From Chthonomonadales bacterium (GTDB taxonomy: Bacteria; Armatimonadota; Chthonomonadetes; Chthonomonadales; CAJBBX01): 64,000 bases of DNA. Positions within the stretch are counted from its first letter, which is position 1, and each line of letters opens with the position of its first letter. The position numbers and the translations under genes are program-made. Below the pieces are notes generated by a model. That model did no database searches. It had not been told where the DNA came from and worked only from the letters and a program-made list of their open reading frames with translations. Shown here one piece after another: positions 1 through 64,000 of this stretch. Where the stretch lies: the NCBI GenBank assembly GCA_020849275.1, contig JADLGO010000064.1, forward strand, positions 6,289 through 70,288, read 5' to 3'.

Positions 1-510
1 GGCCCAGGGGAACCCGACGCCCACGATCGCCAACAGCGCCGTGCGCGGCTCCCCGAGCCACGAGCGCGTGAGCGCGCCGGCCCCCGCCAACTCCAGAAGC
101 TGGTTCAGGAGCCCCACGCTGCCGTCGTAGATGAAGCTCCAGAGCAGCATCGTGACCATGCCCGGCACCACCATCGGCAGCGTGAAGGCCGTGCGCAGAG
201 CGTACTGCCAGCGGTGCGAGCGAAGCTGTGAGAGCAGCTCCGCCACGGCCAGGGGAACCAGGAGCGTGCGTGCCAGGCCGGCCAGGAGCAGCAGAACCTG
301 GTTGCCGATGCTGATGCCCAGGAACTCGTCGTGGCTCATGGCGGCGAAGTTCGCCAGGCCGGCCCAGCGCGGCGCCTCGCCGGTCTCCCAATGCGTGAAG
401 GCGCGGTAGAGCCCCACGAGCGCGGGAAGGTAGCTGAAGACGAGCAGCAGCCCCGCGGCGGGCAGAAGCATGACCGCCACGAGCGCCAGTGGCGACCCGC
501 GCCGGCTCAC
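1..510 (-). CDS. ABC sugar-transporter permease (MalF/UgpA type), N-terminal part only; gene runs off the left edge
   Basis: Not in the ORF track because it is open at the window edge. My translation of the minus strand from GTG at 508-510 gives VSRRGSPLALVAVMLLPAAGLLLVFSYLPALVGLYRAFTHWE...FTLPMVVPGMVTMLLWSFIYDGSVGLLNQLL...LAIVGVGFPW. This is typical of a binding-protein-dependent permease. The GTG overlaps the TGA of the upstream binding-protein gene (GTGA). Confidence 0.7.
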   Translation of the reverse strand, partial: MSRRGSPLALVAVMLLPAAGLLLVFSYLPALVGLYRAFTHWETGEAPRWAGLANFAAMSHDEFLGISIGNQVLLLLAGLARTLLVPLAVAELLSQLRSHRWQYALRTAFTLPMVVPGMVTMLLWSFIYDGSVGLLNQLLELAGAGALTRSWLGEPRTALLAIVGVGFPWA

Positions 511-2063
511 GAGACGCGGTCCCGGGTGCGCGGGTCCATGTCCAGCTTCTGCATGGCGATGACGCGGGGCACGGCCTCCCGCATGAGCCGCTGGTAGCGC
601 GAGAGGAATTGCGGCAGCGTCAGCAGGCCGTCCATGTAGCGCTGCGCCCACACGGTCCACTCCCAGGCCGACTGCTGCTCGTCGAGCAGGCCGCGGAAAG
701 AGAGCTTCTCGAAGCCGCGTCCCTCGAAGCCGCCGAAGTAGCCCCGGATCCTCTCCGGCAGCTCGGCGCCGGGGATGAGCATCGGTCCGGTGAGCGGCCG
801 GCGGTGGCGCACGGCCTGCTCCACGAGCACGCGCGCGGCGTGCGGCGTGGTCATGTACATCAGGAAGTCGATGCTGCGCGCGACCTGCTCGTGGCTCTTC
901 TTGACGACGGCCCACACGGTGCCCGGCCCCCCGACGCCGCGGAAGGGCGGCACATGGAACGCGGATCGGGCGAGCGGGGGCACGGGGAAGACGCCCCATC
1001 GGAAGCGAGCGCGGGCGGGCAGGTCCCCCATGTCGCGCAGGAGCAGCCCGAGAGTGGCCGAGGTGTCGAGCAGCATGGCGGCGCGCTGCGTGAGGAAGAG
1101 GTAGTAGGCTGTCTGGGCGCTGGCGCCGTGGAAGCCGCGCTGCCAGAAGCGGGAGAACTCGCGGATTCGCGTGTAGATCTCGGCGAACCGCGGGGTGTCG
1201 AACCGGACCGCGCCGGCTCGCACGGCGTCCAGGAGGCGCTCCGTGTTGACCACCACGAGCGCGTCGTTGTACGGGTCACGCAGGTCCAGGCGAAAGCGGG
1301 CGTTGCGGCTGGCATCGTAGTCCCAGTCGCCCGGGCGCGAGAGCAGGCGCGGCACGAGCGGGCGTGTGTAGGCGTCCGAAAAGAAACGCGCGATCCATCC
1401 CACGGTGCCCGACCAGTAGGAGTCCGCGTTGCCGGGCAGGGCGAACGGGACGATGCCGGCGTCGCGGATACGGACGGCGTGGGCGATCATCTCCTCCCAG
1501 GTGCGCGGCGGCGTCAGCCCGAGGCGCTCGAAGGTGACCGCGTTGTAGTAGAAGGCGATCTCGATGAAGTCGATCGGGATGAACGTGACGTCGCCGCCCA
1601 CCTTGAACTTCTCGAGGAACTGCGCGCTGAGCGTGGCGCGCCACGGGCGCCGCGTGTAGGGGTTGCGGCGGTCGAGGAACGGTGTGAGGTTGATGGTGAG
1701 GCCGCGCTCGTACATGCCCCAGCCGTAGTTGGCGTTGAAGAGGTCGGGCGCGGAGTCGCTGCCGCCGGGGATCTGGGTGCGGAGCCAGGTCTCGTAGCCG
1801 TTGACCGGCAGCACCTGGATGGTGACGTGCGCGCCGGGGTGCAGGGCCTCGTACTCGCGGGCGAGCGTCTCCAGCCCCTCCCGGTAGCTGGCGCTGACGG
1901 TGGCCACCACCACGCCCGGCGACGCGGCCGGCTCCGCGCCGCGGCGCCGCGTGGCCGAGGCGAGCGTGCCGAGGGCAGCGCCGCCCGCGGCCGCGGCGGC
2001 GCCCCCGAGCAGCTCGCGCCGGCTCGGGCGGCGGCCACGGGCCGGGAGTCCGCCGCCGGTCAT
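507..2063 (-). CDS. ABC transporter extracellular solute (sugar)-binding protein with twin-arginine-type signal
   Basis: Track ORF 507..2426 (TTG start) trimmed to the ATG at 2061-2063 (MTGGGLPARGRRPSRRELLGGAAAAAGG...). SRRELL twin-arginine motif, then an SBP-like body (VVVATVSASYREGLETLAREYEALHPGAHVTIQVLPVNGYETWL...). A permease follows with a 4-nt overlap. Confidence 0.8.
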   Translation of the reverse strand: MTGGGLPARGRRPSRRELLGGAAAAAGGAALGTLASATRRRGAEPAASPGVVVATVSASYREGLETLAREYEALHPGAHVTIQVLPVNGYETWLRTQIPGGSDSAPDLFNANYGWGMYERGLTINLTPFLDRRNPYTRRPWRATLSAQFLEKFKVGGDVTFIPIDFIEIAFYYNAVTFERLGLTPPRTWEEMIAHAVRIRDAGIVPFALPGNADSYWSGTVGWIARFFSDAYTRPLVPRLLSRPGDWDYDASRNARFRLDLRDPYNDALVVVNTERLLDAVRAGAVRFDTPRFAEIYTRIREFSRFWQRGFHGASAQTAYYLFLTQRAAMLLDTSATLGLLLRDMGDLPARARFRWGVFPVPPLARSAFHVPPFRGVGGPGTVWAVVKKSHEQVARSIDFLMYMTTPHAARVLVEQAVRHRRPLTGPMLIPGAELPERIRGYFGGFEGRGFEKLSFRGLLDEQQSAWEWTVWAQRYMDGLLTLPQFLSRYQRLMREAVPRVIAMQKLDMDPRTRDRVS

Positions 2064-2173
2064 GGCCGGTCTGCGGCGGGACGGACGCGCCGGGGCGGTA
2101 TGGCGAGGGAGGCTCTCATCCTGACCGACTGTTAGCCGCGCCGGTCGGCGGATCCTGTCGGCGAGGCGATGGG

Positions 2174-3403
2174 TCAGCGCGGGCCGGCGTGGCTCGCGTT
2201 GAAGGCCGCGATACGCTTCATGAGCGCCGGGTGCGACTCGGCGGTCACGTTGTTGGCCTTCTGCCAGGGGAAGTGCCAGGCCCAGACGGCGGCGAGCGAG
2301 CCGCCCTCGGCCTCCAGCAGGTCGATGGCGGCCGAGACGTAGCGCCCCTGGCGGTCCTCGGCCAGCGTCGGCCTCGAGTTTCCGAGCTCGCCCACGAAGA
2401 TGGGCACGCGCGCCGCGCGGGCGCAACGCACTCGGGCGCGCAGCGCCTCAAGCGAGCTTGGCACGCCCATGTTCTCCTCGGCGTCGCTCTCCGTGAGGCT
2501 GCCGTAGTGGTGGATGGAGAGCAGGTCGAGCGGCTCCGGCTGCTGGGTGAGCAGGCTCGCGAGGTTCTGGCGGAGAGTGTCCCGTGTCCACACCTGCCTG
2601 GGGAAGCTCTCGCGCAGGCTGACACTGGTGGGGCGCGGCCCGGCGTCGCCGCTGGTGACGAGGTGGTTGGCGTCGATGCTCTTGATGAAGGCGGTCATGT
2701 CGGCGTAGAAGCGCAGGATGTCGGCCGTGGTCAGGCTGTCGGCCGCGTTCCACTTGCTCTTGTGCCAGGGGCCGTCCATCACGCCGGGGCCGGGCGCGTC
2801 GCGGCCCTCCGAGTTGACGTCGGCGGCCAGGCAGAGCTCGTTGCAGATCTCCCATGCCAGCACGTTGGTGTCGTCGCGGTAGCGTGAGACGATCTCGCGC
2901 GCGTAGCGGCGCATGGCGGCGTAGGTGCGCGAGCGCGGGTCGGCGATCGCGCTGCAGTCTTCCTCGCAGAGCAGCGGCCACATGGATGCGTTGAAGAAGA
3001 TGCTGGGCACCAGCCGCACGCCGCTGCGACGGCAGAGCGCGAACACCTCGTCCATGCGAGCCCAGTAGGTCGTGGGGTCGTCCCAATACAGGCGCATGTC
3101 CTTCGGCCAGAACCCGGTGGCCCAGAAGCGGATGAAGGCGATGCGCTGCTTCGCCGCGCTGCGCACGGCCTCCTCCGCGCTCCGGCGGGCGGTCCGGGCG
3201 CTGCCGTGGGTCTCCTCGAGGTGCAGGCCGATGCCGGCGTAGTCGGTGAAGAGGCCGGGCGCGTTGACGCCGATGGCTCGGTACTCGCGTCCATCGAGCA
3301 TGAGCCGCGCCCCGTCGCGCGTCACGAACCCGGGCGCGCCGTGGGCCGCGCTCGCGGCGGCGAGGATCGCCGCGGCGGCGAGCGCGGCGCTGGTGATCGT
3401 CAT
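2174..3403 (-). CDS. Secreted clan GH-A (GH5-like) glycoside hydrolase
   Basis: Track ORF 2174..3433 trimmed to the ATG at 3401-3403, with GGAGG 6 nt upstream. Signal peptide MTITSAALAAAAILAAASAAHG. Acid/base-like motif VLAWEICNE and nucleophile-like motif VPIFVGELG. Confidence 0.75.
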   Translation of the reverse strand: MTITSAALAAAAILAAASAAHGAPGFVTRDGARLMLDGREYRAIGVNAPGLFTDYAGIGLHLEETHGSARTARRSAEEAVRSAAKQRIAFIRFWATGFWPKDMRLYWDDPTTYWARMDEVFALCRRSGVRLVPSIFFNASMWPLLCEEDCSAIADPRSRTYAAMRRYAREIVSRYRDDTNVLAWEICNELCLAADVNSEGRDAPGPGVMDGPWHKSKWNAADSLTTADILRFYADMTAFIKSIDANHLVTSGDAGPRPTSVSLRESFPRQVWTRDTLRQNLASLLTQQPEPLDLLSIHHYGSLTESDAEENMGVPSSLEALRARVRCARAARVPIFVGELGNSRPTLAEDRQGRYVSAAIDLLEAEGGSLAAVWAWHFPWQKANNVTAESHPALMKRIAAFNASHAGPR

Positions 3404-3434
3404 GGGAACCTCCGTGTGGTGACCGGCGCGCACA

Positions 3435-3468
3435 TCGCGCGCCGGCCTCGTCGCTCCTGCCGCGAGCG
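3435..3468. repeat. Left copy of 34-bp direct repeat TCGCGCGCCGGCCTCGTC(G)CTCCTGCCGCGAGCG
   Basis: Read directly. Identical to 6011-6044 except position 19 (G here, C there). Lies 32 nt upstream of the GH5-like start on the minus strand. Confidence 0.9.
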
Positions 3469-3705
3469 CCGCTTCCGACCTGGTTGGCTCCTGTGCGCGA
3501 CCTCACCCCGTCGGGCTCACAGCGACGGTATGCGCAGGCAGTTCGGCGAGACCGCACGGCATAGAGGCTGGTTTCGGAGGACGACTGGAAGCCAGAGCGC
3601 GTGGATCCCTTGTGGTCGTCGGCACCGTGACTGGTCGACGCTCACGAGCATCAGACTACCCCCGCCGACCTCCTTGTACTGCGGTCAAAGGCTGCGCTGC
3701 CCCAG

Positions 3706-4491
3706 CTATGCAGGAGGCGGTACGCTCCATACGTGCAGGCGGTTCTCGAAGCCGCTCTCGACCATCCAGATCTCGTCCTCGCCGTTGACGACCTCCAGGA
3801 TGGCGCGAACAAAGAGCTTCTCGAAGAAGAACGCTACCTGCCCAGCCTCCGCTGCGCTCTCGCACGGGAATATGAACCGCGTGACGGCGGTCGTCTCATC
3901 AATCAGGTAGCGCGACGGATCGGTCAACGCCTCCTGTCTGGGCTTGAGGCCTCCCGCGCGGAAACGCCCGCTTACATGGTAGATCGAATACCCACCGAAC
4001 TTGCGCCCGATCCACTCGAGGACACCCTGTCTGTACTTATCATTATCTGCTTCATCGCGTGGAAACACCTTCTCAATGTCCTTCTGAGAGATCGTATCGA
4101 GTTGTACGTCGAGGGTGTCCTTATAGAATAGCGAGTCGAGAACACCGCGAAGCGCGTTTTCGTTCGAGAGTGGCATAAAGAACTCGTAGATACGAACGAT
4201 GGTGTGTACATTGTGCTTATAGATCTCAACTGCACGCCGCACCTGAGTCACATGTCGCTGAAAGGAGGACCAATCCGCGAAGCGGCTGAAGGCGTCACTA
4301 ACCCGAAAGGCAACTTTGTTCCCATCAACCTCCAGAACCAGTCGGAGAAACTGTTTGGACCAGTACGTAGCAAAGCTTGTTACACTCCAGTCAGTCTTAT
4401 CCCGTAAGTCCTCCTTCTTGAAAGGCTTCTTTGAATTCCAATGCTCAACTAGAAACTCAAATGCTCTGCGCTGATTGGTGTCAGAAGGCAT
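3706..4491 (-). CDS. Hypothetical protein (261 aa), third gene of the cassette operon; no family recognised
   Basis: ATG at 4489-4491 with GAGGGA 6 nt upstream, 24 nt after the methyltransferase stop. This is the lowest-GC gene in the window. Non-repetitive, balanced amino-acid composition (MPSDTNQRRAFEFLVEHWNSKKPFKKEDLRDK...), so it looks like real coding sequence. Confidence 0.75.
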   Translation of the reverse strand: MPSDTNQRRAFEFLVEHWNSKKPFKKEDLRDKTDWSVTSFATYWSKQFLRLVLEVDGNKVAFRVSDAFSRFADWSSFQRHVTQVRRAVEIYKHNVHTIVRIYEFFMPLSNENALRGVLDSLFYKDTLDVQLDTISQKDIEKVFPRDEADNDKYRQGVLEWIGRKFGGYSIYHVSGRFRAGGLKPRQEALTDPSRYLIDETTAVTRFIFPCESAAEAGQVAFFFEKLFVRAILEVVNGEDEIWMVESGFENRLHVWSVPPPA

Positions 4492-4515
4492 GGTGAGTCC
4501 CTCGATTAGCTTGCT

Positions 4516-5400
4516 CTACCCCATCGACCTATCCGTGCATTCCGGAGGATAGTTGCGGATGATCAACTCTGGGACCTTACCCCGCGCATCGGCCTTGGAA
4601 TTGACTGTCCGCGTCGCGAAGACGCATTCGACATCGCCATCGCGATCACCGCCATAGTGGCTATAGAGCTGCCGGATCAGCGGTGTGTCCGAGTTTGAGA
4701 GCATCGCATAGGTGCCTCGATTGGTGAGATCATCGAAGACGTCGCGGAGCCGAGTCTGGTCTGCTTCTCCGAAGCCTGTGTGGTGATACGCAGTGAACCG
4801 CGAGGTCGCTGATACGGGGTGATACGGTGGATCGAGGTAGACCATGTCGTCTTTACGCGGTTCCGCGAGTACCTCGGAGAACGGCGCTGTACGGATCTCG
4901 ACTCCTTGAAGGACCCTCGCGGCGGCGCGCAGATTGGCCTCATCGACGATGGCGGGGCGCCGATGGCGACCGAATGGAACATTGAACCGGCCAGATCGGT
5001 TCTCGCGGTAGAGGCCGTTGTAGCAGGTCTTGTTCAGATAGATGACGCGCGCCGCGCGAGCGGCGATGTCGAGCGTACTCGCGTCTTTGTCCCGGATCCC
5101 ATAGTAGTAGGCTTCCTCGTACCGGTGCTTCCGGAGTTCCTCAATCACGAGGTCCACCCGGTCGCGCAGGGCGAGGTAAACATCCACGAGGGCCTGGTTC
5201 ACGTCCGATAGAAGCGCGTGCCGGAGCCTGCCCAGCGATGCCAACTCGAAGAAGAGCGCCCCGCCACCCACGAATGGCTCGAAATAACGGTCGAACGTCG
5301 ATGGCACGCGCGCGATTAGCTCGGAGAGGAGTTGGCCTTTGCCTCCTGCCCATTTGAGCACGGGGCGGGCCCGCGGCGCACCATTCGACTCATGTGGCAT
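4516..5400 (-). CDS. Dam/D12-class N6-adenine DNA methyltransferase (alpha-type motif order)
   Basis: LKWAGGKGQLL, the SAM motif YFEPFVGGGALFF, then the catalytic VYLDPPY near the C-terminal third. ATG at 5398-5400 overlaps the upstream nuclease-like ORF by 11 nt. Confidence 0.9.
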   Translation of the reverse strand: MPHESNGAPRARPVLKWAGGKGQLLSELIARVPSTFDRYFEPFVGGGALFFELASLGRLRHALLSDVNQALVDVYLALRDRVDLVIEELRKHRYEEAYYYGIRDKDASTLDIAARAARVIYLNKTCYNGLYRENRSGRFNVPFGRHRRPAIVDEANLRAAARVLQGVEIRTAPFSEVLAEPRKDDMVYLDPPYHPVSATSRFTAYHHTGFGEADQTRLRDVFDDLTNRGTYAMLSNSDTPLIRQLYSHYGGDRDGDVECVFATRTVNSKADARGKVPELIIRNYPPECTDRSMG

Positions 5401-5794
5401 TGGGCTCTAGTCCGAAGAAGAGGGCGAGCCAATCGCCCAGGTCAGCGAGGTCAAGCACCTTCCCAGTCGACAACAGATAGCCTCGCATATTGGCCGAGAA
5501 CCCGGGACCCGCGATGACCACGATCCCTCGGATTGGCCATGCTGCAATGTCGTTGAGCACGGCGGCTATCTTCTCCTCCGCCGACCCCGAAGTGGCCTGG
5601 AACTTGCACTCAACGCCCAGTGCCAGGCGAGTCGTCGGGTGAGTCAGCACGACGTCGATGTAGCGCACCGCGCCCCACACGCGGCGACCGACCCTAACCT
5701 CGATCCTGACTTCGAGGCCGAGGCGCTCGCCCAAGTATACAACCGTCTGCCTCAGGCCGCTCCCACTACTCACCGCCGCAGCTCCCCCAGGCAT
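5390..5794 (-). CDS. Small PD-(D/E)XK-type nuclease-like protein (134 aa), first gene of the cassette operon
   Basis: Track ORF 5390..5827 (TTG) trimmed to the ATG at 5792-5794, with GGAGGGA 6 nt upstream. Motif arrangement is RYIDVVL...(14 aa)...LGVECKF, i.e. D...ExK, followed by SGSAEEK. From memory this resembles the catalytic core of DpnII/MboI-family enzymes; this is unverified. Confidence 0.6.
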   Translation of the reverse strand: MPGGAAAVSSGSGLRQTVVYLGERLGLEVRIEVRVGRRVWGAVRYIDVVLTHPTTRLALGVECKFQATSGSAEEKIAAVLNDIAAWPIRGIVVIAGPGFSANMRGYLLSTGKVLDLADLGDWLALFFGLEPNAT

Positions 5795-6010
5795 CGGCGC
5801 TCCCTCCGTTCGCGTCATCTCCAGCAACGCAAGTCGTTACGTGGGCACCGCGATCGCTGGCGCCGAGAGCGCGGAGTTGCTCCGCTAGGGAATCGTAGCA
5901 CAGGCTGGCAGGTCCGCGACGCCCTACGCGCGTGTAGCTCGTAGGCGAGCCCGACTCGAGCCTGGCCCTGATGTCGTCACATCCCTGCGCGCGGGCCAAC
6001 ATCCGCGTTT

Positions 6011-6044
6011 TCGCGCGCCGGCCTCGTCCCTCCTGCCGCGAGCG
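6011..6044. repeat. Right copy of 34-bp direct repeat
   Basis: TCGCGCGCCGGCCTCGTC(C)CTCCTGCCGCGAGCG, read directly. Lies about 120 nt upstream of the 6163 start. Confidence 0.9.
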
Positions 6045-6162
6045 ATCGCCCGCTCGCGCCGCTACGCGGCCCACTGAGAGGGCCGGGCGGCGCGGCCGGC
6101 GAACAGAGGGCTCGGATGCCGCGGCGCCGCGCCGCGCGCCCATGGAGGAGGCCCTGAACACG

Positions 6163-8325
6163 ATGGAGGCCATGCTCACTCCCCGAGGCGTCCGCCGCGC
6201 CGGGCGCGCTGCCCTGCTCGCCCTGGCGGCGCTGGCGGCGCTGGCCGCGCTGCCCGCCGGGCCGTCGCGGGCCGCGCCCCCGCCGCCCGCGGGCAGGCCG
6301 CTACGCGTGGAGAACGCGTGGGTGCGCGTGGAGGCCGACCTGGCGAACGGATCCATTCTCCGCGTCCTCGACCGCGAGGGCGGCGTGGACCTCGCCGCCG
6401 ACCCCGCCCTGGCCGACAGCTTCCGCCTTCTACTGCGGCTGCCGGGCGGCCGGCGCCTCTGGGTGCGGGGGCGCGGGCAGGCGCTCTCCGCCGCGGAGCC
6501 GCGCGAGGGTGGCTTCGCGCTGCTCTGGAACGGGCCGCTGCGAGACGAGGCCGGCGGCGCGCACGCGATCGCGGCGCGCATGGGCGTCCGCCTTCGGGGC
6601 CGCTCCGTGCGCTTCGACTTCGCGCTGGACAACCGCTCGCGCGCCGTGGTGGAGGAGGTGTGGTACCCCGTGCTGGGCGGCTTCAGCCGCTTCGGCCCGT
6701 CGGCCGACGGCGCGACGCCGTCCACGCGCGAGCGGGCGGTCATCGACACGCCTCCGTGGATCAAGCCGCTCACGCTGCCTTTTGGCGAGCTCACGCCGCT
6801 CTACCCGGGCCAGCTCCAGATGGGGTTCGTAAGCGTGACGAACCCCGCCATCCGGCGCGGCCTCTACATCGGCTCGCACGATGTGACGCCCAGGCTGAAG
6901 GCCTTTCGTTTCGCCGAGGCGCGCAATGGGGACGCTGCCGATATCGTGGCCCAGCTCGTCCACTTTCCGTTCACCCGGCCGGGCGCTCGCTTCTCGGCGT
7001 CGCCGCTCGTGCTGCGCTTCCACGCCGGCGGCTGGCGTGAGGCCGGAGGCGTCTATCGCGACTGGTTCGTGCGCACCTTCGGCCTGGCCGACCCGCGCCG
7101 CGACTGGATCCGCCGCCAGGGCTTCTTCGTGATGACGATGTTCATGCTGCCCGAGGGCAACGTCAACTACCGATTCCGCGACATCGCGCGCTGGGCCCGC
7201 GCCGCCCGCGACTACGGCGTGCGCGCGGTGCAGATCGCCGGCTGGCAGTGCGGCGGCCACGACAACGGGTACCCGCTCTACACGCCCGACCCGCGGCTGG
7301 GAACCTGGAAGGAGCTCGAGGAGGGTATTCGCGCCTGCCATCGGATGGGTGTGCGGGTCTATTTCTTCGTCAACATCCAGCCGGCCATGCTGGACATCGC
7401 CTGGTACCGTCGCGAGCTCGAGGGCTACGCGGCCGTCAGCCGCCGGGGAGATCCCTACTGGATCGCTGGCTGGGGCATGGGCACCCTGGCCTCCCGCATG
7501 GGCCTTACCACGCCGCAGATGGCCTTCCTGGATCCCGCGTTCCCGGCCTTCCGGCGCGCGCTCGTGCGCGACTTTCGGCGCCTCGCCGAGGTCGGCGCCG
7601 ACGGCATCCATATTGACAAGATGTTCCCCGCGCTGCTGGACATGAACCCGCGCGCCCCGCTCGGACCGGACCGCTCTACCTGGCAGGGCGCGCTCGACAC
7701 CATCCGCGACATCGCGCGAGCCTGCCGCGCCGTCCGTCCGGGCTTCGCCATCTCCAACGAGTGCAACTGGGACCGGGTGCTCACCTACGGCGCCGCCACC
7801 TGGTGGGCAGGCAACATGAGCAACGCGCGCGCCGTGTTTCCGGAGGTTGTGGAGACCGTGGGCCACTACCAGCCGTGGGACTACGCGGGGCTCAACAACG
7901 CGGTGCGCCTGGGCCACGCCGTGATGCTGGCGCCGCACCAGTTCAGCCGCGACATGCGCTGCGAGACATGGCGCACCGGCATGTCGCCCTATGTGCGCGA
8001 GCTGAAGCGGATCCGCGACCGCCTGGCGGAGATCGTCTTCCTCGGGGAGCCGCGCGAGCGCGGCGAGGCGCGCTTCGAGGGCCTGCCGAAGGACTCCGCG
8101 CTCGACTTCGCCGTCTATCGCGGCCCTCGCTCCGGACGCCGCGCCTGCATCGTCACCAACGGCGCCTCCGCGCCGCGCACCGTCACGTTCGTTGGCTTCG
8201 ATGGAGGCCCGGGTGGCCGCGTGCGCGTCCATCGCCCCTTCGAGCGGCCCGTTGAGGCGGCGCTGCCGGCCCGGCTGCGCCTGCCCGCCGAGGGCATCGC
8301 CTTCATCGTGGAGGTGGCGCCATGA
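6163..8325 (+). CDS. Exported glycoside-hydrolase-like TIM-barrel protein (DUF6259-like by recollection), paralog A
   Basis: Track ORF 5971..8325 trimmed. ATG 6163 has GGAGGAGG 10 nt upstream; ATG 6142 and 6172 are alternatives. Signal-like RRAGRAALLALAALAALAALPAG. Barrel-type motif VGADGIHIDKMF and an NE-containing strand GFAISNECNWD. Confidence 0.7.
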   Translation: MEAMLTPRGVRRAGRAALLALAALAALAALPAGPSRAAPPPPAGRPLRVENAWVRVEADLANGSILRVLDREGGVDLAADPALADSFRLLLRLPGGRRLWVRGRGQALSAAEPREGGFALLWNGPLRDEAGGAHAIAARMGVRLRGRSVRFDFALDNRSRAVVEEVWYPVLGGFSRFGPSADGATPSTRERAVIDTPPWIKPLTLPFGELTPLYPGQLQMGFVSVTNPAIRRGLYIGSHDVTPRLKAFRFAEARNGDAADIVAQLVHFPFTRPGARFSASPLVLRFHAGGWREAGGVYRDWFVRTFGLADPRRDWIRRQGFFVMTMFMLPEGNVNYRFRDIARWARAARDYGVRAVQIAGWQCGGHDNGYPLYTPDPRLGTWKELEEGIRACHRMGVRVYFFVNIQPAMLDIAWYRRELEGYAAVSRRGDPYWIAGWGMGTLASRMGLTTPQMAFLDPAFPAFRRALVRDFRRLAEVGADGIHIDKMFPALLDMNPRAPLGPDRSTWQGALDTIRDIARACRAVRPGFAISNECNWDRVLTYGAATWWAGNMSNARAVFPEVVETVGHYQPWDYAGLNNAVRLGHAVMLAPHQFSRDMRCETWRTGMSPYVRELKRIRDRLAEIVFLGEPRERGEARFEGLPKDSALDFAVYRGPRSGRRACIVTNGASAPRTVTFVGFDGGPGGRVRVHRPFERPVEAALPARLRLPAEGIAFIVEVAP

Positions 8326-11009
8326 CCCGCGCCCGCGCGCTTCTCGGCTTGCTCGCGCTGGCGACGCTCGGAGCCCCGCCAGCGGCCGGCGGGACCGCCC
8401 ACCGTGCCGTGGGCGCCGGCCCACCCAACCCGGACTTCGAGACCGGCGACCTGCGCGGCTGGACCGCCGACGCGAACTGGACCGTCGACGACAACTCGGC
8501 CGGCGGCTGGTACAGCGGCTGGCAGGGGCGATGGTTCGCGTGGAGCGGCCGCGGCGGCGAGCCGAGGACGGGGCGTCTGCGCTCGGCGCCCTTCACGCTC
8601 GACCATGACGGCGTGGAGGTCTGGGTGGCCGGCTGGGCCGACATCTCCGGCCGCACGACGGACCGCTGGAACTACGTGTCGCTGCGCCTGGAGGACGGCC
8701 GCGAGGTCGATCGCGTCTACGCGCCGAACAGCGTCGCCTTCGTGCCGCTCGTGCTGGACGGCAGCGGCCATCGCGGGCGCAAGGTGGTGCTGGAGGCGGT
8801 CGACGACGGCGATCAGTCCGTGTTCTCGATGATCTGCATCGACCACGTGCGCACCGTGGACCTGCGACCGGCCCCGCGCGCCACCTGGCGCGACCCGGCC
8901 GGCTCCCACGTGCTCGAGAACGCGAGCTGCCGCGTGGAGGTGAGCCGGCGCAACGGCTCGATCACGCGCATCCGTGATCGCGTGGGCGGTCTGGAGCTGA
9001 TCGGCGAGCCACGGCTGGCGGGCAGCTTCAAGCTGACGCTGCCCATGCCAGGGCGCGAGGCGTGGCGGGCCACGGAGGCAAACGAGGTGCTCGGCAGCGC
9101 GCAGCGGCTGACGAGCGTGCGCCGCGCGCGCGATTCGCTGGAGCTCACCTGGGCCGGCCCGCTGCGCGCGGCGTCCGGCAGGCGCTACCCGGTCTCGGTG
9201 ACGATGCGCATCGCCCTCGGCGGCGAGGAGGTGCGCTTCGACCTGATCGTGCGCAACCGGAGCCGGCTGCCCGTGGGCGAGGTGTGGTACCCGCTGATCG
9301 GCGGCATGAGGGGCCTTGGCGCGCGCGCGAGGGACTGGGAGCGCACCGTGCTCTACCTGCCCACGGGGGCGGGGTTGGCGTCCGCGCGCCCGTTCCACAC
9401 CTTCCAGAACATGAGCTGGCTGGGCGTCATCGGCGCCGAGCAGTACTACGCCTACCCCGACTCGCTCTCGATGCCGTGGATCGACCTGCAGGCGCCGCGG
9501 CTCCGGCGGGGCGTCTGGTTCGCGGCGCTCGATCGGGCCAGCCGCTTGAAGGTGGCGCACCTGGAGATGTCGCCCGGCCTGGCCTCCGCGCGCCCCGGCG
9601 GCAACTGGCCCCGCCCGGAGGAGCTGCGCGGCCTTCCTGCCGGGGTGCGGGCCTGCTGGGTGCACATGCCCTATAAGCCGGCCGGCCGTGACTTCAGCGC
9701 CTCGACGGTGGTCCTGCGCTTCCATTCCGGCGGCTGGCGCGAGGCGGCGCGCCTCTACGGCGTCTGGTGGCGCGCCGGGCACACGGGCCCGGCGCCCGAA
9801 CCGGGTGACGCCTGGCAGGAGTGCGCGCCGGAGCGCTTCGATGACCTGCCCGCCCTCGCGCGCGGGGCGGCCGCCGCCGGCGTTCGCACGCTGCTGTTGG
9901 TCGACTGGAAGGCAGGCGGGTATGGCGACGGCGTGCCGCGGCTGGAGCCGGACGCGGCCCGGGGCGGCGCTGAGGGGCTGCGCGCCGCCCTCGCTGCCTG
10001 CCGTGCGCTCGGCGTGCGCGTGCTGCTGCGCGCCGGCCTGCAGCCCGTCTCGCTGCACGACGAGTGGTGCCGGCGCGTGCTGGCGCCGTTCGTCTGCCGC
10101 GACCGCTGGGGGGTGGAGCCTTCGGCGTTCGGCTGGGGGTCCGGATCGACGCTCTGGGAGCGGTGGGGCTCCGGCGAGCGGCGCGTGTGGCTGACGCTGG
10201 GCGCGCCCGGACTGCGCGCGGAGCTTGCAGCGCAGGCACGACGGCTGGCCACGCTGGGCGTGGACGGCCTGCACTTCGACTCCTACTTCGGGCGCACGCT
10301 GGACTTCAACCCTCTTTCCGGCTCGACGCCGGACCGAGCAGCGTGGGAGGGCGGCCTGGCCGCCGCGCGCGACATGCGGAGCGCGGGCGATGGCGCGCGC
10401 CCGGGCTTCACGGTGACGTTCGACGACGTGCGCGACGGCCTGGTCGCGTTCGGAGGCGCTTCGCGCGCGGCGGCCGCGGAGCCCTCCGCGTTCCGCGAGG
10501 CCTTCCCGCGCTGGCGACCGGACGTGCAGGCGGCCTCGCCGGACGCCCTCGGCGCCGTCGGGGAGGCACTGCGGCTGGGGGCGCGGGTGCGCGTGACGCT
10601 GCCCGGCGGGCTCACGCTGGCCGACGCGCGGTGCGCGGCGCTGGCCGCTCGTCTGCGGGAGCTCGGGGCCATTCGCGCGGCGCTCCCCGCGAGCCTGGCG
10701 CGCGGCGAGCCGCTGGACCCGGCCGGAGCGGACGTGCAGGGCGGCCTGCCGGTCGGCCTGTGGCGCGACCCGGCGACGGGCCGGCGCGCTTGCGTGGTGA
10801 CGAACCCCGGCGCATCGGCGGGGTCGGTCACGGTGCACGGGCTCGGCGGCGGCCGTCGCGCAGCGCGGATCTACCGCCCGGGCTTGTCCGCGCGGGCCGT
10901 TGCGCTCCCCGCCACACTCACGGTGGAGCCTGGCGGCTTCGTGGTCATTGCCGAGCGCGAGGGAGCCCCGGTACCACGGGCTTCGACGGAGGGCGCCGGG
11001 GTACACTGA
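8322..11009 (+). CDS. Paralog B of the preceding GH-like protein with an extra N-terminal CBM4/9-like beta-sandwich domain
   Basis: ATGA overlap with paralog A. Signal peptide MTRARALLGLLALATLGAPPAAG. N-terminal NPDFETGDLRGWT... lectin/CBM-like segment of about 180 aa. Blocks alignable with paralog A include RFDLIVRNRSRLPVGEVWYPLIGG, VVLRFHSGGWREAARLYGVWW and GVDGLHFDSYF. Confidence 0.7.
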   Translation: MTRARALLGLLALATLGAPPAAGGTAHRAVGAGPPNPDFETGDLRGWTADANWTVDDNSAGGWYSGWQGRWFAWSGRGGEPRTGRLRSAPFTLDHDGVEVWVAGWADISGRTTDRWNYVSLRLEDGREVDRVYAPNSVAFVPLVLDGSGHRGRKVVLEAVDDGDQSVFSMICIDHVRTVDLRPAPRATWRDPAGSHVLENASCRVEVSRRNGSITRIRDRVGGLELIGEPRLAGSFKLTLPMPGREAWRATEANEVLGSAQRLTSVRRARDSLELTWAGPLRAASGRRYPVSVTMRIALGGEEVRFDLIVRNRSRLPVGEVWYPLIGGMRGLGARARDWERTVLYLPTGAGLASARPFHTFQNMSWLGVIGAEQYYAYPDSLSMPWIDLQAPRLRRGVWFAALDRASRLKVAHLEMSPGLASARPGGNWPRPEELRGLPAGVRACWVHMPYKPAGRDFSASTVVLRFHSGGWREAARLYGVWWRAGHTGPAPEPGDAWQECAPERFDDLPALARGAAAAGVRTLLLVDWKAGGYGDGVPRLEPDAARGGAEGLRAALAACRALGVRVLLRAGLQPVSLHDEWCRRVLAPFVCRDRWGVEPSAFGWGSGSTLWERWGSGERRVWLTLGAPGLRAELAAQARRLATLGVDGLHFDSYFGRTLDFNPLSGSTPDRAAWEGGLAAARDMRSAGDGARPGFTVTFDDVRDGLVAFGGASRAAAAEPSAFREAFPRWRPDVQAASPDALGAVGEALRLGARVRVTLPGGLTLADARCAALAARLRELGAIRAALPASLARGEPLDPAGADVQGGLPVGLWRDPATGRRACVVTNPGASAGSVTVHGLGGGRRAARIYRPGLSARAVALPATLTVEPGGFVVIAEREGAPVPRASTEGAGVH

Positions 11010-11079
11010 GGCCGGCAGCCTTCGGCGCGCGCCCTCACCGCCCCGCCGCGACGGCTCCACATCCTTCAGGAGAACCCGC

Positions 11080-12009
11080 ATGCATTGGTCCATCATCGCG
11101 CTGGCGCTTGCCGCCGTGGCGGCCTCGGCGCCGTGCGCCGCCGCGCCCCGCAAGGTCATCCTCGACACCGACATCGGCGACGATGTGGACGACGCCTACG
11201 CCCTCGCCCTTGTCTGCGCGGACCCCAACGTCCGGCTCCTGGGCGTCACCACTGCCTTCGGCGACACGGCCAGGCGCGCCGAGCTCGCGGCGAGGCTCCT
11301 CTCCGTGCTCGGCAAACCCGAGGTGCCCGTGCGCGCCGGGCGCGCCGGTGGGCACCCGATCGGGCGGCAGTACGAGTGGGCGCGCGGGTTCCGCTCGCGC
11401 GCTCTGGCCGATGAGGAGGCCGTCGCGTTCATCAAGCGGCAGGTCGATCGGGCGCCCGGGGAGGTCACCCTCGTCGCCGTCGGAGCGCTCACGAACCTGG
11501 GCGATCTGGTGACGCGCCACCCGCGGTCGGCGAGGAAGATCCGCGAGATCGTGATCATGGGCGGGGCGGTCCACGTCGGCTACTCCAACAAGCCGCCCGT
11601 TGAGCCGGAGTGGAACATCCGCTGCGATCCGGCGGCGGCCCGAGCGGTCTACTCCAGCGGCGTTCCGCTCACGATGGCCGGCCTGGAGGCTACCACGATG
11701 CTCCAGCTCGACGTGGAGCGGCAGAAGCGCCTGTTCGCGCAGGGCGGCCGGGCCACGGACGCGCTCGCCGCGCTCACCGTGCTCTGGGGCAACGGCGTGC
11801 CCACCCTCTTCGACCCGATGGCGGTGGCATGGGCGCTGGGCCATCGCTTCTGCCAGACGGAGCGGCTACGCGTGGAGGTGGAGGAGAGCGGCCTGACGCG
11901 CATCGTGGAGGGCGAGCCGAATGTCACGGTCCTGATAGAGCCGCGCAAGGACGCCTTCCTGGACTGGTACGTGCAGGCGCTGGCGCCGCTCTCCGCGTCG
12001 CGACGCTGA
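11080..12009 (+). CDS. Secreted inosine/uridine-preferring nucleoside hydrolase family protein
   Basis: Track ORF 10900..12009 trimmed to ATG 11080 (AGGAG 7 nt upstream). Signal peptide MHWSIIALALAAVAASAPCAA, then ILDTDIGDDVDDAYALAL (an IUNH Asp-cluster motif). Confidence 0.8.
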   Translation: MHWSIIALALAAVAASAPCAAAPRKVILDTDIGDDVDDAYALALVCADPNVRLLGVTTAFGDTARRAELAARLLSVLGKPEVPVRAGRAGGHPIGRQYEWARGFRSRALADEEAVAFIKRQVDRAPGEVTLVAVGALTNLGDLVTRHPRSARKIREIVIMGGAVHVGYSNKPPVEPEWNIRCDPAAARAVYSSGVPLTMAGLEATTMLQLDVERQKRLFAQGGRATDALAALTVLWGNGVPTLFDPMAVAWALGHRFCQTERLRVEVEESGLTRIVEGEPNVTVLIEPRKDAFLDWYVQALAPLSASRR

Positions 12010-12022
12010 GAGGGGGCCCGCC

Positions 12023-14107
12023 CTATCGGCGAGCGCCCCGCATCAGCCGCAGCAGCTTCCCCTCGCCCGGGCCGAGGTCCACGTGTGCCACCCCATCGCT
12101 GCCCAGTGGCGCGCCGGTCGCCGCGTCGCGCGCCAGGGCGCCCGGCGGGAGCCCGACGCTGGCGAGCGCGGGCGCGCGCGTGTCGCGGTTCACCACGCAC
12201 AGGTAGTCGCCGCCGTCCGCGTGCCGGAACGCCTGCGCGTCGATGGAGGGCGAGTCGCACCGGGCCAGGTCGTTCGGACGCCAGCGCAGTCGCAGGAGCG
12301 TCGGGGCAAGCCGGCGCACCGCCGCGTTCACCGCGCGCACCTCGGCGTAGCGGTGGTCCATCGGCCGCAGGTCCATGTCCACGATTCCCTGGAGCCACTC
12401 GCCCTGCACGCCGGTCGTTGACTGGTAGAGGAAGTAGACGATCCCCTTGGCGCCGTGCGCGATCGCCTCCCAGACCATCAGCCGGACCTCGTTGGGCGCG
12501 GGGATGGCGCGCGGCGCGGGCTTGCCGAACCCGAAGCACTGCGGAATGACCCAGACCGGCCGCCCTCCGGCGATCTCCCGCGCGCGGTCGACGGCGGCCA
12601 CGTAGCTCTCGAGTGGCGCTCCGGCCAGGGGCGCGCCCGTCACCGGGTAGATGTCCACCAGCAGCACGTGGTAGCCGACCTCCCGGAAGAGCTCGGCATA
12701 GTCGCCCAGCAGGCAGGTGAAGCCGGGATGGCCGGGGTCCAGGGCCTCCACCACGCGCTTGGCGAGAGCGATCCGGGCGCGATTCTCCGGCGTGGGCGAG
12801 GGCTCGTCCACCAGGTAGTAGCCCAGAGTGGCCGGGTGGCGGCGCACGCCGTTGACGGCCTCGCGGAACTCGCGCACCCAGTCGCGCGACTCGAAGGAGG
12901 CCGGGTTCCAGAGGAAGCTGTTCACCTCGTCGAGGTGCACGATGACGCGGATGCCGTGGCGGCGCGCAGCGTCCAGAAGCGCCCGCCGGTGGTCGCGCGG
13001 GGTCCAGTTGGCGATGACCGTGTCCACTCCGAGGCCCTGAAGGTCGGCCAGCGTGCGCTCGAAGTAGGCGGCCGCGCGGGCCGGGTCGTCCACGTGGCGG
13101 TTGATGTAGCTGGCGTCCTCCTCCCAGAAGTACCAGGCCCCCAGGGGGAATCGCTCCGCCGCGCGCACCGGCGCCGGGCGCCAGCGCAGCCGGGCGTCCA
13201 CGAACAGTGGCGCCTCGCGCACCTCCGGCGCCTCGCCGGGCCGCTCGGCGGTCAGGCGCAGTCGGAACGCGCCGCCCCGGCCCAGCGCGTCGCGCGCCGC
13301 GGCGGGCAGGTCGGCGGAGGCCAGCGAGCGGCGGCCCGCCGGCTCCTTGCACGTCGGAAGCACCGCCGCGGCCACGCGGCCGCGCGCGTCCAGCAGGTCG
13401 ACGCGCGCCGTCGCCGGCGCGGCCAGCGTCCAGCGGAGGGTGAAGGCGTCGAGCACCCCATCGGGCGTCGGGCAGAAGCTGCTCGGCTCGGCGGTAACGG
13501 TGTCGGCAAGCGTTCCGGTGACGCGCAGGTTGTCCACGAGCACGGGCGCGGCGACGGAGAAGGAGTCGATGTAGCCCAGCCGCATCGGGCCGGGCGCGAT
13601 GCCTCGGCCGTAGTCGTCGCGGGCGGCGACGTGGCCATCCACCTCCAGGGTGCGCCCGTCGGGCCCGTAGGTGAAGGCGACGTGCCGCCACCGCCCGACG
13701 GGCCAGTCAACCCCGGCGGCCATCAGCCAGCGCCAGCCGCCATCGAAGACGCCGAACCGCAGTTCCGCGGTGTCACGATCCCAGTAGATCACGCTCGCGC
13801 CGCGCCACGCGCCCGCGGCGCCCACGTCGGTGAGCAGCATCCAGTGGCGTCCGTCGTGGCGCGGGACGATGGCCTCGTGGGGCGCCAGGTCGAGCTCCAC
13901 GCGGCCTGCCTCGCGCGGGAAGGCCGTCGCGGGATAGCGCACGCAGGCCGCGCCGGCCAGGCGCGCGGCGCGACCCGTGGGGCCCTCGACGAGGGTGGCC
14001 CCGCCCTCCAGCGTCGACGCCGGCGCGGCGTCGAAGGTGTCGAACAGGCTCTCGTAGGCGGCGGGCGCGCCCGAGAGCACGGTGCAGAGCAGCAGCGGAA
14101 CGAGCAT
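12023..14107 (-). CDS. Secreted LamG/concanavalin-like lectin domain + TIM-barrel glycosidase-like protein
   Basis: Track ORF trimmed to the ATG at 14105-14107 (signal MLVPLLLCTVLSGAPAA). The N-terminal about 230 aa look LamG-like (WRHVAFTYGPDGRTLEVDGHVAA). The C-terminal barrel has GYYLVDEP and GAKGIVYFLYQ. Confidence 0.65.
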   Translation of the reverse strand: MLVPLLLCTVLSGAPAAYESLFDTFDAAPASTLEGGATLVEGPTGRAARLAGAACVRYPATAFPREAGRVELDLAPHEAIVPRHDGRHWMLLTDVGAAGAWRGASVIYWDRDTAELRFGVFDGGWRWLMAAGVDWPVGRWRHVAFTYGPDGRTLEVDGHVAARDDYGRGIAPGPMRLGYIDSFSVAAPVLVDNLRVTGTLADTVTAEPSSFCPTPDGVLDAFTLRWTLAAPATARVDLLDARGRVAAAVLPTCKEPAGRRSLASADLPAAARDALGRGGAFRLRLTAERPGEAPEVREAPLFVDARLRWRPAPVRAAERFPLGAWYFWEEDASYINRHVDDPARAAAYFERTLADLQGLGVDTVIANWTPRDHRRALLDAARRHGIRVIVHLDEVNSFLWNPASFESRDWVREFREAVNGVRRHPATLGYYLVDEPSPTPENRARIALAKRVVEALDPGHPGFTCLLGDYAELFREVGYHVLLVDIYPVTGAPLAGAPLESYVAAVDRAREIAGGRPVWVIPQCFGFGKPAPRAIPAPNEVRLMVWEAIAHGAKGIVYFLYQSTTGVQGEWLQGIVDMDLRPMDHRYAEVRAVNAAVRRLAPTLLRLRWRPNDLARCDSPSIDAQAFRHADGGDYLCVVNRDTRAPALASVGLPPGALARDAATGAPLGSDGVAHVDLGPGEGKLLRLMRGARR

Positions 14108-14214
14108 CGCGGGATCCCTCTCCGGGCCGCGCGTCGGCCAACGAGCAGGCGTTCGGCGCGTCGTCCGCGGCATCCTTCACGGGCTCGGTGTGACCGAATC
14201 CGCCGCCAAGAACC

Positions 14215-14243
14215 TTGACATCGGCCGGCGACAGGATTATCTT
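14215..14243 (+). promoter_or_regulatory. Sigma70-like promoter TTGACA-17 nt-TATCTT upstream of the methyltransferase gene
   Basis: TTGACA at 14215-14220 and TATCTT at 14238-14243, spacer exactly 17 nt. An ACTAGT-centred AT-rich element (GCTAACTAGTAGC, 14251-14263) lies just downstream. Confidence 0.5.
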
Positions 14244-14341
14244 TAGTGTAGCTAACTAGTAGCGCGCTCCGGGCCAGTGTGCGCGGACCGCGGCTGCTCA
14301 CGAGCAGAGACCCCGTTCACGACGACGAAGGAGAGTATCCC

Positions 14342-15418
14342 ATGACGGCTACGATCTCGGAACCGAGAGTGGATCCGGCGAAGCTCGAGGCGTTTCTGGG
14401 CCGCGTGATCGGCGACATCGGCGCTGCAATGAGCTGCGGCCTGGCGCGCATCGGCGACCGGCTCGGCCTCTACAGGGCGATGGCCGGCGCCGGCCCCATC
14501 ACCGCCGGGCAGCTGGCCGAGCGCACCGGGACCGCCGAGCGCTACGTGCGTGAGTGGCTGATCAACCAGGCGGCCGGCGGCTACGTCGAGTACGACGCCG
14601 GAACGGAGCGCTACACGCTTCCCGCCGAGCACGCCATCGCCCTGGCCGACGAGTCGGCCCCCTTCTTCGTGGGCGGCGGCTTCCAGGTCGCGCTCGCCAT
14701 GCTCAAGGCGGAGCCGCGCATCGCGGACGCCTTCCGCACCGGCGAGGGCATGCTCTGGGGCGAGCACGACTCCGAGCTGTTCCCCGGCACTGCTCGCTTC
14801 TTCCGTCCTGGCTACGCGGCGCATCTCGTCTCCGAGTGGATCCCGGCCCTCGACGGGGTCGAGGAGCGGTTGCGGGCCGGAGGAAAGGTGGCGGACATCG
14901 GTTGCGGCTTCGGCGCGTCCACCATCCTGATGGCGAGCGCGTACCCGCGGTCGCGCTTCCTTGGCTTCGACACCCATGCGCCCTCGATCGAGCGGGCCCG
15001 CATGGCGGCCGGGGAGGCGGGCGTGGCGGACCGGGTCACCTTCGAGGTCGCGAGCGCTGCCGAGTTCCCCGGCTCGGGCTACGACCTGGTGACCTTCTTC
15101 GACTGCTTCCACGACATGGGGGACCCGGTGGCGGCCGCCCGTCGCGCCCGGGAGAGCCTGGCGCCCGGCGGCGCGGCGATGATCGTGGAGCCGATGGCTG
15201 GCGAGCGCGTGGAGGAGAACCTCAACCCGATCGGGCGTGCCTACTCCGGAGCGTCCACCCTCTGCTGCACGCCGAACGCGGTGGCCTGCGGCGGCGCCGG
15301 GCTTGGCGCGGTGGCGTCCGACACGGCGCTGCGCGCGGCCGCCGAGGCCGGGGGCTTCAGGCGCTTCCGCCGCGCGGCCGAGACCCCGTTCAACCGCGTG
15401 TTCGACGCGAGGCCCTGA
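14342..15418 (+). CDS. Class I SAM-dependent methyltransferase with N-terminal winged-helix (Rv2258c-like)
   Basis: Trimmed to ATG 14342 (AAGGAG 8 nt upstream). N-terminus KLEAFLGRVIGDIGAAMSCGLARIGDRLGLYRAM...ERYVREWLINQAAGGYV. SAM motif VADIGCGFGAS. Confidence 0.8.
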   Translation: MTATISEPRVDPAKLEAFLGRVIGDIGAAMSCGLARIGDRLGLYRAMAGAGPITAGQLAERTGTAERYVREWLINQAAGGYVEYDAGTERYTLPAEHAIALADESAPFFVGGGFQVALAMLKAEPRIADAFRTGEGMLWGEHDSELFPGTARFFRPGYAAHLVSEWIPALDGVEERLRAGGKVADIGCGFGASTILMASAYPRSRFLGFDTHAPSIERARMAAGEAGVADRVTFEVASAAEFPGSGYDLVTFFDCFHDMGDPVAAARRARESLAPGGAAMIVEPMAGERVEENLNPIGRAYSGASTLCCTPNAVACGGAGLGAVASDTALRAAAEAGGFRRFRRAAETPFNRVFDARP

Positions 15419-15535
15419 CGGCACGCCGGAACGCCCCGCGCGCCGCGCGCGTAGCTTATGCTCAGCGCCGCGCGGGGCGGGCCGCATTCGGGCAGGCTCG
15501 CCGCGGGGCCATCGGCGCGCATGGAGGGGGGACCG

Positions 15536-15961
15536 ATGAACAGGAAGGGGAGCGCCGTCTGGAAAGGCGGACTGAAGGACGGCCGCGGCACCGTGTCGAC
15601 CGACAGCGGGGCGCTGCGCGACGTGGTCTACACGTTCGGCACGCGTTTCGCGGGCGAGCCGGGCACCAACCCGGAGGAGCTGGTCGCCGCCGCCCACGCA
15701 GGGTGCTTCTCGATGGCGCTCAGCCTTGAGCTGGGCAAGGCCGGCCTCACGCCGGAGAGCGTCCGGACCACGTCGACGGTGACGCTGGAGAAGGTGGAGG
15801 ATGGTTTCGCCGTAACGAAGGTGCACCTGGACGTTTTGGCGCGCGTTCCGAACGCCGGGCATGCCGCCTTCGACGCCGCGGCCGGCGCGGCCAGGGCCGG
15901 GTGCCCCATCTCCCGGCTTCTGAGCGCGCCGATCACCATGACGGCGAAACTCGAGGCCTGA
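15536..15961 (+). CDS. osmC: OsmC family peroxiredoxin
   Basis: Trimmed to ATG 15536 (GGAGGGGGG upstream). MNRKGSAVWKGGLKDGRGTVST..., two conserved Cys contexts (AHAGCFSMAL and ARAGCPISR). Confidence 0.85.
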   Translation: MNRKGSAVWKGGLKDGRGTVSTDSGALRDVVYTFGTRFAGEPGTNPEELVAAAHAGCFSMALSLELGKAGLTPESVRTTSTVTLEKVEDGFAVTKVHLDVLARVPNAGHAAFDAAAGAARAGCPISRLLSAPITMTAKLEA

Positions 15962-16122
15962 GGTGGCGCGGCGGCGTCCGGCCGAGCCCGCGCGGTCGGG
16001 CGTGGCAGGGCGCCGCCGACAATCATTAGCGCGGCTAACCACATGCGGCGCGGTTTGTGCTATCATCGGTGCGGCCCGGCGCCGAGCCGGGCACGGCGGC
16101 ACATCGCCCTGGAGGCACCCTC

Positions 16123-18069
16123 ATGATGGCGCGCACCGACGGCACGGCACGGGTCCACTCCTTCCTCACCCTGCCTCGCTCGCGAGCGGCGCGACGGCTC
16201 GCCGCGCTGCTGACGGGACCGCTGCTGCTGGCCCTCGGGCCGGGCTGCGGCTCCGGCGGCGGGCGGTCCGGCAGCACGCTCCTCGTGAACTCACTCGCCG
16301 ACACGGCGCAGCCCGCGGTCGGCACCGTGACTCTGCGCTCGGCGGTCGCCGCCGCCCGGTCAGGCGACACCATCGCCTTCGACTCCACCCTTGACGGCGG
16401 TACCATCGACCTGGCCATCGTGGGCGAAGCGCACTCGACGCTGAAGGGTGAGACCTACGCCGGGATGGCGTTCGGCGGCTATGAGGATCGCGACTACGGC
16501 CCCTCGGCCCTCTACGCCCGCAAGAACCTGGAGATCGACGCGTCGCGCCTGCCGCACGGCGTCACGCTGCGCTGGAAGGGCGGTGACGCGAGGCCGGCCC
16601 GCGTGCTGGCCGTCTACGGCGATCTGGCGATGAAAAACGTCACCGTGACCGGCGGAGTCTCGGCGGCCGGCGCGCTGGCGGGCGGCTCGCAGCCCTACAC
16701 GCTAGCTCGCGGCGGCGGGATCGCCGTATGGGGCACCGCGACGCTCCAGCGATGCACGATCGCCGGGAACCGGTGCGTCGGCGACGCCGTAGCAAGCCGC
16801 GACCGCGGCACGTATGGCGGGGGCATCTACGCGAACGGTCTCGTCCTCACCGACTGCGTGGTGAGCGGCAACTCGGCCGTGGGCTACGGCGCGGCCGGAG
16901 GCGGCATCTACTCGGTGGGCGGCGTCGAGAACGTGGGGGGGCGCGGCAACGACACCTCGCTCGCGCGGTGCACCGTCAGCGGGAACCGGGTGACTGGCCA
17001 GCACGCCTATGGCGGCGGCGTCTTCACCCTCAGCGGCGGGCCGAACAACCTGGCGACGATGTACCTGGCCAACTGCACCATCGCCCGCAACCTCGCCGAG
17101 GACAACCCGGCGCTGCCGGAGGCCGGACCGCACTACTACCGCGGCGGGGGCGTCTACATGGGCGGCGGGTCGCTCTCGGTGACGAGCTGCACCATCGTGG
17201 AGAACGAGGTGACCGGCCACGCCGCCGTGTTCTCGGGCAAGCCGAACATCGGCGGCGGAGGCATCGCCGCCACCATCGGCAACGCGCATACGGTGGAGGA
17301 CGTGTGGGTGCAGCACTCCGTGGTCGCCGGGAACCGGCTCAACGGCGCGGCGGAGGATTGGTTCGCCGGCTCCCTGCTGAACTTCACCAGCGGTGGCTAC
17401 AACCTGTTTGGCGTCCTCGACTTCACCCAGATCCTGGCGCCGTGCCCCGACTGGACCTTCCTGAGCCGCAGGCACTACCCGAAGGCGGGCGACCGTGACG
17501 GCGTCGCGCTGGCGCAGGCCCTCGATCTGGGCGGCACCACGCGTCACGCCTCCGTCGTGTCGGCGGGCACCGACGCGGGCCAGCCCGCCGTGCTCTCCTA
17601 CACGCCAGGTGCGCTGGCCCTCGACCGCATCCCGCCCGCCGCCTACGCGCTCGACTACGTCCACGCCGGCTACACGGGTTTCGGCAAGGACACCGACGAC
17701 TTCCTCAACCACGTTCTGGCTCGCGTGCGCGCGGTCTACGGCTCCACTCTCGGCGCGGGTTTCGGTGCGGGTTTCGGCGACATGACGGGCGTCACCTGGT
17801 ACGGTCCGCGCGTCGCCTGGCCGAGCGAGCCGGCCAACGCGCCGTGGATCGCCTTCTGGCGCCAGCTCGACGCCGAGATCGGCGACCGGCTCGGCATGGC
17901 GGGCCTCGGGGACGAGTTCTGGGGTAGCTTCGCCAGCGGCCCCCTGGGTGGCCAGATCACGATGCAGGTCCAACGCAGTCGCCGGACCTACCGGCTCGTC
18001 GGCGCCGACCAGGCGGGTCGGAGCCGCCCCTCCGGCGGGCGCGGCGACGTCGGCGCCATCGAGCGATAG
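16123..18069 (+). CDS. Lipoprotein with right-handed parallel beta-helix repeats (choice-of-anchor-Q-like)
   Basis: Trimmed to ATG 16123 (GGAGG 7 nt upstream). Lipobox LLLALGPGC. Repeated GGGI(Y/A)...C(T/V)(I/V)xGN turns (e.g. RCTIAGNR, DCVVSGNS, RCTVSGNR, NCTIARN, SCTIVENE) and the GGYNLFG motif. Confidence 0.7.
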   Translation: MMARTDGTARVHSFLTLPRSRAARRLAALLTGPLLLALGPGCGSGGGRSGSTLLVNSLADTAQPAVGTVTLRSAVAAARSGDTIAFDSTLDGGTIDLAIVGEAHSTLKGETYAGMAFGGYEDRDYGPSALYARKNLEIDASRLPHGVTLRWKGGDARPARVLAVYGDLAMKNVTVTGGVSAAGALAGGSQPYTLARGGGIAVWGTATLQRCTIAGNRCVGDAVASRDRGTYGGGIYANGLVLTDCVVSGNSAVGYGAAGGGIYSVGGVENVGGRGNDTSLARCTVSGNRVTGQHAYGGGVFTLSGGPNNLATMYLANCTIARNLAEDNPALPEAGPHYYRGGGVYMGGGSLSVTSCTIVENEVTGHAAVFSGKPNIGGGGIAATIGNAHTVEDVWVQHSVVAGNRLNGAAEDWFAGSLLNFTSGGYNLFGVLDFTQILAPCPDWTFLSRRHYPKAGDRDGVALAQALDLGGTTRHASVVSAGTDAGQPAVLSYTPGALALDRIPPAAYALDYVHAGYTGFGKDTDDFLNHVLARVRAVYGSTLGAGFGAGFGDMTGVTWYGPRVAWPSEPANAPWIAFWRQLDAEIGDRLGMAGLGDEFWGSFASGPLGGQITMQVQRSRRTYRLVGADQAGRSRPSGGRGDVGAIER

Positions 18070-18106
18070 GTCGCGCGCCGCGGCGCGTGATTTCCAGCGG
18101 GACCCC

Positions 18107-18135
18107 TTGACAAACGCCGCATGTCGCCCTATCAT
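18107..18135 (+). promoter_or_regulatory. Sigma70-like promoter TTGACA-17 nt-TATCAT of the LacI-led operon
   Basis: TTGACA at 18107-18112 and TATCAT at 18130-18135, spacer 17 nt, 37 nt upstream of the lacI-family ATG. Confidence 0.6.
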
Positions 18136-18136
18136 G

Positions 18137-18159
18137 AAACTAGTTTACTAAACTAGTTT
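18137..18159. promoter_or_regulatory. Putative operator: two 10-bp palindromes AAACTAGTTT (18137-18146, 18150-18159) separated by ACT
   Basis: Read directly. The whole 23-mer is itself palindromic around the central C. It starts 2 nt after the -10 hexamer, so it covers the expected transcription start. Confidence 0.6.
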
Positions 18160-18171
18160 GGCAGGCGAGAG

Positions 18172-19251
18172 ATGCGGCGCAGGTCGACGGGCAAAGACGT
18201 GGCGGAACGGGCCGGCGTGTCACTGACCACGGTCTCCTTCGTGCTGAACGGTCGGACCGACCGGGCCATCAGCGACGAGACGCGCGAGCGCGTGCTCGGC
18301 GCCGCCCGCGAGCTCGGCTACCGGCCCAACGGCCTGGTACGCGGCCTGGTACGAGGTCGCACCCAGACCGTAGGCGTCGTCGTTCCCCGCCTCGACAGCA
18401 GCTTCCACGCCACCATCGTGCAGGGCATCCAGGAGGTCTGCGCCCGTCGCGACCACCGGATTCTGCTGGCCGACTCCCGCCATGAGCTCGAGTACGAGCA
18501 GCGACAGGTGGACCTCTTGCTCGAGCACCGCGTGGACGGCATCATCTCCGTGGCGATGCCGGACGACGCGCCCGCCGAGCGCACGCGCTCCTGGGTGGGG
18601 CGGCTGGCGGCCGAGGGGGTGGCCTTCCTGGTGGTGGACGACCACTCGTTCGGCGACCTCGTGGACTGCGTCGTCTCCGATGACCTTCGCGGGGCGCGCC
18701 TGGCGGCCGAGCACCTGATCGCGCTCGGGCACCGGCGCATCGCGCATCTGAGCGCCGGGCAGGCGATGAGCTCCTCTCGCGACCGCCGCGCGGGCTACCT
18801 GGCGGCCCTCGCCGCCGCAGGCGTTGCGCCGGACGAGCGCCTGATCGCCGGCGGATCCTACTTTCTGCGCGCCGAGGAGCTGCGCCGGGCCGCCGAGGCG
18901 CTCCTCGCGCTCCCCGACCGCCCCACCGCCCTCTTCGCCGCCAACGACGACCTGGCGGCCGAGGCGATCGCCGCCGCGCGCGACCTCGGCCTGCATGTGC
19001 CTGGCGACCTGGCCGTGGCGGGCTACGGCAACACGGAGGTCGGCCGTCACTTGGAGATCACCAGCATCCATCAGGAGCCGCTGGAGATGGGCCGGCGCGC
19101 CGCCCTGCGGCTCTCGACCCGCCTGGAGGAGCGGGACCTGCCTCCCGAGATCGAGCTTCTCCCCGTGCGTCTCGTCGTCCGCGCGTCCTCGGGCGCGCGG
19201 AACCTCGCGGCCGCCCCTCCTGCCGGCCGCGCCGCTTCGGACAGCGCCTGA
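18172..19251 (+). CDS. LacI family transcriptional regulator
   Basis: N-terminal [24 protein letters not shown], then a periplasmic-binding-protein-like sugar-binding fold (VDGIISVAM..., [14 protein letters not shown]..., VAGYGN). Confidence 0.9.
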
Positions 19252-19315
19252 GCGCCCCTGGACGGGCGCGGCGCAGCAGGCATCGACACTCGCCCATACA
19301 AGGAGGCTCCACGCC

Positions 19316-20101
19316 ATGCGACGCAGAAGGACCGGCTTCACCCTGATCGAGCTACTCGTCGTCATCGCCATCATCGCGATCCTCGCGGCCATCCTGTTCC
19401 CGGTGTTCGCCCAGGCCCGCGAGAAGGCCCGCGCCGTCTCCTGCCTCAGCAACATGAAGCAGGTCAGCCTGGCGATGCTGATGTACGCGCAGGACTCCGA
19501 CGAGAGCTTCGCAATCAACCGGCGCTTCGGGCCCGATCCGGCGGCGCCCCAGTGGTACTACACCTGGCGCTACGCCGTGCAGCCCTACGTCAAGAGCGAC
19601 CCGCTCTGGCTCTGCGGCTCCGCTCCGCAGCACCTCAACGAGTTCAAGTGGACCGAGCTCAACGGGCCATTCATCGTGCCGCAGGGCTGCATCGCGGACG
19701 GATCAATGACCATCGACGACTACAACGCCACCCCGCGGCGTTGGCGCGGCTTCGCCAACTACGCCTCCAACGGCCACTGGTCGTGGTACGACAATCGCCT
19801 GGGCCTGGCCTACTTCGAGAAGCCCGCGGGCATCATCCTCCTCGTTGACATGCGCGACTTCTGGCCCGACATGGAGGCCTGGACGATCCCCTGGAACTTC
19901 GGCGACGGCTACGGCGCCATCGGCTGCTACCACAGCCGGGGCAACAACTGGGCCTTTGTCGACGGGCACGTCAAGTGGCAGCGCATCGCGCAGACGCTGG
20001 CCCCCGATTTCCAGTGGAACAACTACGCCGAGACCGACATGCCGGGAATTCCCTACACTGTCGCCGGCTTGCAGGCAGCCATCCCGCCCGCGTGCCGCTG
20101 A
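19316..20101 (+). CDS. Prepilin-type N-terminal cleavage/methylation domain protein with DUF1559-like body and H-X9-DG motif
   Basis: Track ORF trimmed to ATG 19316 (AGGAGG 9 nt upstream). MRRRRTG|[32 protein letters not shown], then [22 protein letters not shown], then the C-terminal [13 protein letters not shown] (H-X9-DG). Confidence 0.85.
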
Positions 20102-20112
20102 AGCGCCGCTCC

Positions 20113-20143
20113 GGAGCCCGGCCCGCCGGCCGGGCCGGGCTCC
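20113..20143 (+). promoter_or_regulatory. GC-rich stem-loop inside the operon (possible attenuator or RNA-stability element)
   Basis: GGAGCCCGGCC (20113-20123) pairs perfectly with GGCCGGGCTCC (20133-20143) around a 9-nt loop. It lies between the pseudopilin-like stop (20101) and the next start (20169). There is no U-tract. Confidence 0.4.
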
Positions 20144-20168
20144 CCGCGCCGCCGAGAGGAGCGCACCC

Positions 20169-20384
20169 ATGCGAAGGGAGATCCCCGCGCCCGTGGTGAT
20201 CGGCATTCTGGTGGTGATCCTGGGCGCCATCGGCCTGGTCGTCTTCCGGTCCTTCCAGGGCCCCCCGGAGGGCACCGGGATCAGCGACGCGGACCTGCGC
20301 AAGCAGGTACAGTACCGGCAGCAGCACGGCATGCTGCCGACCGGCGCACCGCCGCCGGAAGGCCGGCCGCCCGCCCGCCGGTAG
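20169..20384 (+). CDS. Small single-pass membrane protein (71 aa)
   Basis: ATG 20169 with GAGAGGAG 7 nt upstream. MRREIPAPVVIGILVVILGAIGLVVFRSF, then a Pro/Gly-rich tail. Analogous in position and topology to 25451-25756. Confidence 0.55.
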   Translation: MRREIPAPVVIGILVVILGAIGLVVFRSFQGPPEGTGISDADLRKQVQYRQQHGMLPTGAPPPEGRPPARR

Positions 20385-20405
20385 GGGGCCGGAGGGAGCC
20401 CTATC

Positions 20406-21239
20406 ATGCGTACCGAACCAACGCCGGAGGAGATCGCCGCCTACCGCGACGACGGCTTCGTGGTGCTGCACGGCTTCCTCGAACCCGCCGAGCTGGAGGA
20501 GTGGCGCGCGGCCGTGGAGGAGGCCGTCGCGGCGCGGCAGGGAGCCGGCCTGCCGGGCGGCCGGTGGCGGCGCGACGAGGAGCACTCGGACGACTACTAC
20601 GAGCGCGTGTTCGTGCAGCGTGTGAACCTCTGGATGGATAGCCCGCGCCTGCGCGGCCTGCTGCTCGATGAGCGCATCGGCCGCCTGGCCGCCGACCTGG
20701 CCGGCGTGGGCGGCGTGCGAATCTGGCACGATCAGGCGCTCATCAAGCCGCCGTGGGCCAACCCGACGGCATGGCACCTCGACGCGCCGTACTGGTCGTT
20801 CTCCTCGCGCGACGCCATCAGCCTCTGGCTCGCGCTCGACGACGCCACCGTGCGCAACGGATGCATGTACTTTCTGCCCGGTACCCACCGGCGGGCCACC
20901 TACGACAACGTGTCGATCGGGCGCAACCTGGGCGCGCTCTTCGGGGTCTATCCCGACTGGGCCTCGGAGGAGCCGCGTGCCGCCGAAATGCGCGCCGGCT
21001 CGTGCTCGTTCCACAACGGACTGGTGGCGCACGCGGCGGGACCCAACATGACTCCCCGGCCGCGCCGGGCGATGACGTGCGGCTTCATGCCGGACGGAGC
21101 GACCTTCAACGGCAAGCAGAACATCCTTTCGGACGCGCAGGTCGCCCGGCTCACGGTTGGCGATCCGCTGACGGACGAGCGGCAGAACCCCCTGGTCTTC
21201 TCGCGGGGCTCCGGCGCCGGGCAAGGAGGGCCGCATTGA
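20406..21239 (+). CDS. Phytanoyl-CoA dioxygenase (PhyH) family Fe(II)/2-oxoglutarate oxygenase
   Basis: GGAGGGAG 8 nt upstream. YRDDGFVVLHGFL, an HxD triad element in WHLDAPYW and a distal His in SFHNGLVAHAAGPN. Confidence 0.75.
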   Translation: MRTEPTPEEIAAYRDDGFVVLHGFLEPAELEEWRAAVEEAVAARQGAGLPGGRWRRDEEHSDDYYERVFVQRVNLWMDSPRLRGLLLDERIGRLAADLAGVGGVRIWHDQALIKPPWANPTAWHLDAPYWSFSSRDAISLWLALDDATVRNGCMYFLPGTHRRATYDNVSIGRNLGALFGVYPDWASEEPRAAEMRAGSCSFHNGLVAHAAGPNMTPRPRRAMTCGFMPDGATFNGKQNILSDAQVARLTVGDPLTDERQNPLVFSRGSGAGQGGPH

Positions 21240-22177
21240 GCGCGCACGCCCCGGAGCCCGTGGACTCGCCGGAGCCGGCGGCGACCGCGGAGCGAGCGCC
21301 GCGTCGCCGCGTACTGCTGACGACCGACTGCGGGACCGAGATGGACGATCAGTGGGCGCTGGCGCACCTGGCGCTCTCGCCGGAGTGGGACCTGGTGGGC
21401 GTCGTGACGACGCACGCGCCCAACCTGGCCGGTTCCGCCGCCGAGCGGACGGCCGAGGCGGCGCGCGAGGTGCTGCGGCGCGTCGCGCCGGGGTGCGGCG
21501 TGGAGGTGCGCGCGGGCTCCAGCGTCCCCCTGCCGGACGCGAGGACACCACTCGCGAACCGGGGCGTCGAGCGCATCCTGGAGCGCGCGGCAGTGCGCGG
21601 GCCGGAAGGGCGCCTGACGGTGCTTGCCATCGGCGCGGCCACCGACGTCGCTTCCGCCCTGCTGGCGGACCCCACGCTGGCGGAGCGGATCGAGGTCGTG
21701 GCGATGGGGTTCCAGGGCCGCAGTGTCGGTGGCGACGAGTGGAACGTGAAGAACGACCCGGCGGCCTGGCGGGTGCTCCTGGGGTCGCGCGTGCCGCTGA
21801 CGGTGGGCGCCGCGGACGTCTGCAAGCGCCGCCTTCTGATGACCGGCGAGCGGGCCTGCGATCGGTTCGCGGGCCGCGGGCCGGTCGGCCGCTACCTCGC
21901 CGACCTGCTGATCGAGTGGCTCGGCGCCAACGGCGCGACGGCCAGCCTCGTCACCGGTCGGTCGGACGCCTGGCCCGTGTGGGACGAGATCGTCGTCGCG
22001 CACCTACTCGGGCTCTCCGCCGTGCGCCGGCATCCGCGCCCCCTGCTCCGCGAGGATCTGACCTTCGGAAGCCGGTCCGACGCGGCCGCGGACCGGGGCA
22101 TCGACTGGATCACGGACGTCGACGATGCGGGCCTTTGGGAGGACCTGGCCGGCAAGCTGCTCCCTGGTGGTCGGTAG
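21236..22177 (+). CDS. Nucleoside-hydrolase-fold protein with a divergent Asp-cluster motif
   Basis: No in-frame ATG near the 5' end. TTG at 21236 overlaps the PhyH stop (TTGA) and has AAGGAGGG 5 nt upstream. VLLTTDCGTEMDDQWALAHL occupies the position of the canonical DxDxxxDD motif. Confidence 0.6.
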   Translation: MSAHAPEPVDSPEPAATAERAPRRRVLLTTDCGTEMDDQWALAHLALSPEWDLVGVVTTHAPNLAGSAAERTAEAAREVLRRVAPGCGVEVRAGSSVPLPDARTPLANRGVERILERAAVRGPEGRLTVLAIGAATDVASALLADPTLAERIEVVAMGFQGRSVGGDEWNVKNDPAAWRVLLGSRVPLTVGAADVCKRRLLMTGERACDRFAGRGPVGRYLADLLIEWLGANGATASLVTGRSDAWPVWDEIVVAHLLGLSAVRRHPRPLLREDLTFGSRSDAAADRGIDWITDVDDAGLWEDLAGKLLPGGR

Positions 22178-24098
22178 GAGCGAGCCGACGCCGCGCGCCG
22201 GCGCGAGTGTCCCCCCGGAGCGCGCGCTGGCGCCCCCCGGCCGTCGTGCGGGGGGTTCGCTCACGGCGGCGGCCTGGGTCGGCGTCGCCCTGGCGCCCCT
22301 CGTCTGCATCTGGGTGTTCCGCGCCGAGATCCTCTACCACTCGGCCGACCTGGCGTCCAACGCGCTGAGCCTTGCGGCGGTGGGGGTGCTGCTCGTCCTG
22401 CTGGCCCTGCGCGCCATCCTCCCGCGCCTTCTGAGCGCCCGCCGCGTGCTGCTGATCTACGCCGCGGTCGCCGGCACGGTGGGAATCTGCACGATGGGGA
22501 TGGTGCAGTTCCTGATCACCACTCTGGCCGCGCCGTTCTGGTTCGCCAGTCCGTCCAATCGCTGGCAGGAGTTCCTGCCGCTGATCCCGGCCTGGGCCGC
22601 GCCCCGGTCGCCCGAGGTGGTGCGCGGGTTCTTTCTTGGCCGCTCCAGCCTCTACGCCCCCGGGGTGTGGCGGGCCTGGCTGACGCCGGCGCTCGCCTGG
22701 GGAGCGTTCCTGGCCGCGCTGCTGGCGGCACAGTACTGCCTGGCGCACCTCTTCTACCCGCGCTGGGCGCGGCAGGAGCGGCTCGCCTTTCCGGTGGTGC
22801 AGGTGCCCTTGGCGCTCGTGAACGCAGGCGCGTCCGGCCGCGGCGCGCTGCTCGCCGGCGCCGGGATCGCGCTCGCCGTGCAGGGGCTCAACACCGTCCA
22901 TCACGCCGTGCCGGCCGTGCCGGGGCTGCGCGTGCTGCCCGTGGAGTTCGGCTCCACCCTGCCGGAGCCGTGGAACGCGGTCGGCACGCTGTGGTACAGC
23001 TTCTACCCCTGCATCATCGGCCTTTCGGCGCTCGTGCCCACCAACATCCTCTTCTCGTGCGTGTTCTTCTTTCTCCTGACCAAAGGCGAGAACGTGGCGG
23101 CGCAGGTCTGGGGCCTGCGGCAGGTCGGGCCGGCCGGCGCCGGATTCCCCTACGGCGGCGAGCAGGCGCAGGGCGCCGTGCTGGCGTTGGTGCTCGTGAT
23201 CGTCTGGTCGGCCCGCGCTTCGCTGCGCGCCTCCCTTCGGCGTCCGACGGACCGCGCCGCCTGGGCGGTGCTGGCCCTCGCGACCGCGGCCCTGTGCGGC
23301 TTCGGCCTGGCCCTCGGCATGCGGCCGGTTTCGGTCGGCCTGCTGTTCGGGCTGTTCCTGCTCTTCATGCTGGGCTGCGCCTGGCTGCGGGCGGCCGTCG
23401 GGCCGGTGTGGAACCCGGGCAACGATGTGGCCTGGTGGGTGCGCGGCGTGGCCGCCGGCGGCCTGACGCCGGCCGACGGCGTCGGGTTGGCCTACCTGCG
23501 CTGGTTCTCGTTCGGCGATTGGCGGGCGCATGGCCTGCCGACGTACGCGGACATGATGCGGCTCTCCGAGGCGGCCGGGATCCCCCGGCGGCGGCTCGCC
23601 GGCGTGCTGGCGGCGGGCTCGCTCCTCGGAATCCTCGCCAGCCTGTGGGTCGCGCTGGACGTCTACTACCGCTACGGGGCCGCCACGGCGCTGACCGACC
23701 CGTGGCGCACCTACCAGGGGCGTCTCGCCTTCGAGAATCTGCGCTCGCAGATGGACGGCGTGGCGCCCGCGCCGGACCTGCCGCAGTGGGAGGCGGCCGC
23801 GTTCGGCCTCCTCGCGGTTCTGCTGCTGCAGGGCGCCAACAACCGGCTGCTCTGGTGGCCGTGGCACCCGGCGGGGTTCGTGATGGCGCAGACCGGCTCG
23901 CTCGAGTGGTTCTGGTGCCCGATGGCCATCGCGGGCGTCGCCAAGGCGCTGATCCTGCGCGCCGGCGGCATGCGCCTCTACCACCGCGCGCTGCCCTTCT
24001 TCGTCGGCCTGATCCTGGGCGACTACGCCCTCAGCGTGGCGCTGGCCCTCGTCGGCGCCGCGCTGCGTCTACCCATGTACAAACCCTTCCCGATCTGA
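22125..24098 (+). CDS. Large polytopic membrane protein (at least 12 predicted TM segments), family unknown
   Basis: A long run of hydrophobic helices, e.g. AAWVGVALAPLVCIWVF, LLIYAAVAGTVGICTMGMVQFLI, ILFSCVFFFLLT, VSVGLLFGLFLLFMLGCAWL. The start is uncertain: ATG 22125 overlaps the upstream gene by 53 nt, and GTG 22167 is an alternative. Confidence 0.65.
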   Translation: MRAFGRTWPASCSLVVGRSEPTPRAGASVPPERALAPPGRRAGGSLTAAAWVGVALAPLVCIWVFRAEILYHSADLASNALSLAAVGVLLVLLALRAILPRLLSARRVLLIYAAVAGTVGICTMGMVQFLITTLAAPFWFASPSNRWQEFLPLIPAWAAPRSPEVVRGFFLGRSSLYAPGVWRAWLTPALAWGAFLAALLAAQYCLAHLFYPRWARQERLAFPVVQVPLALVNAGASGRGALLAGAGIALAVQGLNTVHHAVPAVPGLRVLPVEFGSTLPEPWNAVGTLWYSFYPCIIGLSALVPTNILFSCVFFFLLTKGENVAAQVWGLRQVGPAGAGFPYGGEQAQGAVLALVLVIVWSARASLRASLRRPTDRAAWAVLALATAALCGFGLALGMRPVSVGLLFGLFLLFMLGCAWLRAAVGPVWNPGNDVAWWVRGVAAGGLTPADGVGLAYLRWFSFGDWRAHGLPTYADMMRLSEAAGIPRRRLAGVLAAGSLLGILASLWVALDVYYRYGAATALTDPWRTYQGRLAFENLRSQMDGVAPAPDLPQWEAAAFGLLAVLLLQGANNRLLWWPWHPAGFVMAQTGSLEWFWCPMAIAGVAKALILRAGGMRLYHRALPFFVGLILGDYALSVALALVGAALRLPMYKPFPI

Positions 24099-24131
24099 TT
24101 GGCGGTGCGCGACGCGCCCGACACATGAACG

Positions 24132-25268
24132 ATGCGAGGCCCACTCATGCTGGCACTATGCGCGCTGGCCGCTCTCGGCCCCGAGGGAGCGGGAGATCGG
24201 CGCCGACTCGCTCCGGCCTTCCAGCCCGGACCGCGAACCTACAACTACGCCCCCTGCCTGGTGCGCGAGCCCGGCGCTCCCGCGTTGCACGCCTGGTACT
24301 GCGCGAACCGCACTCCGGGCGACGTCACCGACTACCTCTGTCACCGAAAGGCCACGCGGGTGAACGGGCGGTGGGAGTGGGGAGCCGAGGAGGTGGCGCT
24401 TGCTCCGGCCGAGCGCAGGGAGGCCTGGGACAGCCGGCACGCGTGTGACCCCGAGGTGGTGGCCGGGCGCTTTCGCTACCGCGGCCAGGACTGGCGCTAC
24501 GCGCTGCTCTACCTGGGGTGCGACGCCGAGCGCTGCACGCACAACCAGGTCGGCGTGGCCTTCGCGCGCTCGCTGGACGGGCCGTGGACCCGCTACCCGG
24601 ACCCGATCGTTCGCTACACGGAGCGGCCGGAGGGGGGAATCGTCGACGAGTACATCGGCTGGCCCGTCTACCGCTACTGGGGGGTGGGCCAGCCGGCGGC
24701 GCTCTCGCTGGACCGCGCCGGGCGCGTCCTCCTCTTCTTCTCGCGCGGCGAGGAGGAGCCCGGGGAGGAGATGGCCGTGGTGGACCTCTCGGACATGGAC
24801 CGCGGGGCGGTCGTGACCGAGCGCGCGAAGGTGCCGACGGCGGGGCTGTGGCCCTCGGCCGAGGCCGGCTCGCGCAGCCTCACCAACGTGGCCGTCGCGC
24901 TGGACGAGCAGCGCGGCCGGCTCTACATGGCGCGCGAAGATCTTCCCCCGGCCGATGGGCGGTTCCCCGGCTTCATCGCCGCCCGCAGTTCGCTGGCGTC
25001 GATCCCGTGGGCGGCCCTCCGCCGCGGTGAAGGAGCGTGGATCCCCATCGGCGACGTGGACGAGCCCCGCACCCTCTGGCCCCGCAACCACAACGCGACC
25101 CTCGCTAGGGACGTCTGGGGCCGCGTCCTCGAGCGGGATCGGCTGACCGTCGGCGTCTCGGTTGCCGAGACCTATGCCGCGGCTCCGCCGAGCTTCACAT
25201 GGCTCTGGACCTACCGGATCGTCCTCCTGGACTGGCCGACGGCGCCCTCGTCGAAGCCAGCGCGCTAG
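24132..25268 (+). CDS. Secreted five-bladed beta-propeller glycosidase-like protein (GH43/GH-F-like)
   Basis: Signal-like MRGPLMLALCALAALG. YNYAPCLV, SRHACDPEVV and VGVAFARSLDGPWTRYPDP are reminiscent of GH43-type propellers. Family not verified. Confidence 0.55.
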   Translation: MRGPLMLALCALAALGPEGAGDRRRLAPAFQPGPRTYNYAPCLVREPGAPALHAWYCANRTPGDVTDYLCHRKATRVNGRWEWGAEEVALAPAERREAWDSRHACDPEVVAGRFRYRGQDWRYALLYLGCDAERCTHNQVGVAFARSLDGPWTRYPDPIVRYTERPEGGIVDEYIGWPVYRYWGVGQPAALSLDRAGRVLLFFSRGEEEPGEEMAVVDLSDMDRGAVVTERAKVPTAGLWPSAEAGSRSLTNVAVALDEQRGRLYMAREDLPPADGRFPGFIAARSSLASIPWAALRRGEGAWIPIGDVDEPRTLWPRNHNATLARDVWGRVLERDRLTVGVSVAETYAAAPPSFTWLWTYRIVLLDWPTAPSSKPAR

Positions 25269-25365
25269 GAGCGCCCCAGGGGAGCCGCGGCCCCGCGCGA
25301 TACGCGCGGGGCCGCTCTGCGCTGGCTCGCTGTTCTGTGGCGCAAAATGGTGCGGCGCGAATCGC

Positions 25366-25394
25366 TTGACAAGACCGGCGGGCTGTGTTAGCAT
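25366..25394 (+). promoter_or_regulatory. Sigma70-like promoter TTGACA-17 nt-TAGCAT
   Basis: TTGACA at 25366-25371 and TAGCAT at 25389-25394, spacer 17 nt, upstream of the small-TM/pseudopilin-like gene pair. Confidence 0.55.
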
Positions 25395-25403
25395 GGCGAC
25401 AAC

Positions 25404-25415
25404 CTCTCTAGAGAG
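25404..25415. promoter_or_regulatory. Putative operator: perfect 12-bp palindrome CTCTCTAGAGAG (copy 1)
   Basis: Read directly, 10 nt downstream of the -10 hexamer. An identical 12-mer (13-mer with the preceding C) is at 27680-27691. Confidence 0.6.
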
Positions 25416-25450
25416 ATAGCGGAGGCAGCAGAAATGGAGGTGATCTGCCC

Positions 25451-25756
25451 ATGGCTGGCAAGTCGGGTTCCGCGTCGAGCTCTCCACTTGCGGCGCCGCT
25501 GCCGCCCCAGGTCGTCGTCGTGGCCGCGCTCCTGGTGATCACGGTGATCGGATGGGTGGCCTACCATGCGTTCGGGCCCATGGCCCAGCCCCCGACCTTC
25601 ACGGTGAGTGACCAGAAGGCGTGGGTCGCGGACCTTGCCCGAAAGAGCGGTGGCGACTTCTCCAGGCTCGGCCCGGCCGAACAGAAGAGGCTCGACGCAA
25701 TCTCGCTCGGAAACGGAGCCCGGATGCTTCGAAGCGCCTATGAGCGGCGCAAGTAG
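25451..25756 (+). CDS. Small single-pass membrane protein (101 aa)
   Basis: ATG 25451 (GGAGG 10 nt upstream). TM helix [21 protein letters not shown], then a soluble tail. Immediately precedes the second pseudopilin-like gene. Confidence 0.55.
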
Positions 25757-25766
25757 GAGGAGAGGA

Positions 25767-26531
25767 ATGCGAACCCACCGGTCGTCAGAGCACGTGTCGG
25801 GATTCACGCTCATCGAGCTGCTAGTCGTCATCGCGATCATCGCGATCCTTGCAGCGATCCTGTTCCCGGTCTTTGCCCAGGCCCGCGAGAAGGCACGTCA
25901 GACCTCCTGCCTCTCGAACATGAAGCAGATCGCCCTGGCGATGCGCATGTACAGCCAGGACAACGATGAGACCGCGTCGCTCGCGCGCTACGCCCCCTAC
26001 TTCTGGGACGGGGCCGTGTGGCCCGAGACGCACACCTGGCGGATGGCGGTGCAGCCCTATATCAAGAATAAGGGCCTCACCCGCTGCCCGTCCAACGCCT
26101 ACTACAACGCCGGCGTGGAGGTCGAAGAGCCCGTCTTTCGCTCGTACGCCATGAACTCCGCCGCACTCTACGGCGACAAGTACGCCGAGGCCTCCATCAC
26201 CGAGCCCGCCGAGATCATCCAGGTCGCGGAGTGCCGCTACCAGTACCCCGACCTCTATCCGCAGATCGAGAGCCCGTTCTCGTCCTTCCTCTACTCCTCC
26301 GAGCCCGAGCCGACGCCGGACTCCCCTCTGGGAGTCATGCAGACGCACACCGGCCAGAGCAACTACGCGTTCTTCGATGGGCACGCCAAGTCCATTCGCC
26401 CGGTCGCCACGCTGAACTCGCACACCCCCTGGACGATGTGGTATTGCACCGGGTGGGCGAGCGAGGGCGACGCCGAGTACAACCGGCAGGGCCTGGTCGG
26501 GCAACTCCTGGCGCACGCCGAGTACCGCTGA
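25767..26531 (+). CDS. Prepilin-type N-terminal cleavage/methylation domain protein with DUF1559-like body and H-X9-DG motif
   Basis: Trimmed to ATG 25767 (GGAGGAGAGG just upstream). ...HVSG|[67 protein letters not shown] (H-X9-DG). Confidence 0.85.
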
Positions 26532-26554
26532 GGGGTCACCCGCGCGCGCCTCGG

Positions 26555-26588
26555 ACGACCGGGCCGCTCAGCGCGGCGGCCCGGTCGT
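26555..26588. terminator. Bidirectional terminator-like hairpin between convergent genes
   Basis: ACGACCGGGCCGC (26555-26567) pairs perfectly with GCGGCCCGGTCGT (26576-26588) around an 8-nt loop. The right arm overlaps the last codons of the regulator gene. Confidence 0.5.
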
Positions 26589-27614
26589 TCCCCGCTCGAT
26601 GAGCCGCGTCGGCAGCGTCACGTCGCGCACGGCCTCGCCGCGCGAGAAGGCAACCACCGCCCGGGCCGCCTCCTCGCCCAGCTCGCGTCGCGGCTGGTAG
26701 ATGGTGGTGAGGCCGCACGGCCAGTAGGCCGCCACCGAGAAATCGCCAAAGCCCACCACGCTCAGATCGTCCGGCACGGCAAGGCCGCGATCGCGCGCTG
26801 CCTTGATGGCTCCGATGGCCGCCAGGTCGCTGGCCGCCACGAGCGCGGTGGGGCGCTCGGGCCGGGCGAGCAGCTCCGAGGCGCCCTGGTAGCCCCGCTC
26901 CTCCCGAAAGCCGGCGCCCGCCTCCATGTCGGGGGAGAGGCCGCGCGCGCGCATCGCGGAGGTGAAGCCGCGCTGCCGCTCGATGCCGTCCACGTTGTCG
27001 GGCCAGCCCGTGAGGAACCCGATGCGCGAGTGCCCCAGCGCCGCCAGATGCTCCACGGCCAGGACGGTGCCGCCCGCGTTGTCCACGACGATCGAGGGCA
27101 CGGCGCGCCTGCCCTGATAGCGGTTGAGCGCCACCACACGGCAGCCGAGGTCCTTCAGGCGCTCGACGATCGCCGAGTCCTCGCGGTCGGCCACCAGGCA
27201 GGCGACGCAGGTCTCGCCGTCGACGAGCTCGACGCGGTCGATCACCGCGGCGGGCTGTCCCAGGCGCTCCATGCCGGTCTCGTAGCCGTCAAGAACGTCG
27301 GGCAGGTAGAGGGGATCCAGCCGCTGCCAGAGCGCCGGCACGAGCAGAGCCGCGGCCGGGACAGCGCGCGAGCCGTCGCCGTTGGGGCCGTGCGGCAGAA
27401 CGAAGGTGCCCTTGCCGGGCACGCGCTGCAGCAGGCGGTCGGTCACCAGGCTGCCGACCGCCTGGCGCACCGTCATGTAGGCGACTCCGAAGCGGCGCGC
27501 GAGCTCGTGCTCGGCAGGGATGCGCTCGCCCGCCCGCCACACGCCGGCCTGGATCTGGCTGCGCAGGCTTCGCTCCACCTCGCGGTGCTTCGTTCGGCTG
27601 TTCGTCGATGTCAT
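26568..27614 (-). CDS. GntR-type winged-helix regulator fused to a LacI/PBP1-type sugar-binding domain
   Basis: N-terminus RIPAEHELARRFGVAYMTVRQAVGSLVTDRLLQRVPGKGTFV (GntR HTH). C-terminus resembles LacI-family ligand domains (HSRIGFLTGWPDN..., ALVAASDLAAIGAIKAARDRGLAVPDDLSVVGFGD). Confidence 0.85.
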   Translation of the reverse strand: MTSTNSRTKHREVERSLRSQIQAGVWRAGERIPAEHELARRFGVAYMTVRQAVGSLVTDRLLQRVPGKGTFVLPHGPNGDGSRAVPAAALLVPALWQRLDPLYLPDVLDGYETGMERLGQPAAVIDRVELVDGETCVACLVADREDSAIVERLKDLGCRVVALNRYQGRRAVPSIVVDNAGGTVLAVEHLAALGHSRIGFLTGWPDNVDGIERQRGFTSAMRARGLSPDMEAGAGFREERGYQGASELLARPERPTALVAASDLAAIGAIKAARDRGLAVPDDLSVVGFGDFSVAAYWPCGLTTIYQPRRELGEEAARAVVAFSRGEAVRDVTLPTRLIERGTTGPPR

Positions 27615-27679
27615 GGCGGCGTGATCTCTCCGTAGGGCCGGCAGGGCGGGGACGCGAGCGCCGCGGGCCCGGCCATCGC

Positions 27680-27691
27680 CTCTCTAGAGAG
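27680..27691. promoter_or_regulatory. Putative operator: perfect 12-bp palindrome CTCTCTAGAGAG (copy 2)
   Basis: Read directly. Lies in the 216-bp divergent region between the regulator (start 27614, minus) and rhaT (start 27831, plus). Confidence 0.6.
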
Positions 27692-27830
27692 TTCCGCGCC
27701 GAACCCCGATCTACCTTCTGTGAGCGGGCCGCTCGCGGGGCGGCGCCGCTCGTGAGCCTGTCGTGGCCGCCGGGGTGCGCAGGAGCCGGCGCGGCGGCGC
27801 CGAACACATCCCCGAAGGAGGGCGCGCCAC

Positions 27831-28877
27831 ATGGCCAACCCGTTCCTCGGAGTCCTGCTTCACGCGGTCGGTGGCCTCGCCGCCGGCAGCTTCTACGTGC
27901 CGTTTCGCAGGGTGCTCCGCTGGGCCTGGGAGAGCTACTGGCTCGTGCAGGGCGTTCTGGCGTGGCTCGTCATGCCGTGGGTGGGTGCGCTGCTGACGGC
28001 GCCGCGCGCCGTTGAGATCCTCCAGCGCAGCTCCGGGTCCAGCGTGGCGCTGGCCTACCTCTTCGGCGTGCTCTGGGGCGTGGGCGGCCTGACGTTCGGG
28101 CTGAGCATGCGTTACCTGGGCCTATCGCTCGGCTATGCGGTGGCGCTCGGATTCTGCGCCGCCTTCGGCACGCTCATCCCGCCCATCGCGCAGGGCAAGG
28201 CGGGCAGCCTGCTGGCCACCGCCGGTGGCCTCACCGTGCTCGCCGGCATCGCCGTCTGCCTGGCCGGCATCGCCGTGTGCGGCTACGCGGGCATCCGCAA
28301 GGAGCGCGAGCTGACCGACGCGCAGAAGCACGAGGCGGTGCGCGAGTTCGCGCTGGGCAAAGGCTTCGCGGTGGCCATCTTCGCCGGCATCATGAGCGCC
28401 TGCATGGCCTTCGGCATCAGCGCGGGCGCGCCGATCGCCCATATGGCCGTGCGGCTCGGGACGCCGGCCATCCACCAGAACAACCCGGTCTTCATCCCGA
28501 TCATGGCGGGCGGATTCACCACCAACGTGGCCTGGTGCCTGGCGCTCAACGTGCGCAACCGCACCCTGCGCGACTACGTGACCGGCTCCCCGGCGCTGCT
28601 CGCGCGCAACTACCTGTTCGCCGGGTTGGCCGGCGTCATCTGGTACCTGCAGTTCTTCTTCTACGGCATGGGCACCACGCAGATGGGACGCTACGACTTC
28701 TCGAGCTGGACCATCCATATGGCTTTCATCATCGTCTTCAGCAACCTTTGGGGCATCGGCTTCCACGAGTGGCGCGGCGTGCGGCGGGTCACCATGGCGG
28801 TCGTCTGGGCCGGCATCGCGGTGCTCATCCTCTCCACGGTGATCATCGGGGCCGGCAACTACCTGGCGTCGCGATGA
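27831..28877 (+). CDS. rhaT: L-rhamnose/proton symporter
   Basis: GAAGGAGGG upstream. Strong resemblance to E. coli RhaT along the whole length (SFYVPFRRVLRWAWESYW, GLSMRYLGLSLG, VIWYLQFFFYGMG, FSSWTIHMAF). Confidence 0.9.
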   Translation: MANPFLGVLLHAVGGLAAGSFYVPFRRVLRWAWESYWLVQGVLAWLVMPWVGALLTAPRAVEILQRSSGSSVALAYLFGVLWGVGGLTFGLSMRYLGLSLGYAVALGFCAAFGTLIPPIAQGKAGSLLATAGGLTVLAGIAVCLAGIAVCGYAGIRKERELTDAQKHEAVREFALGKGFAVAIFAGIMSACMAFGISAGAPIAHMAVRLGTPAIHQNNPVFIPIMAGGFTTNVAWCLALNVRNRTLRDYVTGSPALLARNYLFAGLAGVIWYLQFFFYGMGTTQMGRYDFSSWTIHMAFIIVFSNLWGIGFHEWRGVRRVTMAVVWAGIAVLILSTVIIGAGNYLASR

Positions 28878-29848
28878 GCGGGGCCGGCCGGGCCGCGCGC
28901 GCGGCGACCCTCGTGGCGGCGAGCGGCAGCGTGCTGTTCGCCTTCTCGGAGCGGCTGTTCTGGTCGTTCTGGCGACGCGGCGACACTCCGGGCGAGTTGC
29001 TCATCACCTGGCTCGCCTACTGCCTGCTTGCCTGGATCTTCCTGGCGATCGTGCGGGCCTGGCGCGTCGACGGCCCGTGGCCGCTCTTTCTGGCCGGCGC
29101 CGTCTATGGCTGGATCGGCGAGGGGGTCCTGGTGGACACGCTCTACGGCGGGCCGGGCAACCCGCTGCCGCTCTCCATCTCGTGGACCGGCCTGGCGTGG
29201 CACGCGCTGCTGAGCGTGTGGGTCGGCTGGTACGCGCTGCGCCTCGCGCTCACGGCGGGCCCCGCCACGCGGGCCGCCGGCGTCTGCGCGGCGATCGGCG
29301 CGGGCTGGGGCGCCTGGGCGCTCTGGTGGCCGCGGGAGCCCGAGGGGATCGTCTCGGTCGGCGTGGGCGCGTTCGCCTCCCATGCGCTCTTCGTGTGGGC
29401 GTTGCTGAGCGCCGCCGCGTGGGCCTGGGGCGCGGCCGGAGCCGACGCCTTCCGGCCGGGGCGCGGGCAGCACATGGGCCTGGCGCTCCTCGTGCTCGCC
29501 TTCTTCGGGCTGGTGCGGGCGCCCGTCACGCCGGCGGCCGCCGCCGTGCTGCCGCCGCTGCTCGCGCTCTGCTGGCTGGGCCTGCGCGCTCACCGACGCG
29601 TCGCCTCCGGGCCGGACCTGCTGGACGTGCTCTCCAAGCCGGTCCCGCCCTTGCGGCTGCTTGCCCTGGCAGCGATGCCCGCGGCGGCAATCGCTGTCTA
29701 CGGCGCCGGGCGCGCGGCGGGGCTCGCGCCGCCAACGAACGTGGCGGTCTACCTGGTCACCACGCCGCTCGGCTTCGCGTGCTTCGCGTGGGCGCTGCTC
29801 GTGTGCATGCGCGGGCGGGCCGGGCGCCCGGCCGCCGGCGCCCCGTGA
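28874..29848 (+). CDS. Trp-rich polytopic membrane protein (324 aa), family unknown
   Basis: ATG 28874 overlaps the rhaT stop (ATGA). Part of track ORF 28277..29848. Repeated hydrophobic helices (WLAYCLLAWIFLAIV, LAWHALLSVWVGWYAL, GAGWGAWALWW, LALLVLAFFGLV). Confidence 0.6.
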   Translation: MSGAGRAARAATLVAASGSVLFAFSERLFWSFWRRGDTPGELLITWLAYCLLAWIFLAIVRAWRVDGPWPLFLAGAVYGWIGEGVLVDTLYGGPGNPLPLSISWTGLAWHALLSVWVGWYALRLALTAGPATRAAGVCAAIGAGWGAWALWWPREPEGIVSVGVGAFASHALFVWALLSAAAWAWGAAGADAFRPGRGQHMGLALLVLAFFGLVRAPVTPAAAAVLPPLLALCWLGLRAHRRVASGPDLLDVLSKPVPPLRLLALAAMPAAAIAVYGAGRAAGLAPPTNVAVYLVTTPLGFACFAWALLVCMRGRAGRPAAGAP

Positions 29849-29964
29849 GCGCCAACGGGCTCTCGGCCGGGGAGGGCCGGACCCACGCGCGGCCGACGGC
29901 GCTCGCCCGTAGCCCTTGCGCGCCCGGCAGCGGCAGGGCGCATGTGAACCCACGGGAGACCATC

Positions 29965-32646
29965 ATGCCCATCGTGCCGTTCGGCCCTTGCGTGCTCCTG
30001 GCCCTGGCGCTGTTCCTGCTGGCGTCATGCGCGTCCGACGCGTTCGCGGACGAACGGGTGGTTGTCTCCAACGCGGCCTTCCGTCTGGAGGTGTACTGCG
30101 CCGCCGGCGACGTGCTCGCCACCCTCACCGACCTGCGCTCCGGGCGCCGCCTGGCGGACGGGCCCGTGCTCTACGCGGCCACGCGCGAAGGCGTGCGCGC
30201 GGAGGGGCTGGAGGGAGCCACCGCGCGCGCCGCCGCAGGCCGGCTCACGGTGCGCGGCCGCCTGGCGGGGCTGGAGCTGACGCAGACCTTCACAGCCGTG
30301 CGCGGCAGACCGTGGCTGGAGGAGCGCATCGCCCTCCGCAACCCGGGCCGCTCCGGAGCGCGCCTGGAGGACCTGGCGATCGGCCTGGGCCGTCCCCTGA
30401 TCGACGCCGCGGGCCGTCCCGCCGCCGACCTGGCGGCCGACCGCTGGATCGCGGTCCCCTTCCGTCACCGCGCAACGGACCCGAAGGGGTTGCGCCGCGA
30501 CTACGGCGCGGCCGACCTCGGCAAGGGCGCCGGCCACGGCCTCGTGAGCGGACCGGAGCAGTGGCCCCAGGACGGCCCGCGCCGGCTCTGGCTCTCCGAG
30601 GGTTGGGCCTGGACGCATGGCGGCGAGACGGTGGGCCTCTTTCGCTACTGCCAGGAGCACCTTCAGTTCAGCGCACTCTCGCCGGAGACCGGCGTTCTCG
30701 GCACTCGCCTGCGCTTCGGAGGCGCCTGGATGGCCGGCGGCGAGCCGGCCGCGCTCGGACGGATGGCCGGCGGCGTCCGCGTGGACCTGGGCCTCACGCG
30801 CTACGCGGCCGTGCGCGGCGGCTGGGCGGAGGCAGCCCGCGCCTTCCGCGACCTGCTGGACGAGAAGGGCTGCCGGTTCCCCGCGGACTACAACCCGCCC
30901 GTGCACTGGGAGCAGCTCTACAACATGGAGGGCGCCTGGAACGACCGGCCTCACCGCTACACCCTGGCGGCCATCGAGAGGGAAGCCGCGCTCGGCCGCG
31001 CCTACGGCTGCGAGGCGATCTACCTGGACCCGGGATGGGACACGGCCTTCGGAACCTTCCTGTGGGGCGAGGACTGGCTGGGGCCGCGCCGGGCGTTCGT
31101 GGACCGAATGCGGCGCGAGCACGGCCTGGAGCTGGCGCTGCACTGCCCGCTCGCCACGTGGATGTCGGGACCTCTGAGCTGGGGCATCGAGGCCGTGGAG
31201 AGCTGGCCGAAGGCGGGGCTCCGCCGCGACCCGCGCGCCGCCAACGGCGACCCGCCGCCGGTGCCGGCCGTGGTGGACGGCCGGCGCAACCTGGCGCTCC
31301 TGCCGGACGCGCGCGCCTCGGCGTCCTCGGTGCTGGACGGCGGGAGCTGGCCGATCCACCAGGTCGCGCACCTGGCCGACGGCTGGTACGGCAACACGGG
31401 GAGCTGGATCGCCGGGACGGCGCCGGCCTGGGCCGAGATCGACCTTGGCGCCGCCTACCGCGTGGGCGAGGTGCGGCTGGGCAACGACCACAGGGGTCAG
31501 TATTCGGACCGCGCGGCCACCCGGCTTCGCGTTCGGGCCACCGAGGACGAGTCGGGAGACTCCGGTTGGACGACGGTGCGCGAGGTCGGGCCGACCCGGC
31601 TGGCGGGAACCGCCGCGTTCGCCTTCTCGCCCGTGCGCGCCCGGCGGATCCGCGTGGAGATCCTGGAGGCCGCCGACGGACTGCCACGACTGGACGAGAT
31701 CGAGGTGCTCGAGGCGGACCCCGCGCCGCCGGCCGAGGCCGCCGAGCACGAGCGGCGCGCGCGCCGCGGCCCGAAGCCCCCGCCCGCCGGCGCGGCTGGA
31801 CCCCGGGTCTGCCTGGGCTCGCGCCAGTATATCGACGAGGCCGCGAAGCGGCTCATCGCCAACTGCGACGACGGCGCCGTTTTCCTGATGCTCGACGGCA
31901 ACTGGTGGAGCGGGGACTGCATCGACCCCGACCACGGCCACCCGATTCCCTACCGCTGGGAGGACCACATACGCGCCAACCTGGAGCTGGCGCGGCGAGT
32001 GCACGCTCGCCATCCCCGCGTGCTCATCGAGATGCACGACATGATCGCCGGCGGCAGCACGGCGCGGCCCACGCCCGTCTACTACAAGTACGGCCTGCCG
32101 GGCAGCTTCGACGAGAACTGGGGCCTGGAGTTGATGTGGGACCCGATGGCGGACCTGCGCGAGGGCCGGGCCGAGGCGCTCTACGACTACAACCTGGGCT
32201 GCAATATCCCGGTCTACCTGCACATCGACCTGCGCAAGGACAACCGCGCGTGCGTGGTGCTATGGTGGTACGCTTCAACGTGTCGGCACCTGGGCATCGG
32301 CGGCACGCATGCCGACCCGGCGACGGCGGCCGCGCAGCAGGCGGCCATGCGCCGCTATCGGGAACTGGAGCGCTTCTTCAAGCGCGGCGAGTTCGTGGGG
32401 CTGAGCCCCCAGGTGCACGCGCACGCGCTGCCGGCCGAGAACGCCGTGGTGCTCAACCTGTTCAACCTCTCCGACACCTCGCGCGCGGTGACAGCGGAGA
32501 GCCCGCTGGCGTCGCTGGGTCTGGATCGCGCGGAGCGCTACGCCGTGATCGGCGATGGCGTGAACGTGAGTGACGGGGTGCTGCGCGTGCGGCGCGAGAT
32601 GGCGCCGTGGTCGGCGGAGGTTGCGCTCGTTCGGCCGGCGCGCTGA
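29965..32646 (+). CDS. Secreted GH36/GH27-like (alpha-galactosidase-like) TIM-barrel protein with an inserted discoidin (F5/8 type C)-like domain
   Basis: Track ORF 29077..32646 trimmed to ATG 29965 (signal MPIVPFGPCVLLALALFLLASCAS). Barrel motifs GCEAIYLDPGWD and GAVFLMLDGNWW. Between them is a galactose-binding-like segment of about 140 aa (AWAEIDLGAAYRVGEVRLGN...IRVEILEAADGLPRLDEIEVLE). Confidence 0.6.
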   Translation: MPIVPFGPCVLLALALFLLASCASDAFADERVVVSNAAFRLEVYCAAGDVLATLTDLRSGRRLADGPVLYAATREGVRAEGLEGATARAAAGRLTVRGRLAGLELTQTFTAVRGRPWLEERIALRNPGRSGARLEDLAIGLGRPLIDAAGRPAADLAADRWIAVPFRHRATDPKGLRRDYGAADLGKGAGHGLVSGPEQWPQDGPRRLWLSEGWAWTHGGETVGLFRYCQEHLQFSALSPETGVLGTRLRFGGAWMAGGEPAALGRMAGGVRVDLGLTRYAAVRGGWAEAARAFRDLLDEKGCRFPADYNPPVHWEQLYNMEGAWNDRPHRYTLAAIEREAALGRAYGCEAIYLDPGWDTAFGTFLWGEDWLGPRRAFVDRMRREHGLELALHCPLATWMSGPLSWGIEAVESWPKAGLRRDPRAANGDPPPVPAVVDGRRNLALLPDARASASSVLDGGSWPIHQVAHLADGWYGNTGSWIAGTAPAWAEIDLGAAYRVGEVRLGNDHRGQYSDRAATRLRVRATEDESGDSGWTTVREVGPTRLAGTAAFAFSPVRARRIRVEILEAADGLPRLDEIEVLEADPAPPAEAAEHERRARRGPKPPPAGAAGPRVCLGSRQYIDEAAKRLIANCDDGAVFLMLDGNWWSGDCIDPDHGHPIPYRWEDHIRANLELARRVHARHPRVLIEMHDMIAGGSTARPTPVYYKYGLPGSFDENWGLELMWDPMADLREGRAEALYDYNLGCNIPVYLHIDLRKDNRACVVLWWYASTCRHLGIGGTHADPATAAAQQAAMRRYRELERFFKRGEFVGLSPQVHAHALPAENAVVLNLFNLSDTSRAVTAESPLASLGLDRAERYAVIGDGVNVSDGVLRVRREMAPWSAEVALVRPAR

Positions 32647-32710
32647 TGGCGGGTAGATCGGGGCTCGCCGTTGCCGCTGCTTAGAGGTCACCACGGGAGG
32701 GGAGGACGCG

Positions 32711-34045
32711 ATGCGCGCCGACGATGGGCTGGCGGAGGCCGCCGCGATGGCGGCGAGCGCGCCCGCGGCCGGAGGCCCCGTGCGGCCCCTGGCGAGCGCC
32801 TTCGTCACGCTCTTCGAGTCGCCGGACCCGGACCGCGTCTTCTGCTACACGCCCGGCCTGGCGCGCCTGGGGTCCGGGCGGCTGGTGGCCACGCTCGACC
32901 TCGGCGGCCCCGGAGTGGCCGACCTGCCTGGAATCAGGCTCCAGCGCGGAGACGGCGGCAATCCGTCGCAGGGCAAGGTGCTCACCAGCGACGACGGGGG
33001 CCTCCACTGGACGCACCGCGCCGACTTCCCCTTCTACCACGCGCGGCCGTTTGCCGCCGGCCGCAGCCTCTACGTGCTCGGGCACGCGGGCGACCTGCGC
33101 ATCATGCGCTCAGACGACGAGGGCGTCACCTGGTCGGCGTCCGCCGCGCTCACGCGCGGCCAGGAGTGGCATCAGTCGGCGTGCAACGTACACTATGCCG
33201 GCGGCTGCGTCTACCTGGTCATGGAGCGGCGCGTGTCGCACCAGATCCGCGCCTGGGCCGTGGGTGAGCTCGCGCCGGTCCTGATGCGCGCCCGGGTCGA
33301 TGACGACCTGACGCGTCGGGAGAGCTGGACCTTCGCGTCCGAGCTCAGCTTCGGCCAGGCCCTGGCGGGCGCCGCCGAGGGCCCGGAGGTCGACTACTTC
33401 GGCGTGCCCTTCCACCGCGCCCCCTACCCGGCCGGCGCCGAAGCCGCGCCGGGCCGCCGCTGCGCGCCGATGGGCTGGCTGGAGACGAACGTCGTGCAGA
33501 TTGTGGATCGTGACCACGCATGGTTCGCGCCGGGCACCTTCCACCTCTGGATGCGCGCGCACACGGGCGGCACGGGCTACGCGGCGGTGGCGAAGGTGCT
33601 GGAGAGCGCCGATGGGTCGATGGCCACGATGCTCGAGACGGTGCCGAGCGGCAAGCGCATCCTCTACGCGCCCTGCCCGGGCGGGCAGATGCGCTTCCAC
33701 GTGCTCTACGACGCCGAGAGCCGGCTCTACTGGCTCCTGAGCAGCCAGGCCACCGACTCCATGACGCGCGCCGACCGGCTGCCTCCGGAGCGGTTCAACC
33801 TGCCGAACAACGAGCGCCACCGGCTGCAACTGCACTTCTCGCGCAACATGGTGGACTGGTGCTTCGCCGGCATCGTGGCGGTGGGGGGCGGACCGAGGGA
33901 GTCGCGGCACTATGCCAGCATGGTAGTCGACGGCGAGGACCTGGTGGTGCTCTCGCGCAGCGGTGACGCGCGGGCGCGCAGCGCCCACGACGGCAACCTG
34001 ATCACCTTCCACCGCATCCCGCGCTTCCGCGACCTGGTCTACTGA
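32711..34045 (+). CDS. BNR/Asp-box repeat beta-propeller protein (sialidase/GH33-like), no signal peptide
   Basis: GGAGG 5 nt upstream. Asp-box motifs SDDGGLHW and SDDEGVTW. Propeller-like repeats throughout. Confidence 0.7.
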   Translation: MRADDGLAEAAAMAASAPAAGGPVRPLASAFVTLFESPDPDRVFCYTPGLARLGSGRLVATLDLGGPGVADLPGIRLQRGDGGNPSQGKVLTSDDGGLHWTHRADFPFYHARPFAAGRSLYVLGHAGDLRIMRSDDEGVTWSASAALTRGQEWHQSACNVHYAGGCVYLVMERRVSHQIRAWAVGELAPVLMRARVDDDLTRRESWTFASELSFGQALAGAAEGPEVDYFGVPFHRAPYPAGAEAAPGRRCAPMGWLETNVVQIVDRDHAWFAPGTFHLWMRAHTGGTGYAAVAKVLESADGSMATMLETVPSGKRILYAPCPGGQMRFHVLYDAESRLYWLLSSQATDSMTRADRLPPERFNLPNNERHRLQLHFSRNMVDWCFAGIVAVGGGPRESRHYASMVVDGEDLVVLSRSGDARARSAHDGNLITFHRIPRFRDLVY

Positions 34046-34048
34046 GAC

Positions 34049-34078
34049 CGAAGGCCGCGCGACGACGCGCGGCCTTCG
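34049..34078. terminator. Bidirectional terminator-like hairpin
   Basis: CGAAGGCCGCGCG / CGCGCGGCCTTCG, a perfect 13-bp stem with a 4-nt loop (ACGA). It fills the 40-nt gap between convergent genes. Confidence 0.6.
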
Positions 34079-34085
34079 CGCAACC

Positions 34086-34982
34086 TCAGCCCGGCGCCCG
34101 GCGCCATTGCTCGCGCAGGAAGGCAACGGCCTTCGGGATCTCCGTCTCGCGGTCGCCGATCACCCCGCACTCCAGGCTGCAGAAGTCCTGGTAGCCGATC
34201 ATCTTCAGACCCCGGAAGCCGTTGATGTAGTCGCGATCGTCCTGGCCAGGCAGATTGCGCTTGCGCGAGGCGAGGTGGACGTGGTGCAGATACGGGCCCG
34301 CGGAGATGAAGGCGCCCATGTCGCTCGTCTCCTCGATGCCCATGTGGTAGAAGTCGCCCATCATATGGACGCCGGGGCTCTCGACATCGCGGCAGATGGC
34401 GGCGGCATCGGCGAGCTGGCGCAAGAAGAACGCTTCGCCTCGGTTGAGTGGCTCCAGCAGCACGCGCGTGCCGGCGGCGCGCGCGTGTTCGCCCAACTCG
34501 CGCAACAGGCCCACCAGGATGTCGCGCGCCTCCTTGTTGCCGAGGTTCGTCTGGCCGTTAAAGGCGGGCACCACGATCATCCCGGTGGATCCCAGCTCAC
34601 CCGCGGCGGTCAGGATCTCCTTGATGGTGGTCATCGCACGCTGACGCTCGGTCTCCTGGTTGGAGATCAGCGCGCCCTGGAACCCGGCGCAGATGGCGCT
34701 CAGCCGGACCTTGCGACCGTTGAGGGCCTCCCGGATCTCGCGGACTCGCCCAGGCAGGCCGCCGCCTCCCACCTCGAGGCCGTCGAAGTCCCAGCGCTCC
34801 ATGCGGTCGAGCCTCTCAGCCAGGCTCTGGCCGGGGATGATGCCTTCCTGGCTGGAGACCTTCAGCACCGCGCGCGCCTTCGGCTGCGCCGGGCGGGCCC
34901 GCGCCGTGCCCCCGGCCGCCGCCGCCAGGCCGGCCGCCGCGCCGGCCGCGAGCAGTCCGCGCCGATCCAGTTTCATGCCCAT
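34086..34982 (-). CDS. TAT-exported sugar phosphate isomerase/epimerase (xylose-isomerase-like TIM barrel)
   Basis: Twin-arginine signal MGMKLDRRGLLAAGAAAGLAAAAGGTARA. TIM-barrel family features (VHLASRKRNLPG..., FCSLECG). Confidence 0.8.
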   Translation of the reverse strand: MGMKLDRRGLLAAGAAAGLAAAAGGTARARPAQPKARAVLKVSSQEGIIPGQSLAERLDRMERWDFDGLEVGGGGLPGRVREIREALNGRKVRLSAICAGFQGALISNQETERQRAMTTIKEILTAAGELGSTGMIVVPAFNGQTNLGNKEARDILVGLLRELGEHARAAGTRVLLEPLNRGEAFFLRQLADAAAICRDVESPGVHMMGDFYHMGIEETSDMGAFISAGPYLHHVHLASRKRNLPGQDDRDYINGFRGLKMIGYQDFCSLECGVIGDRETEIPKAVAFLREQWRRAPG

Positions 34983-35007
34983 CCTCCTCCGCGTCGCCCG
35001 CGTGCGC

Positions 35008-36297
35008 CTACGTGAGCTGCGTCTTGCCCGGAACCGCGACCGGCGGCACGCCGAGAACCCTCTTCAGGTCGTCGACTGCCGGCATCAGGCTCTCCTTCGA
35101 GTTGAGGGCCTCGTCCCAGGTGACCACCTGCCCGGTGTAGGCGGCCATCCGGCCCATGATGGCCGAGAGGGTGCTCTCCGCCACGGCCCGGGCCTCGTTG
35201 AGCGGCTTACCGGCCCGGATGCTGTTGACGAGGTCGGTGTGCTCGGTGACGTACGGGTTGTTGCCCTGGCCCTGGTAGCGCCAGGGGGTGGCGCCCCAGA
35301 TGTTGGAGCTGCAGTCGGACACGCCCCTGGTGCCCACGACGCGCTCCGACACGTTGCTGGGCGTGTTGTCCCAGTGGCGGCACATGCTCATCACGCGCAC
35401 CCCGTTGGGATACTCGAAGTCGATGGCGAAGTGGTCGAATATCTGCCCGTAGACCGGCGCGGTGCGCTGCGCGCGGCCACCCACGCCCATCGCCGAGACC
35501 GGGTGCGCGCCGAAGGCCCAGTTGGCGACGTCGATGTTGTGGACGTGCTGCTCCACGATGTGGTCGCCGCACAGCCAGGTCAGGTAGTACCAGTGGCGGA
35601 TCTGCCACTCGAGCGTGGCGTCGTTTTCGGTGAACTCGCCGGTGCCGTTGCCCACGCCGCCGCCGTTCCAGTAGACCTGGGCGCCCACCAGGTCGCCGAT
35701 GGCGCCATCGTGGATGCGCCGCATCGTGGCGACGTAGCCGTTCTGGTGGCGGCGCTGCGTGCCGGCGACCACGGCCAGGCCCTTCTGTGTGGCCAAATCG
35801 CCGGCGGCGAGGACGGCGCGGATGCCGGGGGCGTCCGTGGCGACGGGCTTCTCCATGAAGACGTGCTTGCCGGCCTCGATCGCTGCCTGGAAATGAACCG
35901 GGCGAAAGCCGGGCGGCGTGGCCAGGATCACCAGCTGAATGTCCTGGGCGAGCACGTGCTTGTAGGCGTCGATCCCGGTGAAGCAGCGCTCGTCGGTCAC
36001 CTTGAGCTTGTCGCCAAGGCCCTTCAGGTGCTCGCGGCTGCCGTTGAGGCGATCCTCGAAGACGTCGCCCATCGCCCAGATCTCGATGTTGGGGGCGGAG
36101 TTGGCGCAGTCGCCCGCGGCGCCGGTGCCGCGGCCGCCGCAGCCGATCAGGCCGACGCGGATGCGGTCGGAGCCCTGCGCGAAGGCGTAGTTGCCGGTGG
36201 AGAGGAGGGCGGCGGACACGGCAGCGGCTGCCGAGGACCTCAGAAAGTGCCTGCGCGTGACGCCGTTGCCGGCGGGCGCGTCGTTCGGTGCGCTCAT
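35008..36297 (-). CDS. TAT-exported Gfo/Idh/MocA family oxidoreductase
   Basis: Track ORF 35008..36657 trimmed to the ATG at 36295-36297 (GGGAGGA upstream). Signal TRRHFLRSSAAAAVSAALL. Rossmann motif IRVGLIGCGGRG and the EKP motif HVFMEKPVA. Confidence 0.85.
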   Translation of the reverse strand: MSAPNDAPAGNGVTRRHFLRSSAAAAVSAALLSTGNYAFAQGSDRIRVGLIGCGGRGTGAAGDCANSAPNIEIWAMGDVFEDRLNGSREHLKGLGDKLKVTDERCFTGIDAYKHVLAQDIQLVILATPPGFRPVHFQAAIEAGKHVFMEKPVATDAPGIRAVLAAGDLATQKGLAVVAGTQRRHQNGYVATMRRIHDGAIGDLVGAQVYWNGGGVGNGTGEFTENDATLEWQIRHWYYLTWLCGDHIVEQHVHNIDVANWAFGAHPVSAMGVGGRAQRTAPVYGQIFDHFAIDFEYPNGVRVMSMCRHWDNTPSNVSERVVGTRGVSDCSSNIWGATPWRYQGQGNNPYVTEHTDLVNSIRAGKPLNEARAVAESTLSAIMGRMAAYTGQVVTWDEALNSKESLMPAVDDLKRVLGVPPVAVPGKTQLT

Positions 36298-36460
36298 GGT
36301 TCCTCCCTGGTGTGCGACTGGCGTTGCGTTCCGGGGGAGCGGGCGCCCGGACCCCGGAGGTCCCGGACTCGCGCCGCGCTCCGGCACGGGAGGGCGGCCC
36401 GCCGCGGGTAGAATAGAGACGGCGGCGAAGGGGCGACGATGGGCGGCGCGAGCCGTCAGG

Positions 36461-37318
36461 TTATGGCTCGCGGAGGACGCGGAAGCCGGCGAAGGAGCCG
36501 TCCGCAAGCCACCACTTGCTCTTGGGGATCTGCGGGTCGGTTGCGTTCCAGTCCGGCGTCTGCCAGGCGCGCGTGCCGAAGAGGATCCGGGCGGCCGGGT
36601 CGTCGTAGGTCCCCCCACAGAGAACGGGCTTCCCGTCGAGCCCGGTGCACCACTCACCGGCGTTGCCGAGCATGTCGTGGATCCCCCAGGCGTTCGGCGC
36701 CTTCCTGCCGGCGGGCTGCGTCTGCCCCTTGCTGTTGGCGGCGTACCAGGCGACCTTCTGGAGCTGCGCGGTCGTCGTCTTCGGCGATCCCTTCACGCCT
36801 GCGCGCGCCGCCCATTCCCATTCGGCCTCCGTGGGGAGGCGGTACTTCTTGCCGGTCTTCGCCGAGAGCCAGGCGCAGTACTGCTGCCCGGTGTGGTAGG
36901 TCACGTTGATGACCGGGAAGCCCTTGTGTCCCCAGCCCAGGTCGGCGGGTATATACGGGCGGCTGGGCCGGGAGACGGCGTCGGCGCCGGCCTTGGGCGC
37001 GGGGCCGGATGCGGCCAGCGGGAAGGCGTAGGGGTCGAACGCGTCCCAGGTCAGTTCGGTCTGTTCGATCCAGAAGGGCTTGATCGTCACGGCCTGCGAG
37101 ACGGCGTTCTTGCCCGTCCGTTTGATGGTGATGACGCCGCCCGGCACGGCGATCATGGCGAGCTTGACCGTGGTGTCGGGCACGGCTTCCACATACGATT
37201 TCGGCGAGCCGGTCGGCGCGTCCTGGGCAGGGATGGGCATCGCCGTCGCGGCCAGCAGGGTCGCGGCGGCTGCGCAGGCCGCGGCCAACCGGCCCTGGGC
37301 AGAGATGAGGCGTTTCAC
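36461..37318 (-). CDS. Secreted formylglycine-generating-enzyme (FGE-sulfatase/SUMF1) domain protein
   Basis: GTG start at 37316-37318. Signal MKRLISAQGRLAAACAAAATLLAATA. Hallmarks YRLPTEAEWEWAARAG and WGIHDMLGNAGEWC. Confidence 0.8.
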   Translation of the reverse strand: MKRLISAQGRLAAACAAAATLLAATAMPIPAQDAPTGSPKSYVEAVPDTTVKLAMIAVPGGVITIKRTGKNAVSQAVTIKPFWIEQTELTWDAFDPYAFPLAASGPAPKAGADAVSRPSRPYIPADLGWGHKGFPVINVTYHTGQQYCAWLSAKTGKKYRLPTEAEWEWAARAGVKGSPKTTTAQLQKVAWYAANSKGQTQPAGRKAPNAWGIHDMLGNAGEWCTGLDGKPVLCGGTYDDPAARILFGTRAWQTPDWNATDPQIPKSKWWLADGSFAGFRVLREP

Positions 37319-37319
37319 G

Positions 37320-38342
37320 ATGATGAGGTACCTTCCCGTGTCGGTTGCGCTGGCGGGGACCGTGGCGTGGGGGCTCGCGGGCGCGGCGGACGAGAGTCCC
37401 CTGGCGCGTTACCAGTATACTCAACTTCATATGGGCGTGCAAGTGCGCATCGTGGTCTACGCGCCCTCCCGGGCCGCCGCCGAGACGGCGTGCGAGGCGG
37501 CCTTCGAGCGCTTCGCGCAACTCGACCAGACGCTCAGCGACTACCGACCCTCCAGCGAGATCAACCGCCTCTGCGACGCCGCCGGCGGCCCGCCCGTCCG
37601 CGTCAGCCGCGACCTCTACCGCGTTCTGGAGCGCGCCCAGCAGGTCTCGCGGCGCAGCGGCGGCGCGTTCGATGTGACCGTGGGGCCGCTCGTTGCCCTG
37701 TGGCGCGCCGCCCGCAAGAGCGGCCGCCTGCCCGCCGACCCGGAGCTGCGCGCGGCGCGGGCTCTCGTGGGCTGGCGCAAGGTGCGGCTCCTGCCGCGCG
37801 AGCGCGCCGTGCGGCTTGCGACCCCCGGCATGAGGCTCGATCTGGGCGGCATCGCCAAGGGCTACGCCGGGGACTGCGCGCAGGCCGTGCTGCGCCGGCG
37901 CGGCATCCGCAGCGCTCTCGTGGAGGCCGGCGGCGACATCGTGGTGAGCGACGCGCCGCCCGGCCGCGCCGGATGGGAGATCGAGGCGCAGGAGCGCGGC
38001 GGCACGCGCACCCTCGTCCTCGCCAACTCCGCCGTCTCCACCTCTGGCGACACGGAGCAGTTCGTTGAGGTCGACGGGCGACGCTACTCGCATGTGGTGG
38101 ACCCGCGCACCGGCCTGGGGCTCACCACCCGCGTCGCCGCCACCGTCGTCGCGCCGGACGGGCTCACCTCCGACCCGCTCTCCACCGCCGTCTGCATCCT
38201 CGGCCCCGAGAAGGGCCCCGCCTTCGCCGCCGCCTGGAAGCGCGTCCGCGCGACCGTCCGGCGTGCCGGCGACCCTTCCCCCGCCGGGACGGGCCAGCAA
38301 CCCACCGACCCATCCCCCAACCGAGGAGCAACCACACCGTGA
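37320..38342 (+). CDS. apbE: FAD:protein FMN transferase (ApbE family)
   Basis: Track ORF 37080..38342 trimmed. ATG 37320/37323 (ATG 37305 and GTG 37338 are alternatives). YRPSSEINRL, GAFDVTVGPL, LDLGGIAKGYA, SGDTEQF...RYSHVVDPRTG. Confidence 0.8.
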   Translation: MMRYLPVSVALAGTVAWGLAGAADESPLARYQYTQLHMGVQVRIVVYAPSRAAAETACEAAFERFAQLDQTLSDYRPSSEINRLCDAAGGPPVRVSRDLYRVLERAQQVSRRSGGAFDVTVGPLVALWRAARKSGRLPADPELRAARALVGWRKVRLLPRERAVRLATPGMRLDLGGIAKGYAGDCAQAVLRRRGIRSALVEAGGDIVVSDAPPGRAGWEIEAQERGGTRTLVLANSAVSTSGDTEQFVEVDGRRYSHVVDPRTGLGLTTRVAATVVAPDGLTSDPLSTAVCILGPEKGPAFAAAWKRVRATVRRAGDPSPAGTGQQPTDPSPNRGATTP

Positions 38343-39784
38343 ACGTTAAGCTATCGACCGGGCGAGAGATCCCGATCGAGATGCACAAGGTGCGCATCGT
38401 GCAGAGGGCCCGGCTTGCGCCCGCCGCGGAGCGGCTGGAGGCGATGCGGGAGGCGGGCTACAACACCTTCCTCCTGCGGACCCGCGACGTGCTCGTCGAC
38501 ATGCTCACCGACAGCGGCACCAACGCCATGAGCGACAACCAGCTCGCCGCGATGATGGTGGCCGACGATGCATACGCCGGCGGCGATAGCTTCTACCGGC
38601 TCGGAGATGCCGTCCGCGAGGTGCTCGGGTTCGAGCACTACATGCCGGTGCATCAGGGGCGGGCGGCCGAGCACCTGCTGGCCAGGGTATTGGTAAAGCC
38701 CGGCGATCGCGTGGTGACCAACTACCACTTCACCACGACTCGCGCCCACTTCGAGCTGGCGGGAGCCGGCGTCCTCGAGTTGTTCACCGACGAGGCGCTC
38801 AACACGGCCAGCGAGGCCCCGTTCAAGGGGAACCTGGACCTCGATCGCCTGTGCGCCGCCATCGCCGAGCACGGCCCTGAGCGCATCCCGTTCGTGCGCA
38901 TGGAGTGCACCACCAACCTGATCGGCGGCCAGCCTTTCTCCATGGAGAACCTCAAGGCGGTCCGCCAGATCGCCTCGCGCCACGGCATTCCCCTCGTCAT
39001 CGACGGCAGCCTCGTCTCGGAGAATGCCTACTTCATCAAGCGGCGCGAGCCCGCTTACCGCGACACGCCGCTGCCCGCGATCGTCCGCGAGATGATGGCG
39101 CAGGCCGATCTGCTCTACCTCTCCGGCCGCAAGAGCACCTGCGTCCGCGGCGGCCTGATCGCCACCAACCGCCGTGAGCTCTTTGAGCGCATCAAGCCCT
39201 GGCTGCCCGTCTACGAGGGGTTCCTGACATACGGCGGCATGTCGTCCAAGGAGATCGAGGCGATGGCGGTCGGGCTGCGCGAGATGACCGACATCGACGT
39301 GGCCAGCAGCTCCGCCGACCTGATCCAGCACTTCGTGGCGCGCATGGTGGAGGAGGGAGTGCCGGCAGTGACGCCCCCCGGCGGGCTCGCCGGCCACGTG
39401 GACGCCCGCCGGTTCGTTCCGCACATCGGTTCAATGGGCTATCCGGCCGGCGCGCTCTGCGCCGCCATCTACCTGGTGTCCGGCGTCCGGGCCATGGAGC
39501 GAGGCACCGTCTCCACGGACCGCGACGGCGAGGGCGTCGAGGTGGCCTCCGACCTGGAGTTGGCGCGCCTGGCGGTGCCGCGCCGCGTCTACACGATGGC
39601 GCACATCGAGTACGTGGTAGACCGCCTGAAGTGGCTCTACGCGCACCGCGACCTGGTGGGCGGCCTGCGGTTCGTAGAGGAGCCGCCCGTGCTGCGCTTC
39701 TTCTTCGGGCGGCTGGAGCCCGTGGGCGACTGGGGACGCGCGCTCGTGGAGGCCTTCACCTCGGAGTTCGGCCCGGCGATGTAG
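38339..39784 (+). CDS. Beta-eliminating lyase family PLP enzyme (tryptophanase / tyrosine phenol-lyase-like)
   Basis: GTG 38339 overlaps the apbE stop (GTGA), with GAGGAG 9 nt upstream. FLLRTRDVLVDMLTDSGTNAMS, the PLP-Lys context LYLSGRKSTCVRGG, and C-terminal RFFFGRLEP. Confidence 0.8.
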   Translation: MNVKLSTGREIPIEMHKVRIVQRARLAPAAERLEAMREAGYNTFLLRTRDVLVDMLTDSGTNAMSDNQLAAMMVADDAYAGGDSFYRLGDAVREVLGFEHYMPVHQGRAAEHLLARVLVKPGDRVVTNYHFTTTRAHFELAGAGVLELFTDEALNTASEAPFKGNLDLDRLCAAIAEHGPERIPFVRMECTTNLIGGQPFSMENLKAVRQIASRHGIPLVIDGSLVSENAYFIKRREPAYRDTPLPAIVREMMAQADLLYLSGRKSTCVRGGLIATNRRELFERIKPWLPVYEGFLTYGGMSSKEIEAMAVGLREMTDIDVASSSADLIQHFVARMVEEGVPAVTPPGGLAGHVDARRFVPHIGSMGYPAGALCAAIYLVSGVRAMERGTVSTDRDGEGVEVASDLELARLAVPRRVYTMAHIEYVVDRLKWLYAHRDLVGGLRFVEEPPVLRFFFGRLEPVGDWGRALVEAFTSEFGPAM

Positions 39785-39826
39785 CCGTCCGCCGATCCGG
39801 CGCGCATGGCCGTCCGGAGTCAGCGT

Positions 39827-39858
39827 GAGTCGGGGGCGCGGCGCGGCGCCCCCGACTC
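39827..39858. terminator. Bidirectional terminator-like hairpin
   Basis: GAGTCGGGGGCGC / GCGCCCCCGACTC, a 13-bp perfect stem with a 6-nt loop, between convergent genes. No U-tract. Confidence 0.5.
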
Positions 39859-39887
39859 GCATGTCAATCCCGCTCGCGCCGGGCGCG

Positions 39888-40769
39888 TCAGTCGTCGGCC
39901 AGCCGCTTGAGGTAGTCGGCGGCGGCGCGGATGTTGGCGCGGCGGCCTGCCTCGTCGTACTTGCCGATAGACTCGTCCTCAATGCACAGGTCACGGTCGT
40001 AGCCGGCGGCCCGCAGAAGCCCGACCACCCGCGCGTGGTCGATGTCGCCCTCCGTGATCGGCGACACGTAGGTCTCGTACTCGTAGCCGATCTCCCGTGG
40101 ACGGTTGCGCATCTCCTCGGGGTAGCGGATGTTCTTAACGTGGGTGTGCTTCGTGGCCGGCGCGAAGTGCTCCAGGATCTCGTAGACACGGTCGAGAGGG
40201 TGACCCGCCCAGTAGAAGTTGCCCGTGTCCAGATTCAGGCCCAGACGCGACGAGCCCACGGCGGCGAGCAGACCGTCGAGGAAGTGCGGGTCATTGCCCT
40301 GAAAGCCGTGGTTCTCGATGCCCAGGTCCACGCGCAGCCCGTCCGTGCGCTCGAGAACGTGCTTCATGCCGCTGGCGAAGATGGCCTCCCGCTCCTGGAG
40401 CGGCAGCTCCCGCTCGCCGTGCATCATGGCGTCGATGCGCACGACGGGCACCTTCAGGCTCGCCGCCACCTCCACCACGCGCACCACCCAGGCCAGCTCG
40501 CGGTCGATGTCGGGCGCGTTGAAGTTGTTGGGCAACAGGAAGGCCGAGATGGTGACGCCGCCCCGGCGCGTCTGGTCGGACAGGCGCGCCACGTCGTCGT
40601 CGCTGCTCAGCGCCAGGTGCGGGCGCTCCGGCGTGGGCGTTACGGCCCGCACGCGGTAATCGCGATCCACGGCGAGCTCGACGCCGGGGATGTCGTAGAA
40701 GCGCAGGCCATCGGCAATGCTCTCGAACCCGGTGGCCAACAGGATATCGTCGCGTATCGAAACGTACAT
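39888..40769 (-). CDS. Sugar phosphate isomerase/epimerase (xylose-isomerase-like TIM barrel), cytoplasmic
   Basis: Track ORF 39888..41066 trimmed to the ATG at 40767-40769 (GAGGG 7 nt upstream). LGIENHGF, LNLDTGNFYWAG, HTHVKN. Confidence 0.8.
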   Translation of the reverse strand: MYVSIRDDILLATGFESIADGLRFYDIPGVELAVDRDYRVRAVTPTPERPHLALSSDDDVARLSDQTRRGGVTISAFLLPNNFNAPDIDRELAWVVRVVEVAASLKVPVVRIDAMMHGERELPLQEREAIFASGMKHVLERTDGLRVDLGIENHGFQGNDPHFLDGLLAAVGSSRLGLNLDTGNFYWAGHPLDRVYEILEHFAPATKHTHVKNIRYPEEMRNRPREIGYEYETYVSPITEGDIDHARVVGLLRAAGYDRDLCIEDESIGKYDEAGRRANIRAAADYLKRLADD

Positions 40770-40935
40770 GGGAGTACCCTCATACCGCGTGTTGCCCCAT
40801 GATTCGGCGCGCCGTCGGCGGCTACCTCCAGCCGCGTTCCGGTTCCGCGCTCCCTGCACGGCACACGCATCCCGGCCCTCGCCGGCAGGCCGCCGGCGAG
40901 GGCCGGGTGCGGACCTCGCGTGAGCGCCGCGAGCC

Positions 40936-41664
40936 TCAGAACGCGCTGCTGGCGGCCGGGTTGACGATCGGGTACTCGCCCGTGGCCCCCTGGCCCCCCG
41001 GGCAGAGGATTCGGCCGACCGGGAAGTACTTGGCGTGGCCGTCGCCGAAGGCGAGGTTGGAGCCATCGTGGCGCGGCGAAGCGCCGTTGGCCAGGGCGAC
41101 GCGCGCCAGGTAGGTCACGTTGTAGGCGGTGCCGGGCCCGGTCCCGCCGGCATCCCAGTCGTTGAAGATGCCCGCGAAGCGCGAGTCGGCCACGAGGGCC
41201 ACGTCCGCCACGCCGTGCAGCGAGCCGCCGAGAGCGGCCAGCTTGCTGTAGCCCCGCCCCTGGTCATAGACGTACTCGTTGTACGCGTAGCTCAGGTCAA
41301 TACGGGCGTTCGCCGGGCCCAGGAGCTGGTCCAGGGCGCTCGGGCAGGTCAGGATCTGGTCGTTCCTCGTGTAGGGGTAGAGCGTCAGCCAGATGGCGCC
41401 CCAGTTGTAGTTGTTCCGGTCGGGCGAGCCAAAGAGCCCGTTCGGGTAGTCAACGAAGCGCGTGGTGGGAAGGGCCTCGTCGTAGTCCTGCGCGTACATC
41501 TGCAGCGCGAGGCTGATCTTCTTGCACTGACAGCTCCTTTCGTGGCACACCACCTGCGAGGGTTGTGGGTCGAGGGGCGCGGCGGGGCGCGTTGCGTGGG
41601 CGGCCTCGGCTTCCCGTTCCCCGATCGGTTGGGAAGCTCTTTCGTGCCGCGGCGTACCAGGCAC
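40936..41664 (-). CDS. DUF1559-like protein lacking the prepilin leader/TM helix (possible 5'-truncated gene remnant)
   Basis: SCQCKKISLALQMYAQDYDE aligns with SCLSNMKQ(I/V)(A/S)LAM(R/L)MY(S/A)QD(N/S)DE of the two intact paralogs. C-terminal HDGSNLAFGDGH is H-X8-DG. No GFTLIELL segment. The track start is a GTG without an SD. The only good SD (AAGGAG, complement of about 41535-41540) feeds an out-of-frame GTG. Confidence 0.5.
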   Translation of the reverse strand: MPGTPRHERASQPIGEREAEAAHATRPAAPLDPQPSQVVCHERSCQCKKISLALQMYAQDYDEALPTTRFVDYPNGLFGSPDRNNYNWGAIWLTLYPYTRNDQILTCPSALDQLLGPANARIDLSYAYNEYVYDQGRGYSKLAALGGSLHGVADVALVADSRFAGIFNDWDAGGTGPGTAYNVTYLARVALANGASPRHDGSNLAFGDGHAKYFPVGRILCPGGQGATGEYPIVNPAASSAF

Positions 41665-41769
41665 TATTCTACATCAGTTTCCCGCCGCCCGCCCGGATCG
41701 ATGCTCGCCGGCGGCCGGACCGCGAACGAATGCCCCGCCGACGGGCGAAAGGAGGGGCGGAGGTCGGAC

Positions 41770-43632
41770 ATGAGCGTAACCGGGTGCATCGTGGCCGCAG
41801 CGGTCGCTGCGTTAGCCGGGGTCGGGGCGAGTGCGGGCCGCGAGGACGCTGCCATGGCGCCCCCGGAGACGGAGGTCCTCCGGACGCTGCGCAAGGGGCA
41901 TCCCCGTCTGCTGGCCGACGCCGCGCGCTTCGCCCAGTTGCGCCAGGCGGTGGCGAGCGACCCGTACCTCAAGCCCCGCTACGAGGCGCTGCGCGCCGCG
42001 GGCGATCGGCTGCTGGGCGAGCCGCCCAGCGAGTATGTGATCCCGGACGGCCTGCGCTTGCTGGCCACCAGCCGCCGCGTGCTCGACCGCGTGCAGGCGC
42101 TCGCCTTCCTCTACCGCATGGACGGCGACCGGCGATGGGCCGAGCGCGCCTGGGCAGAGTTACACGCCGCGGCCGCGTTCAGGGACTGGAACCCACGCCA
42201 CTTCCTCGACACGGCGGAGATGACGCACGCTTTCGCGATCGGCTACGATTGGCTGCACGACTTCTGGACGCCCGAGCAGCGCGCGGAGCTTCGCGCCGCC
42301 ATCGTGGAGAAGGGGCTGAAGCAGGCGCTCGGCACGCGCCGCGGGCACATGTGGTGGTCGCGGGCGAACCACAACTGGAACCAGGTGTGCAACGGCGGCC
42401 TGGGCATGGGCGCCCTCGCCGTTGCCGACGAGGAGCCCGAGGTGGCGGCGCAGATTCTGCACGACGCGCTCGCCTCGCTGCCGCGCGCCATCTCGCAATA
42501 CGGCCCCGACGGCGCCTGGGCCGAGGGACCCGGCTACTGGCACTACGCCACGATGTACACCGTCGCGTTCATGGCCGGCCTCCAGAGCGCGCTCGGAACC
42601 GACTTTGGCCTCTCGGCCATTCCTGGCTTCTCTCGGTGCGGCCTGTTCCTGATACACACCATCGGCCCCTCCGGGCGCTCATTCAACTACGCCGACGCCC
42701 ACGAGGGCACCGTCCGCTCGGCCGAGATGTGGTGGCTTGCGCGACGGTTCCGCGTGCCCGGCTACGGCTGGTACGCCAGAGCGCACTCGCCCGGCAACGT
42801 GCTGGAGATCCTCTGGTACGACCCGTCGATCCCCACCGTCCGCCCGCGCGGCCTGCCGCTCGCGTTCCGCTTTCGCAAGGCCGAGGTGGCTGCCATGCGA
42901 ACCGCCTGGGGCGACCGGAACGCGGTGTGGGTCGGCCTCAAGGCTGGGGACAACAAAGCCAACCACAGCCATCTGGACCTGGGCAGCTTCGTGTTGGAGG
43001 CCGGCGGCGTGCGCTGGGCAGTCGACCCGGGCAGCGACGACTACAACCTGCCCGGCTACTTCGGCCTGCAGCGCTTCTCTTACTATCGCCTGCGCGCGGA
43101 GGCGCACAACACCCTCGTATACGGGCCGGGCGCCGCGCCGGACCAGGACGCGCGCGCTGTCTGCTCAATCGTCGACTTCGGCCGCAAGGGGGGCGCCTGG
43201 ACGGCCGGGGTCGACCTGGCGCCGGCCTATGCCGGCAAGGTCGAGGCCGCCCACCGCCAGGTGACCCTCCGCGACGACGGCCGCGTGACGGTCCGCGACA
43301 CGATGCGCGCGGCCGTGCCCGTCGATGCCTGGTGGTTCATGCACACCGGCGCCGACATCGCCCTCGGCGCGAACGGGCGCGAGGCGGTGCTGACCCGGGG
43401 GGGCAGGCGCCTGCGGGTGACCATCGCCGCGCCGGCCGGGGCCGCCATCGCCGTGATGGACGCGGCGCCGCTGCCCACCTCGCCGAACCCGCCGATGCAG
43501 AGCCGCAACGCGGGCCTGCGCAAGCTGGCGATCCACTTCCCGGCCACCGCGTCGCTCGACCTGACGGTGGAGATGGCGTTGGAGCCGTCGAGCGCGCGCG
43601 CACCCGGCCGGACGCCCGGTGCCCCTCGCTGA
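41770..43632 (+). CDS. Secreted heparinase II/III-like polysaccharide lyase
   Basis: Track ORF 41035..43632 trimmed to ATG 41770 (GGAGG 6 nt upstream). Signal MSVTGCIVAAAVAALAGVGASA. Alpha/alpha-toroid N-domain (HPRLL..., NHNWNQVCNGG) and the C-domain hallmark KANHSHLDLGSFVLEAGGVRWAVDPG. Confidence 0.75.
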   Translation: MSVTGCIVAAAVAALAGVGASAGREDAAMAPPETEVLRTLRKGHPRLLADAARFAQLRQAVASDPYLKPRYEALRAAGDRLLGEPPSEYVIPDGLRLLATSRRVLDRVQALAFLYRMDGDRRWAERAWAELHAAAAFRDWNPRHFLDTAEMTHAFAIGYDWLHDFWTPEQRAELRAAIVEKGLKQALGTRRGHMWWSRANHNWNQVCNGGLGMGALAVADEEPEVAAQILHDALASLPRAISQYGPDGAWAEGPGYWHYATMYTVAFMAGLQSALGTDFGLSAIPGFSRCGLFLIHTIGPSGRSFNYADAHEGTVRSAEMWWLARRFRVPGYGWYARAHSPGNVLEILWYDPSIPTVRPRGLPLAFRFRKAEVAAMRTAWGDRNAVWVGLKAGDNKANHSHLDLGSFVLEAGGVRWAVDPGSDDYNLPGYFGLQRFSYYRLRAEAHNTLVYGPGAAPDQDARAVCSIVDFGRKGGAWTAGVDLAPAYAGKVEAAHRQVTLRDDGRVTVRDTMRAAVPVDAWWFMHTGADIALGANGREAVLTRGGRRLRVTIAAPAGAAIAVMDAAPLPTSPNPPMQSRNAGLRKLAIHFPATASLDLTVEMALEPSSARAPGRTPGAPR

Positions 43633-43651
43633 CGCGCCGACGCGACGCGCC

Positions 43652-44836
43652 CTACGATCCGGCGCGGGCCGCAACGCGCGGCGCGCGCTGGCGCGGCCCG
43701 TTCAGCATCGTGCCCAGCCAGGTGTAGCGTACGCTCGTCTCGTACACGAGCAGCAGCAGCCCGCTCACCCCACCGCACACCAGGGCAAGTTTGAGCACGG
43801 GCGGCAGCGGCCAGTCGCGCACGATCGCCTGCGCGGCGATGATCAACGGCACGTGGGCCAGGTAGAGCCAGTAGGAGGCGTCGGAGATGTAGCGCAACAC
43901 CCGGCTCTCGCGCCGGAGCATCTCGCGAAACAGGCCCATCAGTCCGAAGGACATCACCCAGGCGTAGCTGACCTCGATCGCGACGGCGAGAGGGCGATGC
44001 AGCGGCTGCGCCACCAACCCCGGCTCGCCGGGACGGACCATCGCGAAGGCGAGCCCGAGGGGCAGAAGAACCAGAAGGCCGACCGGAAGAGTCAGGCGCC
44101 ACCGGCTGCCCACGCGGGCGGCCGCGTCGTCGCAGTCGAAGTAGAGCGCGCCGAACAGGAAGAAGATGGCGTAGTAGAGCAGCACGGGCAGCGCCGGCAG
44201 GACGCCGGTCGAGGTGTCCGGTCCGAAGCTCGGGTACAACTCCCCCATGAACCACTGCGGCGCCATCGTCAGCGGCACCAGCCACAGGTAGCGCGCGGGC
44301 GAGAGGATCGGGGCGCGCGGCGGGCCGTTCCAGCCCGCGCGCTCGGCGACGCGGGCGGCGAGCGCGAAGGCCGCCACGAGCCAGCACAGGTACCACAGGA
44401 ACCAGAGGTGGTGGAAGACCGGCCGGTCAATGAACTGGGCGACCAGGCTACCCGCCGTGGCGTTCGCGGCGGCCCACCCTCGCTCCGCGCCGCTCGCCCG
44501 CGCGCTCACCCAGTTGACCAGGGGCACGACGGTGACGAGGGCCAGCAGGCACGGGAGGAGCACGCGCCGCGCGCGGTGCTCGACGAGTGCCCGCAGGCCC
44601 CGCTTGCGCCAGAGCATCGCGGTGAAGAAGCCGCTCACCAGGAAGAAGAGGGGCAGCCGAAACCCATGCACGGCCAGGTAGAACCAGGCGAACGCCACGT
44701 GCTGGCGCGTGTCCTGAACGGGCCAGGGCAGCCCGGAGTACGCGAGAGCGGAGTGCAGCGCGACGCCCGCCAGCATGGCGATGGCGCGCAGCGCGTCCAG
44801 ATCGTGCCGGCGCGGGATGGCGCGGGGCGCTGTCAT
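43652..44836 (-). CDS. Acyltransferase family 3 integral membrane protein (O-acyl/acetyltransferase-like)
   Basis: RRHDLDALRAIAMLAGVALHSALAY at the N-terminus, followed by about 10 TM helices. Confidence 0.75.
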   Translation of the reverse strand: MTAPRAIPRRHDLDALRAIAMLAGVALHSALAYSGLPWPVQDTRQHVAFAWFYLAVHGFRLPLFFLVSGFFTAMLWRKRGLRALVEHRARRVLLPCLLALVTVVPLVNWVSARASGAERGWAAANATAGSLVAQFIDRPVFHHLWFLWYLCWLVAAFALAARVAERAGWNGPPRAPILSPARYLWLVPLTMAPQWFMGELYPSFGPDTSTGVLPALPVLLYYAIFFLFGALYFDCDDAAARVGSRWRLTLPVGLLVLLPLGLAFAMVRPGEPGLVAQPLHRPLAVAIEVSYAWVMSFGLMGLFREMLRRESRVLRYISDASYWLYLAHVPLIIAAQAIVRDWPLPPVLKLALVCGGVSGLLLLVYETSVRYTWLGTMLNGPRQRAPRVAARAGS

Positions 44837-45039
44837 GCCTGGTCGGTCCCTTGCGGGGAGCGGTCCTCGGAGCCGCCTCCCGCCCTCGCATCAGTATAGC
44901 GCGGATCGCGCGCGCCGCTGTCGGCAGGGATGTGGCCGGCGGCGAGCGAATCAGGCGCAGCAGGTGGCCGTGGCGCGCTGGCGGTGCTCGCCGGGCCACG
45001 GTTCGGCGCCGGTACGCCGCCCCGAAGGGAGTCGCCGCC

Positions 45040-45774
45040 ATGCTGCGCCTGCTCGTGCTCGCCTGCGCGCTGAGCCCGGCCGCCCAGCGCGAGCCGGTCG
45101 TCCTCCGTGCCGCCCGCCCCGCGGGCGTGCCGGTGCGCGTGGCCGAGGTGTGCCTGGCGGACCCGCGCGTGCGGGTGCGCGTGCAAGTGGCCTCCGGGTT
45201 CCCGGGACGCGCCGAGCTCTTCGAGCGCATGGTGGCGCGCAGCCGGCCGCTGCTGGCGGTCAACGGCGCCTACTTCTCAAAGACGACGCTCGCGCCCATC
45301 GGCGACCTGGTGGTGGACGGCCGGCTCGTGCGCAGCGGCCTGATGGGCACGGCGCTCGCCATCGCTCCCGACGGTCGCGCCCTGATTCGCCGCGTGCGCT
45401 GGGGGCACTCCGAGGACTGGAGCGCCTACAGCACCGTGCTCGCCTGCGGTCCGGCGCTCGTGCTGAACGGGCAGGTGGACGTGCACCCGGAGGCCGAGGG
45501 CTTCCGCGATCCGCACATCATGGGCTCGACGCGCCGCATGGGCGTTGGCATCACGCCGGACGACCGGCTGCTCATCGTGACCACGCTGGCGCCGGTCAGC
45601 TTCGCGGAGTGGGCCCGAGTCATGCTCGGTCTGGGCTGCCGCGACGCCATGAACCTGGACGCGGGAGCCTCGCTGGCGCTGTACTACCGCGGTCGGGTTC
45701 TCATCAGGCCCGGCCGCGCCCTCACGAACCTGCTCACCGTGCATGTGAGCGCCGGGAGCGCCGCCGCGCCCTGA
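45040..45774 (+). CDS. Phosphodiester glycosidase family protein (DUF2233/NAGPA-like)
   Basis: Trimmed to ATG 45040 (AAGGGAG upstream). LLAVNGAYF, ACGPALVLNGQV, RRMGVGITPDDRLLIVT, AMNLDAGAS. Confidence 0.7.
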   Translation: MLRLLVLACALSPAAQREPVVLRAARPAGVPVRVAEVCLADPRVRVRVQVASGFPGRAELFERMVARSRPLLAVNGAYFSKTTLAPIGDLVVDGRLVRSGLMGTALAIAPDGRALIRRVRWGHSEDWSAYSTVLACGPALVLNGQVDVHPEAEGFRDPHIMGSTRRMGVGITPDDRLLIVTTLAPVSFAEWARVMLGLGCRDAMNLDAGASLALYYRGRVLIRPGRALTNLLTVHVSAGSAAAP

Positions 45775-45793
45775 CGCCGCCAAAGGAGCGCCT

Positions 45794-47491
45794 GTGCATC
45801 CTCTCCTCTGCCTGGCCGCCGTGCTGGGCACCGCCGCGCCGGCCGGGCGCGAGCTTGCCGTGGACCTCTGGGACTGGACCCCGCCCTGCCGTGACCTGGC
45901 CATCTTTCGGCGCTGGGTGGCCGACCTGAAGTCCATCGGCGCCACGCGCGTGGAGATCTCGGCCCCGTGGCGCCTCCTGGAGCCGCGGCCGGGCGAGCAC
46001 GACCTCACGTTCATCGCCGAGCGCCTGGCCATCGTGGAGGAGGCCTGGCTCGGCCTGCGCGTACGCATCAACAGCTACTACAGCGGCGCGACGCCGGACT
46101 GGCTGGAGTGCGACCGGTGGATGGACGCGCAGGGGAAGCCGGCGGCCGACATCCCTTCGATCACGGACGCGCGCTTCTGGGAGCGCTACGCGCCCCTCTG
46201 CACCGCGATCGCGCGCCGCTTCCGCGGCCGCGGAGTGCAGTACAGCCCGTTCATCGGCGTGCACGCGGAGCTGAAGTGGTCGGACTGGTGGAGCTATGAC
46301 CGCTCCACCCTGGCCTCCTGGCGCACCGCGATCGGGGCGCGGCCGCGCGCGGCCTGGCTCGGCCGGATCGTCGGGGGCGCCGACCTGCCGGAGCGCCCGC
46401 CCGTTCCAGGGCCCACCGGCGGCGCGCCGGACCTCGACGCGGCGAACCGAGCCTGGATCGCCTTCCGCGAGGAGTGCTGGCGCGAGGCGGTGCGCCGCTT
46501 CGTGGCGGCGATCCGGGCCGGCGACGCGCGCGCCGCGGTCAGCGTGCCGCTCGGCGAGAGCTATCGGCGCGAGAGCGCGGCCATGTCCAACCTGGACTAT
46601 CGGGGCCTCTCGCGCGGCGCCGCTCACGTGCGGCACAGCTACGACTTCTTCTGGCACGCCGGCCAGGACCCCTGGCAGGCGGCGGCCTCCGTGGCCGCGT
46701 TCCGGGGCATCACCCGTTTGCCCGTCAGCCTGGAGATCGACGGGCCGGTGCTCTTTCAGCAGTTCGGCTACCGGGAGGAGGACCTGCTGCGGATCGCCGG
46801 CGCGGCGCTCGGCGCGGGGGCGATGCTCAAGGTGGCCAACTTCTCCTACCTGGAGCGACTCCCTTCGTCGTGGCCCTTCATGGTGGAGCTCGGACGCCGC
46901 GCGGCAGCGGCCGCGGCCCCCGTCGATCCGCCGCCGGCGGAAACCGTGCTGCTGTTCGTCTCGAAGTGGGCGAACTACCTCTACCGCGAGCCCACGCAGT
47001 GGCTGCACGACGCGCAGTTCGGCGCGTGGCGAATGCTCACCACCGCCGGCTATCCCGTGCGGGTGGTGTGCGAGGACAACCTGGCGGAGGGTCTGGGGCG
47101 CTACCGGGGGCTCTACGTGGCCTTCTCGCCGCCGGAGTTGATGCCGGAGGCCGACCGGAGCGCGCTGAACCGGCTGGCGCGCCGTCTGCCGAGCGTGACG
47201 GAGCTCGCGCGGGCGCCCCTGCCCGGCGAGGACCCCGCGGCCGTCGGCTCCTGCCCGGCGGGCGCGTTCGCCGCGTGGGCGCCTGGCCTGCCCGCTCACG
47301 TCGACGGCCCGGCGGCGCCCGCCGTCGATGGCCGCCGCGTGGCGCTGGGCTACCCGCTGGCCTACGTGTGGCTGCAAGGCACGGACCGCGCCGCGCAAGA
47401 CCGCGTTCTGGGGTGGGCCTGCGCACGCTCCTGGGGGCCTCCCCGCCGGGAGCGCGCGAGCGCTCCTCAGGTCACGCGCTCGCGACGCTGA
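45794..47491 (+). CDS. GH42-like (clan GH-A beta-galactosidase-like) protein
   Basis: GTG 45794 with AAGGAG 5 nt upstream. GATRVEISAPWRLLEPRPGEHDLTF. A later segment VLLFVSKWANYLY...AGYPVRVVCEDNL resembles a GH42 trimerisation-like domain. Confidence 0.55.
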   Translation: MHPLLCLAAVLGTAAPAGRELAVDLWDWTPPCRDLAIFRRWVADLKSIGATRVEISAPWRLLEPRPGEHDLTFIAERLAIVEEAWLGLRVRINSYYSGATPDWLECDRWMDAQGKPAADIPSITDARFWERYAPLCTAIARRFRGRGVQYSPFIGVHAELKWSDWWSYDRSTLASWRTAIGARPRAAWLGRIVGGADLPERPPVPGPTGGAPDLDAANRAWIAFREECWREAVRRFVAAIRAGDARAAVSVPLGESYRRESAAMSNLDYRGLSRGAAHVRHSYDFFWHAGQDPWQAAASVAAFRGITRLPVSLEIDGPVLFQQFGYREEDLLRIAGAALGAGAMLKVANFSYLERLPSSWPFMVELGRRAAAAAAPVDPPPAETVLLFVSKWANYLYREPTQWLHDAQFGAWRMLTTAGYPVRVVCEDNLAEGLGRYRGLYVAFSPPELMPEADRSALNRLARRLPSVTELARAPLPGEDPAAVGSCPAGAFAAWAPGLPAHVDGPAAPAVDGRRVALGYPLAYVWLQGTDRAAQDRVLGWACARSWGPPRRERASAPQVTRSRR

Positions 47492-47595
47492 CCGCGGCCG
47501 ATGTCGCCGCGCGCCGCGCGGCCCCGGGGGCGGCGCTCCCGGCCGGGCTCATCCCAGCGAGTCGCGCGGGTCAACGACCGACCGTGCCGGACGTG

Positions 47596-48657
47596 CTACC
47601 CGCCGGCAGGCCACCGCCTGCGTGCCACCCGGCACCCGAGCCACAGCCGGTGGAGCAGCCCGGAGAACACGAGGGCCCACACCAGCAACGCAATACACGC
47701 GAAGACGCGCGATAGGGTCGATAGGTACGGGAGCCCGGTCGCCGCGTGCATCTGGAACGTACACGTCGCGTACATCCCCAGCGGGAACGCGATGTCCCAG
47801 TAATCCGGGCCGTAGCGGACGGGATAGCCCCGCCAGAGGTGTCGCCATGCCTCCAGGGCCACGAGGAGCGGGATCCACCAGGTGCACAGGACCCAGAAGA
47901 GCAGCGTGTAGCCGTCCAGGAACGGCAGTATGCGCTGCAGGAACGGCCAGCGGGCGGCGTTCTGGATGAGCGTGGCCCCTGACAGCGTGGTGATGGCGAT
48001 CGCGCCCATGTTGATCCAATAGGGCGGCGTGAACTCGCGCGGGGTCAGTGGGAAGAAGGCAAGCCGGTAGAAGATGAGCGAGATCAGCAGCAGATAGAGC
48101 GCGCTCCCCAGCAGGAACAGGGCCAGCGAGAGGAAGATCAGCCCCGGCGCTCGTCCCGCCGACTGCCCGGCGACCTGAAGGCCCAGGATGGCGACCGACT
48201 GGGTTGCCACGACGGCGATCAGCCAGGCGCCGTTGAGCCCCTCCTCCAGGTTGGGCTTGATCCGGTCCACGAAGACGGCCACGAGGAACGCGTACGTCAG
48301 CAGGAGCCACAGCGCCCCGCCGAGGAGCCAGAGCGCGAGCCCGGCCCTGGCACTGTGGGCAAGGAGGACGAACTGGCTGCCCACGGTGCAGGTGGCCGCC
48401 ACGGTCGAGAGGAAGCCGGGGCCTCGGGAGTGGCTGCTCAGGTCCGCCAGCAGGTTGGGGAAGAAGCGGGCGAGGCGAACTCCCGTAAGCAGCCACAGGA
48501 CCGCGTAGGCCGCCAGGTTGATAACGAAGAGCACCCACGCGACCGGCATGACGCCCAGCAGGCTGCTCGCGATGGACACGATGCCGGTCGCCATCACGAG
48601 CGCGAAGTAGCCGGGATGCAACTCCTTCGCCGTCTTCAGGAGGGCGTCGCGCAGCAT
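47596..48657 (-). CDS. TehA / tellurite-resistance-dicarboxylate (TDT, SLAC1-like) family anion transporter
   Basis: About 10 TM helices. N-terminus LHPGYFALVMATGIVSIAS and PPYWINMGAIAITTLSG, typical of the TDT family. Confidence 0.75.
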   Translation of the reverse strand: MLRDALLKTAKELHPGYFALVMATGIVSIASSLLGVMPVAWVLFVINLAAYAVLWLLTGVRLARFFPNLLADLSSHSRGPGFLSTVAATCTVGSQFVLLAHSARAGLALWLLGGALWLLLTYAFLVAVFVDRIKPNLEEGLNGAWLIAVVATQSVAILGLQVAGQSAGRAPGLIFLSLALFLLGSALYLLLISLIFYRLAFFPLTPREFTPPYWINMGAIAITTLSGATLIQNAARWPFLQRILPFLDGYTLLFWVLCTWWIPLLVALEAWRHLWRGYPVRYGPDYWDIAFPLGMYATCTFQMHAATGLPYLSTLSRVFACIALLVWALVFSGLLHRLWLGCRVARRRWPAGG

Positions 48658-48690
48658 GATGGCGGATGAGCGCCCTCCTCCGGCGGGCGC

Positions 48691-50292
48691 CTATATGTTC
48701 GCCAGCTCGCCGAAGTACTCACGGTCCTCGTTGTACCCTCCCTCTCCTTCGCCGACGCTCCGGATGGATTCGACCAGCTCGATCGCCCTCACCCACTTGA
48801 CCATCTTGAAGCCAAGCTGGTTCTCCACGCGCAGGCGCACCGGCGCGCCGTGCAGCTTGCCGAGGGGAGCGCGGTTCATCTCGTCGGCCAGCATCGTGAG
48901 CGGGTGGCTGGCGTCACGCAGGGAGAGGCTGTCGTAGAACTCACCTCCCTCGCTGCCCTCGCCGTAGGAGTAGAAGACCACCGCGCGCGCCTCCGGTTTC
49001 GGCCGGGCCCGCTTCAGCACTTCCGCCAGGGGCACCCCGCCCCACTCCGCGATGCCCGACCAGCCCTGGATGCAGTGGTGCAGGGTGATCTGCGTTCTGC
49101 GGGGCATGGCGCGCAGGTCGGCCAGCGACAGCTCCAGCGGCTCCTCCAGCAGACCGAAGACCCGCAGGCGGTAGTCGTCAAACCCTTGCTCCTCCAGTTG
49201 CGTCCACTCACCCGACGTCGGCACCTTGCCGTTGGCCCAGAAGTACGGGGAGATGTCGGCGGGCGCGAACTCGGCCTTTGGCGCCGCCCGGTCCAGCAGC
49301 AGGCTCATCACCGGCGTGACGATGGCCTTCGCCGCGTGCTGGACGGCGCGCGGCCGCTTCCAGGCCAGCCAGTGGGCGGCCGCGTTGACCGCGACCACCG
49401 CGGCGATCCCCACCAACCCCAGCACCCACCCGATCGGAAGCGTGTTGTCGGTGCCCATGACGATGTGGTTCATGTTTCTGGCGAACCCGGTGATGGCCAC
49501 CATCGCCACGTGCGCGATCGTGAAGGCCACGAAGCTGAGCATCACCAGGAAGTGCAGCGAGCGTCCGATCTGGCGGTTGCCCGGCAGCTTGGGGTACCAG
49601 CCGAACCGGTTGGTCAGCGCCGGTGACATCGAGGGACCTGTGAGAATCGCCAGGGGCGCCAGGATGAACACCACGCCGAAGTAGGTGAGCTGCTGGAGCG
49701 CGTTGTAGCGAAAGAACCCGTTGGGCTCTGTAGGCAGATGGAACGTCGCGTAGTGCACGAAGACGGCCCAGGCGTCGGGCACGATGCTCCAGGAGACGGG
49801 CGTCAGCCGTCGCCACTGGCTGCCGCTGAGCAGCAGGACCACGAAAACAACGCCGTTGACCACCCAGAACAGCACGCTGAGGAAGTGCCAGTGGCGCGCC
49901 ATGCCGATCGTGTGGCGTCCCCCCGGCAGGCCGATCCAGGGCGAGAGGGCGAGGGAATCGTCCTTGGCCGTCCACACGCGGTCGCGCGGCACCACCACGG
50001 GCGTCAGGCGAAGCCACTCCGTGCCGGGCGTGCAGTGCAGGTTCCAGTAGAGCCGGGGGTGGTCCATCAGGACCTGCGCGCCGCTGCGGATGAGCAGGAC
50101 CAGGAACAGGAAGTTGACGTAGTGCGTGATCCGCAGCCAGGCTGGAAACCCCTGGGGCGCGCCGACCGGAGCCGGCTGCGCGCCGGGCGGGATGGCCGGC
50201 AGCCCGAACACCGCCCACTGGAAGTAGGCTCCGGCCACCGCCAGCAGCACCGGCGCGACGAACACCAGCAGCGTTCTGGACTGAACTCGCAT
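48691..50292 (-). CDS. Fusion protein: b-type cytochrome membrane domain + sulfite-oxidase-family (YedY/MsrP-like) molybdopterin oxidoreductase domain
   Basis: N-terminal about 330 aa has TM helices carrying conserved His (RITHYVNF, ARHWHFLSVLFW, SLHFLVMLSFVAFTIAHV). The C-terminal about 190 aa has ITLHHCIQGWSGIAEWGGVPL (Mo-ligand Cys context) and LGFKMVKWV. The ATG lies 3 nt after the nuoN stop. Confidence 0.75.
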   Translation of the reverse strand: MRVQSRTLLVFVAPVLLAVAGAYFQWAVFGLPAIPPGAQPAPVGAPQGFPAWLRITHYVNFLFLVLLIRSGAQVLMDHPRLYWNLHCTPGTEWLRLTPVVVPRDRVWTAKDDSLALSPWIGLPGGRHTIGMARHWHFLSVLFWVVNGVVFVVLLLSGSQWRRLTPVSWSIVPDAWAVFVHYATFHLPTEPNGFFRYNALQQLTYFGVVFILAPLAILTGPSMSPALTNRFGWYPKLPGNRQIGRSLHFLVMLSFVAFTIAHVAMVAITGFARNMNHIVMGTDNTLPIGWVLGLVGIAAVVAVNAAAHWLAWKRPRAVQHAAKAIVTPVMSLLLDRAAPKAEFAPADISPYFWANGKVPTSGEWTQLEEQGFDDYRLRVFGLLEEPLELSLADLRAMPRRTQITLHHCIQGWSGIAEWGGVPLAEVLKRARPKPEARAVVFYSYGEGSEGGEFYDSLSLRDASHPLTMLADEMNRAPLGKLHGAPVRLRVENQLGFKMVKWVRAIELVESIRSVGEGEGGYNEDREYFGELANI

Positions 50293-50295
50293 AGC

Positions 50296-51738
50296 TTACA
50301 CCCCGATGCACGAACGGATGAGGGCGATGAGCGGCGACGGGTAGACGCCCAGCCACACCAGCAGCAACGCGAGCGCCGCCAGCGCGATGGCGCCGGGCAT
50401 CGCCATCGCCGGCGCGGGAGGTCGAGCATCGAGGGCCTGCTCCGGGTCGCTGTAGACCGCAACCACGATGCGCAGGTAGTAGAACAGGCCGATGACGCTC
50501 GTCACCACCAGCACCAGAATGAGCCACCACAGCGCCACGCCCGCCCCGGACGCGACCAGGTAGAACTTGCCGATGAACCCGGCCGTCAGCGGGATGCCGG
50601 CGAGCGAGAGCAGCATCCCGGTCAGGACCACGGCCAGCCACGGCCGGCGCGCGAACAGGCCGCGGAGGTCCTCCATTCGGTCCGCGTCGCGCTCACCGTC
50701 CGACAGCACGGCGATCACCCCGAAGGCGCCGAGCATGGTGACGAAGTAGGCGGCCAGGTAGAAGGTGGCGGCCGTGATGGCCAGCGCCCCGCCGGCCAGC
50801 GGCGCAACCAGCAGGTAGCCGAGGTGCGCGACGGACGAGTAGGCCAGGATGCGCTTGACGTTGTCTTGCAGCAGCGCGAGCAGGTTCCCCATCACCATCG
50901 AGGCGACCGCCAGGATGGCGAACACGGTGAAGAGCGCCCCGTGACCCTCGTGGATTCCGATGCCCATGTAGAGGCGCAGGAGCACGGCGAACACGCTACC
51001 CTTGGAGACGGTCGCCACGAACGCGCCCGTCGGAGCCGGGGCGCCCTCGTAGACGTCGGGAATCCAGAGGTGGAACGGCGCCACCGCCAGCTTGTAGCCA
51101 ATACCGATCACCAGCATCCCGATGCCGGTCAGCAGCAGAAGCGCATCGGGGCCGGCGGCGCGGCCCACCGCGCTCGCCAGCGCCGCGATCTCCATCGTCC
51201 CCGCGGCGGCGTAGACCAGCGCCATGCCGAACAGGAGGAACGCCGCCGAGGCGGCGGCCAGCACCAGGTACTTCAGGCCCGCCTCCGCGCTGCGCCGGCT
51301 CGCGCGGGGAAAGGCGATCAGCGCGTACAGCGAGACGCTCAGCACCTCCAGGCTCAGGAAGAACGAGGCGAGATGCGCGCTCGCGGCAAGCCCGGCCGAG
51401 CCCAGCGTCGCCAGGAGCAGGAGCACGTAGAACTCCTCGCGTTGGCCCGCTTGGCGCTCGAGGTACGTCCAGGAGAGCGCTGCCACCAGCAGCGCCGCCG
51501 CCAGGATCAGGCCGATGTAGAGGAGGGCGAACCCGTCGAGGACGAAGAGCGGCGTGACCTGGCGGGCTCGCGCGCCGGCGGACACGGGCAGCATCGCGAA
51601 CGAGGCGGTCAGCCCGGCCAGCGTCAGCGACGCGGTCAGCACGTGGCTGCGGTGAAGCCCGATCGCCAGCAGCACCAACACGACGGCGCCGGCCAGCACC
51701 AGCAGCGGCAGTAGAGCGATGGCGGCCTGCCCGGTCAC
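50296..51738 (-). CDS. nuoN: NADH-quinone oxidoreductase subunit N
   Basis: Track ORF trimmed to the GTG at 51736-51738, overlapping the nuoM stop (GTGA). VTGQAAIALLPLLVLAG... resembles E. coli NuoN. Confidence 0.9.
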   Translation of the reverse strand: MTGQAAIALLPLLVLAGAVVLVLLAIGLHRSHVLTASLTLAGLTASFAMLPVSAGARARQVTPLFVLDGFALLYIGLILAAALLVAALSWTYLERQAGQREEFYVLLLLATLGSAGLAASAHLASFFLSLEVLSVSLYALIAFPRASRRSAEAGLKYLVLAAASAAFLLFGMALVYAAAGTMEIAALASAVGRAAGPDALLLLTGIGMLVIGIGYKLAVAPFHLWIPDVYEGAPAPTGAFVATVSKGSVFAVLLRLYMGIGIHEGHGALFTVFAILAVASMVMGNLLALLQDNVKRILAYSSVAHLGYLLVAPLAGGALAITAATFYLAAYFVTMLGAFGVIAVLSDGERDADRMEDLRGLFARRPWLAVVLTGMLLSLAGIPLTAGFIGKFYLVASGAGVALWWLILVLVVTSVIGLFYYLRIVVAVYSDPEQALDARPPAPAMAMPGAIALAALALLLVWLGVYPSPLIALIRSCIGV

Positions 51739-53273
51739 CGGGAATCCCCCGAGCGCGCGGCCGGCGCCGCGCGCGCCACGGCCGGCGTGGATGGGCTGCC
51801 CGCGACCCGGCGCAGGCCGCCGATCGACTGCCGAAAGGTGTCCATGACGGGTTGAGGGTAGAGCCCCAGCCACAGGATCACCACCGTCAGCGCCGCGATC
51901 ACCGCCACCTCGCGAGCGTTGAGGTCCGGCACGCGCCAGTCGTGGTCGTTGGGGCCCTGGAAGACACGTTGCACCATCCAGAGCGCGTAGACCGTCGAGG
52001 TGATCAGGCCGAGCGAGGCGATGATGGCCGCTGGCGGACTGACCTGGTAGGTCCCCAGCAGCACCAGGAACTCACCGAGGAAGTTGCCCAGGCCCGGCAG
52101 CCCCATGGAGGCCAGCGCGAAGAGCATCGTGGCGGCGCCCATGCGCGGCGCGGTCTGCCAGAGGCCCTGCATTCGGCCCATGTCGCGCGTGTGCGTGCGC
52201 TCCTGGAGCGCGCCCACCAGAATGAAGAGGGCGCCCGTGCTGACGCCGTGGCAGAGGATCTGCAGCATCACGCCTTGCAGCGCCAACTCGTTGCCGACGA
52301 AGGCGCCGAGAAGGACGAACCCCATGTGGCTCACGCTCGTGTAGGCCACCAGGCGTTTGAGGTCGGTCTGTCCGAAGGCCAGCAGCGCGCCATACAGGAC
52401 GCTCGCGACGCCGAGGGCCATCGCCACCGGCGCCCACCACGCGGCCGCCGTGGGGAAGAGCGGGATGGCGAAGCGCAGCAGCCCATAGGCCCCCGTCTTC
52501 AGCATGAGGCCGGCCAGCACCACGCTGCCCGCCGTCGGCGCCTCCGTGTGGGCGTCAGGCAGCCACGTGTGCACGGGCACCGCGGGCAGCTTGACGGCGA
52601 ACGCCGCGAAGAAACCCAGCATTAGCCAGACGGCCAGGGTGGGCGACATGCGCGTGCCCATCAGCTCGGCCAGCTCGAACGTGTAGATGCCGGTCTGGCT
52701 CGCGTGCGCAAAGTAGAGCCCCAGGATGGCGACCAGCATGAGCAGGCCGCTCAACTGGGTGAACAGGAAGAACTTGGCGGCCGCGTACACCCGGCGCTCG
52801 TGCCCCCAGATCGCGATCAGAAGGTACATGGGGACGAGCATCATCTCCCAGAAGAAGTAGAACAGGAACAGGTCCTGCGCCAGGAACACGCCGGTGACCC
52901 CGGCCAGCACCCACAGCAGGTTGAAGTGGAAGAAGCCGACCCGCTCGCGGATGTCCGTCCACGAGGCCGCCACCGACAGGACGCCCAGGAAGCCCGTGAG
53001 GAGCACCAGGAGCAGACTCAGGCCGTCGATCGCCAGGTGGAAGCGGATGCCGAGGTCGGGGATCCACGGCGCGTTCAGCGCCGCCATCCAGTCCGCGCGA
53101 TCGGCGAGCACCGGCTGCCCGGCGTGCCCCGCCCACAGCGCCAGCGCGAGCAGCAGCTCGGCGGCCGTCGCCGCGAGCGCGATCCAGCGCGACCAGGTCG
53201 AGCTCCAGCGGCCCGCGATCCAGGCCAGGATGCCGCCCACTGTCGGGGCGACCAGCAGCCATACCAGCATCAT
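51735..53273 (-). CDS. nuoM: NADH-quinone oxidoreductase subunit M
   Basis: Trimmed to the ATG at 53271-53273 (ATGA overlap with nuoL). MMLVWLLVAP...IRFHLAIDGLSLLLVLLTGFLGVL...FLFYFFWEMMLVPMYLLIAIWGH, close to E. coli NuoM. Confidence 0.95.
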   Translation of the reverse strand: MMLVWLLVAPTVGGILAWIAGRWSSTWSRWIALAATAAELLLALALWAGHAGQPVLADRADWMAALNAPWIPDLGIRFHLAIDGLSLLLVLLTGFLGVLSVAASWTDIRERVGFFHFNLLWVLAGVTGVFLAQDLFLFYFFWEMMLVPMYLLIAIWGHERRVYAAAKFFLFTQLSGLLMLVAILGLYFAHASQTGIYTFELAELMGTRMSPTLAVWLMLGFFAAFAVKLPAVPVHTWLPDAHTEAPTAGSVVLAGLMLKTGAYGLLRFAIPLFPTAAAWWAPVAMALGVASVLYGALLAFGQTDLKRLVAYTSVSHMGFVLLGAFVGNELALQGVMLQILCHGVSTGALFILVGALQERTHTRDMGRMQGLWQTAPRMGAATMLFALASMGLPGLGNFLGEFLVLLGTYQVSPPAAIIASLGLITSTVYALWMVQRVFQGPNDHDWRVPDLNAREVAVIAALTVVILWLGLYPQPVMDTFRQSIGGLRRVAGSPSTPAVARAAPAARSGDSR

Positions 53274-55177
53274 GAGAGCACCACGATGGCAATGATAACG
53301 ATGGCGCCGAACGCGACCGCGGCCGCGTACCAGCGCACGCTCCCTGTCTCCGTGCGGCGCAGCAGCCGCCAGAGTGCCTGGTTCGCCCAGGCGATGCCTG
53401 CGTAGGGCAGGTCCACCACATCGCCTCGGTTGGCCCGCGCCAGCCACATGTACGGCCACACGATCAACCGGTCGTAGAGCCAGTCGAACCCCCAGCCGGC
53501 GAACCAGAACCGGTGCAGGGCTGCGCCCGCCGGCGTGCGCGCGGCCGCCTCCACCCGGCGCGGCGCGCGCAGCCACAGCGCATATGCCAGTCCGATGCCG
53601 GCGATGCACACGATGGCGGCGATCACCTCGAACGCCCACTCCTGGCCAGCCGCCTCGGGTCGAACACCGGCGGCCGGCAGCGCCGAGCGCAGCAGTCCGG
53701 AGAAGAACGGCTTGTCGCCCAACGGCTCGGGTATCTCAACGAACCCGCCGACCACGGAGAGGATGCCCAGAACGATGAGCGGCGCGAGGATGCTCGCCCC
53801 GGACCCGCGGATGGGCAGGGCGCGCTGCGTGGCCTCCCGAGGGGCGCCAAAGAAGGTCATGAACACCATGCGAAACGTGTAGAGCGAGGTAAGAAACGCT
53901 CCGGCGATCCCGGCGGCCCACAGGACGGGCCCTCCGATGGGCGAGGACCAGGCGCGCCAGAGAATCAGGTCCTTGCTGTAGAAGCCGGCCGTGACCAGCG
54001 GCAGCGCGGCCAGCGAGCAGGCCCCGGCCAGAAACGTCCAGAACACCACCGGCAGCTCGGCGCGCAGGCCGCCCATCTTGCGCATGTCGTGCTCATGGCG
54101 CACCGCAAGAATGACCGCCCCCGCGGCCAGGAAGAGCAGCGCCTTGAAGAAGGCGTGGGTCATGAAGTGGAAGATGGCCGCCGACCAGGCGCCCACTCCC
54201 AGCGCCAGGAACATGTAGCCGATCTGGCTGACGGTGGAGTAGGCCAGCACGCGCTTGATGTCGTACTGCGTGAGCGCGCTGAAGCCGGCCAGCAGCAGCG
54301 TGGCGGCGCCGATCACGGCCACGGCGAGCTGCACGGGCGGCGCCAGGGCGAAGAGGACGTGCGTCCGGGCGATGAGATAGACGCCGGCCGTGACCATGGT
54401 CGCGGCGTGGATCAGCGCGGAGACCGGCGTCGGCCCGGCCATCGCGTCCGGCAGCCAGGTCTGCAGCGGGAGCTGCGCCGACTTCCCGACGGCGCCCCCC
54501 AGCAGCAGGGCCGCCGCCGCCACGGGCAGGGCCGAGCCCATTGGCCAGTCCGCCGCCGCGCGGTGCATCAGCTCCTGGATGTGCAGCGTGCCCAGGTGGG
54601 TGAGCAGCAGGAACAGCCCGATGGCCATGGCCGTGTCGCCCACGCGCGTCACCACGAACGCCTTGCGCGCCGCGTAGCCGTTGGCCGGATCGCGGTGCCA
54701 GAAGCCGATCAGAAGGTAGCTGCAAAGGCCCACCCCCTCCCAGCCCAGGTACAGCAGGAGCAGGTTGTCGGCAAGAACCAGAGTCAGCATCGATCCCACA
54801 AAGAGGTTCATGTAGGCGAAGAAGCGCGCGTACCCGTCCTCGTCGTACATGAACCCGGCCGAATAGACGTGGATCAGCAACCCGACGAAGCACACGACCA
54901 GCGCCATGATCAGCGACAGGGAGTCCAGGTAGAAGGCGATGCCTGGCGCGAAGCCGCCGACCCGGAACCAGGTCCAGAGCGTCTCGGTGTAGGCGCCGCC
55001 GGGCGGCGGGTGCGCCAGGTAGCGGATGGTGATCAGAATGGCCAGGAGGGTCGAGACGCCGACGGCGCCCGACCCGACGACGGCCGGGATGGGCCGCCGC
55101 CAGCGGCTCCCGAAGAGCGCCAGCGCCGCACAGCTCACGAACGGTAGAACCGGTATCAGCCAGAGCAGCGAAAGCAC
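53270..55177 (-). CDS. nuoL: NADH-quinone oxidoreductase subunit L
   Basis: GTG start. LLLLYLGWEGVGLCSYLLIGFW, typical NuoL. Confidence 0.95.
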   Translation of the reverse strand: MLSLLWLIPVLPFVSCAALALFGSRWRRPIPAVVGSGAVGVSTLLAILITIRYLAHPPPGGAYTETLWTWFRVGGFAPGIAFYLDSLSLIMALVVCFVGLLIHVYSAGFMYDEDGYARFFAYMNLFVGSMLTLVLADNLLLLYLGWEGVGLCSYLLIGFWHRDPANGYAARKAFVVTRVGDTAMAIGLFLLLTHLGTLHIQELMHRAAADWPMGSALPVAAAALLLGGAVGKSAQLPLQTWLPDAMAGPTPVSALIHAATMVTAGVYLIARTHVLFALAPPVQLAVAVIGAATLLLAGFSALTQYDIKRVLAYSTVSQIGYMFLALGVGAWSAAIFHFMTHAFFKALLFLAAGAVILAVRHEHDMRKMGGLRAELPVVFWTFLAGACSLAALPLVTAGFYSKDLILWRAWSSPIGGPVLWAAGIAGAFLTSLYTFRMVFMTFFGAPREATQRALPIRGSGASILAPLIVLGILSVVGGFVEIPEPLGDKPFFSGLLRSALPAAGVRPEAAGQEWAFEVIAAIVCIAGIGLAYALWLRAPRRVEAAARTPAGAALHRFWFAGWGFDWLYDRLIVWPYMWLARANRGDVVDLPYAGIAWANQALWRLLRRTETGSVRWYAAAVAFGAIVIIAIVVLS

Positions 55178-55178
55178 A

Positions 55179-55487
55179 TCACCCTCGCATCTCGCTCGCC
55201 GCGTCGACGTCGATGGTGCCGAAGCGCTGGTAGACCAGCAGCACCAGCGCCAGGCCCACGCAGACCTCGGCCGCCGCCATGGCCAGGATGAAGAGGAACA
55301 TCACCTGGCCGTCGGGCTCGCCCCAGCGCGCGCCGGCGACGATGAAGGCCAGGCCGGCGGCGTTGAGCATCACCTCGATCGCCATCAGCACGAACAGCAC
55401 GTTGCGCCGCACCAGCACGCCGAGCAGCCCCAGTCCGAACAGCACCCCCGCCAGGATCAGCCCCGCTTCCATCGGCACCGTGGCCAT
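55179..55487 (-). CDS. nuoK: NADH-quinone oxidoreductase subunit K
   Basis: 102 aa, three TM helices. [22 protein letters not shown]...[12 protein letters not shown]. Confidence 0.95.
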
Positions 55488-55497
55488 CGTGCTCCCC

Positions 55498-56064
55498 CTA
55501 CGCGTCGCGTTCCGTCACCACCCGCTCGCGCGCCCCCTCGCCGTGCCCGGCGACCGGGCCGCCGATCGGGTCCGGCTGCTCGCGCCGGCCGAGGTGGTAG
55601 GCCCCGACGAGGCCCGCCAGCAGGAGCATCGAGGCGAGCTCGACGCCCAGCATGTAGGGACCGTAGAGCGCGATCCCCACCTCCCTGGGCCCGACGATGC
55701 GCCCTCCACCGGCCGGGACGGCCCCGCGGAGGGCCACGTACACAAGCTCGGCGATCAGGACAGCCGCCAGCACGCACGGCCCGACCCACGTCGTCGGCTT
55801 GAGCCACTCCGCCTCCTGCCGGGCCGTGCGGGGCCCCAGGTTCAGCAGCATGACGACGAAGACGAACAGCACCATGATCGCCCCGGCGTAGATGATGATC
55901 TCCAGCGCCGCCGCGAACGGCGCGCCCAGCGCGTAGAAGACGACCGCCACCGCCAGCAGCGACACGATCAGGTACAGCAGCGCGTGGACCGGACTGACCC
56001 GCGTGATCACCAGGACGGTGGAGAGCACGGCGACGGCCGCCGCCACATAGAAGACGACGTTCAT
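55498..56064 (-). CDS. nuoJ: NADH-quinone oxidoreductase subunit J
   Basis: [50 protein letters not shown]. Confidence 0.9.
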
Positions 56065-56074
56065 GGCTTCGCTC

Positions 56075-56590
56075 CTACGGCAGCGCGCGGCGCAGGTCGG
56101 TCGGCGGCTCCTCGTTCTCGGCCTCGCCCTTGTCCTTGCCGCCGATCTTGAGCCCCGCCACCCGGTAGAAGTTGTATCCGGGGTACTTCCCCACCCCGCT
56201 GATCAACAGGTCTTCCTTCTCGTAGACCAGGTTCTGCCGGCGGTACTCACTCATCTCGAAGTCGGGAGTGAGCTGGATGGCGTAGGTCGGGCATGCGTCC
56301 TCGCAGAAGCCGCAGAAGATGCAGCGCGAGAAGTTGATCCGGAACCACTCCGGGTAGCGCCGGCCGGTCTCGTCCTCGGTCGCCTGCAACGCGATGCACT
56401 CCACCGGGCAGACGGCCGAGCACAGATGGCACGCCACGCACCGCTCGCCGCCGTCCGGGTCGCGCGAGAGGATGATGCGGCCGCGCCAGCGCGGCGGCAC
56501 ATACGCCTTCTGCTCCGGGTATTGCACGGTGGCGCGCTTGCGGAACGTGTGCCGCAGCACGTCGCCCATCGCTCTCAGCAGGCTCAGCAT
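56075..56590 (-). CDS. nuoI: NADH-quinone oxidoreductase subunit I (2x[4Fe-4S])
   Basis: Trimmed from the TTG (56596) to the ATG at 56588-56590, with GGAGGAGGG 6 nt upstream. [12 protein letters not shown] and [12 protein letters not shown]. Confidence 0.95.
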
Positions 56591-56636
56591 GTGCAACCCT
56601 CCTCCGGCCGCGCCCGGCGCCGCCGGGCCGACCGGC

Positions 56637-57593
56637 TCACCCGCGCAGCGCCAGCACGACCGCGCCCGTGACCACCAGGTTCGCCAGCGAGACAGGCAAC
56701 ATGACCTTCCAGCCGAAGGACATGAGCCGATCGTAGCGCGGGCGCGGCAGGGACGCCCGCAGCAGGATGAAGAAGCAGAGGAAGGCGAAGGTCTTCAGGA
56801 TGAACCAGACGATCGGCGGCAGGCCCGGCCCCAGCCAGCCGCCGAAGAACAGCGCGGCGATCATCGCCGAGATGAGCGTGATGCCCAGGTACTCGCCGAC
56901 GAAGAACATGCCGAACTTCATGCCCGAGTACTCGGTGTGGAAGCCGGCGACCAGCTCACTCTCCGCCTCCGGCAGGTCGAACGGCAGCCTTCGCGTCTCC
57001 GCGATGCCTGCGATCAGGAAGACCACGAAGCCGAAGAACTGGGGGATGCAGAACCACAGGCCCTGCTGCGCCAGGACGATCTCGCGGATGCTGAACGAGC
57101 CCGCGATGGCCACCACGCCCATCAGCGACAGGCCCATGAACACCTCGTAGCTGAGCATCTGAGCGACCGCGCGCAGAGCGCCGAGCAGCGAGTACTTGCT
57201 GTCGGAGGCCCACCCAGCCAGCACGATGCTGTAGACGCCCAGGGACGACATTCCCAGGAAGAAGAGCAGCCCGATGCTCAGGTCGGCGATCTGGATGCCT
57301 GGGGCAAACGGAACTACCGCGAAAGCCATCAGGACGGTGACCATGACGATGGCTGGCGCCAGCACGAAGACGGCCCGGTCGGCGAATGGCGGCGTCCAAT
57401 CCTCTTTGGCGAACAGCTTGAGCGCGTCGGCGAGCGGCTGGAGCAGGCCGAACGGCCCGACGCGGTTGGGCCCGTAGCGGTCCTGCCAGACGGCGAGCAG
57501 GCGTCGCTCCAACCAGATCATGCCGGCCGCGACGGTGAGTGTCGCAAAGAGCACGCACACCAGGGTGACGACCGATCGGAGGGGCTCGCTCAT
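56637..57593 (-). CDS. nuoH: NADH-quinone oxidoreductase subunit H
   Basis: Track ORF 56637..59564 trimmed to the ATG at 57591-57593 (ATGA overlap with nuoG). [35 protein letters not shown]. Confidence 0.95.
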
Positions 57594-60349
57594 GCCGCTC
57601 CCTCCGGCGCTTCGGAAGGCGCGGGCGCCGCGGGAGGCGCTAGCGCCAGTCGGGCGCGCGCAGGGAGCGAGGGCATCGGCAGGCTGGCTAGCCCGACGGG
57701 CAGAGCGGCCACGCCCGGCGGCAGGCCGGGACGGATGCGCGCGGGCAGCCGGAGCCTGCGGTCGCCGATCGTCACATCGATCCCGTCGTCCTCGCCGGCG
57801 CCCAGCCGCGCGGCGTCGGCGGGCGCCAGGCCCACGTAGGGGGCAGGCGCGCGCTCCGCGACGCCGGGCGCGAGCACGCTTAGCTCCTCCGAGCCGAACA
57901 CATGGTGGGCGGGCGTCAGCAGCCACTCGTCCGCCGTGGGAGTGAAGGCGGCGGGCGGCTGGGCGTAGTAGGTGGGAGCGGCCCCGACGGCGGGCTCGAT
58001 CAGCCGGATGCCCGGATCGCCACCGCGCAGAGGGCCCGCCACCTCCTCCTGGAACCGGTTGAGCGCCTGGATCGAGTTCCAGCCGGGCGCCCAGAACCGG
58101 GGGATCAGCGGGGCGGGCGGCTCGCCGTGGTAGCCCTCCATGGTGAACGCCAGCGGGGAGTCCGGGTCGTCGGGTGGGCGCGGCTCGTGGACGCTGACGG
58201 CGGCATGGATCGCCGTCCGGCCGCTCCAGCGGCCGTGCTGGCGGGCGACCTTCTGCCCGGCGATGCGGAAGTCGGCGGGAGGGGCCACGCTCACCGCCGC
58301 GGCGAGCGCGGGCAGCTCCCGGGCCATCGCGGCGACGACCTCGTCCAGGTCCTGCCATCCGCCTACCCCTCCGATGTCCGCCGCCGCGGCCACGTCGCGC
58401 AGCCAGCGCCAGCTCTCCCGCACGTCGCCGCCCGGAGTCAGCGCCTGGTAGAACCTCTGCAACCGCCCCTCGCTGTTCACCAGGTCGCCGTCCGCCTCGG
58501 CGAAGGTCGCGGCGGGCAGGAGCAGGTCGGCCCCGTTCGTGGTGGGGTTTCCCAGGTGGTCGAGTACGATGGTGCGCGCCGCGCCACCGAGGAGTGCGTC
58601 CGCCGCAGGGGCGTCCAACCGGCGGTGGAGGTCGTTCTCCAGCACGATCACCGTGTCGGCCCTGCCCTCGCGCGCGGCCTGGACGGCGAAGTCCAGCGAC
58701 GGCGCGCCCATCAGTCCCAGGCCCAGGCTGTTGCACTCCGGCGCCACGAAGGCGAGAGCCGCCGGCCGCCCGACCGCGCGGAGCGCCCACGCGACGTTGG
58801 CGGCGCCGCGCACGATCGGCTCGCTGGCGCAGCCGACGCCGGTGACGACCAGGGGCCGCTCGGCGGCCGCGAGCGCCCGCGCGATGCGCTCCGCCAGCTC
58901 GCGCAGCGGGCCCGGCAGGTCGGGCGGCGGCGGGGCCGCCGGGTCCAGAGTCGCGGCCGCCGCGAAAGCCAGACGCGCAATGTCGTCCGGAGCGGCCCGG
59001 TACGTCTGCGCGGCGAGGTCGTCCAGGCGGGTGGCGTCCGGCGTGGCGATGAAGAGCGGGCCGCGGGCGTCCTGGAGGGCCTCGCGCACGGCGTAGTCGT
59101 CCCAGTCGGGAATGCGCAGCTTGCTGGCGATCTCGCGGATGGGCTGCTGGCGCGCGGACTGCCGGAGCGCCAGGGCCAGAATGGGGGCCGTGTTGCTCAC
59201 GTCCTCGCCCAGCACGAGCGCCGCGTCGCATCGGCGGACGTCGGCGAGGGAGGGTGAGCGCGCCGGCCCACGCCCGAGGATGTCGAGCCCCAGCGCGGTC
59301 AGCCGCGCCTCCTCTTCCGACAGCCCGGAGTAGAAGCGCTCGGGCCCCACGAGTGCGCGCAGGGCGAAGTTCGCCTCCAGCGACGCGCGCGGCGAGCCGA
59401 TGCCGATGGCCCTTCCACGCTCGCCCAGAATGGCCGCCGCCGCCTTCAGCGCCTCCTCTCGGCTGACGGGCCGGGCCTCCGCGCCGCGAGCCGACCGTAG
59501 CAGGGGCGCGCGCACGCGCCGCTCGCTGTTGACGAACTCGTAGCCGTAGCGCCCGCGATCGCACAGGAAGTAGCTGTTCACCTGGCCGTTGTAGCGGTTG
59601 CGGATGCGGCGCAGGCTATCGTAGCGCTCGCCGGGGAGGGTGTTGCACCCCACGCCGCAGTGAACACAGACCGAGGGCGCGGTCTGCAGGTCCCACTTGC
59701 GGGTGTAGTGGCGCGCCAGGGTCTTGTCGTCGAAGACCCCGGTCGGGCATACCTCCACCAGGTTGCCGCTGAACTCGCTCTCCAGCGTGCCGTCCGCATG
59801 CCGCCCGAAGTAGACCAGCGCGCGGATGCCGAAGGCGTCGAAGTCGCGGCCGCCCGCGTAGTCGCGGTAGAAGCGCACGCATCGGTAGCACTGGATGCAG
59901 CGGTTCATCTCGTGGGTGATGAACGGCCCCAGGTTCTGGTTGCGGAAGGTGCGCTTGCGCCCGGTGAACCGCCGGTAGTCATGGCCGGTCATCACGGTCA
60001 TGTCCTGCAGGTGGCACTCGCTGCCCTCGTCACACACCGGGCAGTCGTGCGGGTGGCTCAGCATGAGCCACTCGATCACGCCGGCCCGGAACGCGCGCGC
60101 CTCCGGGTCCTCGATGGAGATGCGCGCTCCGTCGCTGGCCGGGGTCATGCAGGCCATGACCAGCCGGCCTTTCGTGTCTTGCTCGTCGTGGAACTGCTTG
60201 ACGGCGCACTGCCGACAGGCGCCCACGGAGCCCATCGCCGGGTGCCAACAGAAGTAGGGCAGGTTCAGGCCCAGGCTGAGGCAGGCGGCGAGCAGGTTTT
60301 GCCCCTCGGGCACCTCGAACGGGCGTCCATCTACGATGATGGCCGGCAT
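57590..60349 (-). CDS. nuoG: NADH-quinone oxidoreductase subunit G (long, E. coli type, 919 aa)
   Basis: N-terminal 2Fe-2S/4Fe-4S Cys clusters ([46 protein letters not shown]), then a molybdopterin-like domain. Confidence 0.95.
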
Positions 60350-61636
60350 CTAGGGCGACCTCCACGGGCATCGGCGCTCCCGGATGTGGCGCTCGAAGTC
60401 CTCGCGGAAGAGCGTCAGCGCGCTCTGCAGCGGCTCCATGGCGCCGGGGGCCAGTGCACAGTAGGTATGGCCGGGCCCCAGCATCCCGGCGTGCGCCGCC
60501 AGGCGGTCCAGGTACTCCTCGCGGCCCCGGCCCTCCTCCATCTCGCTCAGCATCTGCTCGCACCAGCGCAGGCCGCCCCAGCAGGGCGTGCACCACCCGC
60601 ACGACTCCTGCGCGAAGAAGTGCGTCAGGTTCCGCGTCATCCCGACCGGGCACGAGCGGTCGTCCAGGATGATCATCGTCCCGGTACCCATCCGGCTGCC
60701 CACCTTCTGCACGGTGTCGAAGTCCATCGCCACGTCCAGGTGCTGCTCGCCGAGGAAGTCCGTCGAGGCGCCGCCGGGCAGGAGCCCGCGGAAGCGGTAG
60801 CCTTCCCGCATCCCGCCCGCGTGCTCCTCCAGGAGCTCGCGGATGGGGGTGCCCATGGGCAGCTCCCACAGCCCCGGCCGGCGCACCCGGCCGCTCGCGC
60901 CGTAGAGCTTGGTGCCTCCGTTGGGCGTGCGGCTGAGCCCCTTGAACCAGTCGGCGCCGTTGTTGACGATGTGCGGCACGCAGCAGAGCGTCTCCACGTT
61001 GTTAACGACGGTTGGCTTGCCCCAGAGGCCGCTCGTCTGCGGGTAGGGCGGCTTGGAGCGTGGGTTGGCGCGCTTGCCCTCCAGCGCGTTGAGCAGGCCG
61101 GTCTCCTCGCCGCACATGTAGCGGCCTGCGCTCACGTGCAGGTGCATGTCCAGGTCATAGCCGCTGCCCAGGATGTTGCGGCCCAGGTACCCGCGCTCGT
61201 ACGCCTCCGCGATGGCCTTCTCCAGCCGGCGCGCCGCCACTCTGTAGGCCCAGCGCAGGAAGATGTAGGCCACGCTCGCCTGCACCGCGTACGCCGCGAT
61301 GATCGCCCCCTCCACCATCTGGTGCGGGTCGCCTTCCAGCAGCAGCCGATCCTTGAAGGTGCCGGGCTCCATCTCGTCCGCGTTCACCACCAGGTATCTG
61401 GGCCGGGGCGCGTCCTCGCCCATCGGCACGAAGCTCCACTTCTGCCCGGTGGCGAAGCCCGCGCCGCCCCGTCCGCGCAGGGTCGAGCTCCTGACCTGCT
61501 GCGTCACCTCGGCGGGGGTCAGTGAGCCCAGCGCCTTGCGGAGGGCCTGGTACCCGCCTGCCTGCTCGTACCCGACGGCGTCGAGGGGCGGCCGGTCCGG
61601 GCGGATACGGCCGGTTAGCGGAGTCTCGCCTGGCAT
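60350..61636 (-). CDS. nuoF: NADH-quinone oxidoreductase subunit F
   Basis: LRGRGGAGFATGQKW, YMCGEETGLLNALEG, ESCGWCTPCWGG. Confidence 0.95.
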   Translation of the reverse strand: MPGETPLTGRIRPDRPPLDAVGYEQAGGYQALRKALGSLTPAEVTQQVRSSTLRGRGGAGFATGQKWSFVPMGEDAPRPRYLVVNADEMEPGTFKDRLLLEGDPHQMVEGAIIAAYAVQASVAYIFLRWAYRVAARRLEKAIAEAYERGYLGRNILGSGYDLDMHLHVSAGRYMCGEETGLLNALEGKRANPRSKPPYPQTSGLWGKPTVVNNVETLCCVPHIVNNGADWFKGLSRTPNGGTKLYGASGRVRRPGLWELPMGTPIRELLEEHAGGMREGYRFRGLLPGGASTDFLGEQHLDVAMDFDTVQKVGSRMGTGTMIILDDRSCPVGMTRNLTHFFAQESCGWCTPCWGGLRWCEQMLSEMEEGRGREEYLDRLAAHAGMLGPGHTYCALAPGAMEPLQSALTLFREDFERHIRERRCPWRSP

Positions 61637-61640
61637 CTAG

Positions 61641-62105
61641 CTACTCGTACCTCTCCAGGATCGCGTCAAGATGATCGGGCGCGACGTCGCGGTGCAGGTC
61701 CTCGTCGACCATGATCGCTGGCGCGTGGTCGCAGGCGCCCAGGCACACGATCGGCAGCAGCGTGAACCGGCCGTCGGCCGTCGTCTGCCCCATCTCGACG
61801 CCGAGGCGCTCCGACAGGCGCTCCCGCAGCGCCCCATAGCCCATCAGCCAGCAGCTCACGCTGTCGCAGATCAGGATGATGTGCCGTCCGACCGGCTCCC
61901 GAAAGATGAGGTTGTAGAAGGTCGCAACCGCGTCCAGCTCGTCGACGGTCATCTCCAGGTGCCCGGCCACGTCGTGCAGCGCCTCGTCGGAGACCCAGCC
62001 CCGGTGTCGCTGCACGACTTTGAGCGCCTCGATGCAGACGGCCTGCTTGCGCGCGTAGTGGGGGATCTCCGCGTCGATCGCCTGTCGCTCGGTCTCGCTG
62101 AGCAT
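61641..62105 (-). CDS. nuoE: NADH-quinone oxidoreductase subunit E
   Basis: Track ORF trimmed to the ATG at 62103-62105 (GAGAGGG upstream). ILICDSVSCWLMG and VCLGACDHAPAIMV (2Fe-2S ligands). Confidence 0.9.
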   Translation of the reverse strand: MLSETERQAIDAEIPHYARKQAVCIEALKVVQRHRGWVSDEALHDVAGHLEMTVDELDAVATFYNLIFREPVGRHIILICDSVSCWLMGYGALRERLSERLGVEMGQTTADGRFTLLPIVCLGACDHAPAIMVDEDLHRDVAPDHLDAILERYE

Positions 62106-62119
62106 GTACGCCGCCCTCT

Positions 62120-63871
62120 CTAGCGGTCCACGTCTGCCAGGACGAAGTCGATGCTGCCAAGGATGGCCAGCAGGTCGGGGATCATGCCACCGCGGCTGAG
62201 CAGCGGCACGGTCTGTATGTGCGCGAACGACGGAGTGCGAATGCGGACACGGTACGGAATGGTGCCGCCGTCGCTGATCAGGTAGTAGCCGTTGGCGCCC
62301 TTGGTCGCCTCGATGGTGACAAGGGCCTCGCCGGGCGGGATGACCGGCCCCCAGGAGACGCCCAGGAAATGGGTGATGAGCGTCTCGATGTCGTGCATCG
62401 TGCGCTCCTTGAGCGGGGGGGTGGCCAAAGGGTGGTCCGACTTGTAGGGTCCGGACGGCATACCGTCCAGGCACTGCCGGATGATCCGCAGGCTCTGGCG
62501 CATCTCGGCCACGCGCACGACGGCGCGGTCATAGCAGTCGCCATGCTCGGCGGTGGGGATGTCGAACTCGAATTGCTCGTAGCCGGAGTACGGGCGCTTC
62601 GTGCGGAAGTCCCACGCGAAGCCGCACGCGCGCAGGTTGGGGCCGGTCACCCCCCAATCGATGGCCTCGTCCAGCGTGAACGCGCCGATGCCCTTCGTCC
62701 GGGCCTGGAAGATCCGGTTGCCCATGACCAGCGAGTCGTACTCGTCCAGGCGCGGCGGCATGTAGTCGAGGAACTCGCGCACCATCGCGTCCCAGCCGTT
62801 CGGCAGGTCCTGCGCGACCCCTCCGATCCGGAACCAGTTGGGGTGCATTCGCGCTCCGCAGACAGCCTCGATGATCTGGAAGGCGCGCTCTCGATCGGTA
62901 AACATGTAGAAGACCGGGGAGAGCTGCCCCACGTCCTGGGCGAACGTGCCGTACCAGACGAGGTGGCTGATGATGCGGAACAACTCGACGAGCATCACCC
63001 GTATGACCGTGGCCCGACCCGGCACGGTGATGCCGGCGAGCTCCTCCACCGCAAGGCAATAGGGCAGGTTGTTGGTGACGCCGGCCAGGTAGTCGATGCG
63101 GTCGGTGTAGGGGATGTAGGTGTGCCAGGACTGGCGCTCGCCCATCTTCTCGGCGCCGCGATGGTGATAGCCGATGTCGGGAACGGCGTCCAGGATGACC
63201 TCTCCATCGAGTTGCAGCACGATGCGCAGGATGCCGTGGGTGCCCGGGTGCTGCGGACCGACGTTGAGGAACATGAAGTCCGCGTCCTCACGGCGGCGCT
63301 TCAGGCCCCACTCCTCGGGGCGAAACAGCAGCGCCTCCTGCTCGGCCTGTTCCTTCTCCCGTGGCAGGCGGAACGGCTCCATGTCAGTGGCCCGCGCCGG
63401 GTGGTCCTTGCGCAGCGGGTGGCCGCTCCAGGTGGGGGGCATCAGGATGCGCCGCAGGTGCGGGTGGCCACGCGGAGTGACGCCGAACATGTCCCACATC
63501 TCGCGCTCGTACCAGTTGGCGCTCGGCCAGATGCCGGTGATCGTCGGCACTGTGGGCTGCTCGCCCTGGAGGGGCACCTTGATGCGGACGTCCGCGTTGC
63601 GCTCGAACGAGAGGAGGTGGTAGACGACGCTGAAGTCGGCGGCGGGCAGGCCGTCACGATGGGTGCGCACGCGCTCGTCCATCGCGGTCAGGTCGTAGAG
63701 CATGCGGTAGGGCGAGCGGACCCCGGCCTTGAGGTGGCGCAGCACGTCCGGGACGCGGTCGGCGCCGGTCCAGAGCGTCGGGACGCCGTCGCGCGTCGGC
63801 TGGACCGTGAAGGCGTCCGCGCCGAACCTCTCCTGAAGCTCCTCGACGATGGTTGGCTGCTCGGTCATCAT
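62120..63871 (-). CDS. nuoCD: Fused NADH-quinone oxidoreductase subunit C/D
   Basis: 583 aa. N-terminal NuoC-like part ([14 protein letters not shown]), then NuoD-like part ([23 protein letters not shown]..., HRGAEKM, RIRTPSF) in one ORF. Confidence 0.95.
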
Positions 63872-63897
63872 GAACCGACGCTCCCCCCGAGCGGTCT

Positions 63898-64000
63898 CTA
63901 CGATTCTTCCGGCGACCGCAGGAGGGTCTGTTCCTGGCGCGCGGGGCGCTTCAGGTCGCGCAGCGAGGGCATCGGCGGCCGGTAGACGCCCTCCTGCCCC
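63898..64000 (-). CDS. nuoB: NADH-quinone oxidoreductase subunit B, C-terminal end only (gene continues beyond the right edge)
   Basis: My translation of the minus strand gives ...[33 protein letters not shown]. It is collinear with the E. coli NuoB tail ([33 protein letters not shown]). TAG at 63898-63900. Confidence 0.75.

Follow-up and report, generated by a model that had tools for sequence, protein, structure and literature searches.

A LacI-led gene cluster of Chthonomonadales-type Armatimonadota that joins a DUF1559 pilin-like protein to a predicted OPT-fold membrane protein and two hydrolase-like proteins

The DNA analysed here, which we call the window, is a 64,000-nucleotide stretch from a Chthonomonadales bacterium. 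The host is a soil or hot-spring type bacterium of the phylum Armatimonadota. Seven open reading frames were verified on the plus strand of the window, with intergenic gaps of 64, 67, 21, −4, −53 and 33 nt (Table 1). GC3 is ∼0.9 throughout the seven, which supports their being genuinely coding. The negative gaps are overlaps of 4 nt, where the nucleoside-hydrolase-fold (IUNH-fold) gene starts at a TTG within CATTGAG, before the PhyH gene has ended, and of 53 nt, where the membrane-protein gene starts within the IUNH-fold gene. A first-pass annotation had described a compact, LacI-led unit of plus-strand genes that overlap or lie no more than 67 nt apart, and both the coordinates and the conserved synteny set out below agree with that description.

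Table 1. Predicted features of the locus, in window coordinates
Feature	Position	Strand	Basis or detail
Sigma-70-type promoter	18107..18135	+	TTGACA-17-TATCAT, 11/12 consensus positions
Predicted LacI operator	18137..18159	+	two AAACTAGTTT palindromes, period 13 bp
LacI/GalR-family repressor, 359 aa	18172..19251	+	Pfam
Prepilin-type DUF1559 / H-X9-DG protein (PIL), 261 aa	19316..20101	+	Pfam and motifs
Intra-operon GC-rich stem-loop, 13 bp, no U-tract	20113..20143	+	folding
71-aa single-pass membrane protein	20169..20384	+	ORF, own GGAG Shine-Dalgarno
PhyH-family Fe(II)/2-oxoglutarate dioxygenase, 277 aa	20406..21239	+	Pfam PhyH
Nucleoside-hydrolase-fold (IU_nuc_hydro) enzyme, 313 aa	21236..22177	+	Pfam
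DUF6785/DUF6784 polytopic membrane protein, 657 aa	22125..24098	+	Pfam and AF2 model
P7, five-bladed beta-propeller, glycoside-hydrolase-like, 378 aa	24132..25268	+	AF2 model and Foldseek
Terminator-like hairpin, T-rich tail	25309..25328	+	pattern scan; 41 nt past last stop codon

The promoter-like site in front of lacI, a strong one, is one of only two such sites between positions 17900 and 25800, where shuffled sequence gives 0.3, and TTGACA-17-TATAAT or TATAGT is found at the equivalent position of two related loci, L006 and L007. The pair of AAACTAGTTT palindromes lies directly 3' of the −10 box and 13 nt ahead of the lacI ATG. This 10-mer has exactly these two copies in the 4.8-Mb genome, and L006 and L007 carry tandem repeats of like design at the equivalent position (AAAGTACTTTACT... 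and AAGTAGTTTAGT...). At the sequence level, then, the pair has the palindromic form of an operator for LacI/GalR repressors. The protein encoded behind it belongs to that family, having an N-terminal LacI-type HTH (PF00356, 61 bits) and a periplasmic-binding-protein-like effector domain (Peripla_BP_1, PF00532, 98 bits; Peripla_BP_3, PF13377, 116 bits), and is 61–63% identical to its L006 and L007 orthologues. We consider that this repressor is probably autoregulated. At the other end of the cluster, the next promoter-like site (25366–25394) follows directly beyond the terminator-like hairpin, and we therefore place the end of the unit at that hairpin. With tightly spaced or overlapping genes, one promoter-like site in front and one terminator-like site behind, the cluster is plausibly a single transcription unit. 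A further stem-loop directly follows the stop codon of the pilin-like gene (centroid structure −32 kcal/mol), and in L006 and L007 the equivalent place is taken by perfect 13–15-bp hairpins of unrelated sequence (z = −4.7 and −3.2, respectively).

The gene order LacI-PIL-small protein-IUNH-DUF6785-P7 is kept at L006, L007 and L073, loci of three further genomes from the host's family, giving a sample of four clusters including the window, from one family and three genera (two besides the host's). Orthologous proteins are 59–70% identical (33–42% for the small protein), and the flanks differ completely among the four genomes. Since the order recurs in three genomes with different flanks, we conclude that chance does not explain the arrangement. 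The seven-gene operon of the first-pass annotation thus stands as LacI-led conserved synteny for six genes, but not for the seventh, PhyH, which is absent from all three orthologous clusters. The PhyH protein matches PF05721 with 131 bits over profile positions 1–213 of 213, carries the HxD...H iron triad in WHLD and FHNGLVAH, and has between 17 and 31 paralogues in the genome; judged by the gene content of the four clusters, it is a local, lineage-specific insertion.

It could be argued that the genes are mere neighbours without a common function, and that their order reflects recent common descent only. All four clusters do come from one family, and more distant DUF6785 and P7 homologues are found in other contexts: DUF6785 homologues at 54–57% identity have none of the other cluster genes nearby, and P7 homologues occur in GH26 and GH2 loci. 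Yet the six genes stay together, their frames overlapping or near-abutting, where every flank has changed; the protein identities given above amount to long divergence; and the promoter-operator design and the hairpin position have been kept despite changed sequences. We give this explanation next to no credence.

The 657-aa membrane protein scores 344 bits against DUF6785 (PF20581) and 91 bits against DUF6784 (PF20580). What had at first been called a large unknown membrane protein is thus a member of these Pfam families, with ∼25 paralogues in this genome. Most of the paralogues have sugar-type catabolic genes as neighbours (six times GFO_IDH_MocA; also PfkB, SDR, sulfatase, GH2- and GxGYxYP-like proteins). 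Of 121 Armatimonadota genomes sampled, 98 have the DUF6785 family, mostly in multiple copies; 14 model genomes have none. We found no mention of DUF6785 in the literature searched, and the DUF6785/DUF6784 family is without a described function.

The AF2 model of this protein (pLDDT 87.6, pTM 0.89) superposes over its full length (660 columns) on barley Yellow Stripe 1 (HvYS1), whose structures 7wsr and 7wst were the sole Foldseek matches (E = 1.8e-8, probability 1.0, TM 0.64/0.69), no other solved fold being found below E 0.08. The model therefore shares the fold of the OPT/YSL family (PF03169, TC 2.A.67), whose known substrates are peptides, glutathione and metal chelates. At the level of sequence there is no such membership: a search of the entire genome with PF03169 gives no match at E ≤ 1, a profile of the DUF6785 family finds no match among PDB sequences, and the identity to HvYS1 is 11–12%. 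The family also differs from HvYS1 in its ∼25-fold multiplication and in its place within sugar-type catabolic loci. HvYS1 is a proton-coupled, elevator-type symporter that acts as an importer (PMC9691689), and because the model matches HvYS1 alone, we read the 657-aa protein as probably a proton-driven importer of OPT fold. The membrane protein had already been proposed as the transporter of the cluster, and the modelled fold agrees with that proposal.

Directly upstream of the DUF6785 gene stands the gene for the IUNH-fold enzyme, which matches IU_nuc_hydro (PF01156) with 87.8 bits, against a cut-off of 34.2, over profile positions 2–294 of 297. Its best solved relative is 6ba0 (E = 4e-8), and no signal peptide was found in it. 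The two genes overlap in the window, L006 and L007 and are ∼100 nt apart in L009 and L073, and the hydrolase-DUF6785 pair is kept at 60% identity even without the pilin and the repressor. The hydrolase subfamily has more than 560 relatives, some of which also touch the Sde182 NH-like model PF07632, and in two Planctomycetota genomes it adjoins an SDF transporter. Peptides, chelates, amino acids or carboxylates are the usual cargo of OPT- and SDF-family transporters, which do not normally carry neutral sugars; any glycoside handled by this pair may for that reason be a conjugate of acidic or amino-acid-like character.

One explanation of the pair is a nucleoside or ribonucleoside salvage operon, in which the membrane protein imports the substrate, the IUNH-fold enzyme splits it into base and ribose, the repressor is a sensor of RbsR/CytR type, and the propeller and the pilin are passengers. 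The enzyme lies far over the Pfam threshold, its gene overlaps that of the transporter, and it shares its fold family with the inosine-uridine-preferring nucleoside hydrolases (RihA/B/C, IU-NH, 6ba0). It also retains EWNVxNDP and WPVWDE. In characterised nucleoside hydrolases the EWN..DP and WD segments bind ribose and calcium; the ribose-contacting EWN..DP is thus kept, and the WD segment aligns with the His-Asp of the canonical enzymes. However, the N-terminal motif DxDxxxDD, which binds calcium and ribose, is replaced by LTTDCGTEMDDQWA, with a Gly opposite its second Asp in the HMMER alignment, and the variant TDCGTEMDD is identical in close orthologues (TDVGAEIDD in L009); since this is the metal-binding motif, the activity of the enzyme is not assured. 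A more canonical IUNH gene, with DTDIGDDVDD, lies elsewhere in the window (11080–12009). No ribokinase, phosphorylase or deaminase is found in any of the four clusters, the enzyme being encoded beside transporters rather than nucleoside-salvage genes, and the propeller glycosidase is conserved as much as the hydrolase. The best NCBIfam matches of the repressor are indeed RbsR, PurR and CytR, but the same ranking is obtained with unrelated LacI paralogues of the genome, and being common to these it is uninformative on the effector. We consider salvage improbable.

The AF2 model of P7, the product of the last gene, is a five-bladed beta-propeller (pLDDT 89.3). Foldseek matches it to GH137, GH117, GH43, GH62 and GH32 propellers (E = 1e-8 to 1e-6), and a P7 profile finds GH117 3p2n at 3.6e-9 and GH43 3qz4 at 1.6e-6, both partial matches over residues 67–185. 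What P7 has in common with GH117 (3p2n, a 3,6-anhydro-alpha-L-galactosidase), GH43, GH137 and GH62 is therefore the five-bladed propeller, with profile similarity over the second blade region. In contrast, the TM is only ∼0.5, P7 has no Pfam match at E ≤ 0.01 and hence none to a GH family model, the family alignment contains no invariant Glu of the GH43 general-acid kind, and the family motifs (WDSRHVCDPEVV, THNQVGVA, WGVGQP and RNHNA) are its own. Set against the Asp/Asp/Glu catalytic triad of this clan, Asp101, Asp126, Asp189 and Asp270 are conserved; His132, His315 and Arg313 are invariant. The family comprises 313 clusters at E ≤ 1e-30 and has no Pfam model. Fusions to Ricin-B lectin, T9SS-tail or dockerin domains occur among its members, and homologues lie in GH26 and GH2 loci. 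By fold, profile and the setting of its homologues, P7 resembles a glycosidase, distantly related to GH117/GH43. It had been described earlier as a secreted GH43-like propeller, of which the likeness to GH43 is upheld by the model, the fold search and the GH117/GH43 profile, while its secretion is uncertain: the N-terminal hydrophobic stretch is short and lacks a clear charged n-region in orthologues, and several family members do not have it.

The pilin-like protein, PIL, is matched by the Pfam models N_methyl (PF07963, 38 bits) and SBP_bac_10/DUF1559 (PF07596, 39.9 bits against a cut-off of 23.3), the latter over profile positions 2–66 of 268 only. Its N-terminus, MRRRRTG/FTLIE, is a class III signal peptide, with Gly at −1 after a short basic leader, Phe and Glu at +1 and +5, and a hydrophobic helix. 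The C-terminus bears the H-X9-DG motif followed by HVKW, and an alignment of seven PILs keeps the N, D, G, H and K of this stretch without exception; the TIGR04294 model is absent from the NCBIfam matches of PIL at E ≤ 0.01. A profile of the seven PILs, compared with solved chains, finds the N-termini of PilA, PilE and GspG (E down to 8e-14) over the first ∼60 residues only, and for the body it finds no sequence similarity to any solved binding protein or other solved relative. No protein of the cluster is better conserved than PIL, which is 67–70% identical to its orthologues; its best paralogue reaches 52% and the remaining ones at most 40%, the divergence lying in the body region.

Prepilin peptidase and pilus or type II secretion genes, to which the first-pass annotation had drawn attention, are present in the genome: one Peptidase_A24 prepilin peptidase, three full-length GspE/PilB-type T2SSE ATPases plus PilT-like ones, and three secretins. 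The 71-aa protein encoded after PIL, which reads MRREIPAPVVIGILVVILGAIGLVVFRSF... and has no Pfam match, has 70-aa orthologues in L006 and L007 at 33–42% identity, with a shared MRREIPP and TM start. At least 12 similar small proteins are encoded downstream of other PIL genes in the genome, and we regard the 71-aa protein as a putative partner of PIL.

Given these components, PIL and its small partner might be a cargo-specific pseudopilin adaptor of type II secretion that exports the propeller, with no role in capture or import. The match of the N-terminal 60 residues to GspG and type IV pilins and the secretins and ATPases just listed would suit such an adaptor, as would the hydrophobic N-terminus of P7 in close orthologues and the clear secretion of other P7 family members, those with T9SS tails or dockerin. 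Against this, the signal peptide of P7 is weak and is absent in several homologues, several LacI-PIL units have no downstream gene on the same strand that could be the cargo, and PIL-DUF6785 units without an exported enzyme exist (C28 and C31). Our view is that an export adaptor is decidedly improbable.

The genome holds 83 copies of DUF1559 pilin-like paralogues, and 20 of its 30 LacI-family genes stand directly upstream of one, where 0.7 would be expected (binomial p = 3e-26). The pilin-like gene is therefore not particular to this operon; it is one case of a genome-wide rule by which a LacI gene is followed by a PIL gene. Together with the high conservation of PIL within the cluster and the divergent bodies of its paralogues, this rule links the pilin-like protein with sugar regulation. 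The link to the membrane protein is weak across the genome: ∼10 of 24 DUF6785 loci have a PIL gene within five genes, against 4.9 expected (p = 0.015). The genes 3' of other PILs are mixed (thioredoxin-like proteins, MFS transporters, esterases and amidohydrolases), and with such heterogeneity a general role of PILs in uptake is conjectural.

A narrower possibility is that the DUF1559 body is a solute-binding domain, anchored by the pilin-type helix, which feeds the OPT-fold permease as binding proteins do in TRAP and ABC systems. Sulfolobus offers the precedent of sugar-binding proteins with pilin-type signal peptides (PMC3047682), the Pfam family bears the name SBP_bac_10, the PIL body is operon-specific and strongly conserved, and the arrangement LacI-PIL-(small)-DUF6785 occurs four times in the genome (C9, C28, C31 and C64). 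However, most DUF6785 paralogues are without a PIL and most PILs without a DUF6785, and, as noted above, the search with the PIL profile found no sequence similarity of the body to any solved binding protein. To a binding domain of this kind we give little credence.

On balance, we lean towards reading the locus as one catabolic operon, repressed by its own first product, through which Chthonomonadales-type Armatimonadota would take up and hydrolyse a glycoside that probably bears a furanosyl or N-glycosyl group. As long as no inducer is present, the LacI-type repressor would sit on the tandem palindrome, overlapping the transcription start, and keep the whole unit off, itself included; with inducer, the operon would be transcribed. 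The pilin-like protein, processed by the single prepilin peptidase of the genome, and its 70-aa partner in the membrane would be the first products. We infer that the pilin-like protein works in the cell envelope, as a subunit dedicated to this substrate within a type IV filament or pseudopilus, and there captures the substrate or passes it inward; the first-pass annotation had likewise suggested that it may act in substrate capture. The conserved hairpin 3' of the pilin gene would probably raise the level of the transcript's upstream part over that of the remainder. The OPT-fold DUF6785/DUF6784 protein would import the compound over the inner membrane, probably with protons as Yellow Stripe 1 does, and the nucleoside-hydrolase-fold enzyme, its gene overlapping that of the transporter, would cleave it in the cytoplasm. 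The GH117/GH43-like propeller may take off another sugar, before or after import, and the PhyH dioxygenase may add a step gained in this lineage only.

DUF1559 pilin-like proteins are the largest family without an assigned function in Armatimonadota and the PVC phyla. The operon offers a concrete handle for testing several large protein families of this kind. A broader conjecture, which we think unlikely, is that these proteins are sugar-inducible, substrate-specific subunits of nutrient capture based on type IV filaments, each under its own LacI-type sensor and each passing its ligand on to importers of the inner membrane, the OPT-fold DUF6785 proteins among them. If this were true, the six-gene operon would be a complete minimal unit, comprising sensor, capture pilin with 70-aa partner, importer and two hydrolases, and the DUF6785 family would be the earliest known case of glycoside transport by an OPT-fold branch.

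The first-pass annotation knew of no characterised pathway with this gene set, and likewise we found none described in the literature searched. Its parts nevertheless resemble known systems. With the DUF1559/H-X9-DG proteins of Planctomycetota, Verrucomicrobiota and Armatimonadota (PF07596, TIGR04294), type IV pilins and GspG of type II secretion, PIL shares G/FTLIE and the 60-residue N-terminal helix region, and with the first of these also the C-terminal H-X9-DG and the very large paralogue family. In Planctomycetes such proteins are membrane-associated and their function is not known (PMC8567305, PMC10632474). PIL differs from GspG in a body about twice the size and in a gene that is wired to a sugar-type repressor and lies outside any pilus or type II secretion gene cluster. 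Precedents for pilin-type processing or filaments in nutrient acquisition, as opposed to motility or adhesion, are the Sulfolobus bindosome, in which sugar-binding proteins with class III (pilin-type) signal peptides have a dedicated assembly system (PMC3047682), and the fibre-associated polysaccharide uptake of Planctomycetes (PMC5394234). The likeness to both is one of analogy, and the partner here is a predicted secondary carrier rather than an ABC transporter. In its logic of one sensor, envelope components, an importer and glycosidases, the operon follows the LacI/GalR sugar operons and the polysaccharide utilisation loci of Bacteroidota; unlike them it has no SusC/SusD, ABC or PTS components, its envelope component being pilin-like and its predicted importer of OPT fold.

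The seven plus-strand genes that the first-pass annotation had placed at 18172-25268 were recovered at those coordinates from the ORF list, translations and Pfam searches, and a genome-specific model of codon-position G+C called the identical seven. The annotation's domain calls for the LacI regulator, the prepilin-type H-X9-DG protein of the DUF1559 family (hereafter PIL), the PhyH oxygenase and the IU_nuc_hydro protein were borne out by Pfam, while the polytopic membrane protein that it had described as unknown carries two named Pfam domains. The window (72% G+C) is part of contig C64 in a 4.8-Mb genome of 99.9% completeness, and its proteins have their nearest public relatives in entries labelled Armatimonadota or Chthonomonadales.

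Features of the operon and its borders, with the identity of orthologues to each window protein
Feature	Position	Strand	Basis or remark	Orthologue identity
Sigma-70-like promoter	18107-18135	+	11/12 consensus matches; in front of lacI	
LacI	18172-19251	+	ORF list, translation; Pfam LacI	61-63%
PIL, prepilin-type	19316-20101	+	ORF list, translation; Pfam N_methyl+DUF1559	67-70%
Small protein, 71-aa single-pass	20169-20384	+	ORF list, translation; without Pfam match	33-42%
PhyH	20406-21239	+	ORF list, translation; Pfam PhyH	
IUNH-fold protein	21236-22177	+	Pfam IU_nuc_hydro; TTG start overlapping PhyH stop	59-61%
DUF6785 protein, 657-aa	22125-24098	+	Pfam DUF6785+DUF6784; 53-nt overlap	66-67%
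P7, 378-aa	24132-25268	+	ORF list, translation; without Pfam match	61-62%
Terminator-like hairpin	25309-25328	+	Between P7 stop codon and second promoter	
Second sigma-70-like promoter	25366-25394		Consensus scan; behind P7	

A consensus scan of positions 17900-25800 found only two sigma-70-like promoters. Immediately behind the -10 box of the first, the perfect palindrome AAACTAGTTT occurs twice with a 13-bp period, and the genome has no further copy of this 10-mer. That both lie at the lacI promoter fits the single operator of a self-repressed operon. In L006, an orthologous cluster from another genus of the same family, a promoter of the form TTGACA-17-TATAAT is followed by AAAGTACTTTACT and GATGTACTTTACT; in L007, a second such cluster, AAGTAGTTTAGT and AACCTACTTTACT are the counterpart operator repeats. 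The predicted promoter and operator design is conserved across the window, L006 and L007, with its sequence changed. Furthermore, in each of the three operons examined, a perfect 13-15-bp GC-rich hairpin comes right after the stop codon of PIL, and the three hairpins are mutually unrelated in sequence, which suggests a conserved RNA element that may separate the PIL part of the transcript from the rest. We infer from these sequences that the operon genes are co-transcribed.

The closest homologues of the DUF6785 protein lie in two NCBI assemblies, those of L006 and L007, where the gene order is LacI, N_methyl/DUF1559, a 70-aa protein, IU_nuc_hydro, DUF6785 and a 363-365-aa protein without Pfam domains, and where the flanking genes differ entirely. 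The entire cluster is present in a third genome of another genus (L073). Gene order is thus kept in all three clusters, minus the PhyH gene, which is absent from each of them. The conserved unit is therefore one of six genes rather than the seven first proposed; PhyH is a lineage-specific insertion and is ruled out as a conserved pathway member. A search with P7 across 301 Armatimonadota genomes found it in eight of the 15 genomes of the window's family, over five genera, and every copy of at least 58% identity has a DUF6785 orthologue directly upstream. The rival view, that the operon genes are mere neighbours, has to be set beside this conservation, and also beside the fact that the cluster dissolves among more distant homologues: the locus of a 60% homologue retains the small ORF, IUNH and DUF6785 alone, and that of a 45% homologue retains PIL and DUF6785. 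A pattern scan of five other Armatimonadota genomes found DUF6785 homologues of 54-57% identity with no other operon gene within 10 kb; these belong to other orthogroups and are thus uninformative on this operon. The stretch from osmC to the LacI promoter holds a lone gene for a 648-670-aa beta-helix protein (16123-18069), which is absent from the orthologous loci and so falls outside the operon.

The most likely reading of the locus, to which we give a somewhat better than even chance, is a self-repressed operon for the uptake and hydrolysis of a glycoside or N-glycosyl conjugate. The substrate would be imported by the DUF6785 protein as an OPT-fold carrier and cleaved in the cytoplasm by the IUNH-fold enzyme, with a second cleavage by the GH117/GH43-like propeller P7; PIL and the small protein would form a dedicated pilin-like envelope module alongside the importer and hydrolases.

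The membrane protein had been put forward as the only transporter candidate, and its predicted structure agrees. An AlphaFold2 model built from 52 homologues and paralogues was confident (pLDDT 87.6, pTM 0.89), and Foldseek against the PDB gave significant matches to 7wsr and 7wst only, both of barley Yellow Stripe 1 (HvYS1; E = 1.8e-8, TM 0.64/0.69 over the full length, 12% identity), with all other matches at E > 0.08. HvYS1, a member of the OPT/YSL family, works as a homodimer and imports by a proton-coupled elevator mechanism (PMC9691689). No link to OPT appeared at the level of sequence, given that the DUF6785 family profile found no chain among PDB sequences and the Pfam OPT model had no match in the whole genome even at E <= 1. 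The protein resembles OPT in its predicted fold and is at most a candidate member of OPT proper; we take it to be a secondary importer. A role as GT-C-type glycosyltransferase or pilin glycosylase, considered in view of the nearby pilin gene, was rejected, the sole fold match being a Yellow Stripe transporter. The genome holds 23-25 DUF6785 paralogues and ∼26 ABC permease subunits, so that OPT-fold carriers and ABC importers are present in similar numbers. The family occurs in 98 of 121 sampled Armatimonadota genomes, mostly in several copies, and in none of 14 model organisms; the literature searched holds no mention of it. The operon neighbours vary from one of the other paralogues to the next, without a constant partner gene; among them are GFO_IDH_MocA oxidoreductases (six times), a PfkB kinase, SDRs, a sulfatase, and GH2-like and GxGYxYP proteins.

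The IUNH-fold protein has no signal peptide. It keeps the motifs EWNVxNDP and WPVWDE, which align to ribose- and calcium-binding parts of solved enzymes, and has LTTDCGTEMDDQWA, identical in close orthologues, in place of the canonical DxDxxxDD. For the rival that this is a plain nucleoside-salvage operon, the retained motifs speak in favour and the replaced one against. We also tried to read the substrate from the closest named relatives of the repressor (RbsR, PurR, CytR), and rejected this approach because two unrelated LacI paralogues and one orthologue rank them identically. The hydrolase belongs to a widespread subfamily: over 560 relatives lie at E < 1e-20, and some of them hit the Sde182 NH-like model as well. 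In two Planctomycetota genomes (L075:6001-8451, L076:6001-8627) a member of 51-55% identity adjoins a gene for an SDF sodium:dicarboxylate symporter (PF00375), while on a Bryobacterales contig a member lacks an adjoining SDF transporter. With DUF6785 in the operon and SDF in Planctomycetota, the pairing of hydrolase and importer recurs with different, unrelated importer families. A second, more canonical IU_nuc_hydro gene lies in the window at 11080-12009 (motif DTDIGDDVDD, 171 bits), between the stretches 6142-11009 and 12023-14107; two large ORFs (727 and 895 aa) precede it, and it adjoins an opposite-strand GH42-like/LamG protein.

P7 had been called a GH43-like propeller, and its model is a confident five-bladed beta-propeller (pLDDT 89.3) whose best fold matches are GH137, GH117, GH43 and GH62 enzymes; the family profile reaches GH117 at 3.6e-9 and GH43 at 1.6e-6. 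A word-based search returned 28 proteins, as if P7 were a tiny orphan family, a view that we rejected when an exhaustive profile search gave 313 clusters at E <= 1e-30, rising to 1154 at E <= 1e-3, for which there is no Pfam model (homologues P0219-P0364). Many members are multi-domain, with lengths of up to 2024 aa; Ricin-B lectin domains, T9SS sorting tails or dockerin are found in some, and such attachments are typical of carbohydrate-active enzymes. The loci of homologues with 52-55% identity contain GH26 and CBM35 or GH2 and an aldose epimerase. The N-terminal hydrophobic stretch of P7 is short, the charged n-region is lacking in orthologues, and several family members begin directly at a conserved LxPAFxP motif; on these sequences P7 may or may not be exported. 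A giant DUF6259 protein (∼1090 aa) is encoded a few genes upstream of P7-family genes in two otherwise unrelated contexts (L007:1-1848, L030:1-1223).

PIL combines a textbook class III signal peptide (G|FTLIE) with the H-X9-DG motif. Its paralogues are nearly identical over the first 63 residues, the mid-body varies in sequence and length, and a profile search against solved structures matched solved pilins through the N-terminal helix alone, finding no solved relative of the body. The machinery whose presence the first-pass annotation had left to be checked was found: a single prepilin peptidase, three secretins, and three ATPases of the GspE/PilB type alongside PilT-like ones. The GspE/PilB-type loci (C1:129232-134415, C8:17056-20063, C21:100571-103519) include two that adjoin short pilin genes (133-144 aa), likely true filament subunits, and the single peptidase gene (C1:133452) adjoins a 282-aa DUF1559-type gene.

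Gene calls gave 83 PIL and 30 LacI-family genes in the genome, and 20 of the 30 LacI genes are followed directly by PIL (0.7 expected, p = 3e-26). It is our firm conclusion that PIL genes are outputs of sugar-type repressors, each regulon with its own conserved PIL. After PIL genes come at least 12 small single-pass membrane proteins (for example that of the operon, C23:65114-65332, C31:46901-47107 and C64:120459-120641) that share the pattern M-(K/R)-x-(E/Q)-(I/V)-x-P, a TM helix, an aromatic-Arg pair and a Pro/Gly-rich tail, and look like an unnamed family of pilin partner proteins. That PIL is an obligate partner of DUF6785 is unsupported, given that the LacI-PIL-(small)-DUF6785 arrangement occurs at four loci only and PIL is weakly enriched within five genes of DUF6785 genes (p = 0.015). 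Nor did the 46 proteins encoded downstream of other PILs share a dominant theme (thioredoxin-like four times, the rest single cases). Directly 3' of the operon, a second module (25366-28877) runs from the second promoter and a palindrome, CTCTCTAGAGAG, through a small ORF (25451-25756), another DUF1559 pilin-like gene (25767-26531) and a divergent, minus-strand GntR-HTH/PBP1 hybrid regulator (26568-27614) to a RhaT-type rhamnose-proton symporter (27831-28877).

The value of the operon is that it offers a compact, testable entry point to three large families without known function, DUF1559, DUF6785/DUF6784 and the P7 propeller family, which stand here under one predicted operator. Its small size, its conservation in several genera and its control by one ligand-sensing repressor provide a practical route to function: the ligand that releases the repressor would point to what the transporter, both hydrolases and perhaps the pilin act on. 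Such work would also show organic-matter uptake in a poorly known phylum, Armatimonadota, which to our knowledge has no SusCD systems.

As a repressor-controlled utilisation locus the operon is of a known kind, built from families without described function. DUF1559 pilin-like proteins number dozens per Planctomycetes genome. The literature characterises the family in Planctomycetes no further than as hugely expanded and membrane-associated, with no described function (PMC8567305, PMC10632474). PIL itself may be part of a capture filament, a binding protein of the bindosome kind or a secretion adaptor; the bindosome of Sulfolobus (PMC3047682) and the polysaccharide uptake of Planctomycetes that is associated with fibres (PMC5394234) offer precedents for its function.

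Follow-up and report, generated by a model that had tools for sequence, protein, structure and literature searches.

We analyzed a window of 64,000 nucleotides (the whole stretch of DNA under study), in which a co-oriented run of genes on the reverse strand carries the nuo genes for Complex I, a gene encoding a cytochrome b::YedY-like fusion protein, and a gene encoding a TDT-family anion transporter (Table 1).

Gene layout downstream of nuoN

Each nuo subunit was scored against NCBIfam models, and every one exceeded its cut-off (score/cut-off: NuoCD 1023/840; NuoE 211/141; NuoF 561.6/558.65; NuoG 590.6/470; NuoH 506/399; NuoI 298.9/212; NuoJ 239.5/157; NuoK 138.7/101; NuoL 702/407.5; NuoM 552.9/263.8; NuoN 397.5/332.6). 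The genes nuoA and nuoB are not inside the window and are expected past its end. The nuoN ORF reaches 51873 in the window, beyond the 51738 called in another contig of the same organism (L085).

Table 1. Features at the 3' end of the nuo genes, with their coordinates in the window
Feature	Coordinates	Strand	Remarks
nuo (Complex I) genes nuoCD-E-F-G-H-I-J-K-L-M-N	50296..63871	-	E. coli-like type, fused NuoC/D
nuoN	50296..51738	-	480 aa per the call in contig L085; stop TAA 50296-50298
Spacer GCT, nuoN stop to fusion ATG	50293..50295	-	3 nt; direct reading
Fusion gene, cytochrome b::YedY-like	48691..50292	-	533 aa; ATG at 50292
Membrane domain of the fusion protein, residues 1-312	49357..50292	-	Pfam, invariant columns, AlphaFold2
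Linker helix (314-334) and YedY-like molybdopterin domain (~340-533)	48694..49356	-
Stop codon of the fusion gene	48691..48693	-	TAG
Spacer, fusion gene to TDT gene	48658..48690	-	33 nt; GGAGGAGGG, Shine-Dalgarno-like, 15 nt before the TDT ATG
TDT/SLAC1-family anion transporter/channel	47596..48657	-	353 aa; ends the co-oriented run
Gene convergent to the TDT gene	45794..47491	+	565 aa; without Pfam match

The original prediction had placed the start of a 533-aa gene 3 nt past the nuoN stop, and all of these coordinates hold; its assignment of the three genes as nuoN, a cytochrome b::YedY-like fusion and a TDT transporter is borne out by the Pfam and NCBIfam scores. Because M1 and the residues right after it are conserved across the fusion family, the ATG at 50292 is the true start of the fusion gene. 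Within the final nuoN codons, 7-12 nt ahead of this ATG, the purine-rich sequence GGGGTG may be a ribosome-binding site with translational coupling. In the 33-nt spacer before the TDT gene, GGAGGAGGG sits within a small GC hairpin without a U-tract. Gaps inside the nuo cluster range from -4 to +40 nt, a range that includes both the 3-nt and the 33-nt spacing, and the GC3 of the two-gene module (0.91-0.92) is the same as that of the neighboring genes.

Domain architecture and membrane orientation of the fusion protein

In the fusion protein, Pfam assigns residues 49-272 to PF01292 (Ni_hydr_CYTB/cytochrome b561; 37.1 bits, cut-off 30.1) and residues 371-508 to PF00174 (Oxidored_molyb; 117.1 bits, cut-off 24). 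Its AlphaFold2 model (pLDDT 83.6, pTM 0.82) contains six transmembrane helices (5-29, 51-77, 130-156, 198-222, 240-267, and 287-312), a linker helix and the molybdenum cofactor (Moco) domain, with helices 2-5 modeled as the PF01292 di-heme cytochrome b core; in fold, the membrane domain weakly resembles the Hyd-1 cytochrome b of E. coli (6g94_A). Five histidines (His57, His78, His136, His247, and His261) do not vary across 104 family sequences and lie near predicted helix ends, and the invariant transmembrane histidines of the PF01292 core could ligate two b hemes. The PF01292 anchors HyaC (hydrogenase-1), FdnI, PhsC, and CybB have the same four-helix di-heme b core linking a catalytic module to quinones, but they are separate subunits serving periplasmic catalytic subunits, whereas in the fusion protein the catalytic domain is covalently attached and the core has one extra helix on each side.

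YedY (1xdq) is the best solved relative of the Moco domain in the sequence-profile search (E 8.5e-17) as well as in the fold comparison (31% identity, E 1.8e-12). The HHCIQGWSG motif named in the original prediction is present and invariant; its Cys407 (codon at 49072-49074), which is invariant in sets of 23 and of 104 family sequences, aligns with the Cys of YedY RMRCVEAWS, and the alignment of C-I-Q-G-W-S with C-V-E-A-W-S makes the motif a YedY-type C-x-x-x-W-S. Cys407 would thereby be the candidate ligand of a Mo-molybdopterin center.

The fusion is no novelty of this locus: a very large family (>5000 clusters, with 70-80% identity across phyla) has it as its usual architecture. This family counts thousands of members from many bacterial phyla in soil, peat, and wastewater, and for this organism it shows higher conservation than NuoN. 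Database annotation of this family is only "molybdopterin-dependent oxidoreductase," and we found no characterized member.

The N-terminus of the window protein reads MRVQSR, followed by the first transmembrane helix and five more, with no Tat signal; an RR near the N-terminus occurs in 59/104 family sequences and is absent from the window protein. On the membrane face made up of the N-terminus, loops 78-129 and 223-239, and the stretch that follows helix 6, Lys+Arg residues average 15.4 across the 104 sequences, vs. 4.0 on the opposite face. Judged from this charge bias only, the Moco domain is predicted to face the cytoplasm, an orientation in which the PF01292 core would probably be inverted in the membrane relative to HyaC, FdnI, PhsC, and CybB. 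A cytoplasmic active site also fits best because a transporter gene adjoins. The canonical topology of HyaC, FdnI and similar PF01292 proteins has the N-terminus inside; if helix 2 of the fusion protein corresponds to their helix 1, this topology would place the docking face, and with it the Moco domain, outside.

Two known systems have their Mo domain on the outer side of the membrane. E. coli MsrPQ (YedYZ), a periplasmic methionine-sulfoxide reductase, has the same catalytic fold and Mo motif type as the fusion protein, and both draw electrons via a membrane b-type heme protein. MsrP is soluble, Tat-exported and periplasmic, and MsrQ, with which it works, is a separate ferric-reductase-domain protein (PMC5676040, PMC12525009), whereas the fusion protein has a covalently fused PF01292 heme domain, no Tat signal, and a Mo domain predicted to be cytoplasmic; no MsrQ-like gene was found beside the fusion gene. 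Proteins of the Sco3746 type share with the fusion protein a layout of polytopic heme b and C-terminal MoCo domain in one polypeptide: an N-terminal polytopic domain, with conserved His residues predicted to hold two b hemes, precedes the MoCo domain, and the authors who described them see an MsrPQ analogue in which the two parts are fused (Tooke et al., 2017, eLife, PMC5449189). Sco3746 proteins cross the membrane five times, carry a conserved twin-arginine motif just ahead of the fifth transmembrane domain, are inserted by Sec and Tat together, and have their MoCo domain outside the cytoplasm (PMC5449189). Compared with this description, the fusion protein differs in its six predicted helices, in having no conserved RR before the last one, and in a charge bias that points to a cytoplasmic MoCo domain.

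A periplasm-facing, MsrP-like repair enzyme or reductase, in which PF01292 replaces MsrQ and insertion is by Sec and Tat as in the Sco3746 type, agrees with YedY/MsrP being the nearest solved relative, with the docking face under canonical PF01292 topology, and with the 2-4 Lys/Arg residues found after the last helix in 101/104 sequences. Such positive charges are part of the export mechanism of dual Sec-Tat proteins and a hallmark of the Sec-to-Tat hand-over (PMC5449189), so that the charge-bias argument is not decisive. We nevertheless consider this arrangement unlikely, since the segment before the last helix (residues 262-290), where the 104 sequences share the consensus FxRNMNHIV, contains neither RR nor KR/RK in 90 of them, and divergent homologues of ~500 aa, which lack helix 1, likewise have no RR there. 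The modeled helix count is even (six), the charge bias is strong, and deeper homologues have charged N-terminal extensions of ~60-70 residues ahead of helix 1. Furthermore, the fusion protein scores 68 bits against the MsrP/YedY equivalog model NF003767 (NCBIfam), below the cut-off of 207, and the transporter and cytoplasmic-type neighbors of the family (DUF488, cupin, AlkA, and pentose-phosphate enzymes) fit a cytoplasmic site better.

Linkage to the Complex I genes

A consensus scan found no promoter-like or terminator-like sites in the 3-nt and 33-nt gaps, and RNA folding at both junctions gave stabilities no higher than those of shuffled sequence (z = -0.44 for nuoN/fusion and -0.59 for fusion/TDT). 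Motif scan and folds thus agree with the original reading that no terminator separates the fusion gene from the TDT gene. One 211-nt metatranscriptome contig of low depth, from a ~97%-identical strain, covers 50122-50331 and with it the nuoN/fusion junction; none was found over the fusion/TDT junction (48657-48691). As the same run also covers the convergent gene, DNA carry-over is possible. The spacing and this one low-depth RNA contig suggest that the fusion and TDT genes are most probably transcribed by read-through from nuo in this lineage.

It seems doubtful that the two genes instead form their own transcription unit from a promoter within the 3' end of nuoN, with the nuo adjacency having no effect on expression. 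The 3-nt spacing and the ribosome-binding-like sequence inside nuoN are typical of translational coupling, and no promoter-like motif was found, although the scan took in sigma-70-type sites only, which may not be the host's promoter type, and other types would escape it. A separate unit would also agree with the RNA contig, which extends just 36 nt into nuoN, and with the one fusion homologue found downstream of nuoN in a related locus, which lies 297 nt from it.

The nuo linkage is kept in the same organism (L085) and in a ~96%-identical strain, whose contigs cross both junctions. Beyond this species-level lineage, a same-strand nuoN upstream of the fusion gene occurs in 0/92 other fusion loci, and a fusion homologue follows nuoN in 1/62 related nuoN loci. 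The nuoN 3' flank is variable in relatives, where unrelated genes start -14 to +124 nt past the nuoN stop and encode G6PD, SDR, aldehyde dehydrogenase, transketolase, DctP, sulfatase, an FNR-like protein, or acetate kinase. The survey of nuoN neighbors proposed in the original prediction has therefore nearly refuted a general linkage: the 3' extension of the nuo genes stands for this lineage only, and on the loci compared it is specific to the lineage and is not conserved among Complex I operons.

These counts bear on whether the fusion protein is a true extension of Complex I, that is, a dedicated and co-regulated quinol sink in which electrons pass from NADH through Complex I and quinone to the Mo enzyme. 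Operon-like spacing with no terminator detected would suit such a role, as would three further observations: an acidobacterial locus (L099) has the order nuoM-nuoN, 297-nt gap, fusion homologue, sdhC-like gene; a relative 91% identical to the L099 homologue adjoins the nuo operon in L169; and two close relatives of the window protein (L082 and L174) have the order fusion-SDR-NDH-2. However, the L169 gene is convergent to nuo, so that L099 and L169 differ in orientation, the NDH-2 linkage is limited to one lineage, and many unrelated genes occupy the same slot after nuoN. Together with the locus counts, this makes a dedicated sink very unlikely. Taken alone, the position behind nuo is of little weight, as it is found in one lineage only; the enzyme family is of greater interest.

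The TDT transporter and a proposed role for the module

The second gene of the module encodes a protein matching PF03595 (SLAC1/TDT) on residues 13-334 over profile positions 2-330 of 331 (162.6 bits, cut-off 27.9). The TDT family includes TehA, Mae1, SLAC1, and the yeast sulfite efflux pump Ssu1, with all of which the window protein shares the full-length PF03595 family; its score against TIGR00816 (80.7 bits) is below the cut-off of 237.25, and a search for solved relatives by sequence found none at E<0.01. A TDT gene adjoins the fusion gene in 2/92 other loci, both among the closest relatives and with a different gene order: the TDT reading frame ends 3 nt ahead of the fusion ATG in L172, and L033 has the order fusion-DUF488-TDT-CLC. 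Since the adjacency recurs in shuffled order, the suggestion that the fusion enzyme and the TDT protein form a functional pair gains support.

The original prediction had called this pairing functionally coherent, with the handling of sulfite or another oxyanion in mind; the pairing is strengthened by L172 and L033, while sulfite handling is weakened by the Mo motif and the model scores. A sulfite or oxyanion detoxification pair would consist of a fusion enzyme that oxidizes sulfite and passes the electrons to quinone and a TDT protein that acts like Ssu1. In its favor, the Moco domain has the sulfite-oxidase fold, which is also that of SorAB, SorT, SoxCD, plant and animal sulfite oxidase, and eukaryotic nitrate reductase, the TDT pairing recurs, and a second anion channel gene (CLC) follows the TDT gene in L033, with CLC genes near the fusion gene in 5 loci. 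Nevertheless, the fusion protein, with its YedY-type motif, lacks in the alignment the CAGNRR stretch that plant sulfite oxidase has at and after its Mo-ligand Cys; this absence speaks against sulfite oxidation, and scores against sulfite dehydrogenase models are far below their cut-offs (SorA 57.7/600, SorT 22/570, SoxC 42.7/420). In animal sulfite oxidase and nitrate reductase, too, a single chain contains both a heme and a Moco domain, but the heme of the sulfite-oxidizing enzymes and nitrate reductase is a cytochrome c or a soluble b5, as opposed to the membrane di-heme b of the fusion protein. Sulfite-oxidizing enzymes and eukaryotic nitrate reductase carry a dimerization domain; none was found in the fusion protein by Pfam scan, and the protein ends ~25 residues past the Moco core. 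Finally, the recurrent neighbors of the fusion gene in other phyla are not sulfur-metabolism genes. Taken together, a sulfite-detoxifying pair appears highly improbable.

We slightly favor the reading in which the variable nuo 3' flank holds a two-gene module, composed of a quinol-linked heme b-Mo reductase and a TDT anion transporter, that is expressed by nuo read-through. In this module, the six-helix domain, with two b hemes near both membrane faces, would exchange electrons with the quinone pool, and the hemes would pass them to the YedY-type Mo-molybdopterin center at Cys407. This center, facing the cytoplasm, would then reduce an S-/N-oxide or oxyanion, and the TDT protein would import the anionic substrate or export the product. 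What the data show are the identities of the genes, their spacing, the family membership, and how the linkages are distributed; co-transcription, heme and Mo binding, the direction of electron flow, the membrane orientation, and the class of substrate are inferred. Complex I would be a source of quinol only in the general sense, and the physical linkage to nuo would be a lineage-specific accident of gene order that confers respiration-coupled expression. A quinone-linked anchor, a cytoplasm-facing Mo site and an oxyanion that needs a transporter are also found in NarGHI and SoeABC, but this is a functional analogy only, as these enzymes belong to the DMSO-reductase family, with a bis-MGD cofactor and an Fe-S subunit, and have no sequence relationship to the fusion protein.

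More tentatively, it is possible that the whole fusion family consists of widespread quinone-linked molybdoenzymes that face the cytoplasm, opposite to MsrP and Sco3746-type proteins, act on an anionic S-/N-oxide or oxyanion moved by TDT or CLC proteins, and belong to a stress program; in the wastewater bacterium studied here, the enzyme would be wired to the expression of Complex I. If the Mo domain is indeed cytoplasmic and connected to the quinone pool, this would be a new wiring of a sulfite-oxidase-fold enzyme into respiration, and its substrate would be worth finding, with the TDT/CLC partners and stress-type neighbors as testable leads. A role in a stress program fits the recurrent neighbors of the fusion gene, which encode cupin and DUF488 proteins, an AlkA-like glycosylase, pentose-phosphate enzymes, a quinol NO reductase, and globins.

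Gene order and junctions downstream of nuoN

The Complex I (nuo) cluster lying 5' of the fusion gene is E. coli-like, with NuoC and NuoD fused, and each of its subunits (CD, E, F, G, H, I, J, K, L, M, and N) scored above a curated NCBIfam cut-off; nuoA and nuoB would fall outside the window. ORF reading confirmed the positions and spacings of the original prediction as written, in which the nuoN stop is followed almost at once by a gene for a 533 aa fusion protein and then by a TDT-family transporter gene, and Pfam analysis showed that its domain and family assignments were right (PF01292 and PF00174 in the fusion, PF03595 in the transporter).

Coordinates of the genes at the end of the nuo cluster (window positions) and of the domains of the fusion protein (residues)
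Feature	Position	Strand	Remark or source
nuoN stop (TAA)	50296-50298	minus	direct reading
Fusion gene, 533 aa	48691-50292	minus	ATG at 50292 after GCT spacer
TDT gene, 353 aa	47596-48657	minus	starts 33 nt past fusion stop
Convergent ORF, 565 aa	45794-47491	plus	GC3 0.93 (host-like)
PF01292 (cytochrome b561 / Ni-hydrogenase cytochrome b)	residues 49-272		Pfam
PF00174 (Oxidored_molyb)	residues 371-508		Pfam
Predicted transmembrane helices (n = 6)	residues 5-29, 51-77, 130-156, 198-222, 240-267, 287-312		AlphaFold2 model
Predicted linker helix	residues 314-334		AlphaFold2 model; followed by compact Moco domain

Since the intergenic gaps within nuo range from -4 to +40 nt, the gaps of 3 and 33 nt that flank the fusion gene are operon-like, and the co-oriented run closes with the TDT gene because the next gene is convergent. 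This 565 aa convergent ORF gave no match in a Pfam scan and is predicted identically in further metagenome contigs of the same organism. A consensus scan of the nuoN/fusion and fusion/TDT junctions revealed neither a sigma-70-like promoter nor an intrinsic terminator in either gap, and shuffled sequences fold as well as the junction RNAs (z = -0.44 and -0.59), bearing out the earlier statement that no terminator-like structure separates these genes. A GGGGTG motif is located 7-12 nt 5' of the fusion ATG, within the final nuoN codons, and GGAGGAGGG is located 15 nt 5' of the TDT ATG. Scanning of the window gave no Rfam hit at gathering scores, Moco riboswitches included, and no tRNA genes. The GC3 values of the fusion and TDT genes (0.92 and 0.91) are in line with those of neighboring genes, so composition gives no sign of a recent horizontal acquisition.

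The nuoN, fusion, and TDT genes (47596-51873, minus strand) share one frame, with single stops between them (TAA-GCT-ATG; TAG plus 33 nt). A NuoN-fusion-TDT polyprotein produced by stop-codon read-through was rejected, because the N-terminus of each of the three proteins is conserved within its own family and a shared frame has a 1 in 9 chance of arising.

One metatranscriptome-labelled run contained short contigs (96-99% identical) on TDT, fusion, nuoJ, nuoL, and nuoM. Among them, a 211-nt contig spans positions 50122-50331 and bridges the end of nuoN, of which it includes only 36 nt, and the beginning of the fusion gene; the fusion/TDT gap is spanned by no contig of that run. DNA carry-over is possible, given the shallow depth of this run and its coverage of the convergent gene. 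On anatomical grounds, co-transcription of nuo, fusion, and TDT is likely. We consider an independent promoter for the fusion and TDT genes a credible but clearly less probable arrangement.

Catalytic type and family of the fusion protein

The AlphaFold2 model built from 104 homologues of two clades is confident (pLDDT 83.6, pTM 0.82); a model from 23 near-identical sequences was unusable (pLDDT 55.7). Five invariant histidines (His57, His78, His136, His247, and His261) lie close to helix ends, a placement that would suit a membrane-spanning pair of b hemes, and the membrane part has a weak fold match to hydrogenase-1 cytochrome b. In the molybdopterin domain, Cys407 within HHCIQGWSG is invariant in family alignments. 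The closest solved protein is E. coli YedY/MsrP (profile E 8.5e-17; fold E 1.8e-12, 31% identity), in which RMRCVEAWS aligns with HHCIQGWS of the fusion; the same alignments show that the fusion lacks the AGNRR... stretch that follows the Cys in plant sulfite oxidase. Scores against curated families were all far below their cut-offs (MsrP 68/207, SorA 57.7/600, SoxC 42.7/420, and SorT 22/570). Based on this motif and these scores, the catalytic domain is YedY-like in type without being an MsrP equivalog or a sulfite dehydrogenase, and membership among sulfite oxidases or nitrate reductases was rejected as well. The original prediction had found sulfite handling coherent with the pairing of a TDT transporter and a sulfite-oxidase-family enzyme. 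Given the YedY-type motif, the missing AGNRR... stretch, the SorA, SorT, and SoxC scores, and gene neighbors unrelated to sulfur metabolism, sulfite detoxification by the two proteins is unlikely.

A word-indexed search with the fusion yielded 5085 clusters (90% identity). All of the top 120 combine PF00174 and PF01292, are 70-80% identical to the query, and carry source labels from Verrucomicrobiota, Planctomycetota, Acidobacteriota, Armatimonadota, and others, under generic database names ("molybdopterin-dependent oxidoreductase" or YedY/thiosulfate-reductase cytochrome b hybrids). A second clade of 555 aa proteins is approximately 54% identical, and its named members belong to Acidobacteriota. 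In a 50%-identity library, the top match was one full-length 555 aa representative; a few more distant full-length forms ranked below it, some of them without helix 1. Judging from these sequences, the PF01292-PF00174 fusion is the usual domain arrangement of a large family and not a local event, and the window copy is an ordinary member of it. The fusion is unusually conserved, since its identity across phyla is 70-80%, compared with 64% between the NuoN of the window organism and its nearest relative, suggesting that the fusion is under very strong constraint, has been transferred horizontally more than once, or both. In four independent assemblies of the same organism (L083, L084, L086, and L088), contigs break at approximately the same site of the fusion gene, leaving the last 128-131 codons; it is likely that the conserved sequence collides there with the copies of other organisms in the assembly graph. 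Literature searches (sulfite oxidase family and cytochrome b561, fused MsrP/MsrQ, and PF00174/PF01292) retrieved no paper on this family. A look-up of a 526 aa version of the window protein gave no record.

Membrane orientation and proposed mechanism

With six helices, both termini are predicted to lie on one membrane face. Across the 104 sequences, this face (N-terminus, loops 78-129 and 223-239, and the stretch following helix 6) carries a mean of 15.4 Lys+Arg residues vs. 4.0 on the opposite face. A twin-arginine before the last helix is not conserved (absent from 90 of 104 sequences), the N-terminus of the window protein has no RR, and deeper homologues have N-terminal extensions of approximately 60-70 residues ahead of helix 1. 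Tat export of the Mo domain was rejected, given that no twin-arginine is conserved ahead of the final helix. The charge bias, the missing RR, the N-terminal extensions, and the adjacent transporter gene together suggest that the Mo domain is probably cytoplasmic. The canonical PF01292 topology points against such a placement. Positive charges following the last helix also mark the Sec-to-Tat hand-over (PMC5449189). A periplasmic MsrP-like enzyme, to which the twin-arginine pattern is unfavorable, is an unlikely alternative to the cytoplasmic placement. Six homologues of approximately 500 aa (P0365, P0367-P0369, P0377, and P0383) are without helix 1 and have five helices, and their RR/RRR is positioned after the last helix, not before; an inside C-terminus would place the N-terminus of these proteins on the outside.

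The fusion is of the same catalytic type as MsrPQ, in which a Tat-exported enzyme has a separate ferric-reductase-domain partner, whereas the fusion is one chain. A comparable design in a single chain is seen in the Sco3746-type "heme-MoCo" proteins (Sco3746, Q9L0V6; Tooke et al., 2017; PMC5449189). These span the membrane five times, place the MoCo domain outside the cytoplasm, and have a conserved RR ahead of transmembrane domain 5, the defining feature that the fusion family fails to share.

We propose that the protein, probably an inward-facing fused YedY-like enzyme anchored by PF01292, would most likely act as a quinone-pool-linked reductase. Electrons from quinol would pass through two b hemes to the YedY-type Mo centre, which may reduce an S- or N-oxide or an oxyanion in the cytoplasm, and the TDT protein could transport the anionic substrate or product. 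In the window lineage, this fusion-TDT module would ride on nuo transcription.

Genomic neighborhoods of the fusion family

The original prediction that the nuo operon extends into the fusion gene holds within the lineage and not beyond it. For the window organism, several wastewater/sludge metagenomes show the same arrangement (L085), and it is also present in a strain of approximately 96% identity, contigs of which cross both junctions. Neither NuoN nor NuoL was found within 6 kb of the fusion in any of 80 species-representative genome loci, and nuo linkage is also absent from the contigs examined of the closest relatives (L081, L082, and L172-L178). The proposed survey of genes downstream of nuoN, carried out on 80 metagenome loci harboring the closest relatives of NuoN, of which 62 extend at least 700 nt downstream, revealed variable genes located -14 to +124 nt past the nuoN stop, including G6PD, SDR, aldehyde dehydrogenase, transketolase, DctP, sulfatase, FNR-like reductase, and acetate kinase. 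As these unrelated genes differ from locus to locus, the nuoN 3' flank is a variable slot. A fusion homologue occupied it in 1 of the 62 loci, L099 (953-6453), which encodes a member of the 555 aa clade in the order nuoM-nuoN, 297 nt, fusion homologue, sdhC-like gene. In L169 (7001-10867), whose homologue is 91% identical to that of L099, the fusion and a HAD hydrolase gene are followed by a convergent nuoN, i.e., the same neighborhood in opposite orientation; two further relatives have no nuo nearby. A dedicated Complex I partner, for which the tight arrangement in the window lineage would speak and against which these distributions stand, is quite improbable. It is the enzyme-family fusion, more than the lineage-specific nuo placement, that stands out.

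Pairing of the molybdoenzyme with a TDT protein, a full-length PF03595 (SLAC1/TDT) member for which sequence search found no solved relatives, recurs outside the window, albeit in only 2 of 92 other fusion loci, both among the closest relatives. In L172 (fusion 80% identical), the C-terminal part of a TDT protein is encoded just ahead of the fusion, with a junction of TAA, 3 nt, and ATG like that between nuoN and the fusion in the window, and it is 49% identical to the window TDT over 85 aa (E 1e-28). In L033 (fusion 79% identical), the order is fusion-DUF488-TDT-CLC; CLC anion channel genes are near the fusion in 5 loci. Conserved pairing in shuffled order is the usual mark of functional coupling, for which these two cases, being few, provide modest support.

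Other genes recur near the fusion in loci L001-L080 from other phyla; most share its strand, and their order varies. These encode a small cupin protein (29 of 80 loci, frequently as the gene immediately upstream), DUF488 proteins (approximately 40 loci), an AlkA-like HhH-GPD glycosylase (15-16), transaldolase (13-14), G6PD (7), an AIF-like flavoprotein (9), quinol NO reductase (8), and bacterial globins (8-11); in acidobacterial loci, Usp, HSP20, Band 7, and a Crp-family regulator join them. This set, no member of which was found within the window, resembles stress/dormancy genes and not sulfur metabolism. In L008 (4148-6004; Isosphaeraceae), the ORFs directly 5' of the fusion encode NuoG-like Fe-S domains (2Fe-2S, 4Fe-4S, and a partial molybdopterin domain) joined to the cupin domain; the final one of these ORFs overlaps the start of the fusion gene. 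A NuoG-like Fe-S protein was discarded as a general partner, as it occurs only in L008, plus a fragment in L013. Similarly, linkage to the type II NADH dehydrogenase NDH-2 is confined to one lineage, represented by two close relatives (L082, 9664-11934, and L174, 7617-11451), with the order fusion-(GH1-like)-SDR-NDH-2 and NDH-2 downstream on the same strand.

Finally, the window organism is a wastewater/sludge bacterium of 71% GC, and positions 5971-43632 encode mostly glycan-degradation-type and unknown genes, including heparinase II/III-like, GH42-like, F5/8 type C, GFO/IDH/MocA, DUF6785/DUF6784, and beta-eliminating lyase proteins.
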